Source: Alphaproteobacteria bacterium | GTDB taxonomy: Bacteria; Pseudomonadota; Alphaproteobacteria; Bin95 | Assembly (NCBI GenBank): GCA_965215305.1 | Contig: OZ244041.1 | Coordinates: forward strand, 3,836,510-3,900,509 | Reading direction: 5' to 3' | DNA: 64,000 bases | In this document: positions 1-64,000 of the stretch, piece after piece | Numbering within the stretch: position 1 is the stretch's first letter | How the letters are laid out: the number at the start of each line of letters is the position of its first letter | The notes under the pieces: model-generated | What the model was told of the DNA's origin: nothing | The model's input: only the letters and a program-made list of their open reading frames with translations | Databases searched by the model: none | Translations under genes and position numbers: made by a program

Positions 1-26
1 TAGACTCACAATCTCTTCAGCCCTCG

Positions 27-48
27 CCCGCCGCCCGGCGGGATTTTC
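27..48 (+). terminator. GC-rich hairpin (CCCGCCG..CGGCGGG) followed by ATTTTC in the rho leader. It could be a terminator of an upstream gene or a leader attenuator.
   Basis: Inverted repeat plus T-tract read directly from bases ~25-50. There is no upstream gene inside the window. Confidence 0.3.
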
Positions 49-129
49 GGCCCCCTCCCCCTGCGTTCGAATCTTCCGCCTTTGCGGGCGAGTTGGCTTT
101 CAACATCAACGGATGGACGGTCCGAGGTC

Positions 130-1419
130 ATGCTCGACGATATCGCGGCGCCCGAGAAGGTCGCGCATCTTCAGGAAATAAAGGAAAAGTCGCCGGCCGA
201 ACTGCTGGCGCTTGCCGACGAGCTGGAGGTCGAGAACGCATCCACACTGCGCAAGCAGGACATGATGTTCGCGATCCTGAAGAGCCTGGCGGAAGACAAT
301 GTGGCCATTGTCGGCCGCGGGGTGCTGGAGGTGCTGGCGGACGGCTTCGGCTTCCTGCGCTCGCCGGAGGCCAATTACCTGCCCGGCCCCGACGACATCT
401 ATGTCTCGCCGCAATTGCTGCGCCGCTTCGGCCTGCGCACGGGCGACACGGTGGAAGGCGAGATACGCGCGCCCAAGTCAGGGGAGCGCTATTTCGCGCT
501 TACCAAGGTCACACAGGCCAATTTCGAAGAGACGGACGCCGTCCGCCACCGCATCAATTTCGACAATCTGACGCCGCTCTATCCCGAGCAGCGGCTTCAT
601 CTGGAGATCGACCGGCCCGAGACGAAGGACTACACCACCCGTGTCGTCGAACTGGTGGCGCCGCTCGGCAAGGGTCAGCGCGCGCTCATCGTCGCGCCGC
701 CGCGCACCGGCAAGACGATGATGCTGCAGAATGTGGCGCATGCGATCTCGCACAGCCATCCGGAAGTCTATCTCATCGTCCTCCTCATCGACGAGCGCCC
801 GGAGGAGGTGACGGACATGCAGCGCTCGGTGCGCGGCGAGGTCATTTCCTCCACCTTTGACGAACCGGCGACCCGCCATGTGCAGGTGACCGAGATGGTG
901 CTGGAGAAGGCCAAGCGCCTTGTCGAATACAAGCATGATGTCGTCATCCTGCTGGACTCGATCACCCGGCTTGCGCGTGCCTACAACACGGTGGTGCCGT
1001 CCTCCGGCAAGGTGCTGACCGGCGGCGTGGACGCCAATGCGCTCCAGCGGCCGAAGCGCTTTTTCGGCGCAGCGCGCAATATCGAGGAGGGCGGCTCGCT
1101 CTCGATCATTGCGACCGCGCTGGTCGAGACCGGCTCGCGGATGGACGAGGTGATCTTCGAGGAATTCAAGGGCACCGGCAATTCGGAGATCGTGCTCGAC
1201 CGCAAGCTCTCCGACCGCCGCGTCTGGCCGGCGATCGACATCGGCAAGTCCGGCACCCGCAAGGAGGAATTGCTGGTGGACCGGGGCGCACTCGCCAAGA
1301 TGTGGATGCTGCGCCGCGTGCTGATGCCGATGGGCACCCAGGATGCGATGGAGTTCCTGATCGGCAAGCTGCGCGACACCAAGAGCAACAACGATTTCTT
1401 CCAGGCGATGAACCAGTAG
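130..1419 (+). CDS. rho: Transcription termination factor Rho
   Basis: Full-length match to Rho across the protein. The N-terminal RNA-binding region reads [25 protein letters not shown]...FAILKSLAE. It has a Walker A (APPRTGKT) and the RecA-like ATPase core ([16 protein letters not shown]), and ends ...FFQAMNQ. The ATG at 130 (MLDDIA) is preferred to the ORF-track start at 82, by analogy with alphaproteobacterial Rho N-termini. Confidence 0.9.
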
Positions 1420-1535
1420 CGCCGGGAGGCCGCGAAGGCCGCTGCTGGCTTCAAGAGCACCCCGCCGGGCGCCTCTTCCACGACCAGCCGCGTGCCGGCC
1501 TCCCGAAGCGGCGCCGGCGCGCCCGGCCGGCTTCC

Positions 1536-2168
1536 CTATATCTGGAAGGCCGGACGCGTCGATATCTTCTGGAACCAGGCATGGGTGGCGGGCCAGGAGG
1601 CGGCGATGTCCATCTCAAGCGCATAGGCCATGCGCAGCGTGAAGAAGGCTGTGATGTCAGCGATGGTGAACGCGGGTCCGGCGACGAATTCGTTCTTCGC
1701 CATATGCGGCTCGACGCGGCCGAAAAACACCGCCGCCATCTCCTTGCCCCGGCTGACCATGACCTCCGATTGCGGCAGGTCGGTGCGGGTGCCCGGCACG
1801 ACCTTGCCGGCGAAATTCGGCAGCCGGTTGCGCAGCGCGTGCAGCAGCGGCATGAAGCCGTCCAGCTCGAAACGGCGCCCCCACATATCGACGACGCCGC
1901 GCTCGGCCGCCCCGCGGCCGAACAGCGGCGGTTCCGGGTGCTGCTCCTCAAGATAGCGGCAGATCGAAACGGACTCCGCGATCACCGTGCCGTCATCCAG
2001 CACCAGGAACGGCACGCAATGGAAAGGGTTCATCGAGTTGAAGGGCTCCGCGAACTGGGCGTCCTCGCGGACATTCAGCTGCTCGGTCGCGATTTCCAGC
2101 CCCTTCTCGGCCAGATAAATCTGGACGCGCTGGGAACTCGGCGCCAGTGCAAAGTCGTAGAATTTCAT
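1536..2168 (-). CDS. Glutathione S-transferase family protein
   Basis: 210 aa starting MKFYDFALAPSSQRVQIYLAEKGL. It has the typical GST N-terminal thioredoxin-like fold and C-terminal helical domain (AGPAFTIADITAFF). The start was chosen inside the longer ORF-track frame 1536..2579. Confidence 0.8.
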   Translation of the reverse strand: MKFYDFALAPSSQRVQIYLAEKGLEIATEQLNVREDAQFAEPFNSMNPFHCVPFLVLDDGTVIAESVSICRYLEEQHPEPPLFGRGAAERGVVDMWGRRFELDGFMPLLHALRNRLPNFAGKVVPGTRTDLPQSEVMVSRGKEMAAVFFGRVEPHMAKNEFVAGPAFTIADITAFFTLRMAYALEMDIAASWPATHAWFQKISTRPAFQI

Positions 2169-2307
2169 GGGTCGCTTCCTTCCGCTCCCGTGTCTCTTGT
2201 CCGCGCGTTCTTCAAGGAAGACATATGGGCCAGAAGTCTCCCATAGCCTTTTGTGAGAATGTCCCGACCATTCTTCATATCGCCCGGACCCGTACTGGAG
2301 CCGATCG

Positions 2308-3255
2308 TCACTCCGCCGCCAAATCCTTCTGGTCGTCGGCATTGTAGTTGGCGTCGTACCACCAGGCGAGGTGGTCCTCATAGATGACGGGCGGCCAGCG
2401 GGGCGGGTCGCCCGGGCCCGTGCAGGTGGGCGCGCAGCGGATTTCGGCATCGAGATTCGGGCCGAAGAAATAGGGGATGGCGTAGCGGTGCCGGTCCACA
2501 GGCGGCTGGGCGCGGTGCGGCGTGGACTTGTAGCGCCCATTCGTCCAGCGGTGCAGCATGTCACCCGTATTGACGACAAAACTGTCCTCGACGAAGGGCA
2601 CGTCCTCCCAGCCGCCGCCCGCGCGCCGGATCTGCAGGCCCGGCACGCCGGACTGCGCGAGGAAGGTCATGAAATTGGTGTCCGTGTGCGGCGCGATGCC
2701 GTAACGGCCCGGTTCCCGCGCGGCCGGCGGGTAATGCGAGAGCCGGAAGGAGAACTGGCTGCGGGTGAAATGGGGGTCGAACCAGTCCTCCGGCAGGCCG
2801 AGCGAGAGCGAGAGCGCCGGCAGCAGACCCACCGCCAGCCGGTCAATCGTCTCGCAATAGTCCAGCACCGTCTTGCGGAAGCCCGGCAAGGCCTCCGGCC
2901 AGCGGTTCGGCCCGGCGAAGCGCCGACCGGCAAGCGGATCGTCGGCCCCGCGCTCGCGCTTGATGAAGAAGGCCTCGTTCATGTCGGGTTTGGCCTCGGC
3001 TTCGCTCACGCGCGAGGTACGCACATTGTAGCGGGCCATCGCCATATAGCCGTTATTGTGCTCATTCATCAGCACGGCGTGCTTGGCGGCCTGCGGCTGG
3101 GCGTGGAAGCGCTCGGCCTCGGCGAACATGGCCCGGATCTTCTCCTGCGGCACGCCGTGGTTGACGGCAATGAAGAAGCCCACATGCTCCAGCGCGCCGG
3201 CGAGCGCCTCCGCCACCTCTTCGCGGCTCCGGGACAGGTCGATCAACGGGATCAT
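2308..3255 (-). CDS. 2OG-Fe(II) oxygenase superfamily protein (isopenicillin-N-synthase-like non-haem iron dioxygenase)
   Basis: N-terminus MIPLIDLS... resembles the DIOX_N domain. HTDTNF...H(RA) gives an HxD...H facial-triad pattern. The C-terminal jelly-roll region is present. The ATG overlaps the stop of the upstream amidase by 4 nt. Confidence 0.75.
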
Positions 3256-4679
3256 GGCGTATTCCTCCCTCCGTTGCCCCCCTCATTCCAGCCGACAACG
3301 ACCGGCTCCACCGCCTCCAGCAGCCAGCGCGCGAAACCGGTCATGCGGGCATCCGCGCCGGGCGCGCCCATGACCTGCGCGCCAACCGGCAGGCCGCCCA
3401 CGCCCATGAGCGGCATGGAGACAGCCGGCGCGAACAGGACCGAGGAGGGCGTGTTGAACACCGCATCGCCCGTCGGCCTCGCCATGAGCGGCTGGCCCGG
3501 CCTGTCGCCTTCCCAGATATGCGCGGGGCCGGGACAACTGGGCATCAACGCACCGTCCACGAGTTCGAGCGCGCGGGCCCAGGCCGCCTGCGCCGCCTCA
3601 CGCCCGGCCAGTGCGGCGTGGTAGTCCGCCACGGTCATGGCCTCGGCGGCCTCGAGCGATTGGCGCGCGCGGACGCTGATCGCCTCCGGTCCCATATCGG
3701 CCAATGCGCGATGCAGCCAGCGGTTCTCCCAACCGATGATCGCATAGCAGATGGCGGAAGCCCCCGCGAGTTCCGCATCGAGCGCCGCCAGAGCCGGGTC
3801 GTCCGCCGGGCGCAGCAGCGCGACACCCGCCGCGTCCACGCCTTCCAACAGGCGGCCAAATGCTTCCTTCGCCGCCTCGTCGAGCAGGGGCCAGCCCGCA
3901 CCCTCGATGACAAGGAGGCGGCCAGGCTTTTCGGCCGGCGGTGGGTCCGCCGGCCCGGCGAGGCCCCTGCGGCCGGGGTCGCCGCCGGCGCGCCTCGCGA
4001 TCTCGGCCGCCACGAGCCACATGTCTTCCACGGCATTGGCGTGGACGCCGTGGACGCTCTGGCTGCTCGTCTGTCGTTCGCCGCGGTTGATGGCGCCCTT
4101 GCTCGGCTTGAGCGCGACATTGCCGCAATAGCCCGCCGGGCGGATGATCGAGCCGCCCACCTGGCTGCCGATGGCGGCCGGCAGCATGCCCGCAGCCACG
4201 GCCGCCGCCGAGCCGGATGAGGAGCCGCCCGGCGTGCGTGCCGGGTCGAAGGGGTTGGTCGTCGGCCCCGGATGCGCGCCGCCGAGCTCCGAGGTCACGG
4301 TCTTGGCGAGGATGAGCGCGCCGGCCTCGCGCAGCGCAGCCACCGCCGCATTGTCGCGCTTCGGGAAATTGCCCCGATAGGCCCGGCAGCCCATCTCCGT
4401 CGGCATGGTCCGCGTTTCCAGCAGATCCTTGACGCCGACCGGCATGCCGTCCACGGGCGAAAGCGCCCGGCCCGCACGCCAGCGTTTCGCACTCGCATCG
4501 GCCGCCTCGCGCGCGCCCTCGATATCGGTCGCAACCAGAGCCTGAAGGACCGGCTCCCGCGCCTCGATGACCTCGAGGCAGCGCTCCAGATAGGCGCGCG
4601 GCGAATCCCCGCCGTCGCGGAAGGCCGGAAGCGCGTCATGGAAGGTCAGCCCGCGGAAGGTTCTTGGATCATATCGCAT
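3252..4679 (-). CDS. Amidase (amidase-signature family)
   Basis: Has the [14 protein letters not shown] signature and the Ser-cisSer-Lys region ([14 protein letters not shown]). 475 aa. It is translationally coupled to the downstream oxygenase. Confidence 0.85.
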
Positions 4680-4724
4680 AGCGGGAGCCTAGCACGTCGG
4701 CAGCATCTTCTTGCGCAAGAGTCG

Positions 4725-5093
4725 TCACGAAGACAGCGCCAGCGGAACAACCTTCGATTCTGCGACGATTCGGTCGCGGGTGAGCAGGGGGACATGATGA
4801 ACGACACTGGTTGCTGCGATGATCTCGTCCGCCGGGTCAGCCCGGAAGTCGAGGCGGACCGAAGCCCTGGTGACATCGATATCGACAGGCCAGATGTGCA
4901 ACGCCGCCAGCGCCCGCGCGACTTCACGATCGTCGAGGTCCATCTCCAGCCGCCCAAGCTGGATCAGCTTTGCAAGCTCCCACAGCACGATGGCCGATAT
5001 CGACCAGCTGTCCCGCGCCAGCAACGCGCGCTCGGCTGGTCGAAGCCCGCCGGTAAGGGCGAAAACGAGGATGTGGGTGTCAAGATTCAGCAA
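4725..5093 (-). CDS. PIN-domain toxin (VapC-like) of a type II TA module
   Basis: 122 aa. Starts MLNLDTHILVFAL... with PIN-like acidic residues. It overlaps the upstream small antitoxin gene by 14 nt. Confidence 0.65.
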   Translation of the reverse strand: MLNLDTHILVFALTGGLRPAERALLARDSWSISAIVLWELAKLIQLGRLEMDLDDREVARALAALHIWPVDIDVTRASVRLDFRADPADEIIAATSVVHHVPLLTRDRIVAESKVVPLALSS

Positions 5094-5304
5094 CGGCGTC
5101 CCATTCGATTCCCGTGCCGAGGATATCGCCCCGGATCCTCACCTTGTGGCTGAGACTGCCGATAAGTTCGGCATGCCGCCGCTCGTAGGGAAACAGGCGC
5201 GCGACCGGCCGTCCGCGCTTGGTGATGACCAGGCCGTCATCGCCCAAATCGTCCAGCAAGGCCAGACACTGCTCCTTGAACTTGGCCGCGCCGATTGTCT
5301 TCAT
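5080..5304 (-). CDS. Phd/YefM-type (prevent-host-death family) antitoxin
   Basis: 74 aa. MKTIGAAKFKEQCLALLDDL...GLVITKRGRPVARL matches the antitoxin N-terminal fold consensus. It sits directly upstream of the PIN toxin and overlaps it. Confidence 0.6.
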   Translation of the reverse strand: MKTIGAAKFKEQCLALLDDLGDDGLVITKRGRPVARLFPYERRHAELIGSLSHKVRIRGDILGTGIEWDAVAES

Positions 5305-5420
5305 CGTTCCGCCCCGGGTGAAGTGTCCATATTGTATGCTGGCCCCCTGTATCGGGGAGGACTATGCCGCTAGCTTGCATCCGGCCCTGTGTGGGCAATT
5401 CCGCCGATAGAGGATGACCG

Positions 5421-6593
5421 ATGCTGCGGTTCGGGACGGCCTGCCTTGCGCTTCTTCTGGCCCCGCTTGCGGCGGCGGCGGAGGGAAAGGAGCTGAAGCC
5501 GAAACTCGGGGATATCGGCGGGATCTCCTTTGCGGCACTGCCGGAGAGTCGCGAGACCTGTCACGTCGCCGTCGAGAGCCGGATTGCGCTCTGCCGCCGG
5601 AACACCAGCTTCGACGGCGATGGCGAGAACCGGGACCACGCCCGCTGCCTGCCGGTGTTCGAATGGCAAGCCGAGAGTTGCGCCCGGCATTTCCAGCGCC
5701 AGGCCGGCAAGTGCGACGGCATGGGTCCGGCGCACATCGACGGCTTCGCACGCTTCGGCTGCACCGTGGCGGCGGCCGGGGAGGACAATGGTGCGCCCGC
5801 CGTCGCGCCGGCCGACCGGGCAATGCAGGTGCGGGCGCGGGCCGATATCCGCAGCGGGCCCGGAACCGGCCATGCCAGGACCGGGGCGCTGGATGCGGGC
5901 CTGGAAGTGCGGGTGACAGGCATGGCCGGAGCGTGGCTCCGGGTCGAGGCGCCGGAGGGCCGCGAGGGCTTCGTCCACGGCTCGCTGCTCGTTCCGCGCG
6001 CTGCGCAGGAACGCGACCCGGCCGCCGGCCTCACGCCGGCATGCGCGGGCATGGACCGGGGTGCGGCCTGCTGGCAGCAGCTCGCCAACCCGCCGGGCTG
6101 CCGCTTCTGGTACGACTACCATGATCCGGGGGTAAGCTGGGCCTGGTCGGGCGCCTGCCGGAACGGCGTCGCCGACGGGCCGGGCGTGCTGGCGGCGACA
6201 GCGGGCGGCGGGCTGGCCGAACTCATAGGCGCATTCGGCGGCGGCAGGATGCAGGGCCTGTGGATTGTCCGCTATGCCGACGGCAGAATCGACCGGGGAC
6301 CCTATGTGGACGGCAGGAAGCACGGCCGATGGGTGGATCGCTACGCCAATGGCCGGGTGGACGAAGGCTCCTATGCCAATGGCCGCAAGCACGGGCGGTG
6401 GGTGGACCGCTACGCGAGCGGCAACCGCTTCGAATACGAGTACCGCAACGGCTCTGTGGACGGGCAGCCGGGCGTCTATGTCACCGGGAGCGGCGATCGC
6501 CATCCGGGGCGCTGGTCCGGCAATTGCTTCCTGGACGGCGAGGGCCGCCTGCTGGTCAGGCGCGGCGACAGTGAGGCCTGCCCGCCCGGATAA
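5421..6593 (+). CDS. Secreted protein with a Cys-rich N-terminal region, a bacterial SH3 (SH3b) domain and C-terminal MORN repeats
   Basis: Signal peptide MLRFGTACLALLLAPLAAAAEG. SH3b-like segment VRARADIRSGPGTGHARTGALDAGLEVRVTGMAGAWLRVEAPEGREGFVHGSLL. Tandem MORN units YADGRIDRGPYVDGRKHGRWVDRYANGRVDEGSYANGRKHGRWVDRYASGNRFEYEYRNG. Confidence 0.6.
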   Translation: MLRFGTACLALLLAPLAAAAEGKELKPKLGDIGGISFAALPESRETCHVAVESRIALCRRNTSFDGDGENRDHARCLPVFEWQAESCARHFQRQAGKCDGMGPAHIDGFARFGCTVAAAGEDNGAPAVAPADRAMQVRARADIRSGPGTGHARTGALDAGLEVRVTGMAGAWLRVEAPEGREGFVHGSLLVPRAAQERDPAAGLTPACAGMDRGAACWQQLANPPGCRFWYDYHDPGVSWAWSGACRNGVADGPGVLAATAGGGLAELIGAFGGGRMQGLWIVRYADGRIDRGPYVDGRKHGRWVDRYANGRVDEGSYANGRKHGRWVDRYASGNRFEYEYRNGSVDGQPGVYVTGSGDRHPGRWSGNCFLDGEGRLLVRRGDSEACPPG

Positions 6594-6683
6594 CGGGATA
6601 TGGCCCTTGCAGGCGATGGTCCCGCCTTGATCGGCCAGGGCGGAAATGTCATGCCTTTCGGCGGCGGAACGAGCGGAGCCAGT

Positions 6684-7994
6684 ATGCCGGACTATCTGAA
6701 GCGGGGCCGGACGGCGGCCGAGCGCGCGGAGGCGGACGCCAGGGTGCGCGCCGCCGTCGAGGCGATTCTGGAGGATATCAGCGCACGGGGCGACGAGGCG
6801 GTGCGCGCCCTCTCGGAGAAATTCGACAACTGGTCGCCGGAGAGCTTCAGCCTCTCGGAGCAGGAGATCGAGCAGGCGCTTTCCCGGGTGGCGAAGCGCG
6901 ACCTCGATGACATCCGCTTCGCGCAGGCCCAGGTGCGCGGTTTCGCGGAGCATCAGCGCGCCGCACTCCGGGACATCGAGGTCGAGACGCTGCCGGGCGT
7001 GGTGCTGGGGCACCGCAACATCCCGGTGAACTCGGTCGGCTGCTATGCGCCCGGTGGCAAATATCCCATCGTCGCGTCGGTGCATATGAGCGTCGTGACC
7101 GCCAAGGCCGCCGGCGTGCCACGTATCGTGGCGGCGGCCCCTCCCGCGCAGGGCGGCGGCCCGCACCCGGCCATGGTCGCCGCCATGCATATGGGCGGGG
7201 CGGACGAAATCCTGGTGCTGGGCGGCGTGCAGGCCGTGGGCGCGATGGCGCTCGGCACGGAGACGATCGCGCCAGTCGATATGCTGGTCGGCCCTGGCAA
7301 TGCCTTCGTAGCCGAGGCGAAGCGCCAGCTTTTCGGGCGGGTCGGCATCGACCTGCTGGCGGGCCCGACCGAGACCTTGCTCATCGCCGACGACACGGTG
7401 GACGCCGAGCTTTGCGCGACCGACCTCCTGGGCCAGGCCGAGCACGGGCCGGACAGCCCCGCCATACTGGTGACGAATTCGCGCGCGCTCGCCGAAGCCA
7501 CCATCGCCGAGGTCGAACGGTTGCTGGCGATCCTGCCGACCGCCGCCAATGCGGGCGCCGCCTGGCGGGATTACGGCGAGGTCATCCTTTGCGCGGATCA
7601 CGACGAAATGCTGGCAGAGGCGGAGCGCATTGCGTCCGAGCATGTGCAGGTGATGACCGACCGCGACGAGTGGTATCTGGAGAACATGACCTGCTACGGC
7701 GCGCTCTTCCTCGGGGCCCGCACCAATGTCTCCTACGGCGACAAGGTGATCGGCACCAACCACACCCTGCCGACTCGCCGCGCAGCGCGCTATACGGGCG
7801 GCCTCTGGGTCGGCAAGTTCATCAAGACGCACACCTACCAGCGTATCCTGACCGACGAGGCTTCGGTCCGGCTCGGCGAGGTCTGCTCGCGACTCTGCAT
7901 GCTGGAGGGTTTCGTCGGCCATGCCGAACAGGCGAATATCCGCGTCCGCCGTCTCGGCGGCCGCAACATCCCCTATGGCGCGGCGGCGGAATGA
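6684..7994 (+). CDS. Histidinol-dehydrogenase-family (HisD-like) NAD-dependent four-electron alcohol dehydrogenase paralog
   Basis: HisD-family core motifs are present: [32 protein letters not shown]. The MPDYLK start at 6684 has GGAG 6 nt upstream. The 6651 and 6600 starts are also possible. Its catabolic context suggests it is not the biosynthetic hisD. Confidence 0.75.
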
Positions 7995-9061
7995 CGGCCC
8001 TGCCTACCGGCGCGATCGATTGCGACCTGCATCCGGCGCCGCCGTCGGTCTCGGCGCTGATGCCTTATCTGGAGCCGCACTGGGCGGATGCGGCGGGGCA
8101 TCGGGGGCTGCACGAGCTGGAAACCATCGCCTGGCCGCCGAATGCGCCGCTCTCCTGCCGGCCGGACTGGCGGGACGGGGAGGCGAAGCCCGGCAGCAAT
8201 CCCGAACGCCTTGTTCGGGACGCGGTTGACGGGTTCGGCACGCGCTATGCCATCCTCAACTGCCTCTACGGCGCGCCCATGATCTACTCCGAGGACATGG
8301 CGGCCGGCTTCGCCCGCGCGCTGAACGACTGGCTGAAGGCCGAGTGGCTGGACCGCGACCCGCGCCTGCGCGCCTCCATCCTCGTGCCGCCCCACGCCCC
8401 GGACCTCGCAGCGGAAGAGATCGAGCGGGCCGGGGAAGACCGGCGGTTCGTGCAGGTGCTGCTGCCGGTCATGGGCGAGACGCCGCCCGGCCGGCGCGTC
8501 AACTGGCCGATCTACGCCGCGGCCGAGCGGGCGGGCCTGCCGATCGCCTTCCATGCCGGCTCCGCCTACCGGCATCCGCCAACGCCGGTCGGCTGGCCCT
8601 CCTATCTCGCCGAGGACTATGCCGCCCAGGCGACCGCCTTCCAGACGGCACTCACCAGTCTCATCGCCGAGGGCGTGTTCCGGAAGTTCCCGGCGCTTAC
8701 CGTCGTCTTCGCGGAATCGGGCGTCGCCTGGCTGCCCGCGCATCTCTGGCGGTTGACGAAATACTGGCGCGGGCTGCGCATGGAGATCCCCTGGGTGGAC
8801 CGCAGCCCGGAGGAAATCGTACGCGAGCATGTCCGTTTCACCGTCCAGCCCTTCGATACACCGGAGGAGCCGGAAGCGCTTGCCCACCTGCTCGATCATC
8901 TGGGCTCGGACGAGCTGCTGCTGTTCGCCACCGACTACCCCCACTGGCAGTTCGACGGCATGGGCGCGCTGCCGGAAGGCTTGCCAGCGGATCTGGTTCA
9001 GCGTATCGCTGTGGACAATCCGCTTGCCACCTATCCGCGCCTCGGGGAGGGAGAGCCATGA
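7991..9061 (+). CDS. Amidohydrolase-2 (PF04909-type TIM-barrel metal-dependent hydrolase/decarboxylase) family protein, paralog 1
   Basis: N-terminal metal-ligand motif IDCDLHP. C-terminal [10 protein letters not shown]. 356 aa. The ATG overlaps the HisD-like stop as ATGA. Confidence 0.75.
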
Positions 9062-10176
9062 CGGTAAAGGTTCTGGACCGCCCGTCGGAGGAGATGCCGG
9101 CCGAAGCCGCACTCCGCATCGCCGATTGCGACATCCATCCGAGCCCGAAATCGCTTGAGCGCGAGATCTACCCCTTTCTGGAGAAACGCTGGCAGCGCCA
9201 TATGGAGCGCTATGGCGCGCGTCCCCGCCAGCCTTTCCTGAACGGTCCGGCCTATCCGAAAGGCCAGCCGGACGCCGCCAGGCGCGACGCCTATCCGCCC
9301 GCGGGCGGTCGGCCCGGCAGCGACCTCGCCTTCATGCGCGAACAGCATCTTGACCCGAACAATGTCGGCTTCGGCGTGCTGAATCCGCTCAAATCCGGCC
9401 AGGGCCTCCAGAATCTCGATTTTGCGGATGCCTATTGCCGCGCGATCAACGACTGGCAGCTCGCCTTCTGGACCCGCGAGGAGCCGCGCCTCAAGGCGTC
9501 CATCGTCATCCCCTATGAGGATGCGGCGGCGTCGGTTGCTGAGATCGAGCGCTGCGCCGGCGAGGAGGATTACGTCCAGGTCTTCATGCTGAACCGGACG
9601 GCCGAGCCGATGGGCCAGCGCCGCTACTGGCCGATCTACGACGCCACGGCCGCGGCCGGCCTGCCGCTCGCGGTCCACGCCTTCGGCTTCGGCGGCGCGC
9701 CGATCACCAGCGGCGGCTGGCCCTCCTACTATATCGAGGACATGACCGGCCATGCCCAGGCGAGCCAGGCGCTGCTCGCCAGCATGATCTTCGAGGGTGT
9801 ATTCGACCGGCTGCCGACTCTCAAGATCGTGCTGATCGAGAGCGGCTTCGGCTGGCTGCCGGCGCTTTGCTGGCGGCTTGACCGGGTGTGGATGCGGATG
9901 CGGGACGAACTGCACCGCTGCAAGCGTCGGCCGAGCGAGATCGTTCGCGAGCAGGTCTTCCTCACCACGCAGCCGATGGAGGAGCCGAGCCGCCCGCGTC
10001 AGCTCGTCGAATGCATCGAATGGATCGGCTGGGACAAGCTGCTGTTCGCGACCGACTATCCGCATTGGGACTTCGACCAGCCGGACCGGGTGCTTCCCTC
10101 CTGGGTGGGCGCCGAAAAGCGCCGGGCTTTCTTCCGGGACAACGCGCTCGGGGTTTACGGCCGGCAAATGCCGTGA
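9058..10176 (+). CDS. Amidohydrolase-2 family protein, paralog 2
   Basis: IADCDIHPSP ... ATDYPHWDFD, paralogous to the upstream gene. 372 aa. ATGA overlap with the upstream stop. Confidence 0.75.
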   Translation: MTVKVLDRPSEEMPAEAALRIADCDIHPSPKSLEREIYPFLEKRWQRHMERYGARPRQPFLNGPAYPKGQPDAARRDAYPPAGGRPGSDLAFMREQHLDPNNVGFGVLNPLKSGQGLQNLDFADAYCRAINDWQLAFWTREEPRLKASIVIPYEDAAASVAEIERCAGEEDYVQVFMLNRTAEPMGQRRYWPIYDATAAAGLPLAVHAFGFGGAPITSGGWPSYYIEDMTGHAQASQALLASMIFEGVFDRLPTLKIVLIESGFGWLPALCWRLDRVWMRMRDELHRCKRRPSEIVREQVFLTTQPMEEPSRPRQLVECIEWIGWDKLLFATDYPHWDFDQPDRVLPSWVGAEKRRAFFRDNALGVYGRQMP

Positions 10177-10571
10177 CCCGGCATGTCGTGGCGCCGGTCT
10201 CCGCGTTTCCGCCGGGGACACGGCGTTGCGTGGTGCTGGATGGCCGGCGGATTGCCCTGTTCAATGTCGGCGGGCGCTATTTCGGCCTGCTCGACCGCTG
10301 CCCGCATCAGGGCGGCCCGCTGTCGGAAGGCGTCCTGACCGGGCTGGTCGAGGCAGGCGCGCCCGGCGCCTACAGCTTCTCGCGTCCCGGCGAAATCCTG
10401 CGCTGCCCCTGGCATGGCTGGGAGTTCGACCTCGCCACCGGCCAGAGCCGCTTCGACCCCCGCCGTCACCGCACCCGCGCCTTCCGCGTCTCCGCTGCTT
10501 CGGGCGAGGAGCTCAGGGCCGAAACCGTGCCCGTCCGCGTCGAGGAGGACTATGTGGTCGTGGAGACCTGA
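10173..10571 (+). CDS. Rieske [2Fe-2S] ferredoxin-like protein
   Basis: Has both Rieske boxes, CPHQGGPLSEG and CPWHGWEF. About 132 aa. A GTG start overlaps the upstream TGA as GTGA. No in-frame ATG is present near the N-terminus. Confidence 0.7.
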   Translation: MTRHVVAPVSAFPPGTRRCVVLDGRRIALFNVGGRYFGLLDRCPHQGGPLSEGVLTGLVEAGAPGAYSFSRPGEILRCPWHGWEFDLATGQSRFDPRRHRTRAFRVSAASGEELRAETVPVRVEEDYVVVET

Positions 10572-10585
10572 GGCGGTGGGGCAGC

Positions 10586-10996
10586 CTACATCCAGTTTTC
10601 GACAGCCAGTTCTTCGAACGCCCGGAAGTCGGCGACGTTCGACGTCACCAGAATCAGCCCGTTGGCGTGAGCTATTGCAGCGATCTGGCCGTCCACGAAG
10701 GGCGGTGTCCTGCCGGCGGCAGTCAACCGCGCACGCTCCCGAGCGTGCCAATCGGCCGCCTGCCAGTCATAGTCCAGGACCGGGAAGCTTCGCAGCACCA
10801 CATCTTCGATATAGCGCTCTATTGCCTCTCGACGGTGCGACGGCGCGAGCCTCGAACAGCCGAACCGCAGCTCGTGCCAGACCGGAGCAGGGATTGCGAT
10901 CTCGCCTTCGTGTTCGTGCAGACGCCGGATGACCCCTGCGGCGGGCCGTGGCCGCAAGGGTTCCGACACGGTATTGGTGTCCAGGAGATACTTCAC
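10586..10996 (-). CDS. vapC: VapC-family PIN-domain toxin
   Basis: 136 aa starting MKYLLDTNTVSE, the classic VapC N-terminus, with conserved acidic residues. Confidence 0.75.
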   Translation of the reverse strand: MKYLLDTNTVSEPLRPRPAAGVIRRLHEHEGEIAIPAPVWHELRFGCSRLAPSHRREAIERYIEDVVLRSFPVLDYDWQAADWHARERARLTAAGRTPPFVDGQIAAIAHANGLILVTSNVADFRAFEELAVENWM

Positions 10997-11003
10997 TGGG
11001 CGG

Positions 11004-11285
11004 CTATAGCCTTACCTCGCGGCCGGCTGTTTTCTCACGCACATCGGCAAACAACTCGTCGGGGTCCAAGGCAAGTCCCTCAAGCCCAACATTGCTTGCA
11101 AACTCCCGGTAAGCATCGCCGAAGGTCCGCCGCAGCGAGGAGAGCCGCTCAAACTCTCGGCATCCGATCAGGATCGCTACGGGCGCACCCCGGCGGGTAA
11201 GCTCCACCGCCTTGCCGATCTCTGCGTCTCTAACCAGAGACGAGAGGTTGCGCCGGGCTTCAGCTATCGAATGTCGATCCATCAT
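11004..11285 (-). CDS. Type II antitoxin (Phd/YefM-like) paired with VapC
   Basis: About 93 aa from MMDRHSIAEARRNLSSLVRDAEIGKAVELTRRGAPVAILIG. It ends 7 nt upstream of vapC. The longer ORF-track start at 11393 is considered an extension. Confidence 0.6.
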   Translation of the reverse strand: MMDRHSIAEARRNLSSLVRDAEIGKAVELTRRGAPVAILIGCREFERLSSLRRTFGDAYREFASNVGLEGLALDPDELFADVREKTAGREVRL

Positions 11286-11364
11286 CGCCTCTCCTCCATG
11301 TCCATCAATATGTACATGATAGGCAATGCCGCAACGAAGAGAAGCCCCGAACCTGCCGACGGGG

Positions 11365-12732
11365 TCACGCCGGGTCGCGGACGGCGTTTGCAACCCGGAT
11401 GATGGCGGCGAGGCTTCGCTCCACGTCCTCGTCCGTAGTGGCCCAGGACGAAACGCTGATGCGCATCGCGGCCCGGCCGCGCCATCGGGTGCCCCCGCAC
11501 CAGCAGGTCCCGTCTCGCTGCACGCCCCCGATGACCGCCCCGGTCGTCCGGTCGTCGCCGAACGCGGCGAGCACCTGGTTCAGCACGACATCGTTGAGGA
11601 TCTCGAAACCGGCCTCCTGCAGCCCGGCCGCAAAACGCCGCGCCTGGCGGCAGTTGCGCGCCACCAGCGCTGCCAGCCCCTCGCGACCGAGCGACGCCAG
11701 CGCCGCCCAGACCTCGAGGCCGCGCATGCGCCGGCTGGTCTCCGGCGTGAATTCGAATGGCTCCCGGTTCTCCGGGTCGGGCAGATAGTCCGCCTGCACC
11801 GACATCGCGCCGCGCAACGCCCCGGCATCGCGCACGATGGCGAGGCCGCTGTCATACGGCACATTGAGCCATTTATGCGCATCGACCGCCCAGGAGTCGG
11901 CCCGCTCGATGCCCTGCGCCAGCGGCGCGAATTCCGGGGCACTCCTCGCCCAGAGGCCGAAGGCGCCGTCCACATGGACCCGGACATCGCGGGCACGCAC
12001 CGCCTCGCAGATTTGGCCTACCGGATCGAACGCCCCGCTGTTCACATTCCCCGCCTGGACGCAGACAATGGCCGGCCCCTCCAGGTCGGGCAGCGCCTCT
12101 GCCCGCATGCGGCCCTGGCTGTCGACCGGCACCCGGACAACCCGGTCCCGCCCGAGTCCGAGCATGCCCAGCGCCTTGAACAGCGTGGCATGCGCCTGCG
12201 CGCCCACGACAACAGTGATTTCGGGGGCCGCATGGAGCCCGTCCCGGTCCGCATCATGGCCGTGTGCGAGCAACACAGAGCGGCGGTCGGCGGCAAGCGC
12301 GGCGAAATTGGCCATGGTCGCGCCGGTGACGAAGGCGGTTCCTGCATCCGCCGGCAGGTCCAGCGCTTCCAGAACCCACCTTGCCGCGACCCGCTCGATG
12401 GCAGCGCCCACCGGCGAGCTCACTTCGCTGAAGGCATTCTGGTCCCACGCAGCCGCGAGCCAGTTCGCCATGAGCGGTGCCGGCAGGACGCCGCCGGTGA
12501 CGAAGCCGAAATAGCGCGGGCCCGCGCTCGCAACCGTTCCCTGTCCCCCGATTTCGTCGAGCCGGGCGAGAATCGCGGACGCAGGCAGCCCTGTCTTCGG
12601 CAGCCGGCCACCCAACGCCGGCGCCAGCTCGCTTGCCCCGCGCGACGCGGCCACGGGGCGTTCGGGAAGCGAATCCAGAAACCGCGCCGCGCACCGGACC
12701 GTCTCGTCCAGCAGTTCCCGCATGCCGTTCAT
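11365..12732 (-). CDS. PLP-dependent group II decarboxylase (aspartate-aminotransferase fold)
   Basis: 455 aa from MNGMRELLDETV. The PLP-lysine motif is VDAHKWLNVPYDSG. The upstream 88 codons of the ORF-track frame look like a GC-rich extension. Confidence 0.75.
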   Translation of the reverse strand: MNGMRELLDETVRCAARFLDSLPERPVAASRGASELAPALGGRLPKTGLPASAILARLDEIGGQGTVASAGPRYFGFVTGGVLPAPLMANWLAAAWDQNAFSEVSSPVGAAIERVAARWVLEALDLPADAGTAFVTGATMANFAALAADRRSVLLAHGHDADRDGLHAAPEITVVVGAQAHATLFKALGMLGLGRDRVVRVPVDSQGRMRAEALPDLEGPAIVCVQAGNVNSGAFDPVGQICEAVRARDVRVHVDGAFGLWARSAPEFAPLAQGIERADSWAVDAHKWLNVPYDSGLAIVRDAGALRGAMSVQADYLPDPENREPFEFTPETSRRMRGLEVWAALASLGREGLAALVARNCRQARRFAAGLQEAGFEILNDVVLNQVLAAFGDDRTTGAVIGGVQRDGTCWCGGTRWRGRAAMRISVSSWATTDEDVERSLAAIIRVANAVRDPA

Positions 12733-12796
12733 GCTGCCTCCGCTCCCGACAGGGTTCGCTTCCCGCGTCCCTGCTGGCCCGGAAAAGTCGGGCGGG

Positions 12797-14170
12797 TCAG
12801 GGGGCGGAAAACTCCAGGCTGGCCTTGAGGCCCGGCGGGTCCTTGCCGGGCGCCGCATCCACCAGCACCAGCCGGGCATTGTGGCGCCGTGCGGCGGCGG
12901 CGGCCAGCGCGAGGCCGAGGCCGTTGCCCGGCAGGTGCCGACTCGGATCGAGGCGCACGAAACGGTCAATCGCGCGCTCCCGGTCCTCGGGCGCAATGCC
13001 GGGGCCGCTGTCCGCTACGGATACGCCGGAGGGCCCGACAGCGATGGAGACCCGCCCGCCCGCCGGTGTGTATTTGAGCGCATTGTCGATGAGATTGGAG
13101 AGCGCCTGGCCCAGCAGTTCGGGCTGTCCTTCGATTTCCGGCGCGGGCCCCGCCTGCGCGAATTCGAGCGCGACGCCGCGTTCCTCCGCCAGCGGCGCAT
13201 GGAGTTCGACCAGATCGTCCACGAGCCCGGCCAGGTCGATGGGCAGGGTTGGCGCCGGGCCCGAGTCCGCGCGCGCGATGGCCAGCAGGGTGTTGAAGGT
13301 CTCCATGAGCTCCCGCACCTCTGCCACCGACCGCTCCAGCGCGTCGCGATAGGCCGCGGCTTTCGCTGGCCCACGCAGCACGTCCTCCAGCCGCGCATGC
13401 AGGCGGGCCAGCGGCCGGCGAAGGTCATGCGCGATATTGTCGGTCACCTCTCGCAGCTCGTTCATCAGAACCTCGATACGCGCCAGCATCCGGTTGACGC
13501 TTGTCGCAAGGTCGTCGAACTCGTCGCCGCGCCCCGTCACCGGCACCCGGCGCGACAGGTCCCCGTCCTTCATGATCCGGCGGCCGGTCTCGTCCACCGC
13601 CTCCGCGCGCCGGCGCAGATCGCGGGAGACCAGCGCGCCGGCCGCCAGGCCCGCCAGCACGATCAGCCCTCCGGCCGCGGCGCCGAAAATTACGATCCGG
13701 CGGCTGAGCGCGATCTCCTCGTCGATATCGTGCGCAACCAGCAGCCGGAACCCGTCGGGAAGGTTCGCGACATAGGCGCGGGCCGTGTGCCGGTGGGGCG
13801 GCTCGCCGTCATGTGCGCGGCGATAGTGGAAATCGTGCCACGCGCCGGGTTCGCGCGCGTCGGCCGGCCAGGCCGCGAGATTGCCGGCAGCCTTGCGGCC
13901 CCGGCGGTCCACCAGCAGATAGAGCGACCGGCCCTCCTGCCGGCTGCGCCCGTCGATCACCGCGCTGAGCCGGAGCGGTCCGAACGCCCGGTAATGCTCC
14001 GCCAGCCCCTCGAGTTCCGCTGCCACGATCTGTCGGCTCTCGATTTGCAGCGCCTCCAGCGACTCGCTGTAGAGATAGCGGAAACCGGCAAAGGCGAAGA
14101 CCGCCAGCACGGCCAGGTAGCCCAGCGTCAGCCGGAAGGCCGAGGTGCGCAGCAGTTCAGTCGGCCGCAA
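12797..14170 (-). CDS. Sensor histidine kinase (two TM helices, HAMP, HisKA, HATPase_c)
   Basis: Contains the H-box ELREVTDNIAHDLRRPLARL, the N-box LSNLIDNALKYT and the G-box DSGPGIAPEDRERAIDRF. Confidence 0.85.
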   Translation of the reverse strand: MRPTELLRTSAFRLTLGYLAVLAVFAFAGFRYLYSESLEALQIESRQIVAAELEGLAEHYRAFGPLRLSAVIDGRSRQEGRSLYLLVDRRGRKAAGNLAAWPADAREPGAWHDFHYRRAHDGEPPHRHTARAYVANLPDGFRLLVAHDIDEEIALSRRIVIFGAAAGGLIVLAGLAAGALVSRDLRRRAEAVDETGRRIMKDGDLSRRVPVTGRGDEFDDLATSVNRMLARIEVLMNELREVTDNIAHDLRRPLARLHARLEDVLRGPAKAAAYRDALERSVAEVRELMETFNTLLAIARADSGPAPTLPIDLAGLVDDLVELHAPLAEERGVALEFAQAGPAPEIEGQPELLGQALSNLIDNALKYTPAGGRVSIAVGPSGVSVADSGPGIAPEDRERAIDRFVRLDPSRHLPGNGLGLALAAAAARRHNARLVLVDAAPGKDPPGLKASLEFSAP

Positions 14171-14843
14171 GGCGGTATCCGACGCCCCGAACGGTATGCA
14201 GCAGCGGCCGGTCGAAGCCCCTGTCGATCTTGGCCCGCAGCCGCGAGATCTGGGCGTCGATCACATTGGTGCCCGGGTCGAAGCGGTAATCCCAGACCTG
14301 CTCCAGCAGCATGGTCCGCGTGACGACCCTGCCAGCATGTTCGGCCAGCACTTCCAGCAGGCGGAATTCCTTGGGCTTGAGCGGCAGCGGCACTCCGGCG
14401 CGGTACACGGCGCGCTCCAGGCGGCGGATTTCGAGGTCGCCGATGGTGACATCGGTTTCCGCCGCGACCGGCGCACGCCGCCGGGCGAGCGCCTCCACCC
14501 GCGCGCGCAGTTCTGCAAAGGCGAACGGCTTGACGAGGTAGTCATCTCCACCGGCGTTCAGCCCCTTCACGCGGTCGCCGACGCTGCCGAGCGCGGTGAG
14601 GAACAGCACCGGCGTCATGTCGCCCCCGGCGCGCAGGGTCCGCACGAGGCTTAGCCCGTCCAGCTTCGGCAGCATGCGGTCCACCACCAGCACGTCGAAG
14701 CCGCCGCTCTCGGCCGCAGCGAGCCCGTCCGGGCCGTTTGCAGCGGTCTCGACGCGGTGCCCGTCCTCGCGGAGGCCTCTGGCCGTATAGGCCGCCGTCT
14801 CGCTGTCGTCTTCGATAATGAGGATATCGAGCATGAGCTGCAC
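14157..14843 (-). CDS. OmpR-family response regulator
   Basis: Receiver domain (DILIIEDD...VLVVDRMLPKLDG). Winged-helix DNA-binding domain (LTPKEFRLLEVLAEHAGRVVTRTMLLEQVW). 14-nt overlap with the kinase gene. Confidence 0.85.
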   Translation of the reverse strand: MQLMLDILIIEDDSETAAYTARGLREDGHRVETAANGPDGLAAAESGGFDVLVVDRMLPKLDGLSLVRTLRAGGDMTPVLFLTALGSVGDRVKGLNAGGDDYLVKPFAFAELRARVEALARRRAPVAAETDVTIGDLEIRRLERAVYRAGVPLPLKPKEFRLLEVLAEHAGRVVTRTMLLEQVWDYRFDPGTNVIDAQISRLRAKIDRGFDRPLLHTVRGVGYRLAAD

Positions 14844-14914
14844 TTTAGCATGACGGGGAAAGGGCCGGACGCCCGCCGGCGGGAGGAGGAACCGGCGAGC
14901 GTCCGGGGCGGGGA

Positions 14915-16330
14915 TCAGGCCGTGTCGAGCGGCAAGGCTACGAACCGGTCCCGGTTTTCCCGCCTGAGAAGCATGACGACGACCTCACGGCCGTCGGCTC
15001 TGAGCTCGGCAACGATCTCCTTCGCCTCACCCGGTGTCTCGACCGCACGACGGTCCACCGAAAGGACGACATCGCCCTTGCGCACGCCCTTGCGGGCCGC
15101 CGGGCCGCCGGGCGCCACATCCGCGATGACGACCTTGCCGTCCGCCTGGCCGAGATCGAGGCCGGCGAAACGCCCGGCAGGGGCAGCCGCGTTCACGGGC
15201 CGGCTCTCTGCCGGCATCGCGGCAAGCACCGCTTCGACACGCGCCTCCGCGCCGTCCCGCCAGAGCTTGAGCGCCACGGTTTCGCCCGGGTCGCGTTCGG
15301 CGATCATGCGCGGCAGGCGGCCCGTATCGACGACGCGCCGGTCGTCCACCTCGAGGATGACATCGCCCGCCTTCAGGCCGGCCTTCGCTGCCGGGCCGGA
15401 GGGATCAACCGACGCCACCAGCGCGCCCGCTGGGCCTTCCAGGCCCAACGCGGCCGCCAGGTCGTCGTCGATATGCTGGATGCGGACACCGAGACGCCCG
15501 CGCTCGACCGCGCCATTCGCCTTCAGCTCCGCCACGATGTCGCCCGCCAGCGCCGCCGGCACGGCGAAGCCGATGCCGACATTGCCGCCGTTCGGGGAGA
15601 AGATCGCCGTATTCACGCCGATGACCTCGCCCTGGAGGTTGAAGGTCGGGCCGCCCGAATTGCCTCGGTTGATGGGCGCGGAAATCTGTAGAAAGTCGTC
15701 ATAGGGACCGGCTCCGATCTGGCGTCCGCGCGCCGAAACGATGCCGGCCGTGGCGGAATGGCCGAGGCCGAAGGGATTGCCGAGCGCCACCACCCAGTCG
15801 CCGACCCGGACCTGTTCGGAATCGCCGAACACGACATGTGCGAGCGGCTCATCCGCTTCCACCTTGACGACGGCAAGGTCCGTCTTCGGGTCCACACCGA
15901 CGAGGCGCGCCGGGAGCTTCTGCTTGTCGTGCAAGGTGACAGCGATCTCCTTCGCGCCCGCCACGACATGGTGGTTGGTGACGATATGGCCGTCGGCCGA
16001 GATGACGAAGCCGGAGCCCACGCCCGTGACCGGCCGCCAGTCGCGCCACTTTTCCGGCCAGGGCGCACGGTCGCCGAAGAAGCGACGCATGAATTGCTGC
16101 GGGCCGTCCGGCACCTCGGTCTTCGCGCTTTTTTCGACCCGGATGTTCACAACGGCGGGCGTCACCCGCTCGATGGTTCCGGCCAGACTCGGCAGCGCGG
16201 CGGCGGCGGGCGGCGCGGCGCTCTGGAACGCGCCGACATGCCAGGCGCTGCCGGCCGCGAGCGCGCCGCCAAGCAGGATGGCGGCGAACGCGCGTCGGGC
16301 CGGTCGGCGAACAAACAGTCTGGTCTGCAT
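14915..16330 (-). CDS. Do/DegP/HtrA-family periplasmic serine endoprotease with two PDZ domains
   Basis: Signal peptide. Trypsin-like core (GSGFVISADGHIVTNHHV...GNSGGP). Two PDZ segments. 471 aa. Confidence 0.85.
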   Translation of the reverse strand: MQTRLFVRRPARRAFAAILLGGALAAGSAWHVGAFQSAAPPAAAALPSLAGTIERVTPAVVNIRVEKSAKTEVPDGPQQFMRRFFGDRAPWPEKWRDWRPVTGVGSGFVISADGHIVTNHHVVAGAKEIAVTLHDKQKLPARLVGVDPKTDLAVVKVEADEPLAHVVFGDSEQVRVGDWVVALGNPFGLGHSATAGIVSARGRQIGAGPYDDFLQISAPINRGNSGGPTFNLQGEVIGVNTAIFSPNGGNVGIGFAVPAALAGDIVAELKANGAVERGRLGVRIQHIDDDLAAALGLEGPAGALVASVDPSGPAAKAGLKAGDVILEVDDRRVVDTGRLPRMIAERDPGETVALKLWRDGAEARVEAVLAAMPAESRPVNAAAPAGRFAGLDLGQADGKVVIADVAPGGPAARKGVRKGDVVLSVDRRAVETPGEAKEIVAELRADGREVVVMLLRRENRDRFVALPLDTA

Positions 16331-16416
16331 GATGTGTTTCCTTCCGCTGACGATGCGGCAGAGGCCGCGTTCAGCGAAAGATAGGAGGGCGCCCTTACCG
16401 GAACCTTGCCGCCGTC

Positions 16417-17397
16417 TTACGATCCGGCAAGGAAACGGGTGAGCAGTCCCCGCGCGGCCGCCGCCGGCGCGGCGCGGCCCGCCGCCACCTCCTTCTCAAG
16501 CGTTTCAGCAAGCGCGCTGAGCATGTCATCGCGCCGGAGCGCCTCCAGCGCGCCCTCAGAGATCTCGTTCCACATCCAGGCGGTCGCCTGCCGGGCGCGG
16601 CGTTGTTCGAGGCCCGCCCCCACCGCCTCGCGGAAGGCGCCGACCGCATCCCATACCTCCGGGATGCCGGCACCGGTCAGCGCCGAGCAAGTCTGCACCC
16701 GGACCGTCCAGCCGGGCGCGGAGGGTCGCAGCAGGTGGATCGCCGCTTCATAGTCGGCTGCCGTGCGCCCCGCCTGATCCTCGAGTTCGCCATCCGCCTT
16801 GTTGACCAGCACAAGGTCCGCCAGCTCGACGATGCCGCGCTTGATGCCCTGCAGTTCATCGCCGCCCGCCGGCAGGAGCAGCAGCAGGAACATGTCCACC
16901 ATGTCGGCGACCGCGGTCTCCGACTGGCCGACCCCGACAGTCTCTACCAGCACCACATCGAAGCCGGCGGCCTCGCAAGCCAACATCGCCTCGCGCGTCC
17001 GCCGCGCGACGCCGCCGAGCGTCACCCCGGCCGGCGAGGGGCGGATGAAGGCGGCGCTGTTCCGCGCCAGCGCCTCCATGCGCGTCTTGTCACCCAGGAT
17101 CGAGCCGCCGGAGCGCTTCGAACTCGGATCGACCGCCAGCACCGCGACCCGGTGCCCCGCTTCGATGACATGGCGGCCGAATGCCTCGATGAAGGTGGAT
17201 TTGCCGACCCCCGGCGCGCCGCTGACACCGAGGCGCACGGACCGCCCGGCCTCCGGCAGCAGCACCTCCAGAAGCGCGTCTGCCCGCTCCCGATGGTCAG
17301 GGCGCGAGGATTCGATCAGTGTGATGGCCCGCGCAAGCGCCCGGCGTTCGCCCGCCAGCACTGCCGCCGCGAGGCGGGAAGGATCGGTCTCCTCCAT
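16417..17397 (-). CDS. meaB: Methylmalonyl-CoA mutase-associated GTPase MeaB (ArgK-like)
   Basis: P-loop GVSGAPGVGKST. G-domain LVNKAD. It sits immediately downstream of the mutase gene. Confidence 0.85.
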   Translation of the reverse strand: MEETDPSRLAAAVLAGERRALARAITLIESSRPDHRERADALLEVLLPEAGRSVRLGVSGAPGVGKSTFIEAFGRHVIEAGHRVAVLAVDPSSKRSGGSILGDKTRMEALARNSAAFIRPSPAGVTLGGVARRTREAMLACEAAGFDVVLVETVGVGQSETAVADMVDMFLLLLLPAGGDELQGIKRGIVELADLVLVNKADGELEDQAGRTAADYEAAIHLLRPSAPGWTVRVQTCSALTGAGIPEVWDAVGAFREAVGAGLEQRRARQATAWMWNEISEGALEALRRDDMLSALAETLEKEVAAGRAAPAAAARGLLTRFLAGS

Positions 17398-17423
17398 GCG
17401 CGGCGGTGCCGGTCCCGCGCCGC

Positions 17424-19574
<2,151 letters not shown>

Positions 19575-19654
19575 TTCAGCCTCTCCGTTCCGTCCGGCGG
19601 CGAGGCTTATCTTACCGCGACTCGGCGCCGGGGCGGGAGTCCGCCTCTCCGGCG

Positions 19655-19945
19655 TCAGTCCACTCCGTCCAGGGCGACGAATTCGCCCACCGCCGCATGG
19701 GCCCGGAGCGCCTTGATCTCGGTGTATTCGGGCGAGTTGTAGAACGCCTTCGCCCGTTCGAGCGAGGGGAACTCGATAATGACCATGCGGTCCCGGAATT
19801 CGGGCCCCTCAAGCGTGACGGGTTCGGCGCCGCGCACAAGGAAGCGCCCGCCGAACGCGGCAATGCAATCCGGTGTGCGCGCCGTGTAGCGGCTGTATTG
19901 CTCGGGGTCGGTCACCTTCACACGGGCCACGACATAAGCGGTCAT
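19655..19945 (-). CDS. DUF1330-family small protein
   Basis: 96 aa. [20 protein letters not shown]... matches the DUF1330 pattern. Confidence 0.55.
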
Positions 19946-19975
19946 CGGCGGTATTTCCTTGCTTGCAAGCAGGCG

Positions 19976-20287
19976 TCATTCGGCGGCGGCGCCAGGGTGT
20001 TCGTTGCGTCGCACGATATAGCCTTCGAGAAAGTCCATCTTGCCTTCCAGACGGCTCAGCCGGTCGCGAATTTCCCGCAATTCCTCCTCAACACGGTCAA
20101 TGCGGGTGCCGAGAGTGCTCTCCACACGGTCAATGCGGGCGCCGAGAGTGCTCTCCACACGATCAATGCGGGCGCCGAGAGTACTCTCCACCCGGTCGAT
20201 GCGCGCATTGACGCCGCGAAGCCCCTGCCAGAGCAAACCCGCCAGCCCGATACCGACGCCGAGGATTGCGGCGAGCTCCGGTGTCAT
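19976..20287 (-). CDS. Small N-terminally membrane-anchored protein with four tandem 11-residue (hendecad) repeats
   Basis: 103 aa. Predicted TM helix MTPELAAILGVGIGLAGLLWQGL. Repeats ARIDRVESTLG x3 then TRIDRVEEELR. The antisense ORF 19697..20320 also overlaps the DUF1330 gene and lacks a coherent domain, so the minus-strand frame is preferred. Confidence 0.5.
   Translation of the reverse strand: MTPELAAILGVGIGLAGLLWQGLRGVNARIDRVESTLGARIDRVESTLGARIDRVESTLGTRIDRVEEELREIRDRLSRLEGKMDFLEGYIVRRNEHPGAAAE
20075..20222. repeat. Intragenic near-perfect 33-bp tandem repeat (3 copies with 1-2 mismatches, plus a degenerate 4th)
   Basis: Plus-strand units CACGGTCAATGCGGGTGCCGAGAGTGCTCTCCA / CACGGTCAATGCGGGCGCCGAGAGTGCTCTCCA / CACGATCAATGCGGGCGCCGAGAGTACTCTCCA. 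They are in frame with the 11-aa protein repeat. Confidence 0.8.
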
Positions 20288-20356
20288 AAGTCCTCTCCTT
20301 ACCGGCTTGTGTCCCGCTGACCGTCACAGTCACATTGCCGGTCCGACCGCAGGCAA

Positions 20357-20926
20357 TCAAGGGAATTCGCGCCCGGCGGGCATCATGGCCGTGCCCGCCT
20401 CGCGGTCCGTGAGAGGCGGGTAGCGGCGCGGGCGGAAGAGCTGGTAGTGCCACCATTCGTTCATGTAGAAATCCCAGCCCGCGGCGCTCATCAGGCCGAG
20501 CAGCAGCGCGCGGTTGCGTTGCGCTTCCGGGGATACCGCCACAGACCCGTGATGCGAAGCGGGCGTGAGGTCGTCGAAGCCCGTGCCCATGTCGAGCGGC
20601 GCAGCGTCCGAGCCAGTAAGTGTCAGATCGACGGCGACGCCGCGCGTATGGATGCCGCCCCGGCGCGGATCGGCGATATAGGCGGGGTCGGGGATGGCAC
20701 GCCAGAGCGCCCATTGCGCCTCCAGCGGCCGGAAGGCGTCGAACAGCAGCAGGCCGAGCCCCTGCGCCCGCGCGAGAGCCGCTGCTCGGACGAATGCCGC
20801 CTCGGCCTCCGGGACGAGCCAGGCGTCCGCCCGGGCGTAGATCGGCCGCCCGGCAACATTGTCCGCCCGCGCATAGGCAATGTCGAAGGCGACGCCAGGG
20901 CGCTCAGGCGACAATCGGACCAGCAT
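20357..20926 (-). CDS. D-alanyl-D-alanine dipeptidase (VanX/DdpX-like, peptidase M15D)
   Basis: 189 aa. Zn-binding region and catalytic segment are recognisable (…FDAFRPLEAQWAL…, GIHTRGVAVDLT, NEWWHYQL). Confidence 0.8.
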   Translation of the reverse strand: MLVRLSPERPGVAFDIAYARADNVAGRPIYARADAWLVPEAEAAFVRAAALARAQGLGLLLFDAFRPLEAQWALWRAIPDPAYIADPRRGGIHTRGVAVDLTLTGSDAAPLDMGTGFDDLTPASHHGSVAVSPEAQRNRALLLGLMSAAGWDFYMNEWWHYQLFRPRRYPPLTDREAGTAMMPAGREFP

Positions 20927-20950
20927 GGCGGCGGACTCTGCTCCGATTCC

Positions 20951-21424
20951 CTACCGGATGGAACCGGGTTCGAGGAAGATCAGCACGACCCCACCCGCAA
21001 TCAGGGCGACGCCGGCCCCTTGCCGCCACCCAAAGGGTTCGCCGAAGGTCAGCGCCGAGGCAATCACTGCGATCGCGACGGTGCCGGCGACGACCGTCGG
21101 AATGACCGCGCCGGCCCGCAGGGGCCTGTCGAGACCGATGCCGCCGAAAAGGTAGAAATAGCCGATCTCGGCGGCGCCGATGCACAGGCCCGCGAGCGCG
21201 GCCCAGACATAGGCCCTGGGCGTGAGCGAGAAGACATGGCCGCCCTGAATGGCCAGGAAACCCAGGAACAGCAGCGAGGTCGAAAGCGCGGCAGCCTGCA
21301 GGCAGACGGTCGCCAGCACGGTCGTGGTGGCCGCGGCCGGCACATGGGTCCCCGACAGTTTCACCAACAGGTTGTAGCCTGCATAAAGCAGCGTCACCGC
21401 CGCCAGGAGCATCGCAGCGACCAT
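20951..21424 (-). CDS. Small EamA/DMT-superfamily membrane transporter (single EamA domain)
   Basis: About 157 aa from MVAAMLLAAVTLLYAGYNLLVKL, with 4-5 hydrophobic helices. The N-terminal 49 codons of ORF-track frame 20951..21571 look non-coding. Confidence 0.55.
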   Translation of the reverse strand: MVAAMLLAAVTLLYAGYNLLVKLSGTHVPAAATTTVLATVCLQAAALSTSLLFLGFLAIQGGHVFSLTPRAYVWAALAGLCIGAAEIGYFYLFGGIGLDRPLRAGAVIPTVVAGTVAIAVIASALTFGEPFGWRQGAGVALIAGGVVLIFLEPGSIR

Positions 21425-21464
21425 GGGCGCCCTCCATCCGGTTTCCGGGGATTGGCCGGGTCGC

Positions 21465-22100
21465 TCAGGGGGCCGTGCTCCCGCCATAGCCGTCCATCGC
21501 GGCCAGCACGTCGTCCAGGGACCGCCGGGCGCCGGTCTGCAGATATTCCATAGCCCGCAAGGCGGCCTCATGCGCCTCCGGACCGGAGCCGGCGACGCAG
21601 TCCTCGATCACGCGACAGAAATAGTCGCCCTGATGGCCGTCGACGAAGGTATAATGGACGCAGACATCGGTCAGCCCGCCCGTCAATAGCAGCGTATCGG
21701 CCCTGAGCCCCCGCAGCAGGATTTCCAGATCGGTGCCATAGAAGGCCGAATAGCGGCGCTTCTGGATCAGGTAGTCTCCGTCGCGGAAGTCGATCACCTC
21801 CTTCGCAAGCGCCGTTTCCGGGTTGTTGTCGAGGCAGTGGATGTCCTCGCTGCCGTCGAGTTCGCGGCCGAAATCCACCAGGTCGGCCCGGTGAATCTCC
21901 TGGATGAACACGATCGGGATCCCCGTCTCGCGCGCCCGGTCGATGGCGAAGCGGGTCCGGGCCACCCGTTCGGCATAGTCCGGCATGTGCGGAATCGCGC
22001 GGGCTTCCTTCTTCACGAAGGCGGATTGCTGGATGTCGATGACGATCAGGGCCGGGCGGCCCTCGATCAGCTTGCGTTTCGGCGTTCCGGTGTCGGCCAT
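21465..22100 (-). CDS. Isochorismatase-family (cysteine hydrolase) protein
   Basis: 211 aa from MADTGTPKRKLIEGRPALIVIDIQ. The catalytic-Cys region is LLLTGGLTDVCVHYT. The long upstream extension of this frame (to 23369) overlaps the ABC ATPase in another frame and was rejected. Confidence 0.75.
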   Translation of the reverse strand: MADTGTPKRKLIEGRPALIVIDIQQSAFVKKEARAIPHMPDYAERVARTRFAIDRARETGIPIVFIQEIHRADLVDFGRELDGSEDIHCLDNNPETALAKEVIDFRDGDYLIQKRRYSAFYGTDLEILLRGLRADTLLLTGGLTDVCVHYTFVDGHQGDYFCRVIEDCVAGSGPEAHEAALRAMEYLQTGARRSLDDVLAAMDGYGGSTAP

Positions 22101-22168
22101 GCAAGGACCCCGCTCAAGGCCGCGCTGCGGCGTTCCGACGGCGGACTGTAGCGGATTTCCCGCCGAGG

Positions 22169-23278
22169 TCACGACGTCAGCACGGCGCCCGCCTCCGCCG
22201 GCCATGTCAGCACCGCCCGGTCTCCCACGGCGAAAGGCCGGGCGGGCGCGCTGCCGGCGTTCGGCCTCGAGACCCTGAGCACGCCCTCGGGGCTGGGGGC
22301 GATACGAACGCCGTAGATCGACAGCCCGCCGCGATAGCTGACATCCTCCACCTGCCCGACAAGCCGGTTGCATGCAGCGGCCAGGGGCTCCTCCTCCCCC
22401 GGCCGGGCGATGGTGATCTTCTCCGGCCGGACCGCGAGCCAGACGGCCCGGCCGTCTGCAACGCCGGGCGCTACACCCGCCGCCAGATGCGCGCCGAGCC
22501 CCGGCGCCTCTATCCGGAAGCCGCCGCTCGCAGTCCGGCGGCCGGTACCGGCGATCAGGTTGACGGCGCCGATGAAGCCGGCGGTGAAGCGGTCGACAGG
22601 ATGTTCGTAGAGTTCCGCCGGCGGCGCCGTCTGGCGGATCGTCCCGCCTTCCATGACCGCCACGCGGTCCGCCATGGACAGCGCCTCCTCCCGGTCGTGG
22701 GTCACCAGCACGAAGGCGATGCCGACCGTCTCCCTGAGACGGACGAGCTCGAAGCGCATCTGCTCGCGCAAGGGCGCGTCCAGGGCCGCGAGCGGCTCGT
22801 CCAGCAGCAGCGCCCTCGGCTGCTTGACGAGCGCCCTCGCCAGCGCCACCCGCTGGCGCTCGCCGCCGGAGAGCCGATCCGGCATCCGGCGGCCGTAGCC
22901 GCCGAGCGCCACCAGGTCGAGCGCTTCCTCCGCCCGCGAGCGCGCGGCCGCGCGCCCGACGCCTGCCGCGCGCAGCCCATAGGCCACATTGTCGAGCGCC
23001 GAGAGGTGGGGAAACAGGGCATAGGACTGGAAGACCGTGTTGACCGGACGGCGGTTCGCCGGCTCGAAGGTCATGTCCCGCCCGTCGATGAACACGGCCC
23101 CGGCATCGGGATGCTCCAGCCCCGCGAGCAGCCTGAGCACGGTCGTTTTCCCGCAGCCGGAGGGGCCGAGCAGTGCGAAGAATTCGCCCGTGCGGATTTC
23201 GAGGCTGACCTCCCGCACCGCCTCGACGGCGCCGAAGCTCTTTCGCAGCCCCGCCGCCCGGATGACCGGCGCCGTCAC
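22169..23278 (-). CDS. ABC transporter ATP-binding protein (PotA/PotG-like)
   Basis: Walker A GPSGCGKTT. Signature LSGGERQRVALARAL. Walker B LLLDEPLAALD. C-terminal TOBE-like domain. A GTG start overlaps the stop of the upstream permease (GTGA). Confidence 0.85.
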   Translation of the reverse strand: MTAPVIRAAGLRKSFGAVEAVREVSLEIRTGEFFALLGPSGCGKTTVLRLLAGLEHPDAGAVFIDGRDMTFEPANRRPVNTVFQSYALFPHLSALDNVAYGLRAAGVGRAAARSRAEEALDLVALGGYGRRMPDRLSGGERQRVALARALVKQPRALLLDEPLAALDAPLREQMRFELVRLRETVGIAFVLVTHDREEALSMADRVAVMEGGTIRQTAPPAELYEHPVDRFTAGFIGAVNLIAGTGRRTASGGFRIEAPGLGAHLAAGVAPGVADGRAVWLAVRPEKITIARPGEEEPLAAACNRLVGQVEDVSYRGGLSIYGVRIAPSPEGVLRVSRPNAGSAPARPFAVGDRAVLTWPAEAGAVLTS

Positions 23279-24126
23279 AGGAAGCCCTCCCGCAACCGCC
23301 GGTTCCGGAGGCCGACAGCAAGCGCAGCGGCGGCGGCCGTGACCGCGACCAGCACGGTCGAGGCGGCATTGACCTCGGGCGTCACAGAAAACCGCACCAT
23401 GGAATAGACCTTGACCGGGAAGGTGATCGTATCCGGCCCCGAGGTGAAGAAGGTGATGACAAAATCGTCCAGCGACAGGATAAAGGCGAGCAGCGCGCCC
23501 GCTATGAGCGCGGGTCGCATATGCGGGACGACCGTGTCGCGGAGCGCCGCCCAGGGCCCGGCCCCGAGGTCGCGCGCCGCCTCCTCCAGCTCCCGATTGA
23601 AGCCCGCCAGCCGGGCGCGGACGACGACGGCGACGAAAGGAAAGGCGAAGGAGACATGCGCGACCCCGATGCGCGAGAGGTTGAGCGGCCAGGGCAGGTC
23701 TTCGGGCCAGCCGATCCGCGAAAAGAAGACCAGCATCGCCACGCCCATGCAGATCTCGGGAATCACGATGGGGAGCGCAACGGCCCCCTCGCAGGCCCAT
23801 TTGAACCGAAAGCGGTAGCGCCAAAGCAGCCAGGCGGCGGCCGCGCCGAGACCCGTCGCCACCAGGGCGGTAAAGCCGGCGATCAGGAGCGAGTTGACGA
23901 ACGCCTCGATCAGCGCCTCATTGGCGGCGGCTTTCTCGTAATATTTCGTCGTGAAGCCGCGCCAGACGATGTTGCGCTTGCTGTCGTTGAAGGAGAAGGC
24001 GATGAGTGCGGCAAGCGGCGCATAGAGGAAGACGAAGACCGCAAGCAGGACGAGCCGCATCCAGGCCCGGCGCGTGTAGTCGAGCGGGCCTGGCGGCGGG
24101 CGGCGGCGCGTCGTCCGGCCCGTCAC
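23275..24126 (-). CDS. ABC transporter permease (PotC/PotI-like)
   Basis: 283 aa. Six TM helices with the EAA-like loop (ARDLGAGPWAALRDTVVPHMRPAL). Confidence 0.85.
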   Translation of the reverse strand: MTGRTTRRRPPPGPLDYTRRAWMRLVLLAVFVFLYAPLAALIAFSFNDSKRNIVWRGFTTKYYEKAAANEALIEAFVNSLLIAGFTALVATGLGAAAAWLLWRYRFRFKWACEGAVALPIVIPEICMGVAMLVFFSRIGWPEDLPWPLNLSRIGVAHVSFAFPFVAVVVRARLAGFNRELEEAARDLGAGPWAALRDTVVPHMRPALIAGALLAFILSLDDFVITFFTSGPDTITFPVKVYSMVRFSVTPEVNAASTVLVAVTAAAAALAVGLRNRRLREGFL

Positions 24127-25019
24127 CGGGCGCCTCGCCGGCTAGCGGCAAGCGCCGGACCCAGCGCCAGCGCGCCGAATGCGGCATAGATCAGCAGCAG
24201 AGACAGTGCGGCGCCGAACGGCCAGTCATTGGCCCGCTTGAACTGGCGCTCGATGACATTGGCGATCATCTGGCTGTCGGCGCCGCCGAGCAGGTCCGGC
24301 GTCAGATAGGAACCGAGCGCCGGGACGAAGACCAGCAACGTTCCCGCCAGGGCGCCCGGCAGCGCCGCCGGCATGACGACCGTCCAGAAGGCGCGTATCC
24401 GGCTGGCGCCGAGGTCGAGCGCCGCCTCGACCAGCGAGCGGTCCATCCGCTCCAGCGCCGCATAGAGCGGCAGCACCATGAAGGGCAGATGCGCATAGAC
24501 CAGCCCGACCACAACGGCGGTATCGTTGTAGAGCAGCGGCAGCGGCTCGAAAGGCAGACCCAGCCGCTCCGCCATCCAGCCGAGAACGGAATTCACATAG
24601 CCCCTCGTTCGCAGCACCGCGATCAGCGCATAGCTGCGGATGAGCAAATTGGTCAGGAACGGCAGCACGACCAGCAGCAACAGCAGCGGCTTCCAGCGCG
24701 CCGGCGCGAAGGCGACGCCGACCGCCACCGGCAGGCCGAGAGCAAGCGAGACCGCGGCGGTCAGCCCGGCAAGCCAGACGCTCCTCAGGAGAATGTCGAG
24801 ATAGAGGGGATCGAGCGCACGCAGATAGTTGTCGAGCGTCCAGACGATCTCGATCTCGACCAGCCCCTCCTGCCTGCCGAAGCTGAACACCCACACAAAG
24901 GCAAGCGGGGCGAGAAAGAAGAGCAGGAACCAGAGGCCGGGCGCCAGCGCCGCAAGGCCCGGCAGCAGGGCGCCCCGCTTCCGGCCTGGCCGGCGGCCGG
25001 TTTCGGCCTTTGCCGTCAA
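24123..25019 (-). CDS. ABC transporter permease (PotB/PotH-like)
   Basis: 298 aa. EAA loop ALDLGASRIRAFWTVVMP. 4-nt overlap with the downstream permease. Confidence 0.85.
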   Translation of the reverse strand: MTAKAETGRRPGRKRGALLPGLAALAPGLWFLLFFLAPLAFVWVFSFGRQEGLVEIEIVWTLDNYLRALDPLYLDILLRSVWLAGLTAAVSLALGLPVAVGVAFAPARWKPLLLLLVVLPFLTNLLIRSYALIAVLRTRGYVNSVLGWMAERLGLPFEPLPLLYNDTAVVVGLVYAHLPFMVLPLYAALERMDRSLVEAALDLGASRIRAFWTVVMPAALPGALAGTLLVFVPALGSYLTPDLLGGADSQMIANVIERQFKRANDWPFGAALSLLLIYAAFGALALGPALAASRRGAR

Positions 25020-26086
25020 GCCGCCCGGATCCGGGTCCAGGCCTCCTCATAGAGCCGCGCAGCCTCCTGGCCCCTATAGAGGGCCGGCTCGCAGGCCGCG
25101 AGTGTCTCCGCGCCCGGGAAGATGCCCGGGTTCCCGGTATAGCTTTCCGGCAGCAGCGCCTTCGCGGCCGCATTCGGCGTCGCATAGCGGATCGCCTGCG
25201 CGATGGCCGCGCCGGCCTCGGCCTCCAGGATGAAATTTATGAAGGTGTGCCCGTTTTCTGGGTGCGGCGCGCCCCGCGGGATGGCGAGCGCATCCTCCCA
25301 CAGGATCGACCCCTCGCGCGGCACGACATAGGAGATGTCGTCGTCCTCCGCCATCGCCTGCAATATGTCGCCGTTCCACTCCATCGCGATATCCACCTCG
25401 CCGGAGAGCAGCAGGTCCTGCCCGGTGTCCGGCGCAAACAGCTTGAGATGCGGCTTCTGCCGGACAATCAGCGCCTCGGCCGCCGCGATGAGCTTCGGGT
25501 CAGTGGTGTTGAGCGGATGGCCCATATATTTGAAGGCCGCGCCCAGCACCGTGGCCGCCTCGCTCTGCAATGCGCAGCGCCCGCTGTAACGGTCCGAGTC
25601 GTAAAGCCAGCGCCAGCTGTCCGGCACGCCGTCGCAGCGCGACTTGCGGTAGCCGATGCCCATCGTGCCCCACATATAGGGGATGGAGTGGCGCCGGCCG
25701 GGGTCGAAGGCGACATCCCGGAAGGCAGGCTCGATATGCGCCATATTGGGAATGGCCGCATGGTCGAGCGGCATCAGCATGTCGGCGGCGATCATGCGCT
25801 CGACGAAATCATTGGTCGGCACGATGACGTCATAGCCGGGATTGCCCGCCCTCAGCCTTGCGAACAGCTCGTCATTGTCCGCATAGAGGTCCATCCGCAC
25901 CGCTATGCCGGTAAGCGTCTCGAAATCCGCCAGAGTGGTCTCGCCGATATAGGTGTCCCAATTGTAGAAATTGAGCCGGGGCTCTTCACCGGCGAACACT
26001 GTCCGCGGCAGGAACGAGAGGCCCGCCGCTGCGGTGCCCGCGAGGAAGTGGCGGCGCGTCGGCCGGGTTCCAAGAACCGGGTGCAT
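25016..26086 (-). CDS. Periplasmic substrate-binding protein of a polyamine/opine-type (PotD/PotF-like) ABC transporter, with Tat signal
   Basis: Twin-arginine signal TRRHFLAGTAAAGLSF. SBP_bac_1-like fold. 4-nt overlap with the downstream permease. Confidence 0.8.
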   Translation of the reverse strand: MHPVLGTRPTRRHFLAGTAAAGLSFLPRTVFAGEEPRLNFYNWDTYIGETTLADFETLTGIAVRMDLYADNDELFARLRAGNPGYDVIVPTNDFVERMIAADMLMPLDHAAIPNMAHIEPAFRDVAFDPGRRHSIPYMWGTMGIGYRKSRCDGVPDSWRWLYDSDRYSGRCALQSEAATVLGAAFKYMGHPLNTTDPKLIAAAEALIVRQKPHLKLFAPDTGQDLLLSGEVDIAMEWNGDILQAMAEDDDISYVVPREGSILWEDALAIPRGAPHPENGHTFINFILEAEAGAAIAQAIRYATPNAAAKALLPESYTGNPGIFPGAETLAACEPALYRGQEAARLYEEAWTRIRAA

Positions 26087-26156
26087 CGCGGTCTCCCCAA
26101 GCTTTCCGGAGCGAGAGCCGGGCGAGTGTCGAGTGGGTGCGGGGACAAGTCAAATG

Positions 26157-26162
26157 CAGGAG
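26157..26162 (+). promoter_or_regulatory. Strong Shine-Dalgarno (AGGAGG) 9 nt upstream of the ATG at 26172
   Basis: Sequence AATGCAGGAGGTGCAACGAATGCATG read directly. Confidence 0.6.
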
Positions 26163-26171
26163 GTGCAACGA

Positions 26172-27014
26172 ATGCATGCCAGAATCGGCGGTGACACGCG
26201 AATTATCGCGCATCTTGGCGTGCCGACGACGACCTTCAGGTCGCCGCTCATCTACAATCCCTGGTTCCGGAGCCGGGGCATCGACTGCGTGATGGTGCCG
26301 ATGGGGTGCGAGGCGGCGGATTTCGCGGCCTTCCTGCCGCTCGTCTTCCGCCTGCGCAACATAGCGGGCGCGCTCGTTACCATGCCGCACAAGAGGGCGG
26401 CGGCGCGCCTGCTCGACGAGGCGGGCCCGGCCGTCGCGATCTGCGGATCGTGCAACGCGGTGAAGCGAGGCGAAGACGGACGGCTGATCGGAGACATGTT
26501 CGACGGCGAAGGCTTCGTTGCCGGCCTAAGGAGCAAGGGGCGCACAGTCGAGGGCGTCTCGGCGCTCGTGGTCGGATCGGGCGGCGCCGGCGCCGCCATA
26601 GCGGCCTCGCTGGCGGGGGCCGGCGCAGCGCGCCTCGCCCTGTTCGACATCGACAGCCGGGCTTCGGAGAGCCTTGCCGGCCGGTTGCGCAGCCATTATC
26701 CGGAGATCGCGCTTGAGACCGGATCGAACGACCCGCAGGGCCACCGCATCGTCGTGAACGCATCCCCGCTCGGCATGAAGCCCGGCGACCCTCTCCCGAC
26801 GGACCCTGAGCGCATCGAACCGGGCAGCTTCGTCGGCGATGTCGTGCTGACGCGGGAGGAGACCCCCTTCCTCGCCGCTGCCCGCGCCGGGGGGTGCCAG
26901 ACCCAGGCCGGAATTGACATGGTGTTCGAGCAGGCCCCGGCCTATCTGGACTTCTTCGGATTTCCCGCTGCGACGCCGGAAGAACTCCGCCGGCTCGCCG
27001 AACTGGACGACTGA
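26172..27014 (+). CDS. Shikimate/quinate 5-dehydrogenase-family protein (AroE-like)
   Basis: Substrate-binding N-terminal domain (GVPTTTFRSPLIYNPWF). Rossmann motif VVGSGGAGAAIAASL. 280 aa from MHARIGG. Confidence 0.7.
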   Translation: MHARIGGDTRIIAHLGVPTTTFRSPLIYNPWFRSRGIDCVMVPMGCEAADFAAFLPLVFRLRNIAGALVTMPHKRAAARLLDEAGPAVAICGSCNAVKRGEDGRLIGDMFDGEGFVAGLRSKGRTVEGVSALVVGSGGAGAAIAASLAGAGAARLALFDIDSRASESLAGRLRSHYPEIALETGSNDPQGHRIVVNASPLGMKPGDPLPTDPERIEPGSFVGDVVLTREETPFLAAARAGGCQTQAGIDMVFEQAPAYLDFFGFPAATPEELRRLAELDD

Positions 27015-27111
27015 AGGCGGCAGGCTCCGCGGTTCGGCGCGGGCTGCTGCGCTCTGCCTGCGGCAAAGGCTTGACACAGGCGAAGCCGTGATAGACTGGC
27101 AACCGCGGAGA

Positions 27112-27135
27112 GGCGGCTTCCGGAGCCGCCTTTTC
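27112..27135 (+). terminator. Rho-independent terminator-like hairpin GGCGGCT-TCCGG-AGCCGCC followed by TTTTCG
   Basis: Read directly. It lies about 100 nt downstream of the AroE-like stop and about 40 nt downstream of a TTGACA-N15/16-TAGACT promoter-like element. Confidence 0.4.
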
Positions 27136-27284
27136 GATTCCGGAGACGCGGAGACCCGGGAGAAATACCGGAAACGGACCGGGGATATGCGCCCGGCGCA
27201 GAGAGCGTCCATGACAAAGCATGACATTCTGAGACAGGCCCGGCGGCGGTGCCGGACCATCCCGGCCTCCGCGCCGGTATCGCG

Positions 27285-28217
27285 ATGCGAACGGTGAGAT
27301 ACGGCCCGATGCTGGCCCGGTTCCAGGCCCTGCCGCCCGTCGCGCAGGGCATGTTGCTGATGATCGTCACCACGCTCTGCTTCACCACGATGCAGACGAT
27401 GGTGCGGCTGATGGGCGAGGCACTGCCGCCTTTCGAGGTTGCGTTCTTCCGCAACCTTTTCGGCCTGCTCGCGCTTGCGCCGATTTTCCTGCGCCACGGC
27501 ATTGCCCCCCTGCGCACGAAGATGCTGCATCTCCATGCGTTGAGAGGCGCGGTGCAGGCGGGCGGGATGCTGGCCTTCTTCACCGGGGTCACAATGATTC
27601 CGCTCGCCGAGGTTACGGCCCTGTCCTTCTCCGCGCCGCTGTTCGGCAGCCTTCTGGCGGTGGTCCTGCTCGGCGAGATCATCCGCATGCGCCGCATCAC
27701 GGCGCTGGTCGCGGGCTTCGCCGGCGTGCTGCTGGTGTTGCGCCCGGGTTTCGCGGAGGTCAGCACGGGCGCCCTGCTGATCGTCGCCTCCTCACTCACC
27801 TGGGGGCTGGCGATCACGCTCATCAAGGTGCTGGCGAGAACCGAATCGAGCGTGACGCAGACCGTCTATATGGGCCTGTTCATGACCCCGATCACCTTCC
27901 TCCCGGCGCTCCTCGTCTGGGAATGGCCGGCCCCGGAGCATTATCTCTGGTTCGCGGCCATCGGCGCTGTAGGCACGGTCGGCCACCTTGCCTTCGCCCA
28001 GGCCGTCAAGACCGCCGATTCGACGGCCGTGCTGCCGCTCGACTTCCTGCGGCTCATCTGGGCGAGCCTGGTCGGATATTTCCTTTTCGCCGAGACGCCC
28101 GATGCGTGGTCCTGGCTCGGCGGTGCGGTCATTTTCGCATCCGCCACCTATATCGCCTACCGCGAAAGCCGGCTGGCGCGGTCGAGGAAGGGTCACGATG
28201 CTTCCACCGACACTTGA
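27285..28217 (+). CDS. DMT-superfamily (EamA/RhaT-like) 10-TM transporter
   Basis: Two EamA-like halves with hydrophobic helices throughout. The start is uncertain: 27249, 27285 or 27309. Confidence 0.7.
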   Translation: MRTVRYGPMLARFQALPPVAQGMLLMIVTTLCFTTMQTMVRLMGEALPPFEVAFFRNLFGLLALAPIFLRHGIAPLRTKMLHLHALRGAVQAGGMLAFFTGVTMIPLAEVTALSFSAPLFGSLLAVVLLGEIIRMRRITALVAGFAGVLLVLRPGFAEVSTGALLIVASSLTWGLAITLIKVLARTESSVTQTVYMGLFMTPITFLPALLVWEWPAPEHYLWFAAIGAVGTVGHLAFAQAVKTADSTAVLPLDFLRLIWASLVGYFLFAETPDAWSWLGGAVIFASATYIAYRESRLARSRKGHDASTDT

Positions 28218-28274
28218 ACAAGCCGGCAAACGGCTATATAACAATGGAAAATTTGACATTCCGGAGTCATTTCG

Positions 28275-30653
28275 ATGACGACCGCGACCATGCGTTCCGA
28301 ACGGCCGGTATTGTTCCCGCCCCGGCTGCGCCGCGGCCTCCGCCGGCTGGGTCTGAGGGCGCTCGGCAGCGCGCAATTGGCCGTCGGGCTGGCGCTCGCG
28401 CTCGCGCTGGTCACCTACGACGCCTCCGATCCGTCCGCCAATGTCGCCTCCAGCGGCTCGACCTCCAATGTGCTCGGCGGCGCCGGCGCGTGGATTGCGG
28501 ATTGGCTGCTACGGGGTTTCGGCCTGGCCGCTGCGGCCGCGGCCATTGCCCCGATCGCCTGGGGATGCCGCGGGCTGAAACTGAAGTGGACGCGCCACAC
28601 CGCCCTGCGACTGGCCGCCCTGGCGCTCGTCCTGCCCTGCCTCGCCATGGGGCTGGCGGCGTTCCAGGGTGTCGCGGACTGGCCGCTTCGCGAGGAGCCC
28701 GGAGGCGTCCTCGGAACCGTGCTGCGCCAGCAGACGGACCTGCTGCTGGGCGGTCAGGCATGGGTCGTCCATGCCGTCGCGTTCTGCCTGGGCACATTGC
28801 TTGCGGCCTGGGTGTTCGGCTTCGACCTGGAGGACTGGGCATGGGTCGGCGCCGGCGTGGTCGCAACAGGGCGGGCGTTTCGGCGTGCTGCCGGCCTGTT
28901 GCCCGTGCCGTCGGTCGGCCTTTCCGGCCATGGCAGGCCAACGGAAACGCCGCAGCGCACCCGGCGCCGGACGGCGCCCGCGCTGCGGCAGGCCGGAGTC
29001 GAGGAGACCGACATGGCGGCGCCCGCGGAAGCGGGAGAGGACGTGCCGTCCGTACCGCCCCCGCCCGCTGCCCCGGAACAACCGCCTCCCCGGCGCCGGA
29101 AACGGGGACCGGCGATCCAGCAACGCAGCCTGCCGCTGGACGACGGCTATATGCCGCCGCCGGTCGACATGCTGCAATTGCCGCCGCCGGACGCCGTGCG
29201 CGGTCGGCCGGACGAGGAAACCCTGGAGCGCAATGCGGCGCTGCTGATGTCGGTGCTGGAGGATTTCGGTATCGGCGGCGAGGTGGTCGCAACGCGCCCG
29301 GGTCCGGTGGTGACGCTCTACGAATTCGAGCCGCAGGCGGGGATCAAGTCGTCCCGCATTATCGGCCTCGCGGACGACATCGCGCGCTACATGTCGGCAA
29401 TTTCGGTGCGCGTGGCCCTTGTCCCCGGCCGCACGGTGATCGGTATCGAAATGCCGAACCGGATCCGCCAGACGGTCTTCATGCGCGAGCTGATCGAGAC
29501 CGACGCCTACGAGCGTTCGAAGGCGGACCTGCCGCTGATACTCGGCAAGGATATCGGCGGGGCCCCCAAGATCGCCCAACTGGAGAGTATGCCTCACCTG
29601 CTGATCGCCGGCACCACGGGTTCCGGAAAGTCGGTCGCGATCAACACCATGATCCTTTCCCTGCTCTACAGGCTGCCGCCCGAGCGCTGCCGGCTCATCA
29701 TGGTCGATCCGAAAATGCTGGAACTCTCCGTCTATGAGGGTATCCCGCATCTTCTGACCCCGGTCGTTACCGATCCCAGAAAGGCGGTCGTCGCGCTCAA
29801 ATGGACCGTGCGCGAGATGGAAAACCGCTACCGCGCAATGTCGGCCCTCGGCGTGCGCAATATCGGCGGCTACAATGCGCGCATTGCCGACGCGCTCGGC
29901 CAGGGCGAAACCCTGACCCGCCGGGTGCAGACCGGCTACGATCCGGAGACGGGCGCGCCGGAGTTCGAGGACCAGCCGCTGGATATGCGGCCGCTGCCCT
30001 TCATCGTGGTGGTCATCGACGAACTCGCCGACCTGATGCTGGTCGCGCGCAACGATATCGAGACGGCGATCCAGCGCCTCGCCCAGATGGCGCGGGCCGC
30101 CGGCATCCACCTGCTGATGGCCACCCAGCGGCCCTCCGTGGACGTCATCACCGGCACGATCAAGGCGAATTTCCCGACCCGGATCAGCTTCCAGGTCACC
30201 TCGAAGATCGACAGCCGCACCATTCTGGGCGAGGGCGGCGCGGAGCAGCTTCTGGGCCAGGGCGACATGCTGTTCATGGCCGGCGGCGGCCGCATCGCCC
30301 GTATCCACGGCCCCTTCATCTCGGACGAGGAAGTCGAGGAAATCGTTGCCTATCTGAAGACTCAGGGCGCGCCCGACTATCTCGACGCAATCACCGAAGA
30401 CGAGGAAATCGCCTCCGGGATTCCGGGTTTCGATAAGGAAGAAGGCGTGTCGGGAGGTGACGACCTCTATGACCGCGCCGTGGCCTTCGTCGCCCGCGAG
30501 CGCAAGGTGTCCGTCAGCCTCGTCCAGCGCCATCTGAGAATCGGCTATAACCGCGCCGCGCGCATTGTCGAGGAAATGGAGGCCCAGGGCGTGGTCAGCG
30601 GACCCAACCATCAGAACAAACGCGAGGTGCTGGTAGGCGGACATGACGATTGA
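28275..30653 (+). CDS. ftsK: DNA translocase FtsK
   Basis: N-terminal TM domain. Motor domain with Walker [10 protein letters not shown] and Walker B. C-terminal gamma/KOPS-recognition winged helix ([30 protein letters not shown]). Confidence 0.9.
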
Positions 30654-31296
30654 CCGGATCCGCCGCGCGGCTGCGGCGGCGCTGCTGTCCGTTGCGCTCG
30701 CCTCGCCGGCAGCGGCTGACAGGGCTGCGCTCGACGACGGCGACCACGCCGCCATCGCCCGCGCCGAAGCCTATCTCAACGGCCTGACCACGCTACAGGC
30801 GCGGTTCGTGCAGTTGGACGCCTCGGGCGAGGCCGCCACCGGCAGTCTCAAGGTCAAGCGTCCGGGCCGGATGCGCTTCGAATACGACCCGCCGACGCCG
30901 ATCCTGCTGGTGTCGCCCGGAGCGGAACTGATCTATTACGACCGCGACCTGAAAACGGCGACCCGCCTCGCATGGGAGGACACACCGGCCTGGTTCCTGC
31001 TGGCGGACAGGGTGTCGCTGGCGCCGGGCGGTCCGTATCGGGTCGTCGATGTCCATCGCTCGCCGGGCCTGCTCGTCTTTACGGCCGTGGACACCGACTC
31101 GCCCGACGACGGGCGCATCGCCGTCAGTTTCTCCGACCGGCTTGGAATGCTGAAGCTTACGGGATGGGTCGTTGTGGACGCGCTCGGCCAGCCGACCCGG
31201 GTCACGCTTTTCAACATGGCGGCGAACCGGCCGATTGACGACAGGGCCTTTGTTTTCAACGAACCCGTCGGCGCCCTGGAGCGGCAGGAGCCATAA
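30643..31296 (+). CDS. lolA: Outer-membrane lipoprotein carrier protein LolA
   Basis: Signal peptide. LolA fold motifs ([27 protein letters not shown]). 11-nt overlap with the ftsK stop. ftsK-lolA synteny is conserved in proteobacteria. Confidence 0.75.
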
Positions 31297-31369
31297 GCGG
31301 AAGGCGGTTGAAACCGGGCGCGCGGCGGCGAATAATCGGGGAAAGTTGGCCCCGACGGAGTTACCCCGC

Positions 31370-32230
31370 ATGCAGACACTGACCCCCGAACAACGCCGCA
31401 ACTGGAATATCGACGGCTATCTGCTCGTGGAAGGCGCGCTTTCGCCGGACCAGGTGGCGGTATTCTCGGACAAGATTGACGAAATCCGCACGCGCCCGGG
31501 CTACGAGCCCCTTTCGGGCATGCTGCCGCGAGGCCATTACGGCTGGGTCGAGCAATGCGCAGACCAGAATCCGGACGCCTTCATGGACCGGCGCGACCTG
31601 CTCCCCTACGACCGGGCCTTCATTGACCTGATCGACCATGCGCCGGTTTTCGACCTCATTGTCGATATCATGGGCCCGAACCTCGCTTTCAGCATGTCGC
31701 AGGCGATCGTGCGCGCCTCCGGCGACGGGTTCGAAGGCTTCACGCACACCGACGGCGGCGAGGGCCAGCGCGAGGTGCGCGTCACCGAGACGAGCCGTCC
31801 CATCGCGGTCAAGGCGCTTTACCTGCTCACCGACGTCGAAGGGCGCAATTCCGGTAATTTCACCGTGTTCCCCGGCAGCCACATGCGCCCCTTCCCCTGG
31901 GACCGCCAGCCAGCGCTCACGCCGCAATCGCAGGGCGCAGTGCATCTGGAAGGCAAGGCCGGCGACTGTTTCATCTTCTCCCATGCGCTCTGGCACGGAC
32001 CGGCGCCCAACAATTCCGGCCGGGCGCGCAAGACCCTGCTCTACAACTATTCGCAGATGTTCATGCGCGCCTATGACTATAACGGCGCACATGCGCTGAC
32101 CCAGCGCGCCACACCGCGCCAACGCCGCCTGATGGGCGACCTCGGCTACGATTTCCGCCCCGGGTCCTATTTCTATGTGCCGGACGACCAGACGGAGGTC
32201 ATCATGGGCCGGAGCGAGGCCGCCGATTAG
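31370..32230 (+). CDS. Phytanoyl-CoA dioxygenase (PhyH)-family Fe(II)/2OG-dependent oxygenase
   Basis: 286 aa from MQTLTPEQRRNWNIDGYLLVEGAL. HTD...H iron-binding pattern (FTHTDGGEGQ; ALWHGPAPNNS). Confidence 0.7.
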   Translation: MQTLTPEQRRNWNIDGYLLVEGALSPDQVAVFSDKIDEIRTRPGYEPLSGMLPRGHYGWVEQCADQNPDAFMDRRDLLPYDRAFIDLIDHAPVFDLIVDIMGPNLAFSMSQAIVRASGDGFEGFTHTDGGEGQREVRVTETSRPIAVKALYLLTDVEGRNSGNFTVFPGSHMRPFPWDRQPALTPQSQGAVHLEGKAGDCFIFSHALWHGPAPNNSGRARKTLLYNYSQMFMRAYDYNGAHALTQRATPRQRRLMGDLGYDFRPGSYFYVPDDQTEVIMGRSEAAD

Positions 32231-32484
32231 AGCATGATCCGTTCGGGTTGAAACAGCACCGAATGCGCAACCTTGATTGTCGCCCCGGTCGTACATAGGC
32301 CGAGGCGAATATCATCGGCAGGGTAGCGAGCAGAGGCGGGTGTGGTTCAGCTCGAAGTCGTCAGCGCCAGGTGGAGCGCCACGAGCGTGGGGCGCCCTCG
32401 TTCACACGATGGCGGGGGAATTTGGCGGCGGCCTCGCGCGATATGGCGTTGTCCCCGGGCCTGCCGAACGGGGGCGGGCGGGCG

Positions 32485-33237
32485 TCAGTAGATGCTGAAC
32501 GGGAAATACCGGGCGTTGATCGTCTTGTAGGTGCCGTCGGCGAGGATCGCCTGGATCGCCCGGTTCAGGCGCCGACGCAGCGTCTCGTCCTCCTTGCGCA
32601 CAGCAATGCCGATGCCCTCGTCGAGACGGTACGGCGCGCCCGCATAGCTAAAGTCCGCACCCTCGGCGCTCCCCAGCCACTTCCAGAAGCCGAGCGCGTC
32701 GCCGAACGCCGCGTCCACCCGGCCTTCGATCAGCGCCCGGTCGAGCGCCCCCTGGTCGGTATACAGCCTTATGCCGGCAAATTTCGCCCGGTTGTCCTCC
32801 AGCCAGTCCGAGGCGATGGTCGCGCGCATCGCGCCGACGGTCCGGCCCGCTGTGTCTTCGGGATCGAAACCTGAGCCCTTGCGGGCGACGAAACGAACCC
32901 CGCTGCTGTAATAGCGCTCGGTGAACGCGACCAGCTGGCGGCGCTTCTCGGTGATCGACATGCTGGAGACGATGGCGTCGAACTTCCCGGCTCGCAGCGC
33001 CGGGATCAGCCCCTCCCAGTCCTGGCGGACGAACGCGCACTCGATCTTCATCTGCGCGCAGAGCGCCCGGGCGATGTCGATGTCGAAGCCGGTGAGCCGG
33101 TCGGCATCGGCGACCTCGCTGAAGGGCGGATAGGCCGGATCGACGCCGACGCGGAGTTTCTCCCGAGCCGCCTCGTCCCCGAACACGGGCGCGCCAGTCA
33201 GCAGAACGAGGATCAGCGCCGCGAGCCACTGTCTCAT
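32485..33237 (-). CDS. Periplasmic solute-binding protein family 3 (polar amino-acid type), orphan (no cognate permease/ATPase adjacent)
   Basis: Signal peptide MRQWLAALILVLLTGAPVFG. SBP_bac_3 fold (LRVGVDPAYPPFSE...). 219-nt gap to the upstream GS-like gene. Confidence 0.75.
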   Translation of the reverse strand: MRQWLAALILVLLTGAPVFGDEAAREKLRVGVDPAYPPFSEVADADRLTGFDIDIARALCAQMKIECAFVRQDWEGLIPALRAGKFDAIVSSMSITEKRRQLVAFTERYYSSGVRFVARKGSGFDPEDTAGRTVGAMRATIASDWLEDNRAKFAGIRLYTDQGALDRALIEGRVDAAFGDALGFWKWLGSAEGADFSYAGAPYRLDEGIGIAVRKEDETLRRRLNRAIQAILADGTYKTINARYFPFSIY

Positions 33238-33456
33238 GGCCATCTCCGAAGCCAAGGTGTTCCTAGCGCACCAGCTTACGCCGCCGGCACGGCCAGGGAC
33301 AGCCCCGCCGCCGGTCCCCGTCGGTCAGGGAATGACGACGCGCAAACGGCTGAAACGGACGGTTCTCCTGGGACCGGGTGTTCGATGCCCTGACTCGGCT
33401 ATGACGCGGAAATCTACAAACACCGGTCTGCCTGGGCCACTAATGTCCGGACCGGC

Positions 33457-34908
33457 TCAAAAGGCGGTGAAATATTCCGCCTGCTCCCATTCCGAGACGG
33501 TCATGAGATAGCGGTCCCATTCGGCGCGCTTGAGCCGCACCAGATAGGACACGAAACCGTCCCCGAGAACGGCGCGATACAGCGCCGACGCCTCGAAATG
33601 CTCGATAGCGGCCAGCAGGCTGGCGGGCAGGCATGCGGCGCCCTCGTCATCATAGGGCCGGACAAGGGGCGGCGGCGCGGCCATGCCCGCCTCCACACCG
33701 TCCAGACCGGAGAGGATCTGGAAGGCGAGCGCGAAATAGGGGTTGGCGGTGCTGTCGGGCGCGCGGTTTTCCACCCGGCTTGCCGTCTCGCCCGGCGCCA
33801 TGAGCGCGCGCAGCATGGCGCCGCGATTGTCCTGGGCCCAGCCGATCCGGTTGGGCGCGAGCAGATAGGCCGTATAGCGCTTGTAGCCGTTCACCGTGGG
33901 CGTCGTGGCGATGCAGGAAGCAGCAGCATGGCGCAGCAGTCCCGCGATCCAGCCGCTCGCCGCCGGCGTCAGCGCGCCGTCCGCCGCCGGCATGAACAGG
34001 TTCCGTCCGTCCGCATCCCGAACGGACTGGTGGATATGCCAACCGTTGCTCGCCGCGTTCGCCAGCCTGGGCCGCGCCATGAACGAGGCCAGGAGGCCCT
34101 CGCGGTGGCAGACCTCCTTCGCCATAGTGCGGAAATTGACGGCCATGTCCGCGATCGTCATCGGATCGGCGGGGGCGAAGGTAAACTCGAACTGGCTCGG
34201 CCCCATCTCGATCTCGACGCTGCGCACCGGCATGCCCATGGCCTGCGCGCTGCGGCGGAGCTTGTCGAGCAGCGCTTCGGCCTCGCCGTAGCGGGTCTCC
34301 GTCAGATACTGGTAGCCTTGGTTCAGCGCGCGCGTCGCCGGCGGGCGGGCCGGCATGGTCGTGTCGGCGTGCTCGAGCGCGGGATCGGTGACCTCGAAGA
34401 CCTGGAACTCCACTTCCAGCCCCATCACCGCCTGCATGCCCCGTTCCGACAGCCTGTCGCAGGCTGCGCGCAGAACCCTGCGGGAGGCGAAGGAAACCGG
34501 CGCGCCCGAGGTCAGGGCCGCATCGCAATGGATCAGCGCGGAATGCGCCGACCATGGCAGCCGGCGGAATGTGTCCGGCTGGGGAACGAGCAGGAGGTCG
34601 CCCGCCCCGCGCATCGGCGCATCGCCTGTGTCGGACCAGACGGGAAATACGGTCCGGTGAGACACATCCTTGAGCAGCAGGGTGGAAGGCGCGCGAATGC
34701 CGGAGGCGAAGGCGTCCACCAGCGCCTCGGCGGTGATTGTCTTGCCGCGCAAGATGCCATGCGGGTCGGCAAGGACGACACGGACGGTCTCGATCCCCTC
34801 CGCTTCGACCAGGGCGACCGTCTCCGCCGCGCGGGCGATGTCCTCGCCGGAATACGCCCCGGACCGCGCGAGCGCGCCCGTCCTTATCCTCTCCTCGATG
34901 CCGCTCAT
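33457..34908 (-). CDS. Glutamine-synthetase-family ligase (GS-like; gamma-glutamyl-amine synthetase candidate)
   Basis: 483 aa. GS catalytic-domain motifs are present (NGWHIHQS and the ATP-binding region). Its length and lack of a GSI adenylylation loop fit PuuA/GmaS/TdnQ-type GS-like enzymes. Confidence 0.75.
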   Translation of the reverse strand: MSGIEERIRTGALARSGAYSGEDIARAAETVALVEAEGIETVRVVLADPHGILRGKTITAEALVDAFASGIRAPSTLLLKDVSHRTVFPVWSDTGDAPMRGAGDLLLVPQPDTFRRLPWSAHSALIHCDAALTSGAPVSFASRRVLRAACDRLSERGMQAVMGLEVEFQVFEVTDPALEHADTTMPARPPATRALNQGYQYLTETRYGEAEALLDKLRRSAQAMGMPVRSVEIEMGPSQFEFTFAPADPMTIADMAVNFRTMAKEVCHREGLLASFMARPRLANAASNGWHIHQSVRDADGRNLFMPAADGALTPAASGWIAGLLRHAAASCIATTPTVNGYKRYTAYLLAPNRIGWAQDNRGAMLRALMAPGETASRVENRAPDSTANPYFALAFQILSGLDGVEAGMAAPPPLVRPYDDEGAACLPASLLAAIEHFEASALYRAVLGDGFVSYLVRLKRAEWDRYLMTVSEWEQAEYFTAF

Positions 34909-34914
34909 GCCCGC

Positions 34915-36234
34915 CTACAGGGCCGCATCCCAGGGGCAGGCGGCGCGGCGTTCCCGGTCGGCGCGCAGGCTGGCGGCTTCCCAGTCGGCCGTGTCCGCAA
35001 TCGCATCGTTGGACAAGGGCCCGGTCAGCCCGACCGCATCCGCGCCGTTCAGCATCGGCAGGGCGGTTTCGTCGCCCGCCGCGAGGCCGTCAACCGCCGC
35101 CCGCAACAGCCTGCGATAGCGGATGATGCCGATGTCGGTGCTGCCCAGATGCTCAGCAGTGCGGTCCTGTATCGGGCCCATGCCTTCCACCGCCCACTGG
35201 TCATGCACATTGATGTCGAACCCCATGCCCGTCCAGGTCCGGGCCGCCTGCTCCTCCGGGTTGTATCCGTAGTCGTTGCGCCGGTTCTTCAACGGGGCGT
35301 AGCCGGGCAGGCTGTGCTCCTTCAGCCTTTGCGCGCGCATCGTCTCCCTGTCCACGGGCTTGTCGAAGCTGGTGAACAACGAATACCAGTAGCAGGACTC
35401 GTCATCGACCGGCACATGCCACTGGGTGATCGTCATCTCGCGGCTCATCGGGATGCAGATCGCCTGCGGAAAGATCTGGTTTGTGATGCGCACATGGGTC
35501 AGGCCGCCCGCCATGCGCCTGAGCGCGGTCAGCCTGAGGCCGAATTCGGTTTCCTCGACCCCGATCTCCGGATTTGGATAGTCGCGCAGCAACCGGGTCA
35601 TGGGGATGTTGGAACCGGATGCGGCGCTGTCCCGGAATTGCCTGCCATAGCCGCCTTCCGGGTCCTCGTCCTCCAGGAAGCGGTGCAGGAAGGAGGCATG
35701 CGCCGGGTCGATGCCGATTTCCAGCGCCTGCAGCCAATTGCATTCCCAGAGGCCCTTGAACGCAAACACATGGGTGTCGGGCGCCCGGAAACAGTCGAAA
35801 TTGGCGAATCCCGGCGGTTCGCCCGGACCCAGATAGGCGAAAACGATGCCATTCTTTTCGACGACGGGGTAGGAGACCACCCGTATACGCTCGTGCATCC
35901 GGGAGCCCTCCGGCTCGCCCGGCTGCTCGAGGCATTGGCCGTTGCGGTCGTAGAGCCAGCCGTGGAACGGGCAGCGCAGGCCGTTGTCTTCCCGGCGGCC
36001 GAAACACAGATCCGCGCCGCGATGCGCACAATGCCGGCCGATCAGGCCGAGTTCGCCTTCGTCGTCGCGAAACAGCACGAGCCGCTCGCCCAGAAGCGTC
36101 ACCGGCGCGACAGGGCGCTCGCCGTCCAGCTCCTCCGTCAGCGCCGCCGGCTGCCAGTAACGGCGAAGCAGCTCGCCGGCGGGCATGCCCTTGCCGGTGC
36201 GGGTGAGCCGGTCGTTCAGTTCCTGGCTGATCAT
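34915..36234 (-). CDS. Rieske non-haem iron oxygenase, alpha-subunit-only type (GbcA/CntA/Stc2-like)
   Basis: Rieske CAHRGADLCFGRR...CPFHGW. Mononuclear iron site IDPAHASFLHRF. 439 aa from MISQELNDRL. No beta-subunit gene is present. Confidence 0.8.
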   Translation of the reverse strand: MISQELNDRLTRTGKGMPAGELLRRYWQPAALTEELDGERPVAPVTLLGERLVLFRDDEGELGLIGRHCAHRGADLCFGRREDNGLRCPFHGWLYDRNGQCLEQPGEPEGSRMHERIRVVSYPVVEKNGIVFAYLGPGEPPGFANFDCFRAPDTHVFAFKGLWECNWLQALEIGIDPAHASFLHRFLEDEDPEGGYGRQFRDSAASGSNIPMTRLLRDYPNPEIGVEETEFGLRLTALRRMAGGLTHVRITNQIFPQAICIPMSREMTITQWHVPVDDESCYWYSLFTSFDKPVDRETMRAQRLKEHSLPGYAPLKNRRNDYGYNPEEQAARTWTGMGFDINVHDQWAVEGMGPIQDRTAEHLGSTDIGIIRYRRLLRAAVDGLAAGDETALPMLNGADAVGLTGPLSNDAIADTADWEAASLRADRERRAACPWDAAL

Positions 36235-36256
36235 GGTTCGGCTCCCTTGTGCACAA

Positions 36257-37492
36257 TTACCCGGCGCGTCGGTCCGCCAGCGCCGCCAGACATGCCCCGA
36301 GCGGGATGTTCGCACCCGAAGCGGCGGCCCTGTCGAACCTGCCGGGCTGGCCGACCAGACGGCGCGATGCCATATGGTCGGCGACCGCATTGACGGAGTA
36401 GACGGCGATCAGGCGGTCATGCAGCGTCTCGACCAGGCTGAAGCTGCCGCTTTCAACATCACCGCGGATCGTGAAGACGCTTCCCGCACACGACAGGCCA
36501 GTCATCTGGAGCTTCATGTCGAACTGGTCGCTCCAGAACCACGGCACGGCGTCATAGGCCTCACCCTGCCCCGCGATCTGTCCGGCGACCGCCCGGCCCT
36601 GATCGACAGCGTTCTGCACCGATTCGAGCCGCATCCGGCGGCCGGCGCCCGGCAGCTCGAAGGTTGCACAGTCGCCGATTGCGTAAACATCCGGCAGCGT
36701 GGTTTGCAGCGCCTGGTCCACCAGCAATCCGCCGAGACCGGTTTTTGCGCCCGCCGCCGCGCCCAGGCCGGTCTCGGGCCGGTTGCCGACGCCCAACAGA
36801 ACGAGATCGGCCGCCAGGGTCTCGCCGTTCGAAAGCGCGACCGAAACGATCCGGCCGGCATCGGCGGCGACGCTCCCGACTTGCGCACCGCAATGGATGC
36901 GCACGCCCTCGGCGACATGACGGCGGCGGATATAGTCTGACAGGAACGGGGGCACAGCGCGCTTCAGCAGCCGCTCCTCGGCCTCCACGACATCGACCGT
37001 AAGCCCGAGCTTGCGCGCCGTGGCGGCCACTTCCAGCCCGATGAACCCGCCGCCGATGATGACAAGCCTCGCGCCGGGAACGAGCACCTCCTGCAGCGCC
37101 AACGCATCCTGCATGCTCCGCAGGACGAAAACATTGTCATATCGGAAACCGTCCAGCATGCGCGCGCCGGCTCCGGTGGCGAGCACGGCCTTGTCATAGG
37201 CGAGTCCCCCGTCTTCCAGCCGCAGTGTCTTCGAAGCCGGGTCGAGCGCAACAGCGCGGACGCCGGAGAGAAGTTCGATGTCGTTCCGGTCGAAGAAGTC
37301 CGGGCCCCGAAGCGCGATCTGCTCCGGCCGCTTCTCGCCCGCCAGCATCGCCTTGGAGAGCGGCGGCCGATGATAGGGCGGCCGGTCCTCCTCGCCGACC
37401 AGCCGAATCGGCTCCTCATAGCCCGCCTGGCGCAGCGAGACGGCGGCCTGAACCCCGGCATGCCCCGCGCCGACAATCACGGCCCCGGACAT
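36257..37492 (-). CDS. FAD-dependent ferredoxin--NAD(P)+ reductase (putidaredoxin/rubredoxin-reductase type)
   Basis: FAD motif VIVGAGHAG. NAD motif VIIGGGFIGLE. 411 aa. Confidence 0.8.
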   Translation of the reverse strand: MSGAVIVGAGHAGVQAAVSLRQAGYEEPIRLVGEEDRPPYHRPPLSKAMLAGEKRPEQIALRGPDFFDRNDIELLSGVRAVALDPASKTLRLEDGGLAYDKAVLATGAGARMLDGFRYDNVFVLRSMQDALALQEVLVPGARLVIIGGGFIGLEVAATARKLGLTVDVVEAEERLLKRAVPPFLSDYIRRRHVAEGVRIHCGAQVGSVAADAGRIVSVALSNGETLAADLVLLGVGNRPETGLGAAAGAKTGLGGLLVDQALQTTLPDVYAIGDCATFELPGAGRRMRLESVQNAVDQGRAVAGQIAGQGEAYDAVPWFWSDQFDMKLQMTGLSCAGSVFTIRGDVESGSFSLVETLHDRLIAVYSVNAVADHMASRRLVGQPGRFDRAAASGANIPLGACLAALADRRAG

Positions 37493-37815
37493 CAGACCTG
37501 CACGCGCGGCAGGTCAAACACCGCCCCCTCCAGGGACGGCCCCAGCTCGATCTGGCAGGAAAGCCGGCTGTTCGGGCGCCGTTCGTCCGCCGTGAAGTCC
37601 AGCATGTCCTCTTCATAGGCGTCCTTCGGCGTCCCGGCGGCTTCGGGCGCATAGACATGGCAGGTCGCGCAGGCGCAGGCGCCGCCGCATTCGGCCTCGA
37701 TGCCGGGCACATCGTTCTGGATGGCGGTTTCCATCACGGTGGCGCCCGGCACGCCGCTCACATGGAAGGTCTCTCCGTCGGCCGTCCTGAAAACGATACT
37801 GATCTCATTAGCCAT
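37492..37815 (-). CDS. [2Fe-2S] ferredoxin (adrenodoxin/putidaredoxin type)
   Basis: 107 aa from MANEISIVFRTADGE. Cluster ligands CGGACACATCHV...C. The stop overlaps the reductase ATG (TGATG). Confidence 0.75.
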   Translation of the reverse strand: MANEISIVFRTADGETFHVSGVPGATVMETAIQNDVPGIEAECGGACACATCHVYAPEAAGTPKDAYEEDMLDFTADERRPNSRLSCQIELGPSLEGAVFDLPRVQV

Positions 37816-38022
37816 CGCGACCGGTCCTCGATCCCGGGGTTGTATCATCGTCCATCGCTCGAAACCGATGAGCGCGTGACCGGCTTTCGACAGACACGGC
37901 GCGGCGCAGCCCCTGCGACATGTCAAGGAATGTCATGCTGCGTCATGGTCTTTATGCGCATCACGCATAGCACCTGTCCGTTTCCGGCATATCTATCGGT
38001 CCTCCACCTGCTCCGGACTCGA

Positions 38023-38050
38023 AAAGGCGGCCCCGGAAGAAACCGCCTTT
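38023..38050 (-). terminator. Hairpin AAAGGCGG...CCGCCTTTT, terminator-like on the minus strand downstream of the Ldh2-family gene
   Basis: Read directly as GAAAAGGCGGCCCCGGAAGAAACCGCCTTTG. The T-tract is on the minus-strand 3' side. Confidence 0.35.
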
Positions 38051-38111
38051 GACCCGCGCCCATTCTACCACGGCTTCGCCAGTGTCAAGCGCGCGGGGGC
38101 CGCCGGCTCTC

Positions 38112-39095
38112 CTAACCGGCCACGGCCTGCAGCCGCGCGATAATGGCGTCGTCCGCCTCGAAACCGCCGGACGCACGGGCCGCCTCGCGCACCGCCCGGG
38201 AGCGATCGAAAGGCATGCGGACCGGGCGGGCCGGATCGGCAGGCCTCGCGGTGCGCACGCTTTCGCCGTAGTCCGCAATACGCTGTTTGAAGCCCTCCGC
38301 GTCGCCGAAGATATCCGGGCGGATGGCGACAATGAGCATGCCGAACCCGGCGAGGTCCGGCGTCATGCCCTCCGAGCCCGCCAACACGCCCAGCATCTGC
38401 ACGACAAGGCCGAGCCCGGAGCCCTTGTGCCCGCCCCAGCTTGCAAATGCGCCCGCAAGCGCGGCGTCAGGCTCAACGGTCGGGCGGCCGTCGGGGCCGA
38501 AGGCGCGGCCTTCCGGCAATTGCTGGCCGAGACGCCGGGCGAGCAGCACCTCGGCATGCATGATGGTGCTGGTGCCGATATCCCAGACGATCGGATGGCC
38601 GGTCGAAGGAAAGCCGAAACAGATCGGGTTGGTGCCGAACCGGCCTTCCGCAGCGCCATAGGGTGCAACCCAGGGCGAGGCGTTGGACGCGATCATGGTC
38701 ACGAGGTCGTGCGCCGCCGCCTGCTCGGCGAAGTAGCTCAGCATGCCCGTGTACCAGGTATCGACGGCACCGACGGCAGCGAGGCCGATTGCATTCGCCT
38801 TCTCGATGGCCATTGCAGTCGCGCGCTGGCCGACGACATAGCCGATGTGGTCCGCGCCGTCGATCCGCGCCGACACCGGCGTTTCATGCGTGACGGCGAC
38901 GGGTCGGGTCGGCAGGCCCGTGCGCCGGATCCGCTCGACGATCGACACGGCCCGCGCCAGGCCGCCATAGGAAACGCCGCGCAGTTCGGAGTCGATCAGA
39001 TGGTCGACGATGGCCGGAATGTCATCCGCCCCGTAGCCGAGCTTCGCCATGACCCGCGTCAGCAAGGCATGGGCGTCGTCGATGGCGATCCGCAT
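38112..39095 (-). CDS. Ldh2-family (malate/L-lactate dehydrogenase family 2) NAD(P)H-dependent oxidoreductase
   Basis: 327 aa. Ldh_2 signature region (…GHKGSGLGLVVQMLGVLAG…). Confidence 0.7.
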   Translation of the reverse strand: MRIAIDDAHALLTRVMAKLGYGADDIPAIVDHLIDSELRGVSYGGLARAVSIVERIRRTGLPTRPVAVTHETPVSARIDGADHIGYVVGQRATAMAIEKANAIGLAAVGAVDTWYTGMLSYFAEQAAAHDLVTMIASNASPWVAPYGAAEGRFGTNPICFGFPSTGHPIVWDIGTSTIMHAEVLLARRLGQQLPEGRAFGPDGRPTVEPDAALAGAFASWGGHKGSGLGLVVQMLGVLAGSEGMTPDLAGFGMLIVAIRPDIFGDAEGFKQRIADYGESVRTARPADPARPVRMPFDRSRAVREAARASGGFEADDAIIARLQAVAG

Positions 39096-39371
39096 TGTTG
39101 CGCTCCCTCAATGCATCGTGTTGGGCAAGCTGATGGAGAGGCAGGGAAAGACGAACGACACGGTCACCACCAGGAAACGGCTGAAGAGCAAGCCGCCGAA
39201 GATGATGAACAGCACGATGGCAAGTTCCGCCGTCTGGCGAACGCGTCCCCGGATCTGCGCGGCGCCGAAGCTCCTTTACGTCTTCCGCCCGAAGGGCGAC
39301 ATTCGCCCGGTTTGGTGGACCGAATCCGGCGCGCGGTCAAGGCGGCAGGCCGGCAGCGAAGGGGAATTTCC

Positions 39372-40100
39372 ATGCGACTGGAAGGCAAGACGGTTCTGGT
39401 GACGGCGGCGGGACAGGGCATCGGCCGCGCCATCGCGTTGGCGGCGGCGGCGGAGGGCGCGCGGGTGCTCGCGACCGACATCGCACCCGAGAAGCTCCAG
39501 AACATGAAGGGCAGCATTGAGACACACTGCCTCGACGTGACCAAGGGGACGGAAGTTCAGGCTTTCGCGGAAATGTACGGCCCGGTGGACGCGCTCTGCA
39601 ATGTCGCAGGCTTCGTCCATCACGGCACGATCCTGGAGGCGACGGAAACGGAACTGGACTTCGCCTTCAACCTCAATGTGAAGTCGATGTTCCGCACAAT
39701 CCAAGCCTTCCTGCCTGGCATGATGGCCGCGGGGCAGGGCTCCATCGTCAATATGGCCTCGGTCGCCTCCAACCTGAAAGGCGTGCCGTTCCGCGCAGTC
39801 TATGCCACCACCAAGGCAGCGGTAATCGGGCTGACGCGGGCCGTGGCGGCGGACACCATCTCCTCAGGCGTGCGCTGCAACGCCATTGCGCCCGGCACGG
39901 TGCAATCGCCGTCGCTGGACGAGCGCATCGCCGCCTTCGACGATCCCGTGCAGGCGCGCCGGGATTTCATCGCCCGCCAGCCGCTCGGCCGCCTCGGCAC
40001 GCCGGAAGAAATCGCCGCGCTCGCCGTCCATCTCGCCGCCGACGAAAGCGCTTACACCACCGGTGCCGTCTTCATCGCCGACGGCGGTATCACGCTGTAG
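39372..40100 (+). CDS. Short-chain dehydrogenase/reductase (SDR)
   Basis: TGAAGQGIGRA Rossmann motif, NMAS and YATTK catalytic motifs. 242 aa. The long upstream part of ORF-track frame 38049..40100 is antisense to the Ldh2 gene and was rejected. Confidence 0.8.
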   Translation: MRLEGKTVLVTAAGQGIGRAIALAAAAEGARVLATDIAPEKLQNMKGSIETHCLDVTKGTEVQAFAEMYGPVDALCNVAGFVHHGTILEATETELDFAFNLNVKSMFRTIQAFLPGMMAAGQGSIVNMASVASNLKGVPFRAVYATTKAAVIGLTRAVAADTISSGVRCNAIAPGTVQSPSLDERIAAFDDPVQARRDFIARQPLGRLGTPEEIAALAVHLAADESAYTTGAVFIADGGITL

Positions 40101-40173
40101 GCACGCGCGCCGCGAATGTCGGTGCGAGGCAGCAGCTCCTGCGGGCGTCTGCGGACAGTCCGCCGTGGCGGCG

Positions 40174-41013
40174 CTATCGCGGCCGGCGGCGGCCGCCCGT
40201 GCCGTCGAACAGGATCTGCTCGCGCCGTTCGGCATCGGCGGCGACCCTCTCGAAATCGGCCTCGTCCATCCGGCGGTCGGGCGCCGGCGCGATGGTGAAG
40301 TGCCCGAAGCGGTCCTCGCCAGCCACCAGCGCCACCTCCGTCTCCGGGCCGGAGCGCGCGCGCATGGAAGGCGCGATATAGCGGATGGCCGCGCCGATGC
40401 GCCGGTCGCCGGTGGCGTTCGGCCCGGAGGCATGGAACAGGTGGCCATGGTGGAGCGACGCCTGGCCCGGTTGCAACACGACATCGACCGCGGCGTCCTC
40501 GTCCACCTCGACCTGGATTTCCTGGCCGCGCGTCAGCAGGTTGTCAGCGGCAAAGCTGTCGGCATGCGGCACGATCCGTTCCCGGTGGCTGCCGGGGATG
40601 AAGCGCATGCAGCCGCTCTCTTCCGTCGCCGGCGAAAGCGCCACCCAGAGCGTCGTCTCCTCGGCCTTGTCGAGGCCCCAATAGGTCAGGTCCTGGTGCC
40701 AGGAGACATAGCTCGTCGTGTTCGCTTCCTTGATGAACAGCCCCGACCCCCAGACCATGACATCGGGTCCGAGCACCGCCTCCGCCGCCTCGACCATCTT
40801 CGGATGGCGGACCAGCCGGTCGAAGGACGGCAGGAAACGCGCCGGGAAACCGCGCAGCAGGCCAAGACGTTTCGGGTCGGCGGCAAGCTCCGCTTCGCCC
40901 CGTTCGAGGTCGGCGCGCAGCTCCTCGGCTTCCGCCCGCGTCACGATGTCGAGCGGGAAGACAAAGCCGTCGCGGGCATAGTCGAGGGCGATTTTCGATG
41001 CGGTCATGTTCAT
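40174..41013 (-). CDS. Phytanoyl-CoA dioxygenase (PhyH)-family Fe(II)/2OG oxygenase, second copy
   Basis: 279 aa. WHQDLTYW...D and HHGHLFHASGPN give the HxD...H pattern. Confidence 0.7.
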   Translation of the reverse strand: MNMTASKIALDYARDGFVFPLDIVTRAEAEELRADLERGEAELAADPKRLGLLRGFPARFLPSFDRLVRHPKMVEAAEAVLGPDVMVWGSGLFIKEANTTSYVSWHQDLTYWGLDKAEETTLWVALSPATEESGCMRFIPGSHRERIVPHADSFAADNLLTRGQEIQVEVDEDAAVDVVLQPGQASLHHGHLFHASGPNATGDRRIGAAIRYIAPSMRARSGPETEVALVAGEDRFGHFTIAPAPDRRMDEADFERVAADAERREQILFDGTGGRRRPR

Positions 41014-41067
41014 GGCTTGGCAGTGCGGCCTTGCGGCCGTTCTCCGATGCTGGCGGTTGCGTGCAGC

Positions 41068-41835
41068 CTAGTCCCGGTAGCTCGGGTCGTCCCGGTCGAG
41101 CATGTCGAGATAGGCGGGCCAATCATTGTCCCGGGCGGGCGCGGTCAGGAACTCGTCGAATTGCGCGGCGGTCTTCTCGCAGACGGAAACAGGGGGGGTG
41201 TCGAGCCCGGTCCCGGCCGCATGCGCCGCCGCCATCGCGTCCAGTTGCGAGGCGCAGGCGCGCTCCAGCTCGAACAGCAGCACCCATGTCATCGGGATCG
41301 ACGGGCCGGCGGCAAGCAGGCCGTGGTTCTTCAGCACCAGCGCGCGCCCTTTGGGGCCGATGTCGCGCGCCAGCCGCTCGCGCTCATCCAGCTCCGTCTC
41401 GGCGCTTTCCCAGTCGTGGTAGCCGACGCGCCCGTGAAAGGCCATGGCGGTCTGCGAGATCGGCAGCAGCCCGGCATCCAGCGAAGCGAGCGCCATGCCG
41501 GGCACGGTGTGCGTGTGCGCCGTGCAGGCCACGTCCGGCCGCGCATCGAGCACGGCGGAATGCAGCATGATGCCGACCGCGTTGAGCGGGCTGCCGGTCT
41601 CCAGCGGGTCGGTCCCGTCGCGGTCCGTCTTGACCAGCGAGGAGGCCGTCATTTCCTCGAACATGAGGCCGTAAGGGTTGAGGAGGAAGTGGTCCGGTTC
41701 CCCGGGCACGCGCGCCGCGAAGTGGGTCAGCGCCAGGTCGGAGAGGTCGTGTTTGGCCGCCAGCCGGAAGACGGCCGCCAGATTGACGCGCGCCTCCCAC
41801 TCGGCTTCGGAAACGCGCGATCGGATGTCGGGCAT
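41068..41835 (-). CDS. Class II aldolase/adducin-family protein, paralog A
   Basis: 255 aa. Metal-binding His cluster HSAVLDARPDVACTAHTHTVPGMALA. Confidence 0.75.
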   Translation of the reverse strand: MPDIRSRVSEAEWEARVNLAAVFRLAAKHDLSDLALTHFAARVPGEPDHFLLNPYGLMFEEMTASSLVKTDRDGTDPLETGSPLNAVGIMLHSAVLDARPDVACTAHTHTVPGMALASLDAGLLPISQTAMAFHGRVGYHDWESAETELDERERLARDIGPKGRALVLKNHGLLAAGPSIPMTWVLLFELERACASQLDAMAAAHAAGTGLDTPPVSVCEKTAAQFDEFLTAPARDNDWPAYLDMLDRDDPSYRD

Positions 41836-41853
41836 GGGCTCGGCGCTCCCCGC

Positions 41854-42624
41854 TCAGTGCCTGTAGGACGGATCGGCTTGGTCCAGCAGGCGAAGCTGCG
41901 ATTCCCAGCCGTCATAGGGGTTGAAGCTGCGATTGGCCCGCGGGCGGTCCTCCTGCTCGTCGAGGAAGGCGTCGGAGAGCGTCGCCAGAGGCGCGCCGGT
42001 CGCTTCGGCGAGCATCTGCGTCTTCGCAGCCTTCTCCAGGTCGTAGAGCCGCGCCCAGGCCTCGCGCACGCTGCGCCCGCCCACGAGGAAGCCGTGGTTC
42101 TTCAGCACCATGACATCGGCATCGCCCATATCGGCGATCAGCCGCTCGCGCTCGTCGAGATCGAAGGCGATGCCCTCATAATTGTGATAGGCGATACGCC
42201 CATGGAATTGCATCGCCTTCTGGTTCAACGGCCGCAGGCCCTGCGGCAGCGCCGCCAACGCGATGCCGGTGCGGGTATGCGTGTGCGCGACGCAAGCGAG
42301 GTCCGGCCGCGCCATATGGACGGCCGAGTGGATGGTGAAGCCGGCGGCGTTGACGCCGTAGCGGTTCTCGCCCAGCAGATTGCCCTCAGTATCGACCTTG
42401 ACGAGGTTCGACGCCGTGACCTGATCGAACAGGAGGCCGTAGGGGTTGAGGAGAAAGGCGTCGCCGTCTCCCGGTACGCGCGCGGAGAGATGCGTGTAGG
42501 TGAGGTCGGTCATGCCATGCCGGGCGCAGAGGCGATAGAGCGCGGCGAGATCGACCCGTATCGCCCATTCCTCCGGGCTGACGCGGTCCTGCAAAGAATA
42601 GTCGGCGGTGTGGGAATCAGGCAT
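41854..42624 (-). CDS. Class II aldolase/adducin-family protein, paralog B
   Basis: 256 aa from MPDSHTADYS. HSAVHMARPDLACVAHTHTRTGIALA. It ends 19 nt upstream of paralog A. Confidence 0.75.
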   Translation of the reverse strand: MPDSHTADYSLQDRVSPEEWAIRVDLAALYRLCARHGMTDLTYTHLSARVPGDGDAFLLNPYGLLFDQVTASNLVKVDTEGNLLGENRYGVNAAGFTIHSAVHMARPDLACVAHTHTRTGIALAALPQGLRPLNQKAMQFHGRIAYHNYEGIAFDLDERERLIADMGDADVMVLKNHGFLVGGRSVREAWARLYDLEKAAKTQMLAEATGAPLATLSDAFLDEQEDRPRANRSFNPYDGWESQLRLLDQADPSYRH

Positions 42625-42723
42625 GGCGTAAACTCCTGGGGCCGTCCTTTTAGACGGCCTGCTGTCCGGCGCGCGAATTCCGCTTAGGATAGCCCGAATT
42701 CCGCAAGCGAAGGAACCGCTTCC

Positions 42724-43605
42724 ATGAGCATCGGCTATATCGGCCTCGGCAATATGGGCGGGGCGCTGGCGCGACGCCTCGCGCTCACCCATCCGCTGCG
42801 CGTCTTCGACCTGCGTCCGGAAGCGATGCAGGCGCTGGCGGAGCATAATTGCACCCCTGTCCAGTCCGCCGCGGCGCTGGGCGCGGAATGCGGCACGGTG
42901 CTGACCTGCCTGCCGACCTCGGAGGATGTGCGCCGCGCGGTGTTCGGACCGGGCGGACTTGCCGAAGGCATGGCCCCAGGCAGCATCATCCTCGACCAGA
43001 CGACCGGCGACCCCAATGCGACGCGCGCCATGGCGGCGGAACTCGCGGAGCGCGGCATCCGGCTGATCGACGCGCCGGTCTCGGGCGGCAAGAAGGGCGC
43101 GGACGCCGGCACCATCGCCATCATGGTGGGCGCGGAGGAGGCCGACTACGCCGAAGTGCTGCCGATGCTGCACGCTATCAGCCCCAATGTCTTCCATTGC
43201 GGCGGCACCGGCACGGGCCATGTCATGAAGCTGGTGAACAATGTGACCGCCGCCTCCGCCTATGCGGCTTCCTGCGAAGCGGTCGCCATGGGGGTCAAGA
43301 ACGGGCTCGACTTCGCCACGGCCGTCGAGGTGCTCAACAAGAGCTCGGGCCGAAGCTTCATGTCGGAGGCTATGCTGGCCGCGCAGACGGAGCGCCCGCA
43401 GCCCTTCGATTTCGCATTGGCGCTGATGCACAAGGATGTGCGTCTGGCGACTCAGCTCGGCGCGGACAGCGGTGCGCCCATGTTCGTCGCCAATGTCGTG
43501 CGCGAGCTGCACCAGGCCTCACTCGCCCATCTCGGCCACGAGGCCGATGTGACCGAGTTGTTGCGCACGGTGGAGCGTAATTCGGACGTAAAGGTCATGC
43601 CGTAA
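42724..43605 (+). CDS. NAD(P)-dependent beta-hydroxyacid dehydrogenase (3-hydroxyisobutyrate/tartronate-semialdehyde reductase family)
   Basis: GYIGLGNMGGALARRL Rossmann motif. Catalytic-Lys region (…APVSGGKKGADAGTIAIMVGA…). 293 aa. Confidence 0.8.
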   Translation: MSIGYIGLGNMGGALARRLALTHPLRVFDLRPEAMQALAEHNCTPVQSAAALGAECGTVLTCLPTSEDVRRAVFGPGGLAEGMAPGSIILDQTTGDPNATRAMAAELAERGIRLIDAPVSGGKKGADAGTIAIMVGAEEADYAEVLPMLHAISPNVFHCGGTGTGHVMKLVNNVTAASAYAASCEAVAMGVKNGLDFATAVEVLNKSSGRSFMSEAMLAAQTERPQPFDFALALMHKDVRLATQLGADSGAPMFVANVVRELHQASLAHLGHEADVTELLRTVERNSDVKVMP

Positions 43606-43638
43606 GGGGCCGCGCGGCCCGGTCCGGCGTTTCGCGGC

Positions 43639-43666
43639 TTGACGCGGCCGGGCCGGTTTCTAGATT
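43639..43666 (+). promoter_or_regulatory. Sigma70-like promoter candidate for thrS (TTGACG-N16-TAGATT), with a downstream hairpin GATTGCGG-CCTTT-CCGCAATC overlapping the -10/+1 region
   Basis: Hexamers and spacing read directly. Preceded by a GGGCCGCGCGGCCC palindrome right after the upstream stop. Confidence 0.35.
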
Positions 43667-43702
43667 GCGGCCTTTCCGCAATCCGGGACATCCGCCACGC
43701 TG

Positions 43703-45631
43703 ATGAGCGACATCGCCCTGACATTGCCCGATGGCTCCGTGCGCCCGTTCGCGCAGGGCGCCACCGGCGCCGACCTGGCGGCGGCCATTTCCAAGAGCCT
43801 CGCAAGGCGCGCCGTTGCGGTCCGCATGGACGGCGCGCTGCGAGACCTCTCCGAGCCGCTCACCGAAGATGGCGCGGTCGAGATCGTCACGCGCGACGAT
43901 CCGGACGGCCTCGACCTCATCCGCCACGACGCCGCCCATGCGCTCGCCGAGGCCGCGAAAGAGCTCTACCCGGACATCCAGATCACCATCGGCCCGGTGA
44001 TCCAGAACGGCTTCTATTACGATTTCTCGCGGGCCGAGCCATTCACGCCCGACGACCTGGCGCGGCTCGAGGAGCGCATGCGTGAGATCGTGGACCGGGA
44101 CGAGCCGATCGCCCGCGAGGTCTGGGACCGCGACGAGGCGGCCCGTTTCTTCGAGGGCGAGGGGGAGCATTACAAGGCCGAGATCATCCGATCGATCCCG
44201 TCGGCGGAACCGATCACGCTTTACCGCCAGGGCGGTTTCGTGGACCTCTGCCGGGGGCCGCATCTGCCCTCCACGGGCCAGCTGGGCAAGGCGTTCAAGC
44301 TGATGAGCGTGGCCGGCGCCTATTGGCGCGGCGACCATCGCAACGAGATGCTGCAGCGCATCTACGGCACGGCCTGGCGTAACGAAAAGGAGCTCAGGAC
44401 CTATCTGGAGCGGCTGGCGGAGGCGGAGCGGCGCGACCATCGCCGCCTCGGGCGCGAGATGGGGCTGTTCCACCTGCAGGAGGAAGCCGCCGGATCCGTC
44501 TTCTGGATGCCCAAGGGCTGGACGCTGTTCCGCGTCTGCGAGGACTATATGCGCAGGCGCCTCGATGCGAACGGCTATGTCGAGGTGAAGACGCCGCAAT
44601 TGCTCGACCGGGCGCTCTGGGAGGCGTCCGGCCACTGGGAGAAGTTCCGCGAGCACATGTTCGTGGCCGAGGCGGCGGAGGACCGGCTCCTGGCGCTGAA
44701 GCCGATGAACTGCCCCGGCCATGTGCAGATATTCAAGCAGGGCATCAAGAGCTACCGGGACCTGCCGCTGCGCATGGCAGAGTTCGGCGCCTGCCACCGC
44801 AACGAACCCTCCGGCGCGCTGCACGGCATCATGCGGGTGCGCGCCTTCACCCAGGACGATGCCCACATTTTCGCCACCGAGGACCAGGTGACGGCGGAGA
44901 CGGAGCGCTTCTGCGCGCTGCTGCAAAGCATCTATGCCGATTTCGGCTTCGAGGACGTGCTGGTGAAATTCTCCGACCGTCCGGAGGTCCGCGCGGGCGA
45001 GGATGCGGTCTGGGACAAGGCCGAGACCGCGCTGATGGACGCCGTGCGCGCAACGGGGCTGGAGGTCGAGCTCAACCCCGGCGAAGGCGCCTTCTACGGG
45101 CCGAAGCTCGAATTCGTATTGCGCGACGCTATCGGACGCGACTGGCAGTGTGGCACCTTCCAGGTCGATTTCGTGCTGCCCGAGCGACTAAACGCCAGCT
45201 ATGTGGACGAGAGCGGCGAGCGGCGGCGGCCGGTCATGCTGCACCGGGCCATTCTCGGCTCCTTCGAGCGCTTCATCGGCGTGCTCATCGAGCATTATGC
45301 CGGGCGGTTCCCGCTTTGGTTGGCGCCGGTGCAGGCCGTCGTCGCCACGATCACCAGCGATGCCGACGGTTATGCGCGCGAGGTGTTCGCTCGGCTGAAG
45401 GAGGCAGGGCTGCGCGCCGAACTCGATCTGCGCAACGAGAAAATCGGCTTCAAGGTGCGTGAACATTCCCTCGCCAAGGTGCCGGCGCTGCTCGTCGTCG
45501 GGCGGCGCGAGGCGGAGCAGGGGACGGTCGCGCTGCGCCGGCTCGGCTCACAGCGGCAAGAAATGCTTGCAGTCGGCGACTCTATACTTACCTTGTCAGA
45601 GGAAGCAGCGGTTCCGAGCCGGGGCCGCTAG
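43703..45631 (+). CDS. thrS: Threonine--tRNA ligase
   Basis: 642 aa. TGS domain. Editing domain. Class II core motifs (…[12 protein letters not shown]…, [18 protein letters not shown]). Anticodon-binding domain. Confidence 0.9.
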
Positions 45632-45658
45632 CGGAAGAGAACGGGAAGGAGACGGTCC

Positions 45659-46195
45659 ATAGTTCGATACACGTCTACAGTGCCGCCCAGGAAGGAAGGG
45701 CCGCGCGTCAATGATGACATAGAAGCGCGGTCGGTCAGACTGGTCGCTGCCGACGGCCGCATGGTCGGTGTTGTCGAGATTCACGAAGCGCTGGGAGCAG
45801 CCCGGGCCGCAGGCCTCGATCTGGTGGAAGTCTCGCCGAATGCGGAGCCGCCGGTCTGCAAGGTCCTCGATTACGGGCGTTTCAAATACGAGGCGCAGAA
45901 GAAGAAGAACGAGGCGCGCAAGAAGCAGAAGACCATCGAGGTCAAGGAAATCAAGATGCGCCCCGGGATCGAGCAGCATGATTACGACACGAAGATGCGT
46001 TCGGTCCGGCGGTTCCTCGACGACGGCGACAAGGTGAAGGTGACCTTGCGCTTCCGCGGTCGGGAACTCGCCCACCAGGAAGTCGGGCGCGCCGTTCTGG
46101 AACGTGTCCAGACGGAGCTGGGAGAGACGATCAAGGTCGAGCAGTTCCCGAAGATGGAAGGACGGCAGATGGTCATGGTGATGTCGCCGCGCTGA
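45659..46195 (+). CDS. infC: Translation initiation factor IF-3
   Basis: IF3 N and C domains (…RLVAADGRMVGVV…, KVTLRFRGRELAHQEVG). The ORF-track frame begins with GTG at 45680. An in-frame ATA at 45659 sits 7 nt after GGAGA and after the thrS TAG at 45629. The start codon is unresolved between these two non-AUG options. Confidence 0.8.
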   Translation: MVRYTSTVPPRKEGPRVNDDIEARSVRLVAADGRMVGVVEIHEALGAARAAGLDLVEVSPNAEPPVCKVLDYGRFKYEAQKKKNEARKKQKTIEVKEIKMRPGIEQHDYDTKMRSVRRFLDDGDKVKVTLRFRGRELAHQEVGRAVLERVQTELGETIKVEQFPKMEGRQMVMVMSPR

Positions 46196-46381
46196 CGCGC
46201 CGGCAGCGCCTGCTTCTCTCGACCCTTTTACCGGCAGCGGGTGCGACGGCATAGCCGCCGCGCTGGCCTTGCGTGTTGTTGCAGGGCCGGCTATACCGCG
46301 CGCCTTCGGATATGGATGGTCCGGCGCGTATGAGGGCATGCCCGGCCGTCCCGAATCCGCCTTTGCTTGAAGGACAGGAAA

Positions 46382-46579
46382 ATGCCCAAGCTCAAGACCA
46401 AGAGCAGCACGAAGGGCCGGTTCAAGAAGACCGGCTCCGGCAAGGTGCTGATGAACCACGCCTACAAGCGCCACTGCCTCGCCAACAAGTCGAAGCGGAT
46501 GAAGCGCCAGGCGCGTGGCACGACGGCGATGTCGAAGCCGGACACGAAGACCGTGCTCCGCTTCATGCCTTACGCCTGA
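46382..46579 (+). CDS. rpmI: 50S ribosomal protein L35
   Basis: [22 protein letters not shown]. 65 aa. Confidence 0.85.
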
Positions 46580-46597
46580 ACCGGGAGGTCGGAAGCC

Positions 46598-46954
46598 ATG
46601 TCCCGCATCAAGGGCGGCGCCGGCAACCGCCGCCGTCACAAGAAGGTTCTGGCCCAGGCGAAAGGCTATCGCGGCCGGGCGAAGAACAATTTCCGTATCG
46701 CCATAGAGCGCGTCGAGCGCGGGCTGCAATACGCCTATCGAGACCGCCGGACGCGCAAGCGCAATTTCCGCTCGCTCTGGATCCAGCGCATCAACGCCGC
46801 TGCACGCGAGCACGGGCTCACCTACTCCGCCTTCATGGACGGCATCACCAAGGCGGGCATCGAGGTGGACCGCAAGATGCTCGCCGACCTCGCCGTTCGC
46901 GAGCCGGAGTCCTTCAGGGCATTGGTGGAGCAGGCGCAGGCAGCGCGCGCCTGA
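46598..46954 (+). CDS. rplT: 50S ribosomal protein L20
   Basis: [30 protein letters not shown]. 118 aa. Confidence 0.9.
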
Positions 46955-46985
46955 GGGCGTTTCCCCAGGGCAAGAGGGCCTTCCC

Positions 46986-48062
46986 ATGTCGGACGAATTG
47001 ACGGCGCTCCGGAATGAGCTGGAGGGTGCCGTGCAGGCGGCCGACAGCCTGGAGGCGCTGGAGGGCGTGCGGGTGCGCACGCTCGGCCGGCGCGGGTCCG
47101 TCACGGAACTGATGAAGAGCCTTGGCCGGGCCGCGCCCGAGGAGCGGCGCGAGCGCGGCCAGGCCCTCAACCGTCTGAAACAGGCCGTCGCTGACGCCAT
47201 CGACGCCCGCAAGGCGGCGCTGGCCGAGGCCGATCTGGAGCGCCGCCTCGCCTCGGAGCGCATCGACGTCACCCTGCCCGTCCGCCCCGCCCCGGAAGGC
47301 AGCCTGCATCCGATTTCGCAGACCATCGACGAGATCGTGCAGATTTTCGGCGAGATGGGATTCCACTGGGCCGAAGGGCCGGACATCGAGGACGACTGGT
47401 ATAATTTCACCGCCCTCAACATCCCGCCGGAACATCCCGCGCGGCAGGAGATGGACACCTTCTATCTCGCCGGCGAGGCCGGCACGCGTCCCGTGCTGCG
47501 TACCCATACCAGCCCGGTGCAGATCCGCACCATGCTGGAAACGCCGCCGCCGCTCCGCATCATCGTTCCGGGCCGCACCTACCGCTCGGACCACGACGCC
47601 ACCCATTCGCCCATGTTCCACCAGGTCGAGGGCCTTGCCATCGACAGGGCGATCCATATGGGCCATCTCAAGGGCTGCCTGATCGCCTTCTGCCAGGCCT
47701 TTTTCGGCGTGGCGGACCTGCCGGTGCGTTTCCGGCCGAGCCATTTTCCGTTCACGGAGCCGTCGGCGGAGGTCGATATCGGCTGCACGCGGGCGGGCGG
47801 GCAGCTGCGCATCGGCGCCGGCGGCGACTGGCTGGAGATCCTCGGCTCCGGCATGGTGCATCCGAAGGTGATCGCCAATTGCGGCCTCGACCCGGAGGAG
47901 TGGCAGGGCTTCGCCTTCGGCATGGGCATAGAGCGGATCGCCATGCTGAAATACGGCATTCCGGACCTGCGCATGATGTATGAGTCGGATCTGCGCTGGC
48001 TCCGCCATTACGGCTTCCGGCCGCTGGACATTCCGGGCCTGATCGCGGAGGCGGCGGCGTGA
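46986..48062 (+). CDS. pheS: Phenylalanine--tRNA ligase alpha subunit
   Basis: 358 aa. Class II motifs ([25 protein letters not shown]). Confidence 0.9.
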
Positions 48063-50476
48063 AGTTCACCTTCTCCTGGCTGAAGGACCATCTCGACACC
48101 GAGGCTGCGCTCGACGAGGTCTGCGAGGCGCTGACCATGCTGGGCCTCGAGGTGGACAGCGTCGAGGACCGCGCGCGGGAGTTCGCGTCCTTCACCACCG
48201 CCCGCGTGCTCTCGGCCGAGCCGCATCCGCAGGCGGACCGCCTGCGTGTCTGCCTGGTGGATACGGGAACGGAGGAGGTGCAGGTCGTGTGCGGCGCGCC
48301 GAATGCGCGGGCCGGCATGATGGGCGTGTTCGCGCCTTCCGGAAGCCGGATTCCGGGAACCGGGCTCCAGCTGAAGAAGACCGCCATTCGCGGCGTCGAG
48401 AGCAATGGCATGCTGCTGTCCGAGCGCGAGCTCGGCGTCTCGGACGAGCATGAGGGCATCGTCGATCTGCCGGCCGATACGCCGCTCGGCGCGCCCTATG
48501 CGCGGGTGGCAGGGCTCGACGACCCGGTGATCGAGATCGGCCTCACGCCCAATCGCGGCGACTGCGCCGGCATTCGCGGTATCGCCCGCGACCTGGCCGC
48601 GCGCGGCCTCGGCGCGCTGAAGGGCGTGCCCGGCTGGGGCGAGAGCGTGTCGGGCAGCTTCGAGAGCCCCGTCGCCGTGCGCCTCGAACTGGGCGACCGG
48701 CCCGAAGCCTGCCCGCTCTTCGCCGGGCGCTATATCCGGGGTGTCAGCAACGGCCCATCGCCGAAATGGGTGCAAGACCGGCTGCGCGCCGTCGGCTTGC
48801 GCCCGATTTCCGCGCTCGTCGATATCACCAATTATTTCACCATGGACATGGGCCGCCCGCTGCATGTCTTCGATGCGGACAGGCTCGAAGGCGATGTCGT
48901 GGTGCGCATGGGCCGGGACGGCGAGGAAATCGACGCGCTTGACGGCCGTTGCTACGCGGCCGATGCGGAAATGACACTTATCTGCGACGAAGCGAAGGGC
49001 AACGCCTTTGGCGGCATCATGGGCGGTGCGGCGACGGGCTGCACCGAGGACACGGTCAATGTCTTCCTCGAAAGCGCGCTGTTCGATCCGCTGCGTACCG
49101 CCGCCACGGGCCGCAGGCTCGGCGTGCAGAGCGATGCGCGCTACCGCTTCGAGCGCGGCGTCGATCCGACCTCGGCCGTGGCCGGCATGGAGGCCGCCAC
49201 ACGCATGATCCTGGACTTCTGCGGCGGCAAGGCGAGCCATCCGGTCGTTGCAGGCGGCGAACCGGACTGGCGGCGGCGCTACCGGTTCCGCCCGGAGCGT
49301 GTGGAAAGCCTGGGCGGCGTTGCGGTGCCGGCGGCGCGGAGCGTCGAAATCCTCCGCGCGCTCGGCTTCGAGGCCGCGGACGGGGACGGTGCGTTCTCCG
49401 TCTCTCCGCCACCCTGGCGTCCGGACATTCTGGGCGAGGCGGATCTTGTAGAGGAGGTGCTCCGGGTCCACGGCTTCGAGCATATTCCGGTGGCCGATTT
49501 CCCGGCGCCGACCGTGCTGCCGGCGCCGGCGCTGACGCGCACGGCCGCCAGCGCGGCGAAGCTGCGCCGGGCGCTGGCGGCGGCCGGCATGGCCGAGGCC
49601 GTCACCTTCTCCTTCATGCCGGCAAGCCGCGCGGCGCTGTTCGGCGGCGGGGAAGCCCGGCTCCGGCTCGACAACCCGATCAGCAGCGACCTCGACTGCA
49701 TGCGCCCCTCGCTTCTGCCGAACCTGCTGGACGCCGCCCGGCGCAATGCCGATGGCGGGCGCGCAGCGGGCGCGCTGTTCGAGGTTGGCCCCGTGTTCCG
49801 CCCGGAAGCGGCGGTCATCGAGCCGGACGGGCAGCGTCAGGTTGCAGGCGGCATACGCTGGGGCATGACGCCCCGGCACTGGAGCGCGCGCGCCCGCGCG
49901 GTGGACGCGCTCGACGTCAAGGCGGATGCGCTGGCGGCGCTGGCAGCGCTGGCGGCGCCCGTTGACAAGCTGCGCGTGACCGCGGACGCGCCGGCCTGGT
50001 TCCATCCCGGCCGCTCCGGGGCGCTCCGGCTCGGCGCCGTCGCGCTGGCGTATTTCGGCGAGCTTCATCCCCGTGTGCTGGACGTCTTCGATGCCGCCGG
50101 CCCGATGGCGGCCTTCGAGGCCTTTCCCGATGCCGTGCCGGCGCCGAGGGCGAAGGCCGGCGGCAAGCTCCGCCCGGCGCTCAGCCGTTCCGCCTTCCAG
50201 CCGGTCGAGCGCGATTTCGCTTTTGTGGTCGCCGAGGAGGTCGAGGCTGACCGTGTTCTGCGCGCTGTGCGCAATGCGGACAAGGCGCTGATTGCGGATG
50301 CGGCGGTGTTCGACGTCTATCGCGGCAAGGGCATTGAGCCGGGCCGCAAATCGCTCGCCGTCGCCGTTACCCTCCAGCCGCAGGACGCCACGCTAACCGA
50401 CACCGAGCTCGAAACCGCCTCTGCCCGCATCGTCGCTGCCGTCACCAAGGCGACGGGGGCGGTGCTCAGGGGATAG
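48059..50476 (+). CDS. pheT: Phenylalanine--tRNA ligase beta subunit
   Basis: 805 aa. tRNA-binding, B3/B4 and B5 domains and the C-terminal anticodon-binding domain. 4-nt overlap with pheS. Confidence 0.9.
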
Positions 50477-50506
50477 GCGCGGTTTGCGACCGGCTCCGAC
50501 GGGCAG

Positions 50507-50980
50507 TCAGTTTCTCGCGAGCTTGTCCGGGCACCAGCCCTTGCGTTTGCCGCCGCCATAGTGCCGTCCGTGGCCTGCCGCCAGCAGGGCGGCCGACAGC
50601 GATGCGCCGTCCAGGACGAGATCCGCGATGACGCGGCCGCCCCATTTGCCCCAGGCGGGGTCTCGGACGACGATAATGCGCGCCCCGCCGATCGCCGCTT
50701 CGGCAAAGGCCGTTGCTGCGGCGGCGGCCTGCCGTTCGGCATCGCATTTTGCCCGGCGGCCTTTCTCGGGCGTGTCGACGCCCCGCAACCGCACGGAGAG
50801 CGAGGCGAGCTCCGGCGGCAGGTCCGCGCCGGCATCGACCTTCACCGTGTCGCCATCGATGACGCGGACTACAGGCCAAGAGTAGTCCGCCGCCGGGAGC
50901 GGCGACGCCAGCAGGCAGGCGGCGAGCACAGCAACGGCCGCCGGCAACCGGATGTCTCCGCGTTTTGCGCCGCTTTCCAT
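50507..50980 (-). CDS. Secreted thermonuclease (staphylococcal-nuclease/SNase-like) family protein
   Basis: Signal peptide. SNase core VVRVIDGDTVKV...RLRGVDTPE. 157 aa. Confidence 0.65.
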   Translation of the reverse strand: MESGAKRGDIRLPAAVAVLAACLLASPLPAADYSWPVVRVIDGDTVKVDAGADLPPELASLSVRLRGVDTPEKGRRAKCDAERQAAAAATAFAEAAIGGARIIVVRDPAWGKWGGRVIADLVLDGASLSAALLAAGHGRHYGGGKRKGWCPDKLARN

Positions 50981-51028
50981 CCCGCGAGGCCCTCGCCATG
51001 GCGCTTCGAGAGCCAGTTATACACGATA

Positions 51029-51057
51029 GGCATATAGCTTTGCATATGCGGCATATG
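51029..51057. promoter_or_regulatory. AT-rich segment with three CATATG-type motifs, including the perfect palindrome GCATATGC, in the promoter region of the SNase-like gene
   Basis: ATAGGCATATAGCTTTGCATATGCGGCATATGAGG read directly. Local AT content is far above the window average. Confidence 0.4.
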
Positions 51058-51206
51058 AGGGCCGGCGACTCGACATGCGGGAAGCCGTGGTCAACTGGGA
51101 ACAGCATGACGGCGGCGTCCTCCGGGCGCCGCCTTTTCGAGCCAGGCGCGGGCAGAACGGGCGTCCATGACATTTCATGATGCCGGCCCCGGGACGGAAC
51201 GGGAGG

Positions 51207-53252
51207 TCAGAAATCCTTGCAGAGGCGCAGGGAGTCGTAGAGGGCGGCGTGGATATTGCGGCTGGCGACGGCGTCACCGACGCGGAAGAGCATGAAGGCG
51301 CCGTCCTCGCCCGACCCGGCCGGCTGCGGCCGGCCCGCGATGAGCGCGTCGATGTCCAGCGCCCCGCTATTCCGTGCAAGCGGGCGAAGCTCGTCGAACA
51401 GCGCCGCATTGGGAAGCGTGCCGTGCTCGACGACGACCTGGTCCACCAGCCGGGTTTCCTCCGCATCGTCATACACATTGCGGAGCGTGGCTTTCAGGCG
51501 GTTGCCCTCGCGCTCAACCCGGCGAAGCCGGCAGTCCGGCGTCATGCGCACGCCCATCCTGTAGAAGTTTGCGAGGTAAACGGGAAAATTGCTGGCGCCG
51601 ATCTCATGCGCGGCCATGCGGTCCGGCGTCGCCAGCTCCACCTTCGAACCGCGCGAGGCCAGGAAATCCACTGCGCTCGGGCCCTGATGGTCGCCATGGT
51701 CATCATAGACCAGCACTTCCGCGCCGGGCTCGACCTGTCTGCCCAGCACGTCCCAGACGCTGGCGACATGCTCGCTGCCCTCTACCCAGCCCGTGTTCGG
51801 CACGCCGCCGGTGGCGATGACCACGATGTCGGGCGCTTCGGCCAGGATGTCGTCGGCCTCGGCGTAACGGTTGAAATGCACCCTGGCGCCCAGATGTCCG
51901 ACCTCGGCGGCGAGCCACTCGGCAATGCCGAGCAGATCCCTTCTCCAGGGTGCCCGGGCCGCCAGCACGATCTGGCCGCCGGCCTGGCCTGCCGCTTCGA
52001 AGACGGTCACGGCATGCCCGCGAAGCGTCGAGACGCGCGCCGCCTCCAGCCCGGCGGGGCCCGCACCCACCACCACGACCTTGCGCCGCGGTCCGGAGCC
52101 CGGCCGGATAACATGCGGCATCGTCCGCTCGCGGCCCGTGGCAGGATTGTGCAGGCAGAGCGCGTCGGCGCCGGTATAGATACGGTCGAGGCAGTAGCCC
52201 GCGCCGACGCACGGGCGGATGCGCGCCTCCTCGCCGCGCAGCATCTTGGCCGCGATATGCGGGTCCGCCATGTGCGCGCGGGTCATCGCCACCATGTCCA
52301 CAAGGCCCTCGCGCACGCAATATTCCGCCGTCGCCAGGTCTGCGATGCGGGTGGCGTGGAAGACAGGCAGCCCGGTCTCGCGCTTCATGCCGGCCGCAAT
52401 GTCCACGAAGGGCGCGAGCGGACCCGCCATGGTCGGAATGGACTGTGCAAGACCCCGTTCGTCGCCAACCTGGCCGACGACGACATTCAGGAAATCGCAC
52501 CAGCCGGTGTCGGCATAGAGTTTTGCAAGCGCCAGGCAATCCTCCCGCGAGAGGCCGCCTTCCTTGAGCTCATCGCCGATCATTCGCAGGCCGACGAGGA
52601 AATCGTCTCCCACCCGGCGGCGGACCTCCTCCAGCACTTCAAGGCCGAAACGCGCCCGGTTCTCCAGGCTGCCTCCGTATTCGTCCGTCCGCCTGTTGAC
52701 GAGCGGCGTCCAGAACTGGTGGATGAGATGGCCGTAGGCGAGCAGCTCCGCGCCGTCGAGCCCGCCCTCCTTGCAGCGCAGCGCCGCATCGCCAAAGGCG
52801 CGCACGACCCGCCGAATGTCGTCCCGGTCCATCTCCTTGGGGAAGGAGCGGTGCGCGGGCTCGCGCACGACCGAGGGGGCAACGGGCGGCAGCCAGTCCT
52901 CCACGTCCCAGAGCGTGCGATGGCCCATATGCGTGATCTGGCACATGATGGCGCAACCGTGCCGGTGGATGCGCGCGGAGAACTCCCGAAGCACGGGGAG
53001 AATCGAGTCGTCGCCGATATAGATCTGGCCGAAGGCAGACGGCGAGTCCGGCGCGATATTGGACGACCCGCCGAACATGGTGAGCGCCAACCCGCCCTTC
53101 GCCTTCTCCTCGTGATAAAGCTGGTAGCGCTGCTTCGGATGCCGGTCTTCCACATAGCCCGGCGCATGGCTGGTGCTCATCAGGCGGTTCTTGAAGACCG
53201 CGTGCCGGATGCTGAACGGCTTGAGGAGGTTCGGGTAGCGGCTTCCGGTCAT
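51207..53252 (-). CDS. Old-yellow-enzyme (NADH:flavin oxidoreductase) domain fused to an FAD/NAD(P)-binding domain (2,4-dienoyl-CoA reductase / trimethylamine-dehydrogenase-like family)
   Basis: N-terminal OYE TIM barrel (…ITHMGHR…). Cys motif region RPCVGAGYCLDRIYTGADALC. Dinucleotide-binding motif VVVVGAGPAGLEAA. The start was set at MTGSRYP, 20 codons inside the ORF-track frame, and may be off by a few bases. Confidence 0.75.
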   Translation of the reverse strand: MTGSRYPNLLKPFSIRHAVFKNRLMSTSHAPGYVEDRHPKQRYQLYHEEKAKGGLALTMFGGSSNIAPDSPSAFGQIYIGDDSILPVLREFSARIHRHGCAIMCQITHMGHRTLWDVEDWLPPVAPSVVREPAHRSFPKEMDRDDIRRVVRAFGDAALRCKEGGLDGAELLAYGHLIHQFWTPLVNRRTDEYGGSLENRARFGLEVLEEVRRRVGDDFLVGLRMIGDELKEGGLSREDCLALAKLYADTGWCDFLNVVVGQVGDERGLAQSIPTMAGPLAPFVDIAAGMKRETGLPVFHATRIADLATAEYCVREGLVDMVAMTRAHMADPHIAAKMLRGEEARIRPCVGAGYCLDRIYTGADALCLHNPATGRERTMPHVIRPGSGPRRKVVVVGAGPAGLEAARVSTLRGHAVTVFEAAGQAGGQIVLAARAPWRRDLLGIAEWLAAEVGHLGARVHFNRYAEADDILAEAPDIVVIATGGVPNTGWVEGSEHVASVWDVLGRQVEPGAEVLVYDDHGDHQGPSAVDFLASRGSKVELATPDRMAAHEIGASNFPVYLANFYRMGVRMTPDCRLRRVEREGNRLKATLRNVYDDAEETRLVDQVVVEHGTLPNAALFDELRPLARNSGALDIDALIAGRPQPAGSGEDGAFMLFRVGDAVASRNIHAALYDSLRLCKDF

Positions 53253-53402
53253 GCTGGACGCCCCTCGGTTTCGGCTCGGCGAAGCATGGCGAAACCGGCA
53301 GGAGGCGGGCAAGCGCAGAAACGGGCGGCCCGGACTTCCGGGCCGCCCCGCGCGTTCGGCGCCGACGCCTGCCCGGCGGCCGGGCGCCGGCAGGCCCGGA
53401 CG

Positions 53403-54011
53403 TCAGGCGGAGGTCGGGCGCGCCTTCATGCGCTCGAACCAGGCGGTCACGTTCGCGTTCTCCGGCGCGACCTCCTGGCCGACCTGCTTGCCGAAGGCGA
53501 GGAAGCAGTAAAGCAGGATATCGGCAAGGCTGATGCGGTCGCCGCAGAGGAACTGCCTGCCGTCCATGAGCCCGTCGAGCCAGGCGATCTTGTCCTGCGC
53601 GATGGCCTTCAAGCCGTCCGACGCCTCCGGCAGGCAGCGCATCCGGTTCTGGAACATTTTGAGCCCCTCGCCATAGCGGAAGCCGGCGGCGAGCGGCTCG
53701 CAGATATTGAGATCGACGCGACGCGTCCACATGCGGGTCTCTGCGCGCTCTTCCGGCGTCGAGCCGATCAGCGGCGAGCCGCCCTGCCTGTCCGCCAGAT
53801 ATTCGCAGATCGCGGTGATCTCGGCGATATGGCTGCCGTCGTCGAGCTCCAGGCAGGGGCTCTGGCCGGACGGGTTCCTGGAAAGAAATTCGCCTTCCCG
53901 GTTCACGCCCTTGCGGATATCGACGGTTTCCTCAGGCAGTTCAATGCCGGCCTCGGCCATGAACATGCGCACGACATGCGGGTTCGGCCCGATGGATGTG
54001 TAGAGCTTCAT
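53403..54011 (-). CDS. Glutathione S-transferase
   Basis: 202 aa. N-terminal thioredoxin-like fold MKLYTSIGPNPHVVRMF...SRNPSGQSPCLELDDG. Confidence 0.8.
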   Translation of the reverse strand: MKLYTSIGPNPHVVRMFMAEAGIELPEETVDIRKGVNREGEFLSRNPSGQSPCLELDDGSHIAEITAICEYLADRQGGSPLIGSTPEERAETRMWTRRVDLNICEPLAAGFRYGEGLKMFQNRMRCLPEASDGLKAIAQDKIAWLDGLMDGRQFLCGDRISLADILLYCFLAFGKQVGQEVAPENANVTAWFERMKARPTSA

Positions 54012-54044
54012 GGGGGAGCGTCCTTCCTTCCGTAGTCGGTGTCT

Positions 54045-55454
54045 TCAGACGTGGATCGGGCGAGCGTCCACGGCGAGCGCCGCTTCCTTCACCGCCTCGT
54101 TCAGGGTGGGATGGGCATGGCAGGTGCGCGCAATGTCCTCGGCCGAGGCGCCGAACTCCATCGCCAGCGCCGCTTCGGCGATCATCGTGCCGGCATCCGC
54201 GCCCAGGATATGCACACCGAGCACCCGGTCGGTGCGCTTGTCGGCCAGAATCTTCACGAAACCCTCGGTCTCGCCGCTGCACCGGGCGCGGCTGTTGGCC
54301 TGGAACGGGAAGCGCCCGACGGCATATTCGATGCCCGCCTCCTTGAGCGCCTCCTCCGTCCGACCGACTGCCGCCGCCTCCGGCCATGTATAGACCACGC
54401 CCGGAATCGCATCATAGTCGATATGGCCGGACTGGCCGGCGATGATCTCCGCGCAGACAGCCCCTTCGTCCTCGGCCTTGTGCGCCAGCATCGGGCCCCG
54501 CACCACATCGCCGATGGCGTAAATGCCGGCCACGCTTGTGCGGAACCGGTCGTCAATGCCGATCCGGCCCTGGGCGTCCGTCTCGATGCCGACGCTGTCG
54601 AGCCCGAGCCCCGCCGTATAGGGCCGCCGCCCGACCGCAACCAGCACTGCATCGGCCTCCACGACCCCGGCCTTGCCCGAAGCCAGGCTCTCGACCGAAA
54701 GAGCGACGCCAGCCTCGCCGGTCTCCACGCCCGTCACCTTGTGGCCAAGCATGAATGAGAAGCCCTTTTTCGCGAGGATGCGGCGCATCCACTTGGAAAC
54801 ATCGCCGTCCATATTGGGGAGGATGCGGTCAAGGAACTCGACCACCGTCACCTTCGCGCCAAGACGGCTCCAGACGACCGCCATTTCCAGCCCGATATAG
54901 CCGCCGCCGATAACGGCCAGGCGCTCCGGCACGGCGTCGAGCGCGAGCGCGCCGGTGGAGGACAGGATGCGCGCCTCGTCGATCTCGATGCCCGGCAGGC
55001 CTGCCGGCTCGGACCCCGTGGCGATAACGATGTTGCGGGCCTCCAGGGTGCGGGCCTCGCCGTCTTCGGGCGTGACCTCGACGCGGCCGGGCCCGGCGAT
55101 CCGGCCCGCGCCCGTGACATGCTCGACCTTGTTCTTGCGGAACAGGAAGCCGATGCCTTTCGTCAGGTCCTGCACGACCTTGTCCTTGCCCGCCATCATG
55201 GCGGCGAGATCGACTTCGACGCCGCCGGGAACCATGATGCCGCGCTTGGCGAAGCCATGCTGCGCCTGCTCGAAGAGATGCGTGCTGTGCAGCAATTCCT
55301 TGGACGGGATGCAGCCGACATTCAGGCAGGTGCCGCCGAGCGTCGCGCGTTTCTCGACGCAGGCGGTGCGGAGGCCCAGCTGCGCCGCCCGGATCGCCGC
55401 CACATAGCCGCCCGGTCCGCCGCCGATGACGACGACATCGAAGCTGTCGGTCAT
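54045..55454 (-). CDS. lpdA: Dihydrolipoyl dehydrogenase (E3)
   Basis: GGGPGGYVAAIRAAQLG. Redox disulfide GGTCLNVGCIPSK. 469 aa. Confidence 0.9.
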   Translation of the reverse strand: MTDSFDVVVIGGGPGGYVAAIRAAQLGLRTACVEKRATLGGTCLNVGCIPSKELLHSTHLFEQAQHGFAKRGIMVPGGVEVDLAAMMAGKDKVVQDLTKGIGFLFRKNKVEHVTGAGRIAGPGRVEVTPEDGEARTLEARNIVIATGSEPAGLPGIEIDEARILSSTGALALDAVPERLAVIGGGYIGLEMAVVWSRLGAKVTVVEFLDRILPNMDGDVSKWMRRILAKKGFSFMLGHKVTGVETGEAGVALSVESLASGKAGVVEADAVLVAVGRRPYTAGLGLDSVGIETDAQGRIGIDDRFRTSVAGIYAIGDVVRGPMLAHKAEDEGAVCAEIIAGQSGHIDYDAIPGVVYTWPEAAAVGRTEEALKEAGIEYAVGRFPFQANSRARCSGETEGFVKILADKRTDRVLGVHILGADAGTMIAEAALAMEFGASAEDIARTCHAHPTLNEAVKEAALAVDARPIHV

Positions 55455-55465
55455 GGAGTTTCTCC

Positions 55466-56659
55466 TCAGACGTCGAGCAGCAGGCGCTCGGGATTCTCGA
55501 TTGCTTCCTTGACGCGCACCAGGAAGGTGACCGACTCAGAGCCGTCGATGATCCGGTGGTCGTAGGAGAGCGCCAGATACATCATCGGCCGGATCTCCAC
55601 CTTGCCGTCCACCGCTACAGGCCGGTCCTCGATCTTGTGCATGCCGAGAATGCCGGATTGCGGCGGATTGAGGATCGGCGCCGACATGAGCGAGCCATAA
55701 ACGCCGCCATTGGAGATCGTGAAGGTGCCGCCGGTGAGGTCGGCCATCGACAGCTTGCCGTCCCGCGCCCTTGCGCCGAGATCGGCGATGCTGCGCTCAA
55801 CCTCGGCGAAACTCATCGCGTCCGCATCCTTCAGCACCGGCACCACAAGGCCCTGCGCCGTGCCGACCGCCACGCCGATGTCGTAATGGTTTTTGTAGAT
55901 GATGTCGTCGCCGTCGATCTCGGCATTCACCGCCGGGATTTCCCTGAGCGCGCCGATGCAGGCCTTGACGAAGAAAGACATGAAGCCGAGCCGCACGCCG
56001 TGGCGTGCCTCGAACGGGTCGCGGTAGCGCCGGCGAAGCGCCATCACGCCGCTCATGTCCGCCTCGTTATAGGTGGTAAGCATGGCGGCGGTGTTCTGGG
56101 CGTCCTTGAGCCGCTCGGCGACGCGCCGGCGCAAGCGCGACATCCGCACCCGCTCCTCGCGCGGATGATCCGGCCGCGGCGCCCGCGGCGCAGCCGGAGC
56201 GGCAGGGGCCGGCGCGGGAGCAGGCGGCGGCGCGGCGGCGGCCTCGATATGAGCGAGCACGTCGCCCTTGGTGATCCGCCCGTCCTTGCCGGTGCCAGCG
56301 ACGGCCTCGGGCGCGAGCGCGTTGTCCGCCAGCAGCTTGCGCGCCGCCGGGGAGAGCGGCGGCGCATCGGAGGCCGCAGGCGCCGGATCCGCGGCCTTTG
56401 GCGCGGCGCTGGCAGGCGCGGCGCCCGCCGCCATACGGCCCAGAACGGCACCCACCTCCACTTCCTCGCCTTCGCCAGCGAGTATTTCCTCGAGCACGCC
56501 GCTCCGGGGCGCCGGCACCTCGACCGTGACCTTGTCGGTTTCGAGCTCGACCAGCGGCTCGTCCGCGTTCACCGCGTCGCCCGGCGCCTTCATCCAGCGG
56601 GCGACCGTCGCTTCGCTGATGCTCTCGCCGAGTTGCGGCACATGGATCTCGATCGCCAT
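55466..56659 (-). CDS. sucB: Dihydrolipoyllysine-residue succinyltransferase (E2 of 2-oxoglutarate dehydrogenase)
   Basis: Lipoyl domain ([12 protein letters not shown]). Ala/Pro-rich linker. Catalytic domain (…SYDHRIIDG…). The start was taken at [12 protein letters not shown]. The ORF-track frame extends 11 codons further upstream. Confidence 0.85.
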
Positions 56660-56678
56660 CGCCTGGTCTCTCCTCCGG

Positions 56679-59531
56679 TCAGCCCGCGCCAAGCGCCTCG
56701 GCGACCAGTGCCTTCTGCTCGAAATTATGCCGGGTCAGCAGCCCTGTCGCCGGCGACGCCGCCTCTCGCCGGCCGACAAAGCGGGGCCGGCGCGTCTTGC
56801 CGCCGATTTCCTCCAGCACCGCCTCGATGCGCCGGTCCACGAAGGTCCAGGCCCCCATGTTCTGCGGCTCCTCCTGGCACCAGATGATCTCCGCCTCGGG
56901 ATAGCGCGCAAGCTCCTCGGCAAGCGTGCCCTCGGGGAAGGGGTAAAGCTGCTCGACGCGCAGGAGCGCCACGTCGCGAATCTTCTCCTCGCGGCGCCGC
57001 TGCAGCAGGTCGTAATAGACCTTGCCCGAGCAGAGCACGACCCGCTTGATCGCCTTGCCCGCGTCAATCCCGTCGATCTCCGGCATGACGCGGTGGAAGG
57101 AACTGCCCTCGGCAAGCTCGTCGAGGCCGGACACGCAGAGCCTGTGCCGCAGCAGCGATTTCGGCGTCATCACGATGAGCGGCTTGCGGAACTCCCGCTT
57201 CACCTGGCGGCGCAGCGCATGGAAATAGTTTGCCGGCGTTGTCGGATAGACAACCTGCATATTGTCCTCGCCGCAAAGCTGGAGATAGCGCTCCAGCCTG
57301 GCGGAGGAGTGCTCCGGCCCCTGGCCTTCGTAACCGTGCGGCAGCAGCATGACCAAGCCCGACATGCGCAGCCATTTCGACTCGCCGGAGGAAATGAACT
57401 GATCCATCACCACCTGCGCGCCATTGGCAAAATCGCCGAATTGCGCCTCCCACATCACCAGCGCATGCGGCTCGCTTTGCGAATAGCCGTATTCGAAGCC
57501 CAGCACGGAGGCTTCGGCGAGCGGGCTGTCGATGATCTCGACCCGGCCCTGGTCCGGCCCGATGTGCTGGAGCGGGACATATCTGCTCTCGTCCGTCTGG
57601 TCGCGCAGCACGGCATGGCGTTGCGAGAAGGTGCCGCGCCCGCAGTCCTGGCCGGAAAGGCGCACGGGAATCCCCTCCTCCGCGAGCGTGCCGAAGGCAA
57701 GAGCCTCCGCCGTCGCCCAATCGAGCCCCTCGCCGGTTTCGAACACCTTCGCCCGCTGCCGGAACTGGCGCGCAATCTTGGAGTTGAGATTAAAGCCCTC
57801 CGGCACGTTTGTCAGGCGGCTGCCGACCGCCTTTAGCCGGTCGAGAGGGACCGCGGTGGAACCGCGCCGGTCGCCTTCCCTCGCCACCTCGATTCCGCTC
57901 CACGCCCCTTCCAGCCAGTCTGCCTTGTTGGGCTTGTAGCTGTTTGCGGCCTCGAAATCGCGGTCGAGTTGTTCCCGGAAACTCTCGACAATGCCGTCCG
58001 CCTCCTCCCGGGTCAGGAGGCCCTCCGCGGCCAGCCGGTCCGCATAGATGGCCCTTGTCGTCGCATGCCTGTCGATAGCGTCATACATGAGCGGCTGAGT
58101 GAAGGCCGGCTCGTCCGCCTCATTGTGCCCCTGGCGGCGATAGCAATAGATGTCGATAACGACATCGCGCTTGAAGCGGAAACGGAATTCGGTGGCGATC
58201 CGCGCGACATGCACCACCGCCTCGGGGTCGTCGCCGTTCACATGGAAGACGGGCGCCTGAACGATCTGCGCCATGCCGGAGCAATAGGGGCTGGAGCGCG
58301 AGTCCGTCGGCGAGGTGGTGAAGCCGATCTGATTGTTGATAACCACATGGATGGTGCCGCCGACCTTGTAGCCCTTGAGCTCGGAGAGCTCGAAGGTCTC
58401 CGCAACGAGTCCCTGACCGATAAACGCCGCATCGCCATGCAGCAGGATCGGCATGACCTTGTCGCGCTCATTGTCGCCGCGCTGCTCCTGCTTGGCCCGC
58501 GCCCGCCCGATGACGACGGGGTTGACGATCTCGAGATGGCTGGGATTGGGGCAAAGCGAGAGATGGATGACATTGCCGTCGAATTCGCGGTCCGACGACG
58601 TGCCGAGATGGTATTTCACATCGCCCGAGCCCTGCACGTCCTCGGGATTCGCCGGCTGACCCTGGAACTCGGAGAAGATCGCCTGGAACGGCTTGCCCAT
58701 GAAATTGGCAAGCACATTCAGCCGCCCGCGATGGGCCATGCCGATCACCGCCTCTTCCAGGCCCATTTCACCGCCGCGCTTGATGATCTGCTCCAGCGCC
58801 GGAATCAGCGCCTCGCCGCCTTCCAGCCCGAAGCGCTTGGTGCCGATATATTTGCGGTCGAGGAAATGCTCGAAGACCTCGGCTTCCGTCAGCCGCTCCA
58901 GAATGGCGCGGCGCCCGCGTTCGGTGAACTCGGTGCGGTTGAGCGGCCGCTCGATGCGCCTCTGGATCCAGGCCTTCTGGTCCGGGTCCTGGATATGCAT
59001 GAATTCGACGCCGATGCTCGAACAGTAGATGTCGTGCACGGCCGCCACGATTTCGCGCATGGTGGCCCGCTCGCGGCCGAGCACACCGTCGATAAAGATC
59101 GGGCGGTCCCAGTCGTCCTCGCCGAAACCGTAGGTCGCAGGATCGAGTTCGGGGTGGTGTTCCGGTTCGTGCAGGCCCAGAGGGTCAAGCCTGGCGTAGA
59201 GATGGCCGCGCACCCGGTAGGCGCGGATCAACATCAGCGCGCGGATCGAGTCGAGCGTCGCCTGCCGCCCGCCCTCGACGAACGCCTCAACGGCCCCGTT
59301 GCGCGCGGGCGCCGCGTCATGGCCATTGCCGATCACCTGCGGGCGCATCCGGCCCCAGGCAGCGGGCGCGGACGCCTTATGCGCGCGTCCATTCGATTTC
59401 AGTTCGGCGAAAAAGATCGTCCAGCTTTCGTCGACCGAAGTCGGGTCGCGCAGATATTGCTCGTAAAGCTCCGCGATGAAGACGGCATTGCCGCCATGTA
59501 GAAAATCGTCCGCCGCAGAAGAGACCGCCAT
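56679..59531 (-). CDS. sucA: 2-oxoglutarate dehydrogenase E1 component
   Basis: 950 aa, with TPP-binding and transketolase-like domains. Confidence 0.9.
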
Positions 59532-59569
59532 TGCCTCGTTACCTTCCTTTCCGCCTCCCTGCCGGCGCG

Positions 59570-60445
59570 TCAGCGGCCGAGGGCCTCAAGCATGGTCTCG
59601 CCGAGCGCAGCCGGCGAGCGGCTGACCAGAATACCGGCTTCGGCAAAGGCCCCAGTCTTGTTCTCCGCTGTGCCCTTGCCGCCCGAAACGATGGCCCCGG
59701 CATGGCCCATGCGCTTGCCGGGCGGCGCCGATGCCCCGGCGATGAAACCCACTGCCGGCTTGCGGTTCGGCAGGCCGGCGTAGAACGCCGCCGCATCTTC
59801 CTCCGCGCTGCCGCCGATCTCGCCAATGATGACGATGCCCTCGGTTTCCGGGTCGTCGTGGAAGAGTTTGAGGCAATCGATGAAATCGGTGCCGTTCACC
59901 GGATCGCCGCCGATGCCGATGCAGGTGGACTGGCCGAGGCCGGCGGCGGTGGTCTGGGCGACGGCCTCATAGGTCAGCGTGCCGGAGCGCGACACGATGC
60001 CGATGCGCCCGCGCCGATGGATATGGCCGGGCATGATGCCGATCTTGCACGCATCAGGCGTAATTGCCCCCGGACAGTTCGGCCCGATCAATCGTGAGCC
60101 GGAGCCGGCAAGAGCCCGCTTGACGCGCACCATGTCCAGTACCGGCACGCCCTCCGTGATGCAGACGATGAGCGGGATTTCAACCGCCGCCGCCTCCAGC
60201 ATCGCATCAGCTGCGAAGGGCGGCGGCACGTAGATGACCGTTGCGTCGGCCCCGGTTTCGGCCTTCGCCTCGGCGACCGTGTCGAACACCGGCAACCCAA
60301 GGTGACGACGGCCGCCCTTGCCGGGCGCGACCCCGCCGACCATTCGCGTGCCGTAGTCGATGGCCTGCTGGGAATGGAAGGTGCCCTGCCTGCCGGTGGC
60401 GCCCTGGCAGATCACGCGGGTGTTCTCGTCGATCAACACCGCCAT
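59570..60445 (-). CDS. sucD: Succinate--CoA ligase [ADP-forming] subunit alpha
   Basis: 291 aa from [15 protein letters not shown]. CoA-binding and phospho-His loop (SRSGTLTYE…). Confidence 0.9.
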
Positions 60446-60449
60446 GGCC

Positions 60450-61616
60450 TCAGCCCTCCCCGACCGCCGCAACCACCCTTGCCGCCGCCTCGCCCAGGTC
60501 ATCGGCAGCGGTGATCGGCAGCCCGGACCGGGCGAGGATGCGTTTTCCCTGATCGACATTGGTACCTTCGAGGCGCACCACCAGCGGCACGTCGAGGCTC
60601 ACCTCCCGCGCAGCCTCGACGACGCCGGCCGCAATCACGTCGCACTGCATGATGCCGCCGAAGATATTGACCAGGATCGCCTCGACATTCGGGTCGGACA
60701 GGATGATCTTGAACGCGCTGACGACACGCTCCTTGTCGGCGCCGCCGCCTACATCGAGGAAATTGGCGGGCTCGGCGCCGTGCAGCTTGATGATATCCAT
60801 TGTCGCCATGGCAAGGCCGGCGCCATTCACCATGCAGCCGATATTGCCGTCGAGCTTGACATAGCTGAAGCCCAGCGCCTCCGCCTGCCGCTCCACCGGC
60901 GTTTCCTCATCGTCGTCGCGCAGCTCCTCCACGCCGGGTTGCCGGAACAGCGCGTTGTCGTCAAAGCTCATCTTGGCGTCGAGAGCGAGAAGCGCGCCGC
61001 TTCCGGTCACGACAAGCGGGTTGATCTCGATCAGCCCGGCGTCGAGTTCCGTGAACGCCCTGTAGAGATTGGCTAGCAATGCCGCCGCTGCGCGGGCCTT
61101 GGCCGCCCCGAGATCGAAGGCGGCCGCCAGACGACGGCCGTGATGCGGCTGCACCCCGGTCGCCGGGTCGATCGAAAAGGTCGCGATCTTTTCCGGCGTT
61201 GCTTCGGCCACCTCTTCGATATTCATCCCGCCCTCGGTGGACGCGACGACGGTCATGCGGCCGACGGTCCGGTCCACGAGCATGGAGAGATAGAGTTCGC
61301 GGGCGATGTCGCAGCCTTCCTCGACATAGATCCGCTTGACCGTCTGCCCCTCCGGCCCCGTCTGGTGCGTCACAAGCGTGCCGCCCAGGAGCCCTGTCGC
61401 CGCGTCATGCACTTCTCGGACCGAGCGCACCACCTTGACGCCGCCGGCCTTGCCGCGCCCGCCGGCGTGGATCTGCGCCTTGACGACCCAGACCGGGCCG
61501 CCGAGCTTCTCGGCGCCCTCGACAGCCTCGTCCACCGTATAGGCGACATGGCCGCGCGGCACCGGCACATCGAAGCGCGCTAGTACGCCCTTCGCCTGGT
61601 ATTCATGAATATTCAT
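60450..61616 (-). CDS. sucC: Succinate--CoA ligase [ADP-forming] subunit beta
   Basis: [25 protein letters not shown]-grasp domain. 388 aa. Confidence 0.9.
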
Positions 61617-61730
61617 CGGACGCTGCGCCGCCCGCGCATTATTGCCATGCGACCCGCTCCGTCTTGCTGTCGTGCCGCCGTCGCGGCGGGGCGATCGCCC
61701 GCATTGGGGAAATCGGCCCCATCACCCGCG

Positions 61731-62702
<972 letters not shown>

Positions 62703-62740
62703 TCACCCCAATCGTCGCGACGCCGCTGCGGACCCGCAAC

Positions 62741-64000
62741 CTAATTGCTTTCATCGCCCCCGACAAGCGGTTCGCCAGCGGCCTCGTCGCCGGACCAGGG
62801 GTCCATTTCATAGGCCGCGGGTGTCGTGCGCGGCAGCACGACGAAGGTGCCCTTCTCCTCTTCCTCTGCATCGGCGCTCCGGGTCCGGCGATAGAGGGCG
62901 AACGCACCCAGTCCCGCTGCAATGCAGGCCACGCTGTCGAACAGCGCCGCTGGCCCGGCAAGGTCCATGGCCAGCGCGGCGAGCGGCGGGCCGACCACCG
63001 CGCCGCCGCCGAAGGCCATCAGCAGGCCGGCAGCCGCCGGCACGCTGTCTTCCGGCGGCAGGCGGTCATTGGTATGCGCGGCAGCAAGCGGATAGACGGC
63101 GAAGATCAGCCCCCCGAACACCGCGCCGAACACCATCAGTACTTCGAGCGAACCGTCGCCGATCAGCCGGAAGACCAGCGCCGCGAAGAGAGAGGCGAAG
63201 CAGACCCCCGCCATGACCAGCCGCCGCTCGATACGGTCCGAGAGTCGGCCCAGCGGGAAGGAAAGCGCGAAACCGCCGCCGATCAGGGCAAAGGCGAGCG
63301 CCGCCGCGCCCGATACGCCATGCCCCGAGGCGACGGCATAGACCGCGGCCAGCCCGTGCAGCGGCCCGATCATGGCGCCGGCAAGCACGGCGGCGGCGAT
63401 GCCCAGCGGCGAGATGCGAAACAGGTCACGGAAGCGCAGCCGCGACGGCTCCGCGACGCCCGGCTGCGCGCGGTTGGAGAGAGACATTGGCAGAAGCGAC
63501 AGGCTCAGCAATATGGAGGCGATGCTGAAGAGCGCGAACCCTTCCGTGTCCGCAACCGTCATCAGCAGCGGCCCGGTGCCGAGCGCCGCGTAGCAAGCCA
63601 TCATGTAGGCGGACAGCGCGGAGCCCCGGCGGGCATTGCCGGACACATGGTTCAGCCAGCTTTCCATCGCCAGCAACACGCCCGCCATCGCGAAGCCGTT
63701 GGCGAACCTGACTGCCGCCCAGACGAAAGGCCCGCCCACAAGCGCATAGATCAGCGCCGCCGCCGACAGAACGGTCGCAAAGCTGGCGAAGGCGCGGATA
63801 TGGCCGACGCGGTTTATGACCCGGCCGGACAAGCTCGACCCGCTGAGCTGGCCGGCGAAATAGGCTGCCGTGACCAGCCCCGCCACGGATGCTGCGAAGC
63901 CCGCGCTTTCCAGCCTCACGCCGATCAGCGCGGTGAGCAACCCGTTGCCCAATTGGATCAACGCCGCCGCCGCCAGAATCGGCAGAATGGGCCCCAGATA
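62741..64000 (-). CDS. MFS transporter, N-terminally truncated by the window edge
   Basis: More than 12 predicted TM helices. The reading frame stays open from 63961 to the window end (…YLGPILPILAAAALIQLGNG…). The ORF-track start at 63961 is a TTG, not a true N-terminus. Confidence 0.7.
   Translation of the reverse strand, partial: YLGPILPILAAAALIQLGNGLLTALIGVRLESAGFAASVAGLVTAAYFAGQLSGSSLSGRVINRVGHIRAFASFATVLSAAALIYALVGGPFVWAAVRFANGFAMAGVLLAMESWLNHVSGNARRGSALSAYMMACYAALGTGPLLMTVADTEGFALFSIASILLSLSLLPMSLSNRAQPGVAEPSRLRFRDLFRISPLGIAAAVLAGAMIGPLHGLAAVYAVASGHGVSGAAALAFALIGGGFALSFPLGRLSDRIERRLVMAGVCFASLFAALVFRLIGDGSLEVLMVFGAVFGGLIFAVYPLAAAHTNDRLPPEDSVPAAAGLLMAFGGGAVVGPPLAALAMDLAGPAALFDSVACIAAGLGAFALYRRTRSADAEEEEKGTFVVLPRTTPAAYEMDPWSGDEAAGEPLVGGDESN

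Follow-up and report, generated by a model that had tools for sequence, protein, structure and literature searches.

AibH1H2-AibG-AibF, the three-component 2-aminoisobutyrate (Aib) monooxygenase of the actinobacterium Rhodococcus wratislaviensis C31-06 (PDB 6M1W, 6M2I, 8FUL-8FUO), contains two PF04909 paralogues assembled in an α2α'2 complex. Their genes lie in tandem upstream of that for a small Rieske ferredoxin, in the order aibH1-aibH2-aibG (PMC7782822). In the Aib pathway, hydroxylation is followed by an alcohol-to-acid oxidation, split over two enzymes (a HIBADH-type dehydrogenase and an aldehyde dehydrogenase), and then by a PLP-dependent decarboxylation. Among the amidohydrolase-related dinuclear oxygenases (AROs), SfbO (8SM6) and the proteins of entries 8SM7-8SM9 form a Rieske-associated, low-potential group (Rittle laboratory, 2024-2026). 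The published ARO signature consists of an N-terminal D-x-H and a C-terminal D-x-P-H-x-D motif, reported to be absent from all characterised PF04909 hydrolases and decarboxylases (PMC13154177). Published analyses further report a Rieske co-occurrence of 90% for AibH2-like proteins and gene neighbourhoods that differ from the aib cluster. A 4-electron oxidation of an alcohol to an acid is performed by HpsN, the (R)-2,3-dihydroxypropanesulfonate 3-dehydrogenase of Cupriavidus pinatubonensis (PDB 8V35), a relative of HisD (E. coli 1K75, Brucella 4G07).

Here we analysed a four-gene operon carried by a 64,000-nucleotide stretch of alphaproteobacterial DNA (the window). Genes 2-4 of this operon probably encode the oxygenase and the ferredoxin of an ARO-kind multicomponent monooxygenase, and the product of gene 1 would then oxidise the resulting alcohol to a carboxylate.

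Results

The four genes, described in an earlier, sequence-only reading as overlapping and tightly coupled, are present on the forward strand as one unit and all translate cleanly. They encode a HisD-like dehydrogenase (gene 1, 6684-7994, 436 aa), two PF04909 paralogues (AH2-A, 7991-9061, 356 aa, and AH2-B, 9058-10176, 372 aa) and a small Rieske [2Fe-2S] ferredoxin (10173-10571, 132 aa). The junctions are ATGA at 7991, ATGA at 9058, just preceded by GGGGAGGGAG, and GTGA at 10173. The start of gene 1 at 6684 fits the length of 120 homologues (435-436 aa), unlike the longer ORF from 6600. Pfam searches assigned gene 1 to PF00815 (441 bits), AH2-A and AH2-B to PF04909 (146 and 157 bits) and the Rieske protein to PF00355 (51 bits). 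None of the four ORFs encodes a reductase or a regulator, and simple scans within and flanking the operon detected no promoter or terminator signal above chance. A convergent PIN-toxin gene terminates 14 nt past the Rieske stop codon.

The closest solved relatives of the PF04909 pair are AibH1 and AibH2 (E about 1e-84, 40-42% identity). AH2-A best matched the AibH1 chains 6m1w_A and 8ful_A (E 2e-84, 42% identity) and AH2-B the AibH2 chain 6m1w_B (E 4e-83, 40% identity). These matches are reciprocal, AH2-A scoring 287 bits to AibH1 and 209 to AibH2, and AH2-B 283 bits to AibH2 and 174 to AibH1. The two window proteins are 38.5% identical to each other, compared to 28% for AibH1 and AibH2. In AH2-B, residues D25, H27, H207, E261, D333, H336 and D338 correspond to the six ligands of AibH2 plus the second-sphere Asp (D342). 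Both ARO signature motifs are satisfied by AH2-B and invariant among the orthologues examined, the C-terminal one reading DYPHWD in 70 of 70. In AH2-A, the metal ligands of AibH1 are matched by D12, H14, H188, E242 and D315, and the C-terminal motif reads DYPHWQ, an AibH1-like degenerate form in which Q replaces the second-sphere Asp and which is found in 77/84 orthologues. The aib system shows the same division between a catalytic subunit with the full D, H, H, E, D, H set and second-sphere Asp, and a partner with five ligands and no such Asp. The D-C-D-[LI]-H motif near the N terminus of both proteins, already singled out as unusual, is indeed a telling feature and is kept in their orthologues.

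By these criteria, AH2-A and AH2-B are assigned as the α' and α subunits, respectively, of an ARO. AH2-B is predicted to be the catalytic dinuclear (Mn/Fe-type) monooxygenase subunit, and AH2-A is probably a non-catalytic structural partner with a single metal. Because each has one chain of the AibH1H2 α2α'2 complex as its reciprocal best solved relative, they very probably form a heteromer, as had been surmised. By contrast, the known AROs of the SfbO group crystallise as homo-oligomers.

The sequence-only reading had proposed that the HisD-like enzyme makes an acid, which the PF04909 pair then decarboxylates or, as a lactone, opens, leaving the Rieske protein as an orphan. PF04909 does include LigW, γ-resorcylate decarboxylase, ACMSD, IDCase and LigI, and these match AH2-A and AH2-B weakly (E 1e-7 to 1e-19). 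However, the monooxygenases are closest, with E-values about 65 orders of magnitude lower, and also by fold. When the AF2 model of AH2-B (pLDDT 82) was submitted to Foldseek, the top 20 PDB matches were all ARO chains (E 1e-28 to 1e-21, TM about 0.8) and decarboxylases started at rank 21 (E 1e-14, TM about 0.62). Decarboxylase or lactonase activity is also at odds with the two signature motifs, with the six dinuclear-site ligands of AH2-B and with the co-conservation of a Rieske gene with the pair, and we regard it as very improbable. The order of the steps is likely reversed, hydroxylation preceding the alcohol-to-acid oxidation.

Published criteria for metal preference were applied to AH2-B, in which position γ1 is Ile26, γ2 is Asn109 (end of predicted strand 2), γ4 is Trp337 and γ5, the proposed ferredoxin-contact position, is Phe339. 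This pattern (γ1 hydrophobic, γ2 hydrophilic, γ4 and γ5 aromatic) is that of the SfbO-group AROs, and the criteria favour a predicted Mn-dependent class, of the Mn/Fe type. Signature motifs, fold (TM about 0.8) and an adjoining Rieske ferredoxin are common to both, as is an orphan physiological substrate. By contrast, AH2-B has Met229 and His232 where SfbO binds the sulfonate through Arg232 and Arg235, and at this place it shares a T-G-H segment with AibH2.

The AibG-like Rieske protein carries the cluster ligands C43-P-H45 and C78-P-W-H81 and, among solved structures, comes closest to the dioxygenase ferredoxins CarAc and BphF. It is predicted to be the dedicated electron donor to the AH2-A/AH2-B oxygenase. 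The ferredoxin, thought to have no oxygenase partner in the operon, is thus not an orphan, because the PF04909 pair would be that partner. Three of the four genes do match a characterised system, AibH1-AibH2-AibG, contrary to the statement that the combination matches no characterised pathway. Unlike the aib system, the operon has no AibF-type FMN/2Fe-2S reductase, and related loci have an HcaD-type FAD reductase. Such a ferredoxin-NAD+ reductase is encoded in the window at 36257..37492 on the reverse strand (NF042949, 308 bits; PF07992 and PF14759) and shares 41% identity with the reductase found beside the pair in 8 related loci. It could tentatively serve the oxygenase in trans, but is first of all part of a nearby LigXa-type Rieske oxygenase system with its own ferredoxin.

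The product of gene 1 clears the NCBIfam hisD model TIGR00069 (431 bits, cut-off 244). Its best solved relative is nevertheless HpsN (8v35, 408 bits), the best HisD (4g07) reaching 258 bits. Residues Q251, H254, E319, H320, D353, K354, H360 and H413 align with the Zn and catalytic residues of HpsN, with the Zn ligands and both the catalytic Glu-His and the Asp-Lys pairs conserved; fold and catalytic residues are also those of HisD. The diagnostic loop, G125-K-Y-P-I129, has neither the HpsN nor the HisD form. The sulfonate-recognising His126 of HpsN (G-R-Y-A/S-H) is Ile in gene 1 and Met, Ile or Leu across its clade, the best homologues carrying GKYP[MIL]-type motifs. The HisD loop, GSAPL, is likewise hydrophobic at its last position. 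No hpsO, hpsP, suyAB, cuyA or xsc gene was found near gene 1. We assign gene 1 to an uncharacterised clade of the HisD/HpsN family, closer to the sulfopropanediol dehydrogenase HpsN. Its product is predicted to take a primary alcohol to the carboxylate in a 4-electron oxidation, and the suitability of this HisD-fold enzyme for such a step, put forward previously, is borne out by its intact Zn/NAD active site. In five other lineages, the orthologues have no ARO nearby and adjoin SDR, GFO/IDH/MocA, LacI and ABC-transporter genes, never his genes, which are also missing from its context in the window. In 4/5 of these lineages the gene is coupled to an SDR gene, as hpsN is with hpsO; an SDR rather than an ARO is the usual partner of this clade.

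At least 593 loci in genomes of Alphaproteobacteria carry the AH2-A/AH2-B/Rieske trio. Among 79 related loci, AH2-B adjoins AH2-A in 75, a Rieske gene lies at most 3 kb from the pair in 63 and an HcaD-type reductase adjoins it in 8. The surroundings of the trio differ greatly between loci: some have a sugar ABC transporter and a GH63-like hydrolase, others a TAXI-TRAP transporter or CinA-like, MFS and LysR genes. By contrast, the HisD-like gene adjoins the oxygenase in 3 of the 88 loci examined (L006, L007 and L009), all from the window's own lineage. The sequence-only reading had named a lack of co-conservation of the four genes elsewhere as grounds for its refutation, and such a lack is seen for the HisD-like gene.

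These distributions bear on the possibility that the trio is as described and gene 1 is unrelated to it, being either a biosynthetic HisD or an independent catabolic module co-transcribed by an accident of synteny. Besides the TIGR00069 score and the preference of the clade for an SDR, this explanation is favoured by the confinement to one lineage, by two small ORFs separating the HisD-like gene from the oxygenase in L006, and by at least 76 other loci in which the trio apparently functions with no HisD-like gene adjoining. A biosynthetic role is, however, contradicted by the higher score to HpsN than to any HisD, by the GKYPI loop and by the neighbours of the orthologues. An accidental association is countered by the retention, in L007 and L009 (90%-identical relatives), of exactly the same 4-nt overlap between the stop codon of gene 1 and the start codon of AH2-A, and by a compatible chemistry, the product of the hydroxylase being an alcohol. 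We consider an unrelated gene 1 a real possibility, although the less probable one.

Discussion

In the scheme that we favour, a hydroxylase with a coupled dehydrogenase, AH2-B would provide a carboxylate- and histidine-ligated two-metal catalytic site and AH2-A, with one structural metal, would keep the complex together. The Rieske protein would hand single electrons to the dinuclear site, which would activate O2 and insert one of its atoms into a C-H bond. Since the operon encodes no NAD(P)H-ferredoxin reductase, this component would have to come in trans. The product would be a primary alcohol, converted to a carboxylate by gene 1, with both steps in one enzyme. Substrates of the HisD/HpsN family bear a vicinal amino or hydroxyl group, and so would this alcohol. 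Homology, metal ligands, motifs, fold and co-occurrence are direct results of the analysis, from which the oxygenase activity, the metal preference and the heteromer are predicted. The link between dehydrogenase and oxygenase is the part of the scheme that we put forward most cautiously. In the window's lineage, gene 1 is translationally coupled to the oxygenase and, by analogy with the Aib pathway, its enzyme most probably acts on the oxygenase product, a primary alcohol. An alcohol-oxidising function is also encoded beside the oxygenase in the aib system, the single HisD-family enzyme standing in place of two dehydrogenases. In L008, an independent instance, a GMC alcohol oxidoreductase and a PF00282 decarboxylase are encoded ahead of the pair.

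The operon could itself serve Aib catabolism, with the trio as Aib hydroxylase, the HisD-like enzyme replacing AibD1 and AibE (α-methylserine to aminomethylmalonate) and a PF00282 protein replacing AibC. The reciprocal best matches, the identical gene order and the shared T-G-H segment in place of the sulfonate-binding arginines of SfbO are consistent with this assignment; a 2-amino alcohol such as α-methylserine suits HisD-family chemistry, and non-orthologous candidates for all three downstream functions lie nearby. However, aibD1, aibE, aibC, aibA, aibT and aibR have no orthologue here, and an AibF-type reductase, an amino-acid permease and an alanine dehydrogenase are all absent nearby. 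Relatives 57-66% identical are found in sugar-transporter and glycosidase, TRAP or unrelated contexts, in agreement with the published divergence of AibH2-like neighbourhoods from the aib cluster. Since identity to AibH1 and AibH2 is only 40-42%, the identity of the substrate is not transferable, and Aib itself appears an unlikely substrate.

Whatever the substrate, the new carboxyl group might then be stripped by a nearby PLP decarboxylase. A group II PLP-dependent decarboxylase gene (PF00282, with weak subfamily matches) lies at 11365..12729 on the reverse strand, opposite to the operon, from which it is separated by a PIN/Phd toxin-antitoxin pair. Its product could tentatively be considered a pathway member that performs this step. 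A PF00282 gene occurs in the same arrangement in L007, and in L008 it is directly upstream of the pair, co-directional and beside the GMC oxidoreductase gene.

Organisation of the operon

The operon spans 6684-10571 on the + strand and comprises a HisD-like dehydrogenase gene (6684-7994, 436 aa, PF00815; called here gene 1), two PF04909 genes, AH2-A (7991-9061, 356 aa) and AH2-B (9058-10176, 372 aa), and a Rieske ferredoxin gene (10173-10571, 132 aa, PF00355). Each of the three junctions is a 4-nt overlap (ATGA, ATGA and GTGA) and a strong Shine-Dalgarno-like GGGGAGGGAG precedes the third gene, AH2-B. Coordinates, overlaps and Pfam domains all bear out the four coupled genes described in the sequence-only reading. 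The ATG at 6684 was retained as the start of gene 1, as it fits the 435-436 aa of the best 120 homologues, the longest-ORF start lying at 6600. Promoter and terminator scans of the operon were uninformative, and the G+C content is about 68% throughout the window.

Immediately 5' of the operon, after a gap of 90 nt, lies a gene for a 390-aa SH3_3-domain protein (5421-6593), itself preceded by about 740 bp without a convincing gene (4680-5420). The SH3_3 gene is present in L007 and absent from L006, two related loci of the window's own lineage; in L006 the HisD-like gene directly follows the amidase region. The amidase gene (3252-4679, -) overlaps by 4 nt a gene for a DIOX_N-type 2OG/Fe(II) oxygenase (2308-3255, -). 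This pair is divergent from the operon, is kept with it in L006 and L007, and could be part of the same pathway or not. On the 3' side, a PIN-domain toxin and Phd/YefM antitoxin pair (10586-11393, -) separates the operon from a PLP decarboxylase gene. The same toxin-antitoxin pair is found in L007, and a DDE transposase gene and a terminase-like gene lie slightly beyond, which suggests local mobile-element traffic.

AH2-A and AH2-B resemble the two subunits of a dinuclear oxygenase

Recognition of the amidohydrolase-related dinuclear oxygenases (AROs) dates only from the years 2019 to 2026; about 17,000 ARO sequences are predicted and the reaction is known for only a handful of them. To our knowledge, AibH1H2 is the only characterised heteromeric ARO. 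The 2-aminoisobutyrate (Aib) hydroxylase of Rhodococcus wratislaviensis has AibH1 as its alpha' and AibH2 as its alpha subunit. Together with a Rieske ferredoxin, AibG, and a reductase, AibF, it makes up a monooxygenase of three components (PMC7782822), and its cofactor was later shown to be Mn/Fe (PMC10401708).

Among solved structures, AH2-A best matched chain A of 6M1W, 6M2I and 8FUL (E 2e-84) and AH2-B chain B of the same entries (E 4e-83). AH2-A scored 287 bits with AibH1 (42% identity) and 209 bits with AibH2, while AH2-B scored 283 bits with AibH2 (40% identity) and 174 bits with AibH1. Matches of the pair to classical decarboxylases of PF04909 (ACMSD, gamma-resorcylate decarboxylase, LigW and IDCase) reached E 1e-7 to 1e-17 only, compared to 1e-84 for AibH1/AibH2, and a decarboxylase or lactonase identity was rejected partly on this ground. 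A Foldseek search of the PDB with an AlphaFold2 model of AH2-B (pLDDT 82, pTM 0.86) gave a similar picture, as ranks 1-20 were all ARO chains (SfbO, AibH2, AibH1 and the 8SM7-8SM9 proteins) with E values of 1e-28 to 1e-21 and TM scores of about 0.8, the decarboxylases appearing from rank 21 (E 1e-14, TM about 0.62).

The reciprocal best matches to the two chains of 6M1W/8FUL, together with the adjacency of AH2-B to AH2-A in 75 of the 79 related loci with enough flanking DNA, suggest that the two proteins would form an alpha2alpha'2 heterotetramer; the earlier proposal of a heteromer was very probably right. Residues of the AibH1-AibH2 interface include K282 and Y287 (PMC12141560), in a numbering that differs from that of the chains reconstructed here. 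The gene order alpha', alpha, Rieske is that of aibH1-aibH2-aibG, the Rieske gene of the window directly following the hydroxylase genes. Taken together, the sequences, the ligand sets, the fold, the way the subunits pair and the association with a ferredoxin allow us to predict with high confidence that genes 2-4 encode an AibH1H2G-type monooxygenase. The window pair would represent a clean second example of the two-paralogue ARO architecture, and the 'amidohydrolase' label carried by both PF04909 genes is misleading.

Active-site residues of the PF04909 pair

Two motifs define the AROs, D-x-H near the N terminus and D-x-P-H-x-D/E near the C terminus, and both are reported to be lacking in every hydrolase and decarboxylase of PF04909 that has been characterised; the D-x-H lies on strand 1 of the TIM barrel and the C-terminal loop is preceded by at least about 200 residues (PMC13154177). 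In AH2-B, D25-I-H27 falls within the predicted strand 21-26 and D333-Y-P-H336-W-D338 corresponds to the C-terminal loop, the DYPHWD sequence being present in 70/70 B-type proteins from the related loci. The unusual D-C-D-[LI]-H motif pointed out in the sequence-only reading is present in both PF04909 proteins. Every sequence-level membership test places AH2-B in the ARO superfamily, and those for a split of the pair into an AibH1-like and an AibH2-like subunit were passed as well.

The metal ligands of AibH2 are D25, H27, H211, E265, D337 and H340 (PMC7782822), and all six align with residues of AH2-B (D25, H27, H207, E261, D333 and H336). In addition, AH2-B D338 aligns with the second-sphere Asp342 of AibH2, whose mutation cripples the enzyme (PMC7782822/PMC10401708). 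AH2-B is consequently predicted to be an O2- and reductant-dependent oxygenase subunit with a redox-active dinuclear site. Regarding the metal, AROs of the Mn-dependent, low-potential class have a hydrophobic gamma1, a hydrophilic gamma2 and an aromatic gamma4 residue (Table 1 of PMC13154177). Ile26 (gamma1) and Trp337 (gamma4) of AH2-B are read straight off the motifs, whereas Asn109 (gamma2) is placed by alignment with a Thr of SfbO and by its location at the end of the predicted strand 103-108; gamma5, the proposed ferredoxin-contact residue, is Phe339. By these published criteria, AH2-B appears to fall in the Mn-dependent, low-potential class.

AH2-A retains D12, H14, H188, E242 and D315, which correspond to the five residues (D24, H26, H201, E255 and D328) that bind the single metal in AibH1, a subunit itself proposed to be a non-catalytic partner. 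Its loop reads DYPHWQ, compared to DYPHKH in AibH1, and is devoid of the second-sphere Asp/Glu of the catalytic subunit. Among the A-type proteins of the related loci, 77/84 carry DYPHWQ and none of the 84 has D/E at the last position. Since the five single-site ligands are kept and the loop ends in Q, AH2-A is very probably the non-catalytic partner. The alpha' subunits of this clade, with their DYPHWQ loop, would escape the published ARO motif filter.

Decarboxylases and lactonases of the family (LigW, gamma-RSD, ACMSD, IDCase, LigI) are marked by a mononuclear or metal-free site, by an H-x-H, E-x-H or other non-D-x-H motif on strand 1 and by the lack of the D-x-P-H-x-D/E loop. Both window proteins carry D-x-H and D-Y-P-H; the role of decarboxylase or lactonase previously suggested for them gives way to that of an oxygenase, to which motifs, ligands, fold and closest structures point. 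As to the substrate, a sulfonate site like that of SfbO was also considered. Two arginines of SfbO are not conserved in AH2-B, which resembles AibH2 in the segment holding these sulfonate-binding arginines, and a sulfonate substrate is thus not supported despite the likeness of gene 1 to the sulfopropanediol dehydrogenase HpsN. Aib cannot be assumed as the substrate either, as AH2-B is only 40% identical to AibH2.

The Rieske ferredoxin and its possible reductase

The product of 10173-10571 has the canonical Rieske ligands C43-x-H45 and C78-x-x-H81 and resembles dioxygenase ferredoxins. AROs were in fact found bioinformatically through small Rieske proteins adjoining PF04909 genes (PMC10811679), and a co-occurrence of 90% with a Rieske gene has been reported for AibH2-like genes (PMC10401708). 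In a published model, the Rieske cluster and the dinuclear site are about 14 Å apart. The ferredoxin had been regarded as lacking an oxygenase partner in the operon; if the PF04909 pair is the oxygenase, as predicted here, the partner is present after all.

The aib cluster includes the AibF reductase. By contrast, no ferredoxin:NAD+ reductase was found in or adjoining the operon among the annotated neighbours. The nearest reductase gene, of the HcaD type (36257-37492, -), lies 26 kb away. We rejected it as the dedicated reductase of the operon because it adjoins its own 2Fe-2S ferredoxin and LigXa-type oxygenase genes, which leaves it only as a candidate acting in trans. Likewise, counterparts of aibD1, aibE, aibC (SHMT-like), aibA, aibT and aibR were not found among the annotated window neighbours, the classes looked for and absent being HIBADH-type dehydrogenase, aldehyde dehydrogenase, SHMT, alanine dehydrogenase, amino-acid permease and LysR. 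The HisD-like enzyme and a PF00282 decarboxylase are functional analogues only. As the AibF-type reductase and all the accessory genes are missing, the window operon is not an aib cluster as such.

The HisD-like dehydrogenase has the loop motif of neither characterised type

Gene 1 scored 431 bits against TIGR00069 (NCBIfam hisD; cut-off 244). Among solved structures, it gave 408 bits with HpsN (8V35) and at most 258 bits with any histidinol dehydrogenase. Q251, H254, D353 and H413 align with the Zn ligands of HpsN (Gln248, His251, Asp352 and His411*), and E319 and H320 with its catalytic Glu318 and His319. The diagnostic loop is G-S-A-P-L in HisD and G-R-Y-A/S-H in HpsN, in which the last His (His126) binds the sulfonate (PMC11382572). 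Gene 1 exceeds the HisD cut-off and keeps the Zn and catalytic residues of HpsN, but its loop is G-K-Y-P-I, with Ile129 at the position of HpsN His126. Neither hpsO/hpsP nor sulfolyase genes (suyAB, cuyA, xsc) were found among the annotated window neighbours.

A loop of the GKYP[MIL] type is found across the best 120 homologues, which are 76-94% identical to gene 1 and come from several alphaproteobacterial families. Judged from their sequences, the G-K-Y-P-[MIL] proteins seem to form an uncharacterised clade, the third in the HisD/HpsN family, whose members are named either 'histidinol dehydrogenase' or 'sulfopropanediol 3-dehydrogenase' in the sources yet have neither diagnostic motif.

In five other lineages, the neighbours of gene 1 orthologues are SDR, GFO/IDH/MocA, LacI or GntR and ABC-transporter genes, with no his gene or ARO beside them; in four of the five, the orthologue is translationally coupled to an SDR of 255 aa. 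At the related loci L090-L093, the G-K-Y-P-[MIL] dehydrogenase gene (about 7001-8308 or 6001-7308) is followed by a gene for a 254-255-aa SDR; the SDR start shares 4 nt with the dehydrogenase stop in L091-L093 and a single base in L090. This is a conserved two-gene module reminiscent of hpsN-hpsO, but without the sulfonate-binding His. An apparently independent pairing of a HisD-like gene with an ARO, at L089, was rejected: the one PF04909 gene near a gene 1 orthologue (14060-15154) has D-I-H-S-H and no D-x-P-H loop, and is thus of the classical hydrolase/decarboxylase type (H-x-H).

Distribution of the AH2-A, AH2-B and Rieske genes

Close homologues of AH2-A number thousands in metagenomes, the best 120 being all at least 59% identical. 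A scan with one genome per species yielded at least 593 AH2-A loci, including Bradyrhizobium japonicum, B. liaoningense, B. betae, Bosea, Rhodopila, Acetobacteraceae, Hyphomicrobiaceae and Stellaceae. The window pair represents a large, uncharacterised clade of predicted heteromeric AROs, widespread in soil Alphaproteobacteria. Over the 79 loci used for co-occurrence counts, a Rieske gene lies within 3 kb of the pair in 63 and an HcaD-type FAD ferredoxin reductase gene is adjacent in 8. The HisD-like gene was found at only three, L006, L007 and L009, all from the window's own lineage (AH2-A at least 81% identical). Co-conservation of the four genes elsewhere was accordingly not observed, whereas the trio of AH2-A, AH2-B and Rieske genes recurs. 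The overlap between gene 1 and AH2-A is kept in L007 and L009, and two small ORFs separate the two genes in L006 (AH2-A 81% identical). The joining of the trio to a HisD/HpsN-type dehydrogenase, peculiar to this lineage, is among the few hints that gene neighbourhoods give on what such an oxygenase might make, and would suggest to which chemical class the product belongs.

When 88 related loci were compared by ORF calling, all-against-all clustering and tblastn, the only genes conserved across taxa were those for AH2-A, AH2-B, the Rieske protein and, in some cases, a reductase. Other recurrent clusters mostly reflected Bradyrhizobium synteny (ABC exporter with HlyD, CinA-like, MFS, LysR and TcuAB-like genes). 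The trio is flanked by a TAXI-TRAP transporter in Hyphomicrobiaceae, by CinA-like, MFS and LysR genes in Bradyrhizobium, and by LacI, sugar ABC transporter and GH63-like hydrolase genes in Bosea and Roseomonas marmotae; in several Acetobacteraceae, putative multi-component ABC uptake systems lie directly upstream. These varied flanks agree with the published remark that the neighbourhoods of AibH2-like genes give few clues to function (PMC10401708).

In the Roseomonas marmotae and Bosea loci (L005, 6742-10596; L012 and L016, at about 10001), the trio forms the tail of an operon that opens with the LacI regulator, the sugar-type ABC transporter and the GH63-like enzyme. There, the GH63-like gene (mannosylglycerate or glucosylglycerate hydrolase-like) and AH2-A have 4 nt in common, a puzzling association of a glycoside hydrolase with an ARO. 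Two or three tandem AH2-A/AH2-B copies, 46-66% identical to the window proteins, occur in L011 (4207-14414) and L028 (7308-12180); two pairs flank a single Rieske gene in L028, and some copies in L011 appear split, perhaps by frameshifts.

A possible oxygenase-dehydrogenase pathway

Electrons from NAD(P)H would pass through a reductase encoded elsewhere to the Rieske protein and from there to AH2-B, at whose dinuclear site (probably Mn/Fe) O2 would be activated and a C-H bond hydroxylated, AH2-A serving as the scaffold of the oxygenase complex. With less confidence, the product may be a primary alcohol that has an amino or hydroxyl group in the vicinal position; the HisD-family enzyme might convert this alcohol to the acid by a four-electron oxidation. 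The Aib pathway, in which a methyl group is converted to hydroxymethyl by AibH1H2 and to carboxyl by AibD1 and AibE before a PLP-dependent decarboxylation by AibC (PMC7782822), offers by analogy a precedent for a hydroxylation followed by an alcohol-to-acid step. A PF00282 PLP decarboxylase gene lies just downstream of the operon, on the opposite strand and behind the PIN/Phd pair; NCBIfam and PDB searches gave weak, non-specific matches regarding its subfamily. At the related locus L008 (6518-12362), the AH2-A/AH2-B pair is directly preceded by co-directional genes for a GMC alcohol oxidoreductase and a PF00282 PLP decarboxylase. The same three functions are thereby brought together a second time, in a non-orthologous set of genes. 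A 61-aa ORF without Pfam match occupies the usual Rieske place in L008, and a TauD-family oxygenase gene and an acyl-CoA-dehydrogenase-like gene lie on its other strand.

A pathway coupling oxygenase and dehydrogenase is a reading to which we would give at best an even chance, and perhaps appreciably less. The adjacency is restricted to one lineage, the dehydrogenase usually has another partner and the contexts of the oxygenase are varied, all of which speaks against a firm claim. If the two are truly coupled, the oxygenase must yield a primary alcohol whose neighbouring carbon bears an amino or hydroxy group. More tentative still, and in our view rather unlikely, is the broader proposal that two orphan modules, the heteromeric, probably Mn/Fe-dependent ARO clade (at least 593 loci) and the G-K-Y-P-[MIL] dehydrogenase clade, were fused in the window lineage into a compact 'methyl to carboxyl' route for a small amino/hydroxy compound. 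If true, it would provide the first handle on the substrate of both clades. A literature search for this four-gene combination found nothing.

Other genes of the window

A second, complete oxygenase system is encoded on the - strand at 33457-37926. It comprises a glutamine-synthetase-like ligase gene (33457-34908, matching the GS type III/I and gamma-glutamylputrescine synthetase models below threshold), a LigXa_C-type Rieske oxygenase gene (34915-36390), the HcaD-type ferredoxin-NAD+ reductase gene (36257-37492) and a 2Fe-2S ferredoxin gene (37492-37926), flanked by genes for an amino-acid-binding protein (32485-33255) and an Ldh_2-family dehydrogenase (38112-39095). This arrangement resembles gamma-glutamyl-amine catabolic clusters. 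Finally, a fused methylmalonyl-CoA mutase (MM_CoA_mutase and B12-binding domains, 716 aa) is encoded with its MeaB GTPase chaperone at 16417-19574 (-), downstream of the genes for a DegP-like protease and for a two-component system; all are of the ordinary housekeeping kind.

Follow-up and report, generated by a model that had tools for sequence, protein, structure and literature searches.

Does a run of seven same-strand genes that joins a polyamine-type ABC importer to an amidohydrolase, a small membrane protein and a D-Ala-D-Ala dipeptidase encode a single pathway, or does it bring together genes of separate origin? The locus lies in a 64,000-nt stretch of alphaproteobacterial DNA, hereafter the window, and the original prediction had read it as one long operon for the uptake and two-step hydrolysis of a D-amino-acid-containing amide or dipeptide-like compound. 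An ORF check of the window found all seven minus-strand genes where they had been placed, with the claimed junctions of -4, -4, -4, 68, 40 and 24 nt from the SBP gene to the M15 dipeptidase gene. Families were assigned with Pfam and NCBIfam models under equivalog cut-offs, and this bore out the predicted families, the EamA call being the weak point.

Comparison with related genomes shows, at the level of gene order, that the locus is a composite, with an accessory block placed between two conserved chromosomal genes. In two relatives, L084 and L086, the order is LolA-FtsK-EamA (10 TMS) followed by DdpX-DUF1330-MCM-MeaB-DegP-RR-HK, and the cassette is absent from both. By blastn, the two genomes match the window from 31305 to 27306 and again from 20932 to 20380, leaving breakpoints at 27306 and 20932, and neither contains a counterpart of positions 20933-27305, in agreement with tblastn. 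This interval of about 6.4 kb, a feature without strand, separates the gene for a 10-TMS EamA/DMT transporter (27249-28217, plus strand) from ddpX (20357-20926, minus strand) and holds the genes for the small EamA protein, the amidohydrolase (Hyd), the ATPase, two permeases, the SBP and an AroE-like protein; as had been claimed for the locus, no regulator gene was found within it. The flanking transporter has orthologues in L084 and L086 that are 84-87% identical and directly divergent from ddpX, and the ddpX copies are 85% (L084) and 76% (L086) identical to that of the window. The DUF1330 gene (19655-19945, minus strand; PF07045 at 4.6e-33) comes next after ddpX in all relatives, whether or not the cassette is present. 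Because L084 and L086 lack 20933-27305 and still carry ddpX at the same position, ddpX is to be regarded as a backbone gene. That the cassette was inserted is a parsimony argument from these two genomes; two independent cassette losses instead of one insertion could also account for the pattern, L084 (~87% DNA identity) and the cassette-bearing relatives being roughly equidistant from the window.

These comparisons bear directly on the idea of one functional seven-gene operon in which Hyd and DdpX cleave an imported D-amino-acid amide or dipeptide-like compound in two steps. Tight same-strand packing speaks for it: just 24 nt separate the small EamA gene from ddpX, and a scan of the six junctions found neither an intrinsic-terminator-like nor a promoter-like site. 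So does the small EamA-DdpX order retained in at least eight related genomes. An SBP that is no canonical polyamine binder would suit it as well. Loss of catalytic residues from the hydrolases had been named as evidence against it, and both enzymes have kept them: aligned to VanX (1r44), DdpX retains R66, H93, D100, E157 and H160. However, DdpX occupies the same backbone position in the cassette-less relatives and is missing beside the cassette of a further relative, L089. Among the best 80 Hyd loci from a scan of a genome collection spanning many phyla, DdpX adjoins Hyd in eight, all from one clade, and since these genomes are ~85-87% identical in DNA, the adjacency reflects common descent and not independent selection; more distant DdpX orthologues adjoin TsaB/RimI or cell-wall genes. 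The protein also reaches 229.9 bits on the curated model PRK10178, above the cut-off of 176 for ordinary DdpX, and therefore gives no sign of altered specificity. By these indications the backbone gene encodes an ordinary D-Ala-D-Ala dipeptidase (Peptidase_M15 family) with its catalytic residues intact. The proposed coupling of DdpX to the transporter and Hyd is thus not supported, and neither is the two-step D-amino-acid pathway, because the dipeptidase is an old chromosomal gene beside which an imported cassette landed; we consider the one-operon model very improbable.

The packing itself may have a simpler origin. Only ~20 nt before the ATG are common to the upstream sequences of the window ddpX and its L084 counterpart, and insertion would have displaced the upstream region, leaving ~24 nt. 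With so little left, ddpX is probably transcribed by read-through and hence co-transcribed with the cassette, although it could have a promoter of its own internal to the small EamA gene. Co-transcription of this kind would be operon capture without a shared pathway.

Judging by its distribution, the 6.4-kb block is an accessory element prone to loss and rearrangement. Four relatives (L005, L007, L008 and L011) lack window positions ~22110-25010, that is both permeases and the ATPase, with a remnant of the PotB-like permease 5' end staying behind, and by blastn this loss is seen in most close relatives. L089 carries the full ABC importer and Hyd at 95.8% DNA identity versus ~85% in the flanks, with a truncated or frameshifted Hyd and neither the small EamA gene nor DdpX beside the cassette. 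The left flank differs as well, being tRNA-Met in L008 and L082 and sulfatase-TctBAC in L089 and L006. Such independent deletions and rearrangements, including loss of sulfatase-Tct, together with the damaged Hyd of L089, would be expected of a decaying remnant without a current role, the leftover of an originally more extensive island (AroE-like - sulfatase - TctBAC - ABC - Hyd - small EamA) worn down by neutral erosion. The window copy, however, is complete: every ORF is intact, start and stop codons overlap, the catalytic residues are invariant, and dN/dS values of 0.12-0.19 across relatives for SBP, Hyd and small EamA indicate purifying selection. Decay is accordingly a distinctly unlikely explanation.

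What, then, might the cassette import? The SBP (25016-26086, minus strand; Pfam SBP_bac_8 at 8.6e-29) belongs to a distinct subfamily of the periplasmic PotD/PotF family, and its gene is followed on the same strand by those for a PotB-like permease (24123-25019; BPD_transp_1), whose TTG start overlaps the SBP stop, a PotC-like permease (23275-24126; BPD_transp_1) and a PotA-like ATPase (22169-23278; ABC_tran at 4.8e-35 plus TOBE_2). If the importer were simply a paralogue of PotABCD or PotFGHI that takes up spermidine/putrescine, with Hyd, the small EamA gene and the AroE-like gene as unrelated neighbours, this would explain why the top NCBIfam and PDB matches of the four proteins are PotD/F, PotB/H, PotC/I and PotA/G, with PotD-like PDB matches of the SBP down to 1e-59, and why D265 and the aromatic box W43/Y46/W237/W263/Y301 persist in the SBP. 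Yet none of the four reaches an equivalog cut-off: the SBP scores 196 bits for PotD (cut-off 582) and 178 for PotF (636), the permeases 235 for PotB (348) and 230 for PotC (326), and the ATPase 341 for TIGR01187 (355.6). Five of the 13 PotD ligand contacts (T35, E36, Y85, E171 and Q327) are replaced in the SBP by D, T, D, T and A, and the resulting pocket signature (W43-D44-T45-Y46, D93, W237, W263, D265 and Y301) is conserved in 118 homologues, so that the earlier view of the SBP as not a plain polyamine binder holds. Moreover, SBP and Hyd still adjoin each other after the permease and ATPase deletion in relatives, both under purifying selection, and an SBP orthologue of 77% identity in another phylum pairs with a different IHL paralogue. 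We therefore regard an ordinary polyamine importer as unlikely. Another SBP orthologue (68%) is placed with an agmatine-deiminase-family gene.

The isochorismatase-like (IHL) cysteine amidohydrolase Hyd (21465-22100, minus strand; PF00857 at 1e-39) has the triad D22/K114/C147, which together with E68, H70 and H88 is invariant in 121 sequences. Its best PDB matches are the biuret hydrolase 6xjm (7e-17), with which it shares an E-x-H-R-x-D-L motif, and a CSHase-related protein. Against NCBIfam equivalogs including BiuH, RutB and PncA it stays far below every cut-off (66 bits versus 370 for BiuH), and similarity to GuuH-MET is 43% over just 77 aa. On these comparisons, Hyd is a member of an uncharacterised, highly conserved IHL subfamily with at least 66% identity across phyla. 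An ABC importer precedes the Hyd orthologue in 29 of 83 loci and a DMT gene follows it in ~22 of the 83. On gene-order conservation the outcome is thus divided: the association of ABC importer, IHL amidohydrolase and DMT-type protein does recur, and the neighbourhood of DdpX and Hyd does not, among the best 80 Hyd loci, extend beyond the one clade.

At about half of the best 80 Hyd loci there are no conserved neighbours. Elsewhere, Hyd orthologues of other marine bacteria (66-80% identical) are accompanied by LysR, ornithine cyclodeaminase, SugE, RidA, agmatinase-family enzymes, urea transporters, or DUF1989 pairs with allophanate hydrolase. Roseobacter plasmids carry operons of the form LysR, then ABC - Hyd - DMT - ornithine cyclodeaminase - SugE - RidA, and one locus (L045) reads Hyd - UAAP1 - UAAP2 - allophanate hydrolase; immediately 3' of this set comes a nuclease ORF in the opposite orientation and not a carboxylase gene. 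Agmatinase-family genes lie within ~4 kb of Hyd at four loci, and a Pseudomonas locus (L001) has two Hyd copies flanked by two urea-transporter genes. The same Pseudomonas locus also has putA ~6 kb away.

The two remaining block genes are less firmly placed. The small DMT-type membrane protein (20951-21424, minus strand) is sub-threshold for Pfam EamA (18.2 bits versus 28.2; E 0.003), and six of seven orthologues match EamA (best E 4e-5); by eye, it appears to have a single EamA domain and about five membrane helices. It also lies 3' of Hyd in the gammaproteobacterial L013, and BLAST detects no similarity to the 303-aa 10-TMS DMT protein 3' of Hyd in Roseobacters. The gene for an AroE-like NAD(P) dehydrogenase of the shikimate dehydrogenase family (26172-27014, plus strand; Shikimate_dh_N at 1.5e-12) is divergent from the SBP gene across the predicted 85-bp gap, with AGGAGG 8 nt 5' of its ATG. 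It reaches 133 bits on aroE models (cut-off 200), its best PDB match being the "shikimate dehydrogenase family protein" 4k28 (1e-41). On its suggested membership the picture is mixed: several relatives have the gene together with the block, and by tblastn L084 and L086 lack both it and the cassette, but L008, L009 and L082 have no copy, and sulfatase-TctBAC genes split it from the block in L089 and L006.

The gene neighbourhoods of the Hyd orthologues point to a cassette for scavenging an N-rich amide of the ureido/guanidino type. The PotD-like SBP and permeases would import a cationic, N-rich small solute, the SBP having kept the aromatic amine-binding box and Asp265 and lost the acidic residues for spermidine's second amine. 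Hyd, with Cys147 as its nucleophile, would then hydrolyse the terminal amide or ureido group of this solute, releasing ammonia, and the small DMT protein may carry the product or a related solute across the membrane. Because of the genes that accompany the 66-80% identical Hyd orthologues elsewhere, the likeliest class of substrate is an amine or amino acid bearing a ureido or guanylureido group, for example N-carbamoylputrescine or citrulline, or else something resembling guanylurea. As a whole, a composite locus with operon capture of ddpX and a cassette scavenging a ureido/amide-type solute is, in our judgement, probably the best explanation.

Known systems resemble the locus in parts. In E. 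coli ddpXABCDF, the D-Ala-D-Ala dipeptidase DdpX is combined with a Dpp-type dipeptide ABC importer. The window dipeptidase is of orthologue grade, with Zn ligands, catalytic Glu and Arg conserved, and its gene likewise lies 3' of same-strand ABC importer genes. However, this transporter is PotD-type and not Dpp/Opp-type, synteny indicates that the two became neighbours when an unrelated cassette inserted, and in relatives ddpX stands alone, 5' of DUF1330-MCM-MeaB. With PotABCD/PotFGHI the importer shares the four-component architecture and the fold families, and it retains the aromatic cation-binding box as well as a counterpart of Asp257, whereas its order begins with the SBP, every component falls below the equivalog cut-offs, the five contact substitutions are subfamily-wide, and the system is linked to an amidohydrolase gene.

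Among the IHL ureide/amide hydrolases (BiuH, triuret hydrolase TrtA, guanylurea hydrolase GuuH, N-carbamoylsarcosine amidase and RutB; PMC7948467, PMC9800807), Hyd shares the PF00857 fold, the Asp-Lys-Cys triad and, with BiuH, the E-x-H-R motif, but has low similarity to every characterised member. Some Hyd orthologues lie directly 5' of the DUF1989 pairs and allophanate hydrolase, which are guanidine/biuret end-pathway enzymes. Finally, the nopaline and octopine operons of Ti plasmids consist of the LysR regulator NocR or OccR and ABC genes P-T-Q-M, with arginase and ornithine cyclodeaminase. The Roseobacter-plasmid Hyd operons (LysR, then ATPase-SBP-permease-permease, then ornithine cyclodeaminase) have the layout of these opine catabolic operons, with an IHL amidohydrolase in place of the opine oxidase, whereas the window cassette differs in its PotD-type transporter and does without the LysR, ornithine cyclodeaminase, RidA and SugE genes found at other Hyd loci.

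Re-reading of the open reading frames together with Pfam and NCBIfam assignments bore out the original prediction of seven minus-strand genes, namely a substrate-binding protein (SBP, 25016–26086), two permeases (24123–25019 and 23275–24126), an ATPase (22169–23278), an isochorismatase-like (IHL) cysteine hydrolase (Hyd, 21465–22100), a small EamA protein (20951–21424) and ddpX (20357–20926), separated by junctions of −4, −4, −4, 68, 40 and 24 nt. The importer comprises an SBP_bac_8 PotD/PotF-like SBP, PotB-like and PotC-like permeases and a PotA-like ATPase with TOBE_2. The start of the AroE-like gene (26172–27014, plus strand) lies 85 bp from that of the SBP gene on the opposite strand, with an AGGAGG 8 nt before its ATG. 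The catalytic residues of both Hyd and DdpX are intact and conserved in about 120 homologues each, and neither of the outcomes named beforehand as refuting the original prediction was observed. For annotation, same-strand packing with overlapping or short junctions is no proof of a shared pathway, and reading the seven genes as one would invent metabolism without comparative support, a housekeeping ddpX having been caught at the end of a cassette. Of the interpretation originally placed on the array, the link between ABC importer, Hyd and a DMT-type membrane protein has stood, as has the non-canonical PotD-family SBP; the coupling to DdpX and the D-amino-acid substrate have not. The locus is an accessory catabolic uptake cassette.

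DdpX passes the curated equivalog level of NCBIfam PRK10178 (229.9 bits, cut-off 176), matches Pfam PF01427 (Peptidase_M15) with 117.6 bits at a cut-off of 27 and is, by family membership, a predicted D-Ala-D-Ala dipeptidase. Its residues R66, H93, D100, E157 and H160, kept in 120–121 of 121 homologues, align with VanX (1r44), in which we take H116, D123 and H184 to be the zinc ligands, E181 the catalytic glutamate and R71 the substrate arginine. A DdpX-centred look-up returned two related genomes, L084 (DdpX 85% identical) and L086 (76%), where LolA, FtsK and an EamA gene of about 300 aa occupy one strand and DdpX, DUF1330, MCM, MeaB, DegP, RR and HK the other. The same backbone is found in the window (FtsK 28275–30653, EamA 27249–28217, DdpX, DUF1330, MCM and MeaB) together with an extra segment: blastn homology to both genomes breaks at 27306 and 20932, and the intervening 6.4 kb (20933–27305), bounded by the small EamA and the AroE-like gene and including both, are missing from these genomes, with ddpX still in place. 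More distant DdpX orthologues (63–65%) adjoin TsaB/RimI, polysaccharide deacetylase and glucosaminidase. The backbone without the segment and these distant contexts mark ddpX as a vertically inherited backbone gene and the transporter–hydrolase block as accessory. A single functional operon of ABC importer, Hyd, EamA and DdpX, as had been proposed, fails on co-occurrence across independent lineages, since ddpX persists in the two cassette-less genomes and adjoins Hyd in only 8 of the 80 best Hyd loci, all from the window's own clade. With the adjacency confined to one clade, the D-amino-acid amide or dipeptide-like substrate derived from DdpX coupling is unsupported.

As a physical unit, the long operon is plausible on its layout, as the capture of a housekeeping gene rather than a designed two-step pathway. 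ddpX is probably read through from the cassette, because the small EamA–ddpX junction measures 24 nt, a search of this junction found no terminator-like site, and the cassette insertion would have displaced the ancestral upstream region (upstream of the ddpX start codon, only ~20 nt are common to the window and L084). At the insertion borders, a search for signs of mobile elements found neither a tRNA in the window nor any direct or inverted repeats of note on the two sides. Two side observations concern the surroundings of ddpX. The 457-bp EamA–ddpX intergenic region of L084 holds three TGTCATG repeats in an AT-rich stretch (7640–7690, ttgtcatgaaatgtcatgttctgtcatgg), possibly regulatory, possibly a relic, and unrelated to the cassette of the window. 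In the ddpX/DUF1330 gap of the window, a small minus-strand ORF (19976–20287) includes a tandem repeat (20087–20203) whose 33-nt unit, present in 3.5 copies, encodes RIDRVESTLGA, with a weak coiled-coil-like DUF7310 match and a possible N-terminal membrane helix; its patchy presence (found in relatives L007 and L008, absent from L005, L009, L084 and L086) marks it as a variable insert.

The block itself is unstable. In the closest relatives (L004–L011 and L082, Hyd 84–94% identical), the SBP gene is followed directly by Hyd, and the region corresponding to ~22110–25010, which encodes the two permeases and the ATPase, is missing between identical breakpoints in each, leaving after the SBP stop a remnant of ~20 nt similar to the start of PermB (its 5′ end); this pattern fits one ancestral deletion. 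In five of these relatives (L005, L007, L008, L009 and L011) the deletion is clean and the orphan SBP adjoining Hyd is intact with a dN/dS of ~0.19, and such purifying selection suggests that the orphan SBP serves a different transporter or fulfils some other role. Despite the instability of the block, purifying selection acts on each of SBP, Hyd, small EamA and DdpX (median dN/dS 0.19, 0.12, 0.18 and 0.16, respectively; MCM 0.08). A further locus, L089 (SBP 94% identical), retains the full SBP–permease–permease–ATPase–Hyd segment (8978–13647, corresponding to window positions 26108–21446) at 95.8% DNA identity, whereas identity to the window drops to ~85% in its FtsK/EamA and AroE-like flanks, a difference suggesting that the SBP-to-Hyd segment recombined or was transferred recently. 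Its Hyd, called at only 173 aa and aligning out of frame, carries a frameshift or an assembly error and is followed by dnaA, not by small EamA and DdpX.

The role of the AroE-like gene in the locus is ambiguous. Its product misses the curated level of TIGR00507 (aroE; 133 bits, cut-off 200), its best structural relative by sequence being 4k28, an uncharacterised "SDH family protein", and on the left flank of L008 and L082 a tRNA-Met replaces the gene. In L089, a sulfatase and a TctB–TctA–TctC tripartite transporter set separate the SBP from the AroE-like gene (4375–8908), and the equivalent position in L006 is a stretch of ~6 kb with a TctA-like ORF (~4700–7600). Given this placement, the AroE-like gene may have its partners in the sulfatase/Tct genes rather than in the ABC importer.

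The 80 best Hyd loci from genomes scanned at one per species are 66–94% identical and mostly marine, and neighbours were counted by tblastn and by neighbour clustering (within 6 kb) on these and three earlier-fetched loci (83 in total). The predicted association of ABC importer, Hyd and DMT protein proved real and recurring, with an ABC ATPase near Hyd in 29 of the 83 loci and a 10-TMS DMT gene in 13. LysR regulators were found in 20 loci, ornithine cyclodeaminase in nine, small EamA in nine (eight in the clade of the window plus the gammaproteobacterial L013) and DdpX in eight, all of the window's clade. Annotated Roseobacter plasmids carry the order LysR / ATPase–SBP–permease–permease–cysteine hydrolase–DMT–ornithine cyclodeaminase–SugE–RidA–OCD, in which the DMT gene overlaps Hyd, and OCD and SugE exceed equivalog cut-offs. 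Pseudomonas sp. LPB0260 (L001) has two separate Hyd-containing cluster copies within 10 kb (8830–11768 and 13064–19238), each with a urea-transporter-family and an OCD-family gene; one of them further includes RidA and a "Gate" transporter resembling NupC, and the first is separated from PutA by ~6 kb. Agmatinase-family genes are found near some Hyd orthologues. A class-III aminotransferase and a gene of the agmatine-deiminase family accompany one SBP orthologue (68%); a second SBP orthologue (77%), an orphan, adjoins an IHL paralogue that shares 26% identity with Hyd. These recurring neighbours define a conserved functional core of importer, IHL amidohydrolase and DMT-type membrane protein in arginine/ornithine-, urea- and guanidine-related surroundings. 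Rfam searches for guanidine riboswitches or other RNA leaders returned nothing at E ≤ 1 in window 19000–28500 and, for seven Hyd loci, nothing that reached the gathering score, and we found no literature on clusters of isochorismatase, OCD and RidA.

The small EamA of the window (157 aa) scores 18.2 bits against Pfam EamA, below the gathering threshold of 28.2 (E = 0.003), with a match covering the full domain (protein 3–150, model 3–134 of 135), and six of seven orthologues match EamA (best E = 4e-5). BLASTP detected no homology between it and the 303-aa DMT protein beside Hyd in Roseobacters. As it holds one EamA domain only, it would have to oligomerise, as a dimer for instance.

The SBP is non-canonical rather than a plain polyamine binder, falling below the curated equivalog cut-offs of PotD (195.8 versus 582 bits) and PotF (177.7 versus 636). 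In a full-length alignment with E. coli PotD, six of the 13 residues that we take to contact spermidine are kept (W34, Y37, W229, W255, D257 and Y293), two are changed conservatively (S83T and D168E) and five are replaced (T35D, E36T, Y85D, E171T and Q327A), a replacement signature conserved in 118 homologues. None of the plasmid sequences matched by the SBP reached 60% identity (32–36% among the matches listed), and they are of the generic polyamine-binder type. The ligand would keep one cationic amine and carry a neutral or different distal group, as in a diamine with a ureido or acyl substituent, or in a related amino acid.

Hyd belongs to PF00857 (136.8 bits, E = 1e-39), its Asp–Lys–Cys triad (D22, K114, C147) is invariant in 121 sequences, and subfamily members from Alpha- and Gammaproteobacteria, Acidimicrobiia and Anaerolineales share no less than 66% identity. 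An exact-sequence look-up with the Hyd of the window gave no match, and relatives were used instead. No equivalog-level match to a characterised enzyme was obtained (BiuH 66 versus 370 bits, RutB 58 versus 378, PncA 32 versus 174). Orthology to guanylurea hydrolase was rejected, as the alignment with pMET-2 GuuH (GuuH-MET) covers just 77 aa, at 43%; a search on this question gave no Pseudomonas plasmid match at 1e-10. The citrullinase reading was demoted to one option among ureido compounds more generally, because the putative bacterial citrullinases of the literature, CtlX (PF02274) and Ctu (PF00795), are of other families and not IHL.

In the mechanism that we propose, Hyd would strip the terminal amide nitrogen of the imported compound as ammonia and the DMT protein would handle a product; N-carbamoylputrescine, citrulline and guanylurea-type compounds are hypothetical substrates. 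It is possible, if on balance doubtful, that the Hyd subfamily is an amidohydrolase widespread in the sea that acts on some natural compound of the ureido or guanylureido type (for instance citrulline, N-carbamoylputrescine or an algal guanylureido amino acid such as gigartinine), with the SBP subfamily as matching binding protein, feeding ornithine/proline metabolism or an ATP-independent route from carboxyguanidine to allophanate. The lead worth pursuing is the module of ABC importer, IHL amidohydrolase and DMT protein, especially the very conserved Hyd subfamily: Hyd is among the most conserved uncharacterised amidases of marine bacteria, and its substrate, once identified, could reveal a nitrogen source for marine heterotrophs.

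Hyd shares an E-x-H-R-x-D-L segment with biuret hydrolase, and the closest characterised IHL amidases (biuret hydrolase, N-carbamoylsarcosine-amidase-related enzymes and RutB) all cleave a terminal carbamoyl amide (PMC7948467, PMC9800807). At L045, a Hyd locus with relatives in L049, L020, L026 and L053, the order is LysR / ABC–Hyd–UAAP1–UAAP2 (a DUF1989 pair)–allophanate hydrolase (9836–14026), and directly downstream of the operon in this locus, the one checked, a urea or guanidine carboxylase gene is absent. Were Hyd such a widespread amidohydrolase, the allophanate route would run via Hyd, UAAP1, UAAP2 and allophanate hydrolase without an adjacent carboxylase. The DUF1989 pair of L045 resembles carboxyguanidine deiminase, and the operon may convert a guanylurea-like compound, by way of carboxyguanidine, into allophanate without ATP.

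Follow-up and report, generated by a model that had tools for sequence, protein, structure and literature searches.

Four minus-strand genes form an operon that probably serves to deaminate an aromatic amine of the aminobenzoate type by ring dioxygenation after gamma-glutamylation, with 4-aminobenzoate as the likeliest substrate. The gene set, the protein families, the active-site residues and the co-conservation of the genes are shown here, whereas the chemistry and the substrate, most likely 4-aminobenzoate or a close analogue, are predictions. The operon lies in a window of 64,000 nucleotides of DNA from an Alphaproteobacteria bacterium (contig OZ244041.1, positions 3,836,510 to 3,900,509), where the following features are found:

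37816-38111, minus strand: intergenic region of 296 nt 5' of the ferredoxin gene, presumed from its position only to be the operon promoter region
37492-37815, minus strand: ferredoxin gene, 107 aa, domain match to Fer2
36257-37492, minus strand: reductase gene, 411 aa, domain match to Pyr_redox_2 and Reductase_C
34915-36234, minus strand: oxygenase gene, 439 aa, domain match to Rieske and LigXa_C
33457-34908, minus strand: glutamine synthetase (GS)-like gene, 483 aa, domain match to Gln-synt_C
32485-33255, minus strand: solute-binding protein (SBP) gene, domain match to SBP_bac_3, adjacent but probably outside the system

The five genes, which a sequence-only reading had described in this order, are confirmed as open reading frames with the expected domains, and all show a coding-type GC3 of 0.82-0.88. 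The junctions that it gave also agree with ours, which were read from the sequence. The ferredoxin stop codon shares 1 nt with the start codon of the reductase gene (TGATG), the reductase and Rieske genes are separated by 22 nt containing an AAGGGAG ribosome-binding site, the true ATG of the Rieske gene is at 36234 (439 aa), and the GS-like gene follows after 6 nt. The genes for the ferredoxin, the FAD reductase, the alpha-only oxygenase and the ligase thus make up a compact operon from 37815 to 33457. The distance to the SBP gene is 219 nt, as had been stated, if the third in-frame ATG is taken, and 201 nt with a TTG start. Again as described before, the neighbouring genes include none for a beta subunit, a GAT-like hydrolase or a regulator. 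Within 15 kb of the operon, the window contains neither protocatechuate genes nor a transporter or regulator gene, which counts against the proposed pathway, and no downstream ring-cleavage genes were found in the window. The 296-nt upstream region contains neither a sigma-70 consensus match nor an inverted repeat.

This arrangement is far from chance. Among 80 related loci, sampled from at least 597 alpha-, beta- and gammaproteobacterial species, 75 have the GS-like gene directly downstream of the Rieske gene. The carrier species are mostly marine. The functional coupling of ligase and oxygenase suggested earlier is borne out by this recurrence, while co-conservation does not extend to the SBP. 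This family-3 periplasmic protein of the Lys/Arg/Orn type (SBP_bac_3, 4e-41) has no homologue beside the module in any of the 80 loci, and none lies between the GS-like and PhyH genes at the same chromosomal position in the three closest relatives (L001, L089 and L090). Since it is missing from every related locus, the SBP adjoins the operon but probably belongs outside the system, and its role as a pathway member was dropped.

The GS-like protein is proposed to be an ATP-dependent glutamate-arylamine ligase, that is, a candidate gamma-glutamyl anilide synthetase. It matches Gln-synt_C at 4e-78, and every NCBIfam model falls below its cutoff, including the top-scoring type III GS model (236 bits; cutoff 469.6) and the PuuA model (204 bits; cutoff 650). 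The best PDB match is the arylamine ligase NpaA1 (8WWU, 300 bits, 34% identity), whereas true GS reach at most 172 bits. In a neighbour-joining tree, the Rieske-linked GS-like proteins form one clade that is sister to NpaA1. Residues for metal, ATP and glutamate are retained. Within the GS ammonium site, D50, S53 and E327 are replaced by Pro, Leu and Leu, while Tyr179 is kept; this residue and an identity of only 34% to NpaA1 count against the proposed function. The adenylylation Tyr397 is replaced by Asp. These replacements favour the suggestion of a catabolic gamma-glutamyl-amine ligase over an assimilatory GS. Furthermore, the ligase has the '15th motif' loop for organic amines, and in a family-specific loop (STLLLKDVSHRTVFPVW) the hydrophobic tunnel residues of NpaA1 give way to conserved Lys80 (58/60 members), His84 (51/60) and Arg/Lys85 (54/60). 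Such a basic amine pocket would suit an anionic arylamine.

By similarity, the oxygenase is an alpha-only Rieske non-haem-iron enzyme of the phthalate/isophthalate dioxygenase family. Its PDB matches are IPDO (9INA, 2e-70) and, at about 4e-58, RO-CH34 (7FHR) and PDO (7FJL), with 33-37% identity to IPDO and PDO (about 37% to IPDO). An N-demethylase of the GbcA/CntA/Stc2 type, as the oxygenase had been classified before, was rejected: PDB bit scores are 241 for IPDO and 200 for PDO but about 24 (23-25) for Stc2 and CntA, the GbcA NCBIfam model gives 25 bits (cutoff 670), and the similarity to these proteins is confined to the Rieske domain. The Rieske ligands (C69/H71/C88/H91), the bridging D176 and the iron ligands (H179/H184/D345) are conserved. 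Across 71 family members the pocket residues do not vary, among them the carboxylate-anchoring R249 (71/71) and the dioxygenation-determining Ile (I261). The anchoring carboxylate is salt-bridged by Arg in both IPDO (R234) and PDO (R244), and V178 and I294 of IPDO are said to exclude para-substituted substrates (PMC12445078). V178 corresponds to Ala180 in our oxygenase and I294 to a gap, and the second carboxylate ligand of IPDO, H257, is an invariant Gln in the family. The conserved Arg and the family placement point to an aromatic carboxylate instead of an aliphatic amine, whether quaternary, secondary or amino-acid-like, and the amino-acid-like substrate hinted at earlier appears disfavoured. 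The oxygenase is proposed to be a deaminating 3,4-dioxygenase acting on a gamma-glutamyl anilide.

The ferredoxin (Pfam Fer2, 3.6e-08; TIGR02007, fdx_isc-like) is a Cys4 [2Fe-2S] protein of the adrenodoxin/putidaredoxin type, 41% identical to the ferredoxin of a Rieske-GS-ferredoxin-reductase operon in Polaromonas JS666, and we propose it as the electron carrier that feeds the oxygenase. The reductase (Pyr_redox_2, 9e-68; Reductase_C, 1e-20) is 44-46% identical to its counterparts in three related operons (L001, L081 and L085); among NCBIfam models it comes closest to HcaD and AndAa, in each case under cutoff. It is predicted to be an FAD-dependent ferredoxin-NAD(P)+ reductase of the glutathione-reductase fold without an Fe-S domain. 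Contrary to what had been supposed, the electron transfer is not class-III-like; such a pair is presumably class IIA-like in the Batie scheme.

The general logic of gamma-glutamylating an amine and then oxygenating it is supported, and the pathway may run as follows. At the expense of ATP, the ligase would couple the aryl amine to L-glutamate via the gamma-carboxyl of the latter and so form gamma-glutamyl-4-carboxyanilide. NAD(P)H would supply electrons, by way of the FAD reductase and then the [2Fe-2S] ferredoxin, to the homo-oligomeric oxygenase, in which Arg249 would grip the ring carboxylate while O2 is added across C3 and C4, the latter being the carbon that bears the amide nitrogen. By analogy with aniline dioxygenase chemistry, the geminal hydroxy-amide would then collapse to L-glutamine and protocatechuate, so that the amine nitrogen would end directly in glutamine.

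The gene neighbourhoods of the relatives bear on the substrate. The gamma-glutamyl hydrolases and the arylamine N-acetyltransferase that accompany the module in several relatives (see below) favour an arylamine pathway through a glutamylated intermediate. The same mechanism acting on another arylamine (3-aminobenzoate, anthranilate, aminosalicylate/aminohydroxybenzoate or sulfanilate itself) is unlikely. In the isophthalate analogy, a meta substituent sits beside the attacked carbon; gamma-glutamyl-3-aminobenzoate would therefore also fit the pocket and also lead to protocatechuate. In 10-14 loci the module lies among box (benzoyl-CoA) genes, not pca genes, a setting that the 4-aminobenzoate model leaves unexplained and that counts against it; such box and benzoate-CoA ligase neighbours give a hint of other aromatic acids. 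Moreover, the experimentally studied sad system takes a sulfonate, not a carboxylate (PMC5632844). On the other hand, PnbB (4-hydroxylaminobenzoate lyase) and a nitroreductase adjoin the module in Caballeronia p2 and M. nodulans pMNOD01, and the sulfanilate degrader Novosphingobium resinovorum SA1 carries a copy in an IS-flanked island that also holds folP, glutaminase and maleylacetate reductase. These 4-nitrobenzoate and sulfanilate contexts suggest para geometry, and Ala180 and the missing I294 equivalent would open the para position. Sulfanilate is a xenobiotic, whereas the family spans at least 597 mostly marine species, and changes unique to the SA1 copies (A180S in the oxygenase, H84N and T86N in the ligase loop) suggest adaptation away from the ancestral substrate.

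We give little credence to a biosynthetic or detoxifying role, in which a toxic arylamine would be tagged, or N- or C-hydroxylated to a metabolite, without feeding central metabolism. The absence of ring-cleavage genes from the window would agree with it, as would the linkage of a detoxifying arylamine N-acetyltransferase in three loci (directly downstream of the module in L022 and L056, in place of the GS-like gene in L011). Against it, the neighbours elsewhere are catabolic (pnb, box, maleylacetate reductase), with IclR or GntR regulators and aromatic-acid-type uptake transporters frequent among them. No recurrent biosynthetic genes appear among the relatives' neighbours, and the characterised sad relative supports growth on the amine (PMC5632844).

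The model of the sequence-only reading is still less credible. In it, the SBP would import an amine of aliphatic or amino-acid-like nature, which the ligase would glutamylate and a GbcA/CntA/Stc2-type monooxygenase would then N-demethylate or hydroxylate (cf. Ipu, GmaS). It is compatible with the gene order and tight coupling, and the isopropylamine pathway does hydroxylate a gamma-glutamyl alkylamide (cited in PMC11335346). However, the oxygenase scores, the conserved carboxylate anchor with its aromatic-type pocket, a ligase nearest to an arylamine ligase rather than GmaS or PuuA, the nowhere co-conserved SBP and the aromatic or arylamine contexts of the relatives all oppose it. Least probable of all is a chance neighbourhood of an ordinary phthalate/isophthalate-type dioxygenase and an assimilatory GlnT/GSIII-like GS: the type III GS model as top NCBIfam score and the IPDO identity would fit, but that score is far under cutoff, D50, S53 and E327 are lost, the adjacency spans three proteobacterial classes, the IPDO H257 is an invariant Gln, and gamma-glutamyl hydrolases (Peptidase_C26/GATase) share the module's operon in Caballeronia, Polaromonas and L073, with the order Rieske-GS-ferredoxin-reductase-Peptidase_C26 in Caballeronia p2 and P. 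phymatum pBPHY01.

Compared with known systems, GbcA, CntA and Stc2 are likewise alpha-only Rieske oxygenases acting on nitrogen compounds, but differ in the catalytic domain and have no GS-like partner. The pab cluster of Paraburkholderia terrae KU-15 reportedly converts 4-aminobenzoate via gamma-glutamyl-4-carboxyanilide to protocatechuate; its enzymes are a ligase of the GS-like kind, a dioxygenase of several components and a hydrolase for gamma-glutamyl compounds. The Burkholderiaceae relatives Caballeronia p2 and P. phymatum pBPHY01 resemble it in gene content. The hydrolase gene is absent from our window, and our host belongs to a marine alphaproteobacterial lineage. IPDO and PDO of Comamonas testosteroni KF1 (PDB 9INA/9IOY and 7FJL/7V25/7V28) belong to the fold family of our oxygenase, which conserves their Rieske ligands, iron ligands, bridging Asp, anchoring Arg and dioxygenation-determining Ile. 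Attack is likewise expected at the ring positions meta and para relative to the carboxylate that is anchored. They differ in H257 (Gln in ours), in R207 of PDO, whose equivalent is not conserved, in their one-component reductase and in lacking a GS-like partner. In the aniline and 1-naphthylamine systems (AtdA1-A5, TdnQTA1A2B, NpaA1-A5), a GS-like enzyme makes a gamma-glutamyl arylamide and a Rieske dioxygenase yields a catechol (PMC11335346). The earlier analogy to aniline dioxygenase is upheld, and NpaA1 is the nearest solved relative of our ligase. However, these systems combine alpha and beta subunits in an oxygenase of the benzene/toluene type, rely on one reductase component and an obligatory GAT-like hydrolase, and have a hydrophobic ligase pocket, whereas ours has an alpha-only phthalate-family oxygenase, separate ferredoxin and reductase, no hydrolase in the window and a basic pocket (K80, H84, R85).

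The pathway is not without precedent, since the four-gene set is that of the published sad operon of Hydrogenophaga intermedia PBC, which deaminates 4-aminobenzenesulfonate to 4-sulfocatechol (Gan et al., 2012, cited in PMC5632844). Besides genes for a ferredoxin and a reductase, it comprises sadA, encoding the 4-aminobenzenesulfonate 3,4-dioxygenase (WP_009515254.1), and the GS-like sadB (product WP_009515256.1). The operon is also conserved in non-degrading Hydrogenophaga, and its natural substrate is therefore thought to be a close analogue (PMC5632844). Both systems have a single oxygenase gene with no beta subunit named, an adjacent GS-like gene and separate ferredoxin and reductase, and, if our reading is right, both deaminate a para-amino aryl acid by 3,4-dioxygenation. 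Comamonadaceae relatives show the order GntR, then Rieske-GS-ferredoxin(-reductase). The oxygenase activity of the sad system is reported to need the GS-like ligase SadB. The likeness is drawn from the gene content and from the SA1 island, whose copies are only 58% (Rieske) and 42% (GS-like) identical to ours. The gene order (ferredoxin-reductase-Rieske-GS) differs from that of sad, and a carboxylate would presumably be converted to protocatechuate here, versus a sulfonate to 4-sulfocatechol there. The system would be a marine relative of the known sulfanilate/aniline systems, not a new aliphatic or amino-acid-like amine pathway.

The operon consists of four minus-strand genes and is followed by a gene for a family-3 solute-binding protein (SBP), as listed here.

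37492-37815, minus strand: ferredoxin (Fdx), 107 aa, Pfam domain confirmed
36257-37492, minus strand: FAD reductase (FdR), 411 aa, Pfam domain confirmed
34915-36234, minus strand: Rieske oxygenase, 439 aa, Pfam Rieske and LigXa_C domains
33457-34908, minus strand: glutamine synthetase (GS)-like protein, 483 aa, Pfam domain confirmed
32485-33255, minus strand: SBP_bac_3 family-3 SBP, Pfam domain confirmed

Filtering of open reading frames by third-position GC gave one clear gene per locus in the window, whose G+C is about 68%. The layout and junctions agree with those described in the sequence-only reading: the ferredoxin and reductase genes overlap by 1 nt (TGATG), the reductase and Rieske genes are separated by 22 nt with AAGGGAG inside, the Rieske and GS-like genes by 6 nt, and the GS-like gene and the SBP by 201-219 nt, depending on the choice of the SBP start codon. 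A domain scan of the neighbouring genes also supported the claimed absence of a beta subunit, a GAT-like hydrolase and a regulator near the operon; no Ring_hydroxyl_B-type gene was present among them. Ring-cleavage genes, a transporter or a regulator were not found within the window. On the operon flanks, searches for promoters, terminators and inverted repeats gave nothing above chance, and an Rfam scan of positions 1-64000 gave no family at the gathering score, including upstream of thrS-infC-rplT. Since the locus is flanked by ftsK-lolA and thrS-infC-rplT-pheST, it belongs to the core chromosome.

The SBP had been regarded as a component of the system for uptake, and this role is not supported. 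No SBP counterpart lies beside the module in any of the 80 best loci from other genomes. The closest relatives (L001, L089 and L090, 87-89% identity) carry the operon at the same chromosomal site in the order Fdx-FdR-Rieske-GS, directly followed by PhyH, lolA and ftsK, and lack both the SBP gene (window 32485-33255) and the Ldh_2 gene (window 38112-39095). No cognate permease or ATPase for the SBP was found nearby. As judged from synteny, the SBP is probably a local insertion outside the system, and both the SBP and Ldh_2-family dehydrogenase genes appear to be strain-specific insertions. The Ldh_2, PhyH, SDR and class II aldolase neighbours were rejected as pathway members for lack of co-conservation with the module; the syntenic relatives keep only the SDR gene and one PhyH gene, as chromosomal neighbours. 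A separate accessory cluster at 39372-43605 contains genes for an SDR (plus strand), a PhyH dioxygenase (40174-41013) and a 3-hydroxyisobutyrate-dehydrogenase-like protein (42724-43605), and also a tandem pair of class II aldolase/adducin paralogues (41068-41835 and 41854-42624). Another PhyH gene is located at about 31172-32230.

With regard to the oxygenase, the search against solved structures gave 241 bits (E = 2e-70) for isophthalate dioxygenase (IPDO; 9INA/9IOY) and about 200 bits for RO-CH34 (7FHR) and phthalate dioxygenase (PDO; 7FJL/7V25/7V28; E = 5e-58 for PDO), while carbazole, dicamba, caffeine and ketosteroid enzymes gave 50-70 bits. The GbcA/CntA/Stc2 type proposed before is not borne out by these scores, since Stc2 and CntA structures gave 23-25 bits confined to the Rieske domain, that is, about 24 bits against 200-241 bits for the phthalate family. 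Similarly, the NCBIfam GbcA model gave 25 bits in the Rieske domain only (cutoff 670), and membership in this N-demethylase group was rejected because full-length similarity to the family models is absent. The ranking of structure and NCBIfam scores places the oxygenase as an alpha-only member of the phthalate-family Rieske dioxygenases (PDO, IPDO, LigXa_C group). It is a single alpha-type Rieske protein, and its closest matches, IPDO and PDO, are homo-oligomeric.

The active-site positions of IPDO and PDO (PMC12445078) were mapped onto a 71-member alignment of the oxygenase family. The Rieske ligands C69/H71/C88/H91 (CXH...CXXH motif), the iron ligands H179/H184/D345 of the 2-His-1-Asp site and the bridging D176 are all kept. 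R249 is conserved as the equivalent of IPDO R234 / PDO R244, which anchor the carboxylate by a salt bridge (PMC12445078), and I261 as the Ile needed for dioxygenation. The pocket residues G174, P177, A180, F200, M263, Q271 and I341 are nearly invariant in alpha-, beta- and gammaproteobacterial members, and this conservation across three classes argues for a single substrate that would be common to the whole family. In IPDO, V178 and I294 are reported to keep out para-substituted substrates and H257 binds the meta carboxylate (PMC12445078); the corresponding positions of the window oxygenase are Ala, a gap and Gln, respectively.

None of the NCBIfam GS models reached its cutoff on the GS-like protein: the scores were 236 vs 469.6 for type III GS (TIGR03105), 208 vs 429 for GlnA (TIGR00653), 19 vs 500 for GlnII and 204 vs 650 for PuuA. 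Among solved structures, NpaA1 (8WWU/8WWV/8X6Z) is much the closest with 300 bits, compared with at most 172 bits for true GSs and 132-148 bits for GmaS. NpaA1 is a 1-naphthylamine/aniline gamma-glutamyl ligase that is 90% identical to AtdA1 (PMC11335346). In a neighbour-joining tree, the Rieske-linked GS-like proteins form one clade with NpaA1 as its sister.

An assimilatory role for this protein was weighed by alignment with E. coli GlnA and by conservation over 60 family members. The metal, ATP and glutamate ligands are all retained, as in a true GS: E165, E167, E234, E241, H291, H293, R344, R367, E380 and R382 correspond to GlnA E129, E131, E212, E220, H269, H271, R321, R344, E357 and R359, and all ten are invariant or nearly so (H293 in 59/60). 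On the other hand, the ammonium site is gone: D50 of GlnA is replaced by Pro/Thr and S53 by Leu in the family, and Leu stands at the position of the flap residue E327, as it does in NpaA1. Tyr179 is still present, and the adenylylation Tyr397 is replaced by Asp. The N-domain loop ('15th motif') that lines the organic-amine pocket of NpaA1 is present without a gap and is missing from E. coli GlnA. A true glutamine synthetase (GSI, GlnT or GSIII) was rejected by the sub-cutoff family scores and the loss of D50, S53 and E327, and the view of a catabolic ligase survived this test, which the sequence-only reading had itself named as one that could refute it.

The hydrophobic tunnel residues of NpaA1 are replaced in the window ligase: F75 by K80, M81 by T86, F86 by W91, V201 by Y201 and W235 by M235. 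The family consensus of the loop is S-T-L-L-L-K-D-T-S-H-R-T-V-F-P-V-W, with K80 in 58/60 members, H84 in 51/60 and R/K85 in 54/60. Such a basic pocket would suit an arylamine bearing an acidic group.

Relatives of the oxygenase occur in at least 597 species when each species is represented by one genome, and the gene neighbourhood was examined in the best 80 loci among them (60-87% identity). These include the Roseobacter group and other marine Alphaproteobacteria, Hyphomicrobiales, Bradyrhizobium, Granulosicoccaceae, Oceanobacter and Variovorax. The GS-like gene is directly downstream of the Rieske gene on the same strand in 75 of the 80 loci and present in 77, in two of which it is about 4 kb upstream; the three loci without it are two contig ends and one (L011) with another gene in that position. 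Ferredoxin and reductase genes adjoin the module in only about a dozen loci, in variable order (homologous pairs in loci L001, L048, L054, L073, L081, L082, L084, L085 and L089), whereas the GS-like gene is found nearly everywhere, and therefore the conserved core is the Rieske-GS pair. Loci L068 and L077 (Marinicaulis, Hyphococcus) show a variant architecture, in which the GS-like gene is divergent, 4 kb upstream, and the Rieske gene is co-directional with those for an Amidohydro_3 protein, a SnoaL-like protein, a class III aminotransferase and a DAO-type oxidoreductase. This variant may act on another substrate.

The gene contexts in other genomes, including annotated copies on plasmids and chromids, point to para-amino aryl acids as probable substrates. 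In Caballeronia insecticola p2 (L082), the order is GntR / Rieske-GS-Fdx-FdR-Peptidase_C26-LysR-MFS, where Peptidase_C26 is a gamma-glutamyl hydrolase family; the adjoining gene (16809-17363) encodes PnbB, 4-hydroxylaminobenzoate lyase (formerly DUF4863; Pfam 1e-59), and nitroreductase fragments lie nearby (7046-7734). In Methylobacterium nodulans pMNOD01 (L084), the genes flanking Rieske-GS are an Fdx-FdR pair in divergent orientation and an IclR gene, and nitroreductase and PnbB genes form a pair at a distance of 3 kb (14499-15780). In these two replicons, the genes for the 4-nitrobenzoate route thus cluster with those for the putative 4-aminobenzoate route. Polaromonas sp. JS666 (L081) has GntR / Rieske-GS-Fdx-FdR, then a Liv-type ABC transporter and a GATase gene; gamma-glutamyl hydrolases (GATase/Peptidase_C26) are found only in some relatives (L073, L081, L082). 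The sulfanilic-acid degrader Novosphingobium resinovorum SA1 carries the pair on pSA3 (L086) in a composite island (record 250488-279257) with identical ISL3 transposase genes at its two ends; the island also contains genes for Fdx, FdR, glutaminase and maleylacetate reductase as well as bioA/bioD and an additional folP. The SA1 oxygenase has the sole A180S in the family and the SA1 ligase loop has H84N and T86N, changes that would fit recent adaptation from a carboxylate substrate to a sulfonate one.

IclR regulators accompany 33 of the loci and GntR the betaproteobacterial ones, and genes for Liv-type ABC or TRAP transporters often lie near the module. A gene for arylamine N-acetyltransferase (PF00797, 4e-54) directly follows the module in two loci (L022 12883-13695, L056 12783-13595). 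At L011, such a gene (11375-12205) sits in the position of the GS-like gene, suggesting that N-acetylation may take the place of gamma-glutamylation there. A small CHMI/tautomerase-superfamily gene (113-119 aa) follows the GS-like gene in L026, L048, L061, L083 and L085, and its product may aid rearomatisation or tautomerisation of the dioxygenation product. Moreover, 10-14 of the 80 loci, from gamma- and alphaproteobacterial lineages, have the module among genes for benzoate-CoA ligase, boxA/B/C and BoxR (L055, L059, L062-L064, L066, L067, L070, L071, L074, L075; also L010, L028, L040), along with those for a Liv-type ABC transporter and an alpha/beta hydrolase; in L055 and L071, module and box genes form one co-directional array. 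This embedding is not accounted for by a protocatechuate-forming function, beyond common aromatic-acid uptake and regulation.

From aniline-dioxygenase chemistry and the residue patterns, the following pathway may be proposed. The GS-like enzyme would ligate glutamate onto an aryl amine in an ATP-dependent manner, and electrons would pass from NAD(P)H via the FAD reductase, the [2Fe-2S] ferredoxin and the Rieske centre to the mononuclear iron. Cis-dioxygenation would hit the ring carbons that lie meta and para to the carboxylate anchored by Arg249, the same attack geometry as in IPDO and PDO (PMC12445078), and the geminal hydroxy-amide would collapse spontaneously to protocatechuate and glutamine. 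The glutaminase of the SA1 island and the gamma-glutamyl hydrolases of relatives are consistent with this chemistry. 3-Aminobenzoate would also fit, as an alternative isomer for an isophthalate-like pocket. The glutamylate-then-oxygenate logic of the sequence-only reading is retained, but its substrate class is not, given a phthalate-family oxygenase and a ligase nearest to NpaA1; these family assignments led us to reject N-demethylation of aliphatic or quaternary amines.

In public annotation the pair bears generic names ('aromatic ring-hydroxylating dioxygenase subunit alpha' and 'glutamine synthetase family protein') and no NCBIfam model reaches its cutoff, so the GS-like gene may easily be taken for one of nitrogen assimilation; recognition of the pair as a probable arylamine-deaminating module would correct this reading. 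We tentatively suggest, as a possibility short of an even chance, that the pair is an unrecognised and very widespread route in marine and soil Proteobacteria (at least 597 species, many of the Roseobacter group and other marine Alphaproteobacteria) for catabolism of 4-aminobenzoate, a folate precursor, or of some other natural arylamine, with the nitrogen passing straight into glutamine, that the sulfanilate and 4-nitrobenzoate degraders are recent recruits, and that the embedding among box and benzoate-CoA ligase genes is a link to benzoyl-CoA metabolism. Breakdown of 4-aminobenzoate, a traded B-vitamin precursor, may then be common in marine Alphaproteobacteria. The gain lies in annotation and ecology, as a hint of widespread aminobenzoate catabolism, rather than in a new kind of biochemistry.

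Compared with known systems, the window ligase resembles the GoaS enzymes (AtdA1, NpaA1, PuuA, Ipu) in keeping the GS catalytic core, in lacking the ammonium pocket of true GS except for Tyr179 and in having the extra N-domain loop. The AtdA1-A5 and TdnQTA1A2B systems differ in having alpha and beta subunits and a GAT-like hydrolase, whereas the window has no beta subunit, GATase or Peptidase_C26. The oxygenase shares with PDO and IPDO the Rieske motif, the iron site, the bridging Asp and the carboxylate-anchoring Arg. Paraburkholderia terrae KU-15 is said, in a report from the Iwaki laboratory, to degrade 4-aminobenzoate via gamma-glutamyl-4-carboxyanilide to protocatechuate, and this 'pab' route reportedly uses a GS-like ligase, a multicomponent dioxygenase and a hydrolase. 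Our literature search for a 4-aminobenzoate gamma-glutamyl pathway ('pab', P. terrae KU-15) returned a genome announcement of the strain and no pathway report.

The closest likeness is to SadABCD. In PMC5632844, the sad operon of Hydrogenophaga intermedia PBC is described as performing the first deamination step from 4-aminobenzenesulfonate to 4-sulfocatechol, a function credited there to Gan, Shahir and Yahya (2012, Microbiology 158:1933). The same paper states that the operon is conserved in all Hydrogenophaga genomes, non-degraders included, and that its natural substrate is, in the authors' view, a close structural analogue of 4-aminobenzenesulfonate. The window gene set equals the sad set (a single alpha oxygenase, a GS-like neighbour and a separate ferredoxin and reductase), the Comamonadaceae loci L078, L080 and L081 have a gene order matching sad, and SA1, the other well-studied sulfanilate degrader, has a family member in its catabolic island whose Rieske protein is 58% identical. 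No named Hydrogenophaga protein was among the best 120 matches to the Variovorax orthologue; from gene set, gene order and the SA1 island, we infer orthology to SadA (WP_009515254.1) and SadB (WP_009515256.1). Why sad-like operons are conserved in bacteria that are not sulfanilate degraders has long been a puzzle, and the present proposal offers a natural substrate, open to testing, that would account for it. The predicted system is a marine alphaproteobacterial GS-dependent deaminating dioxygenase of the SadABCD type, related to aniline dioxygenase.
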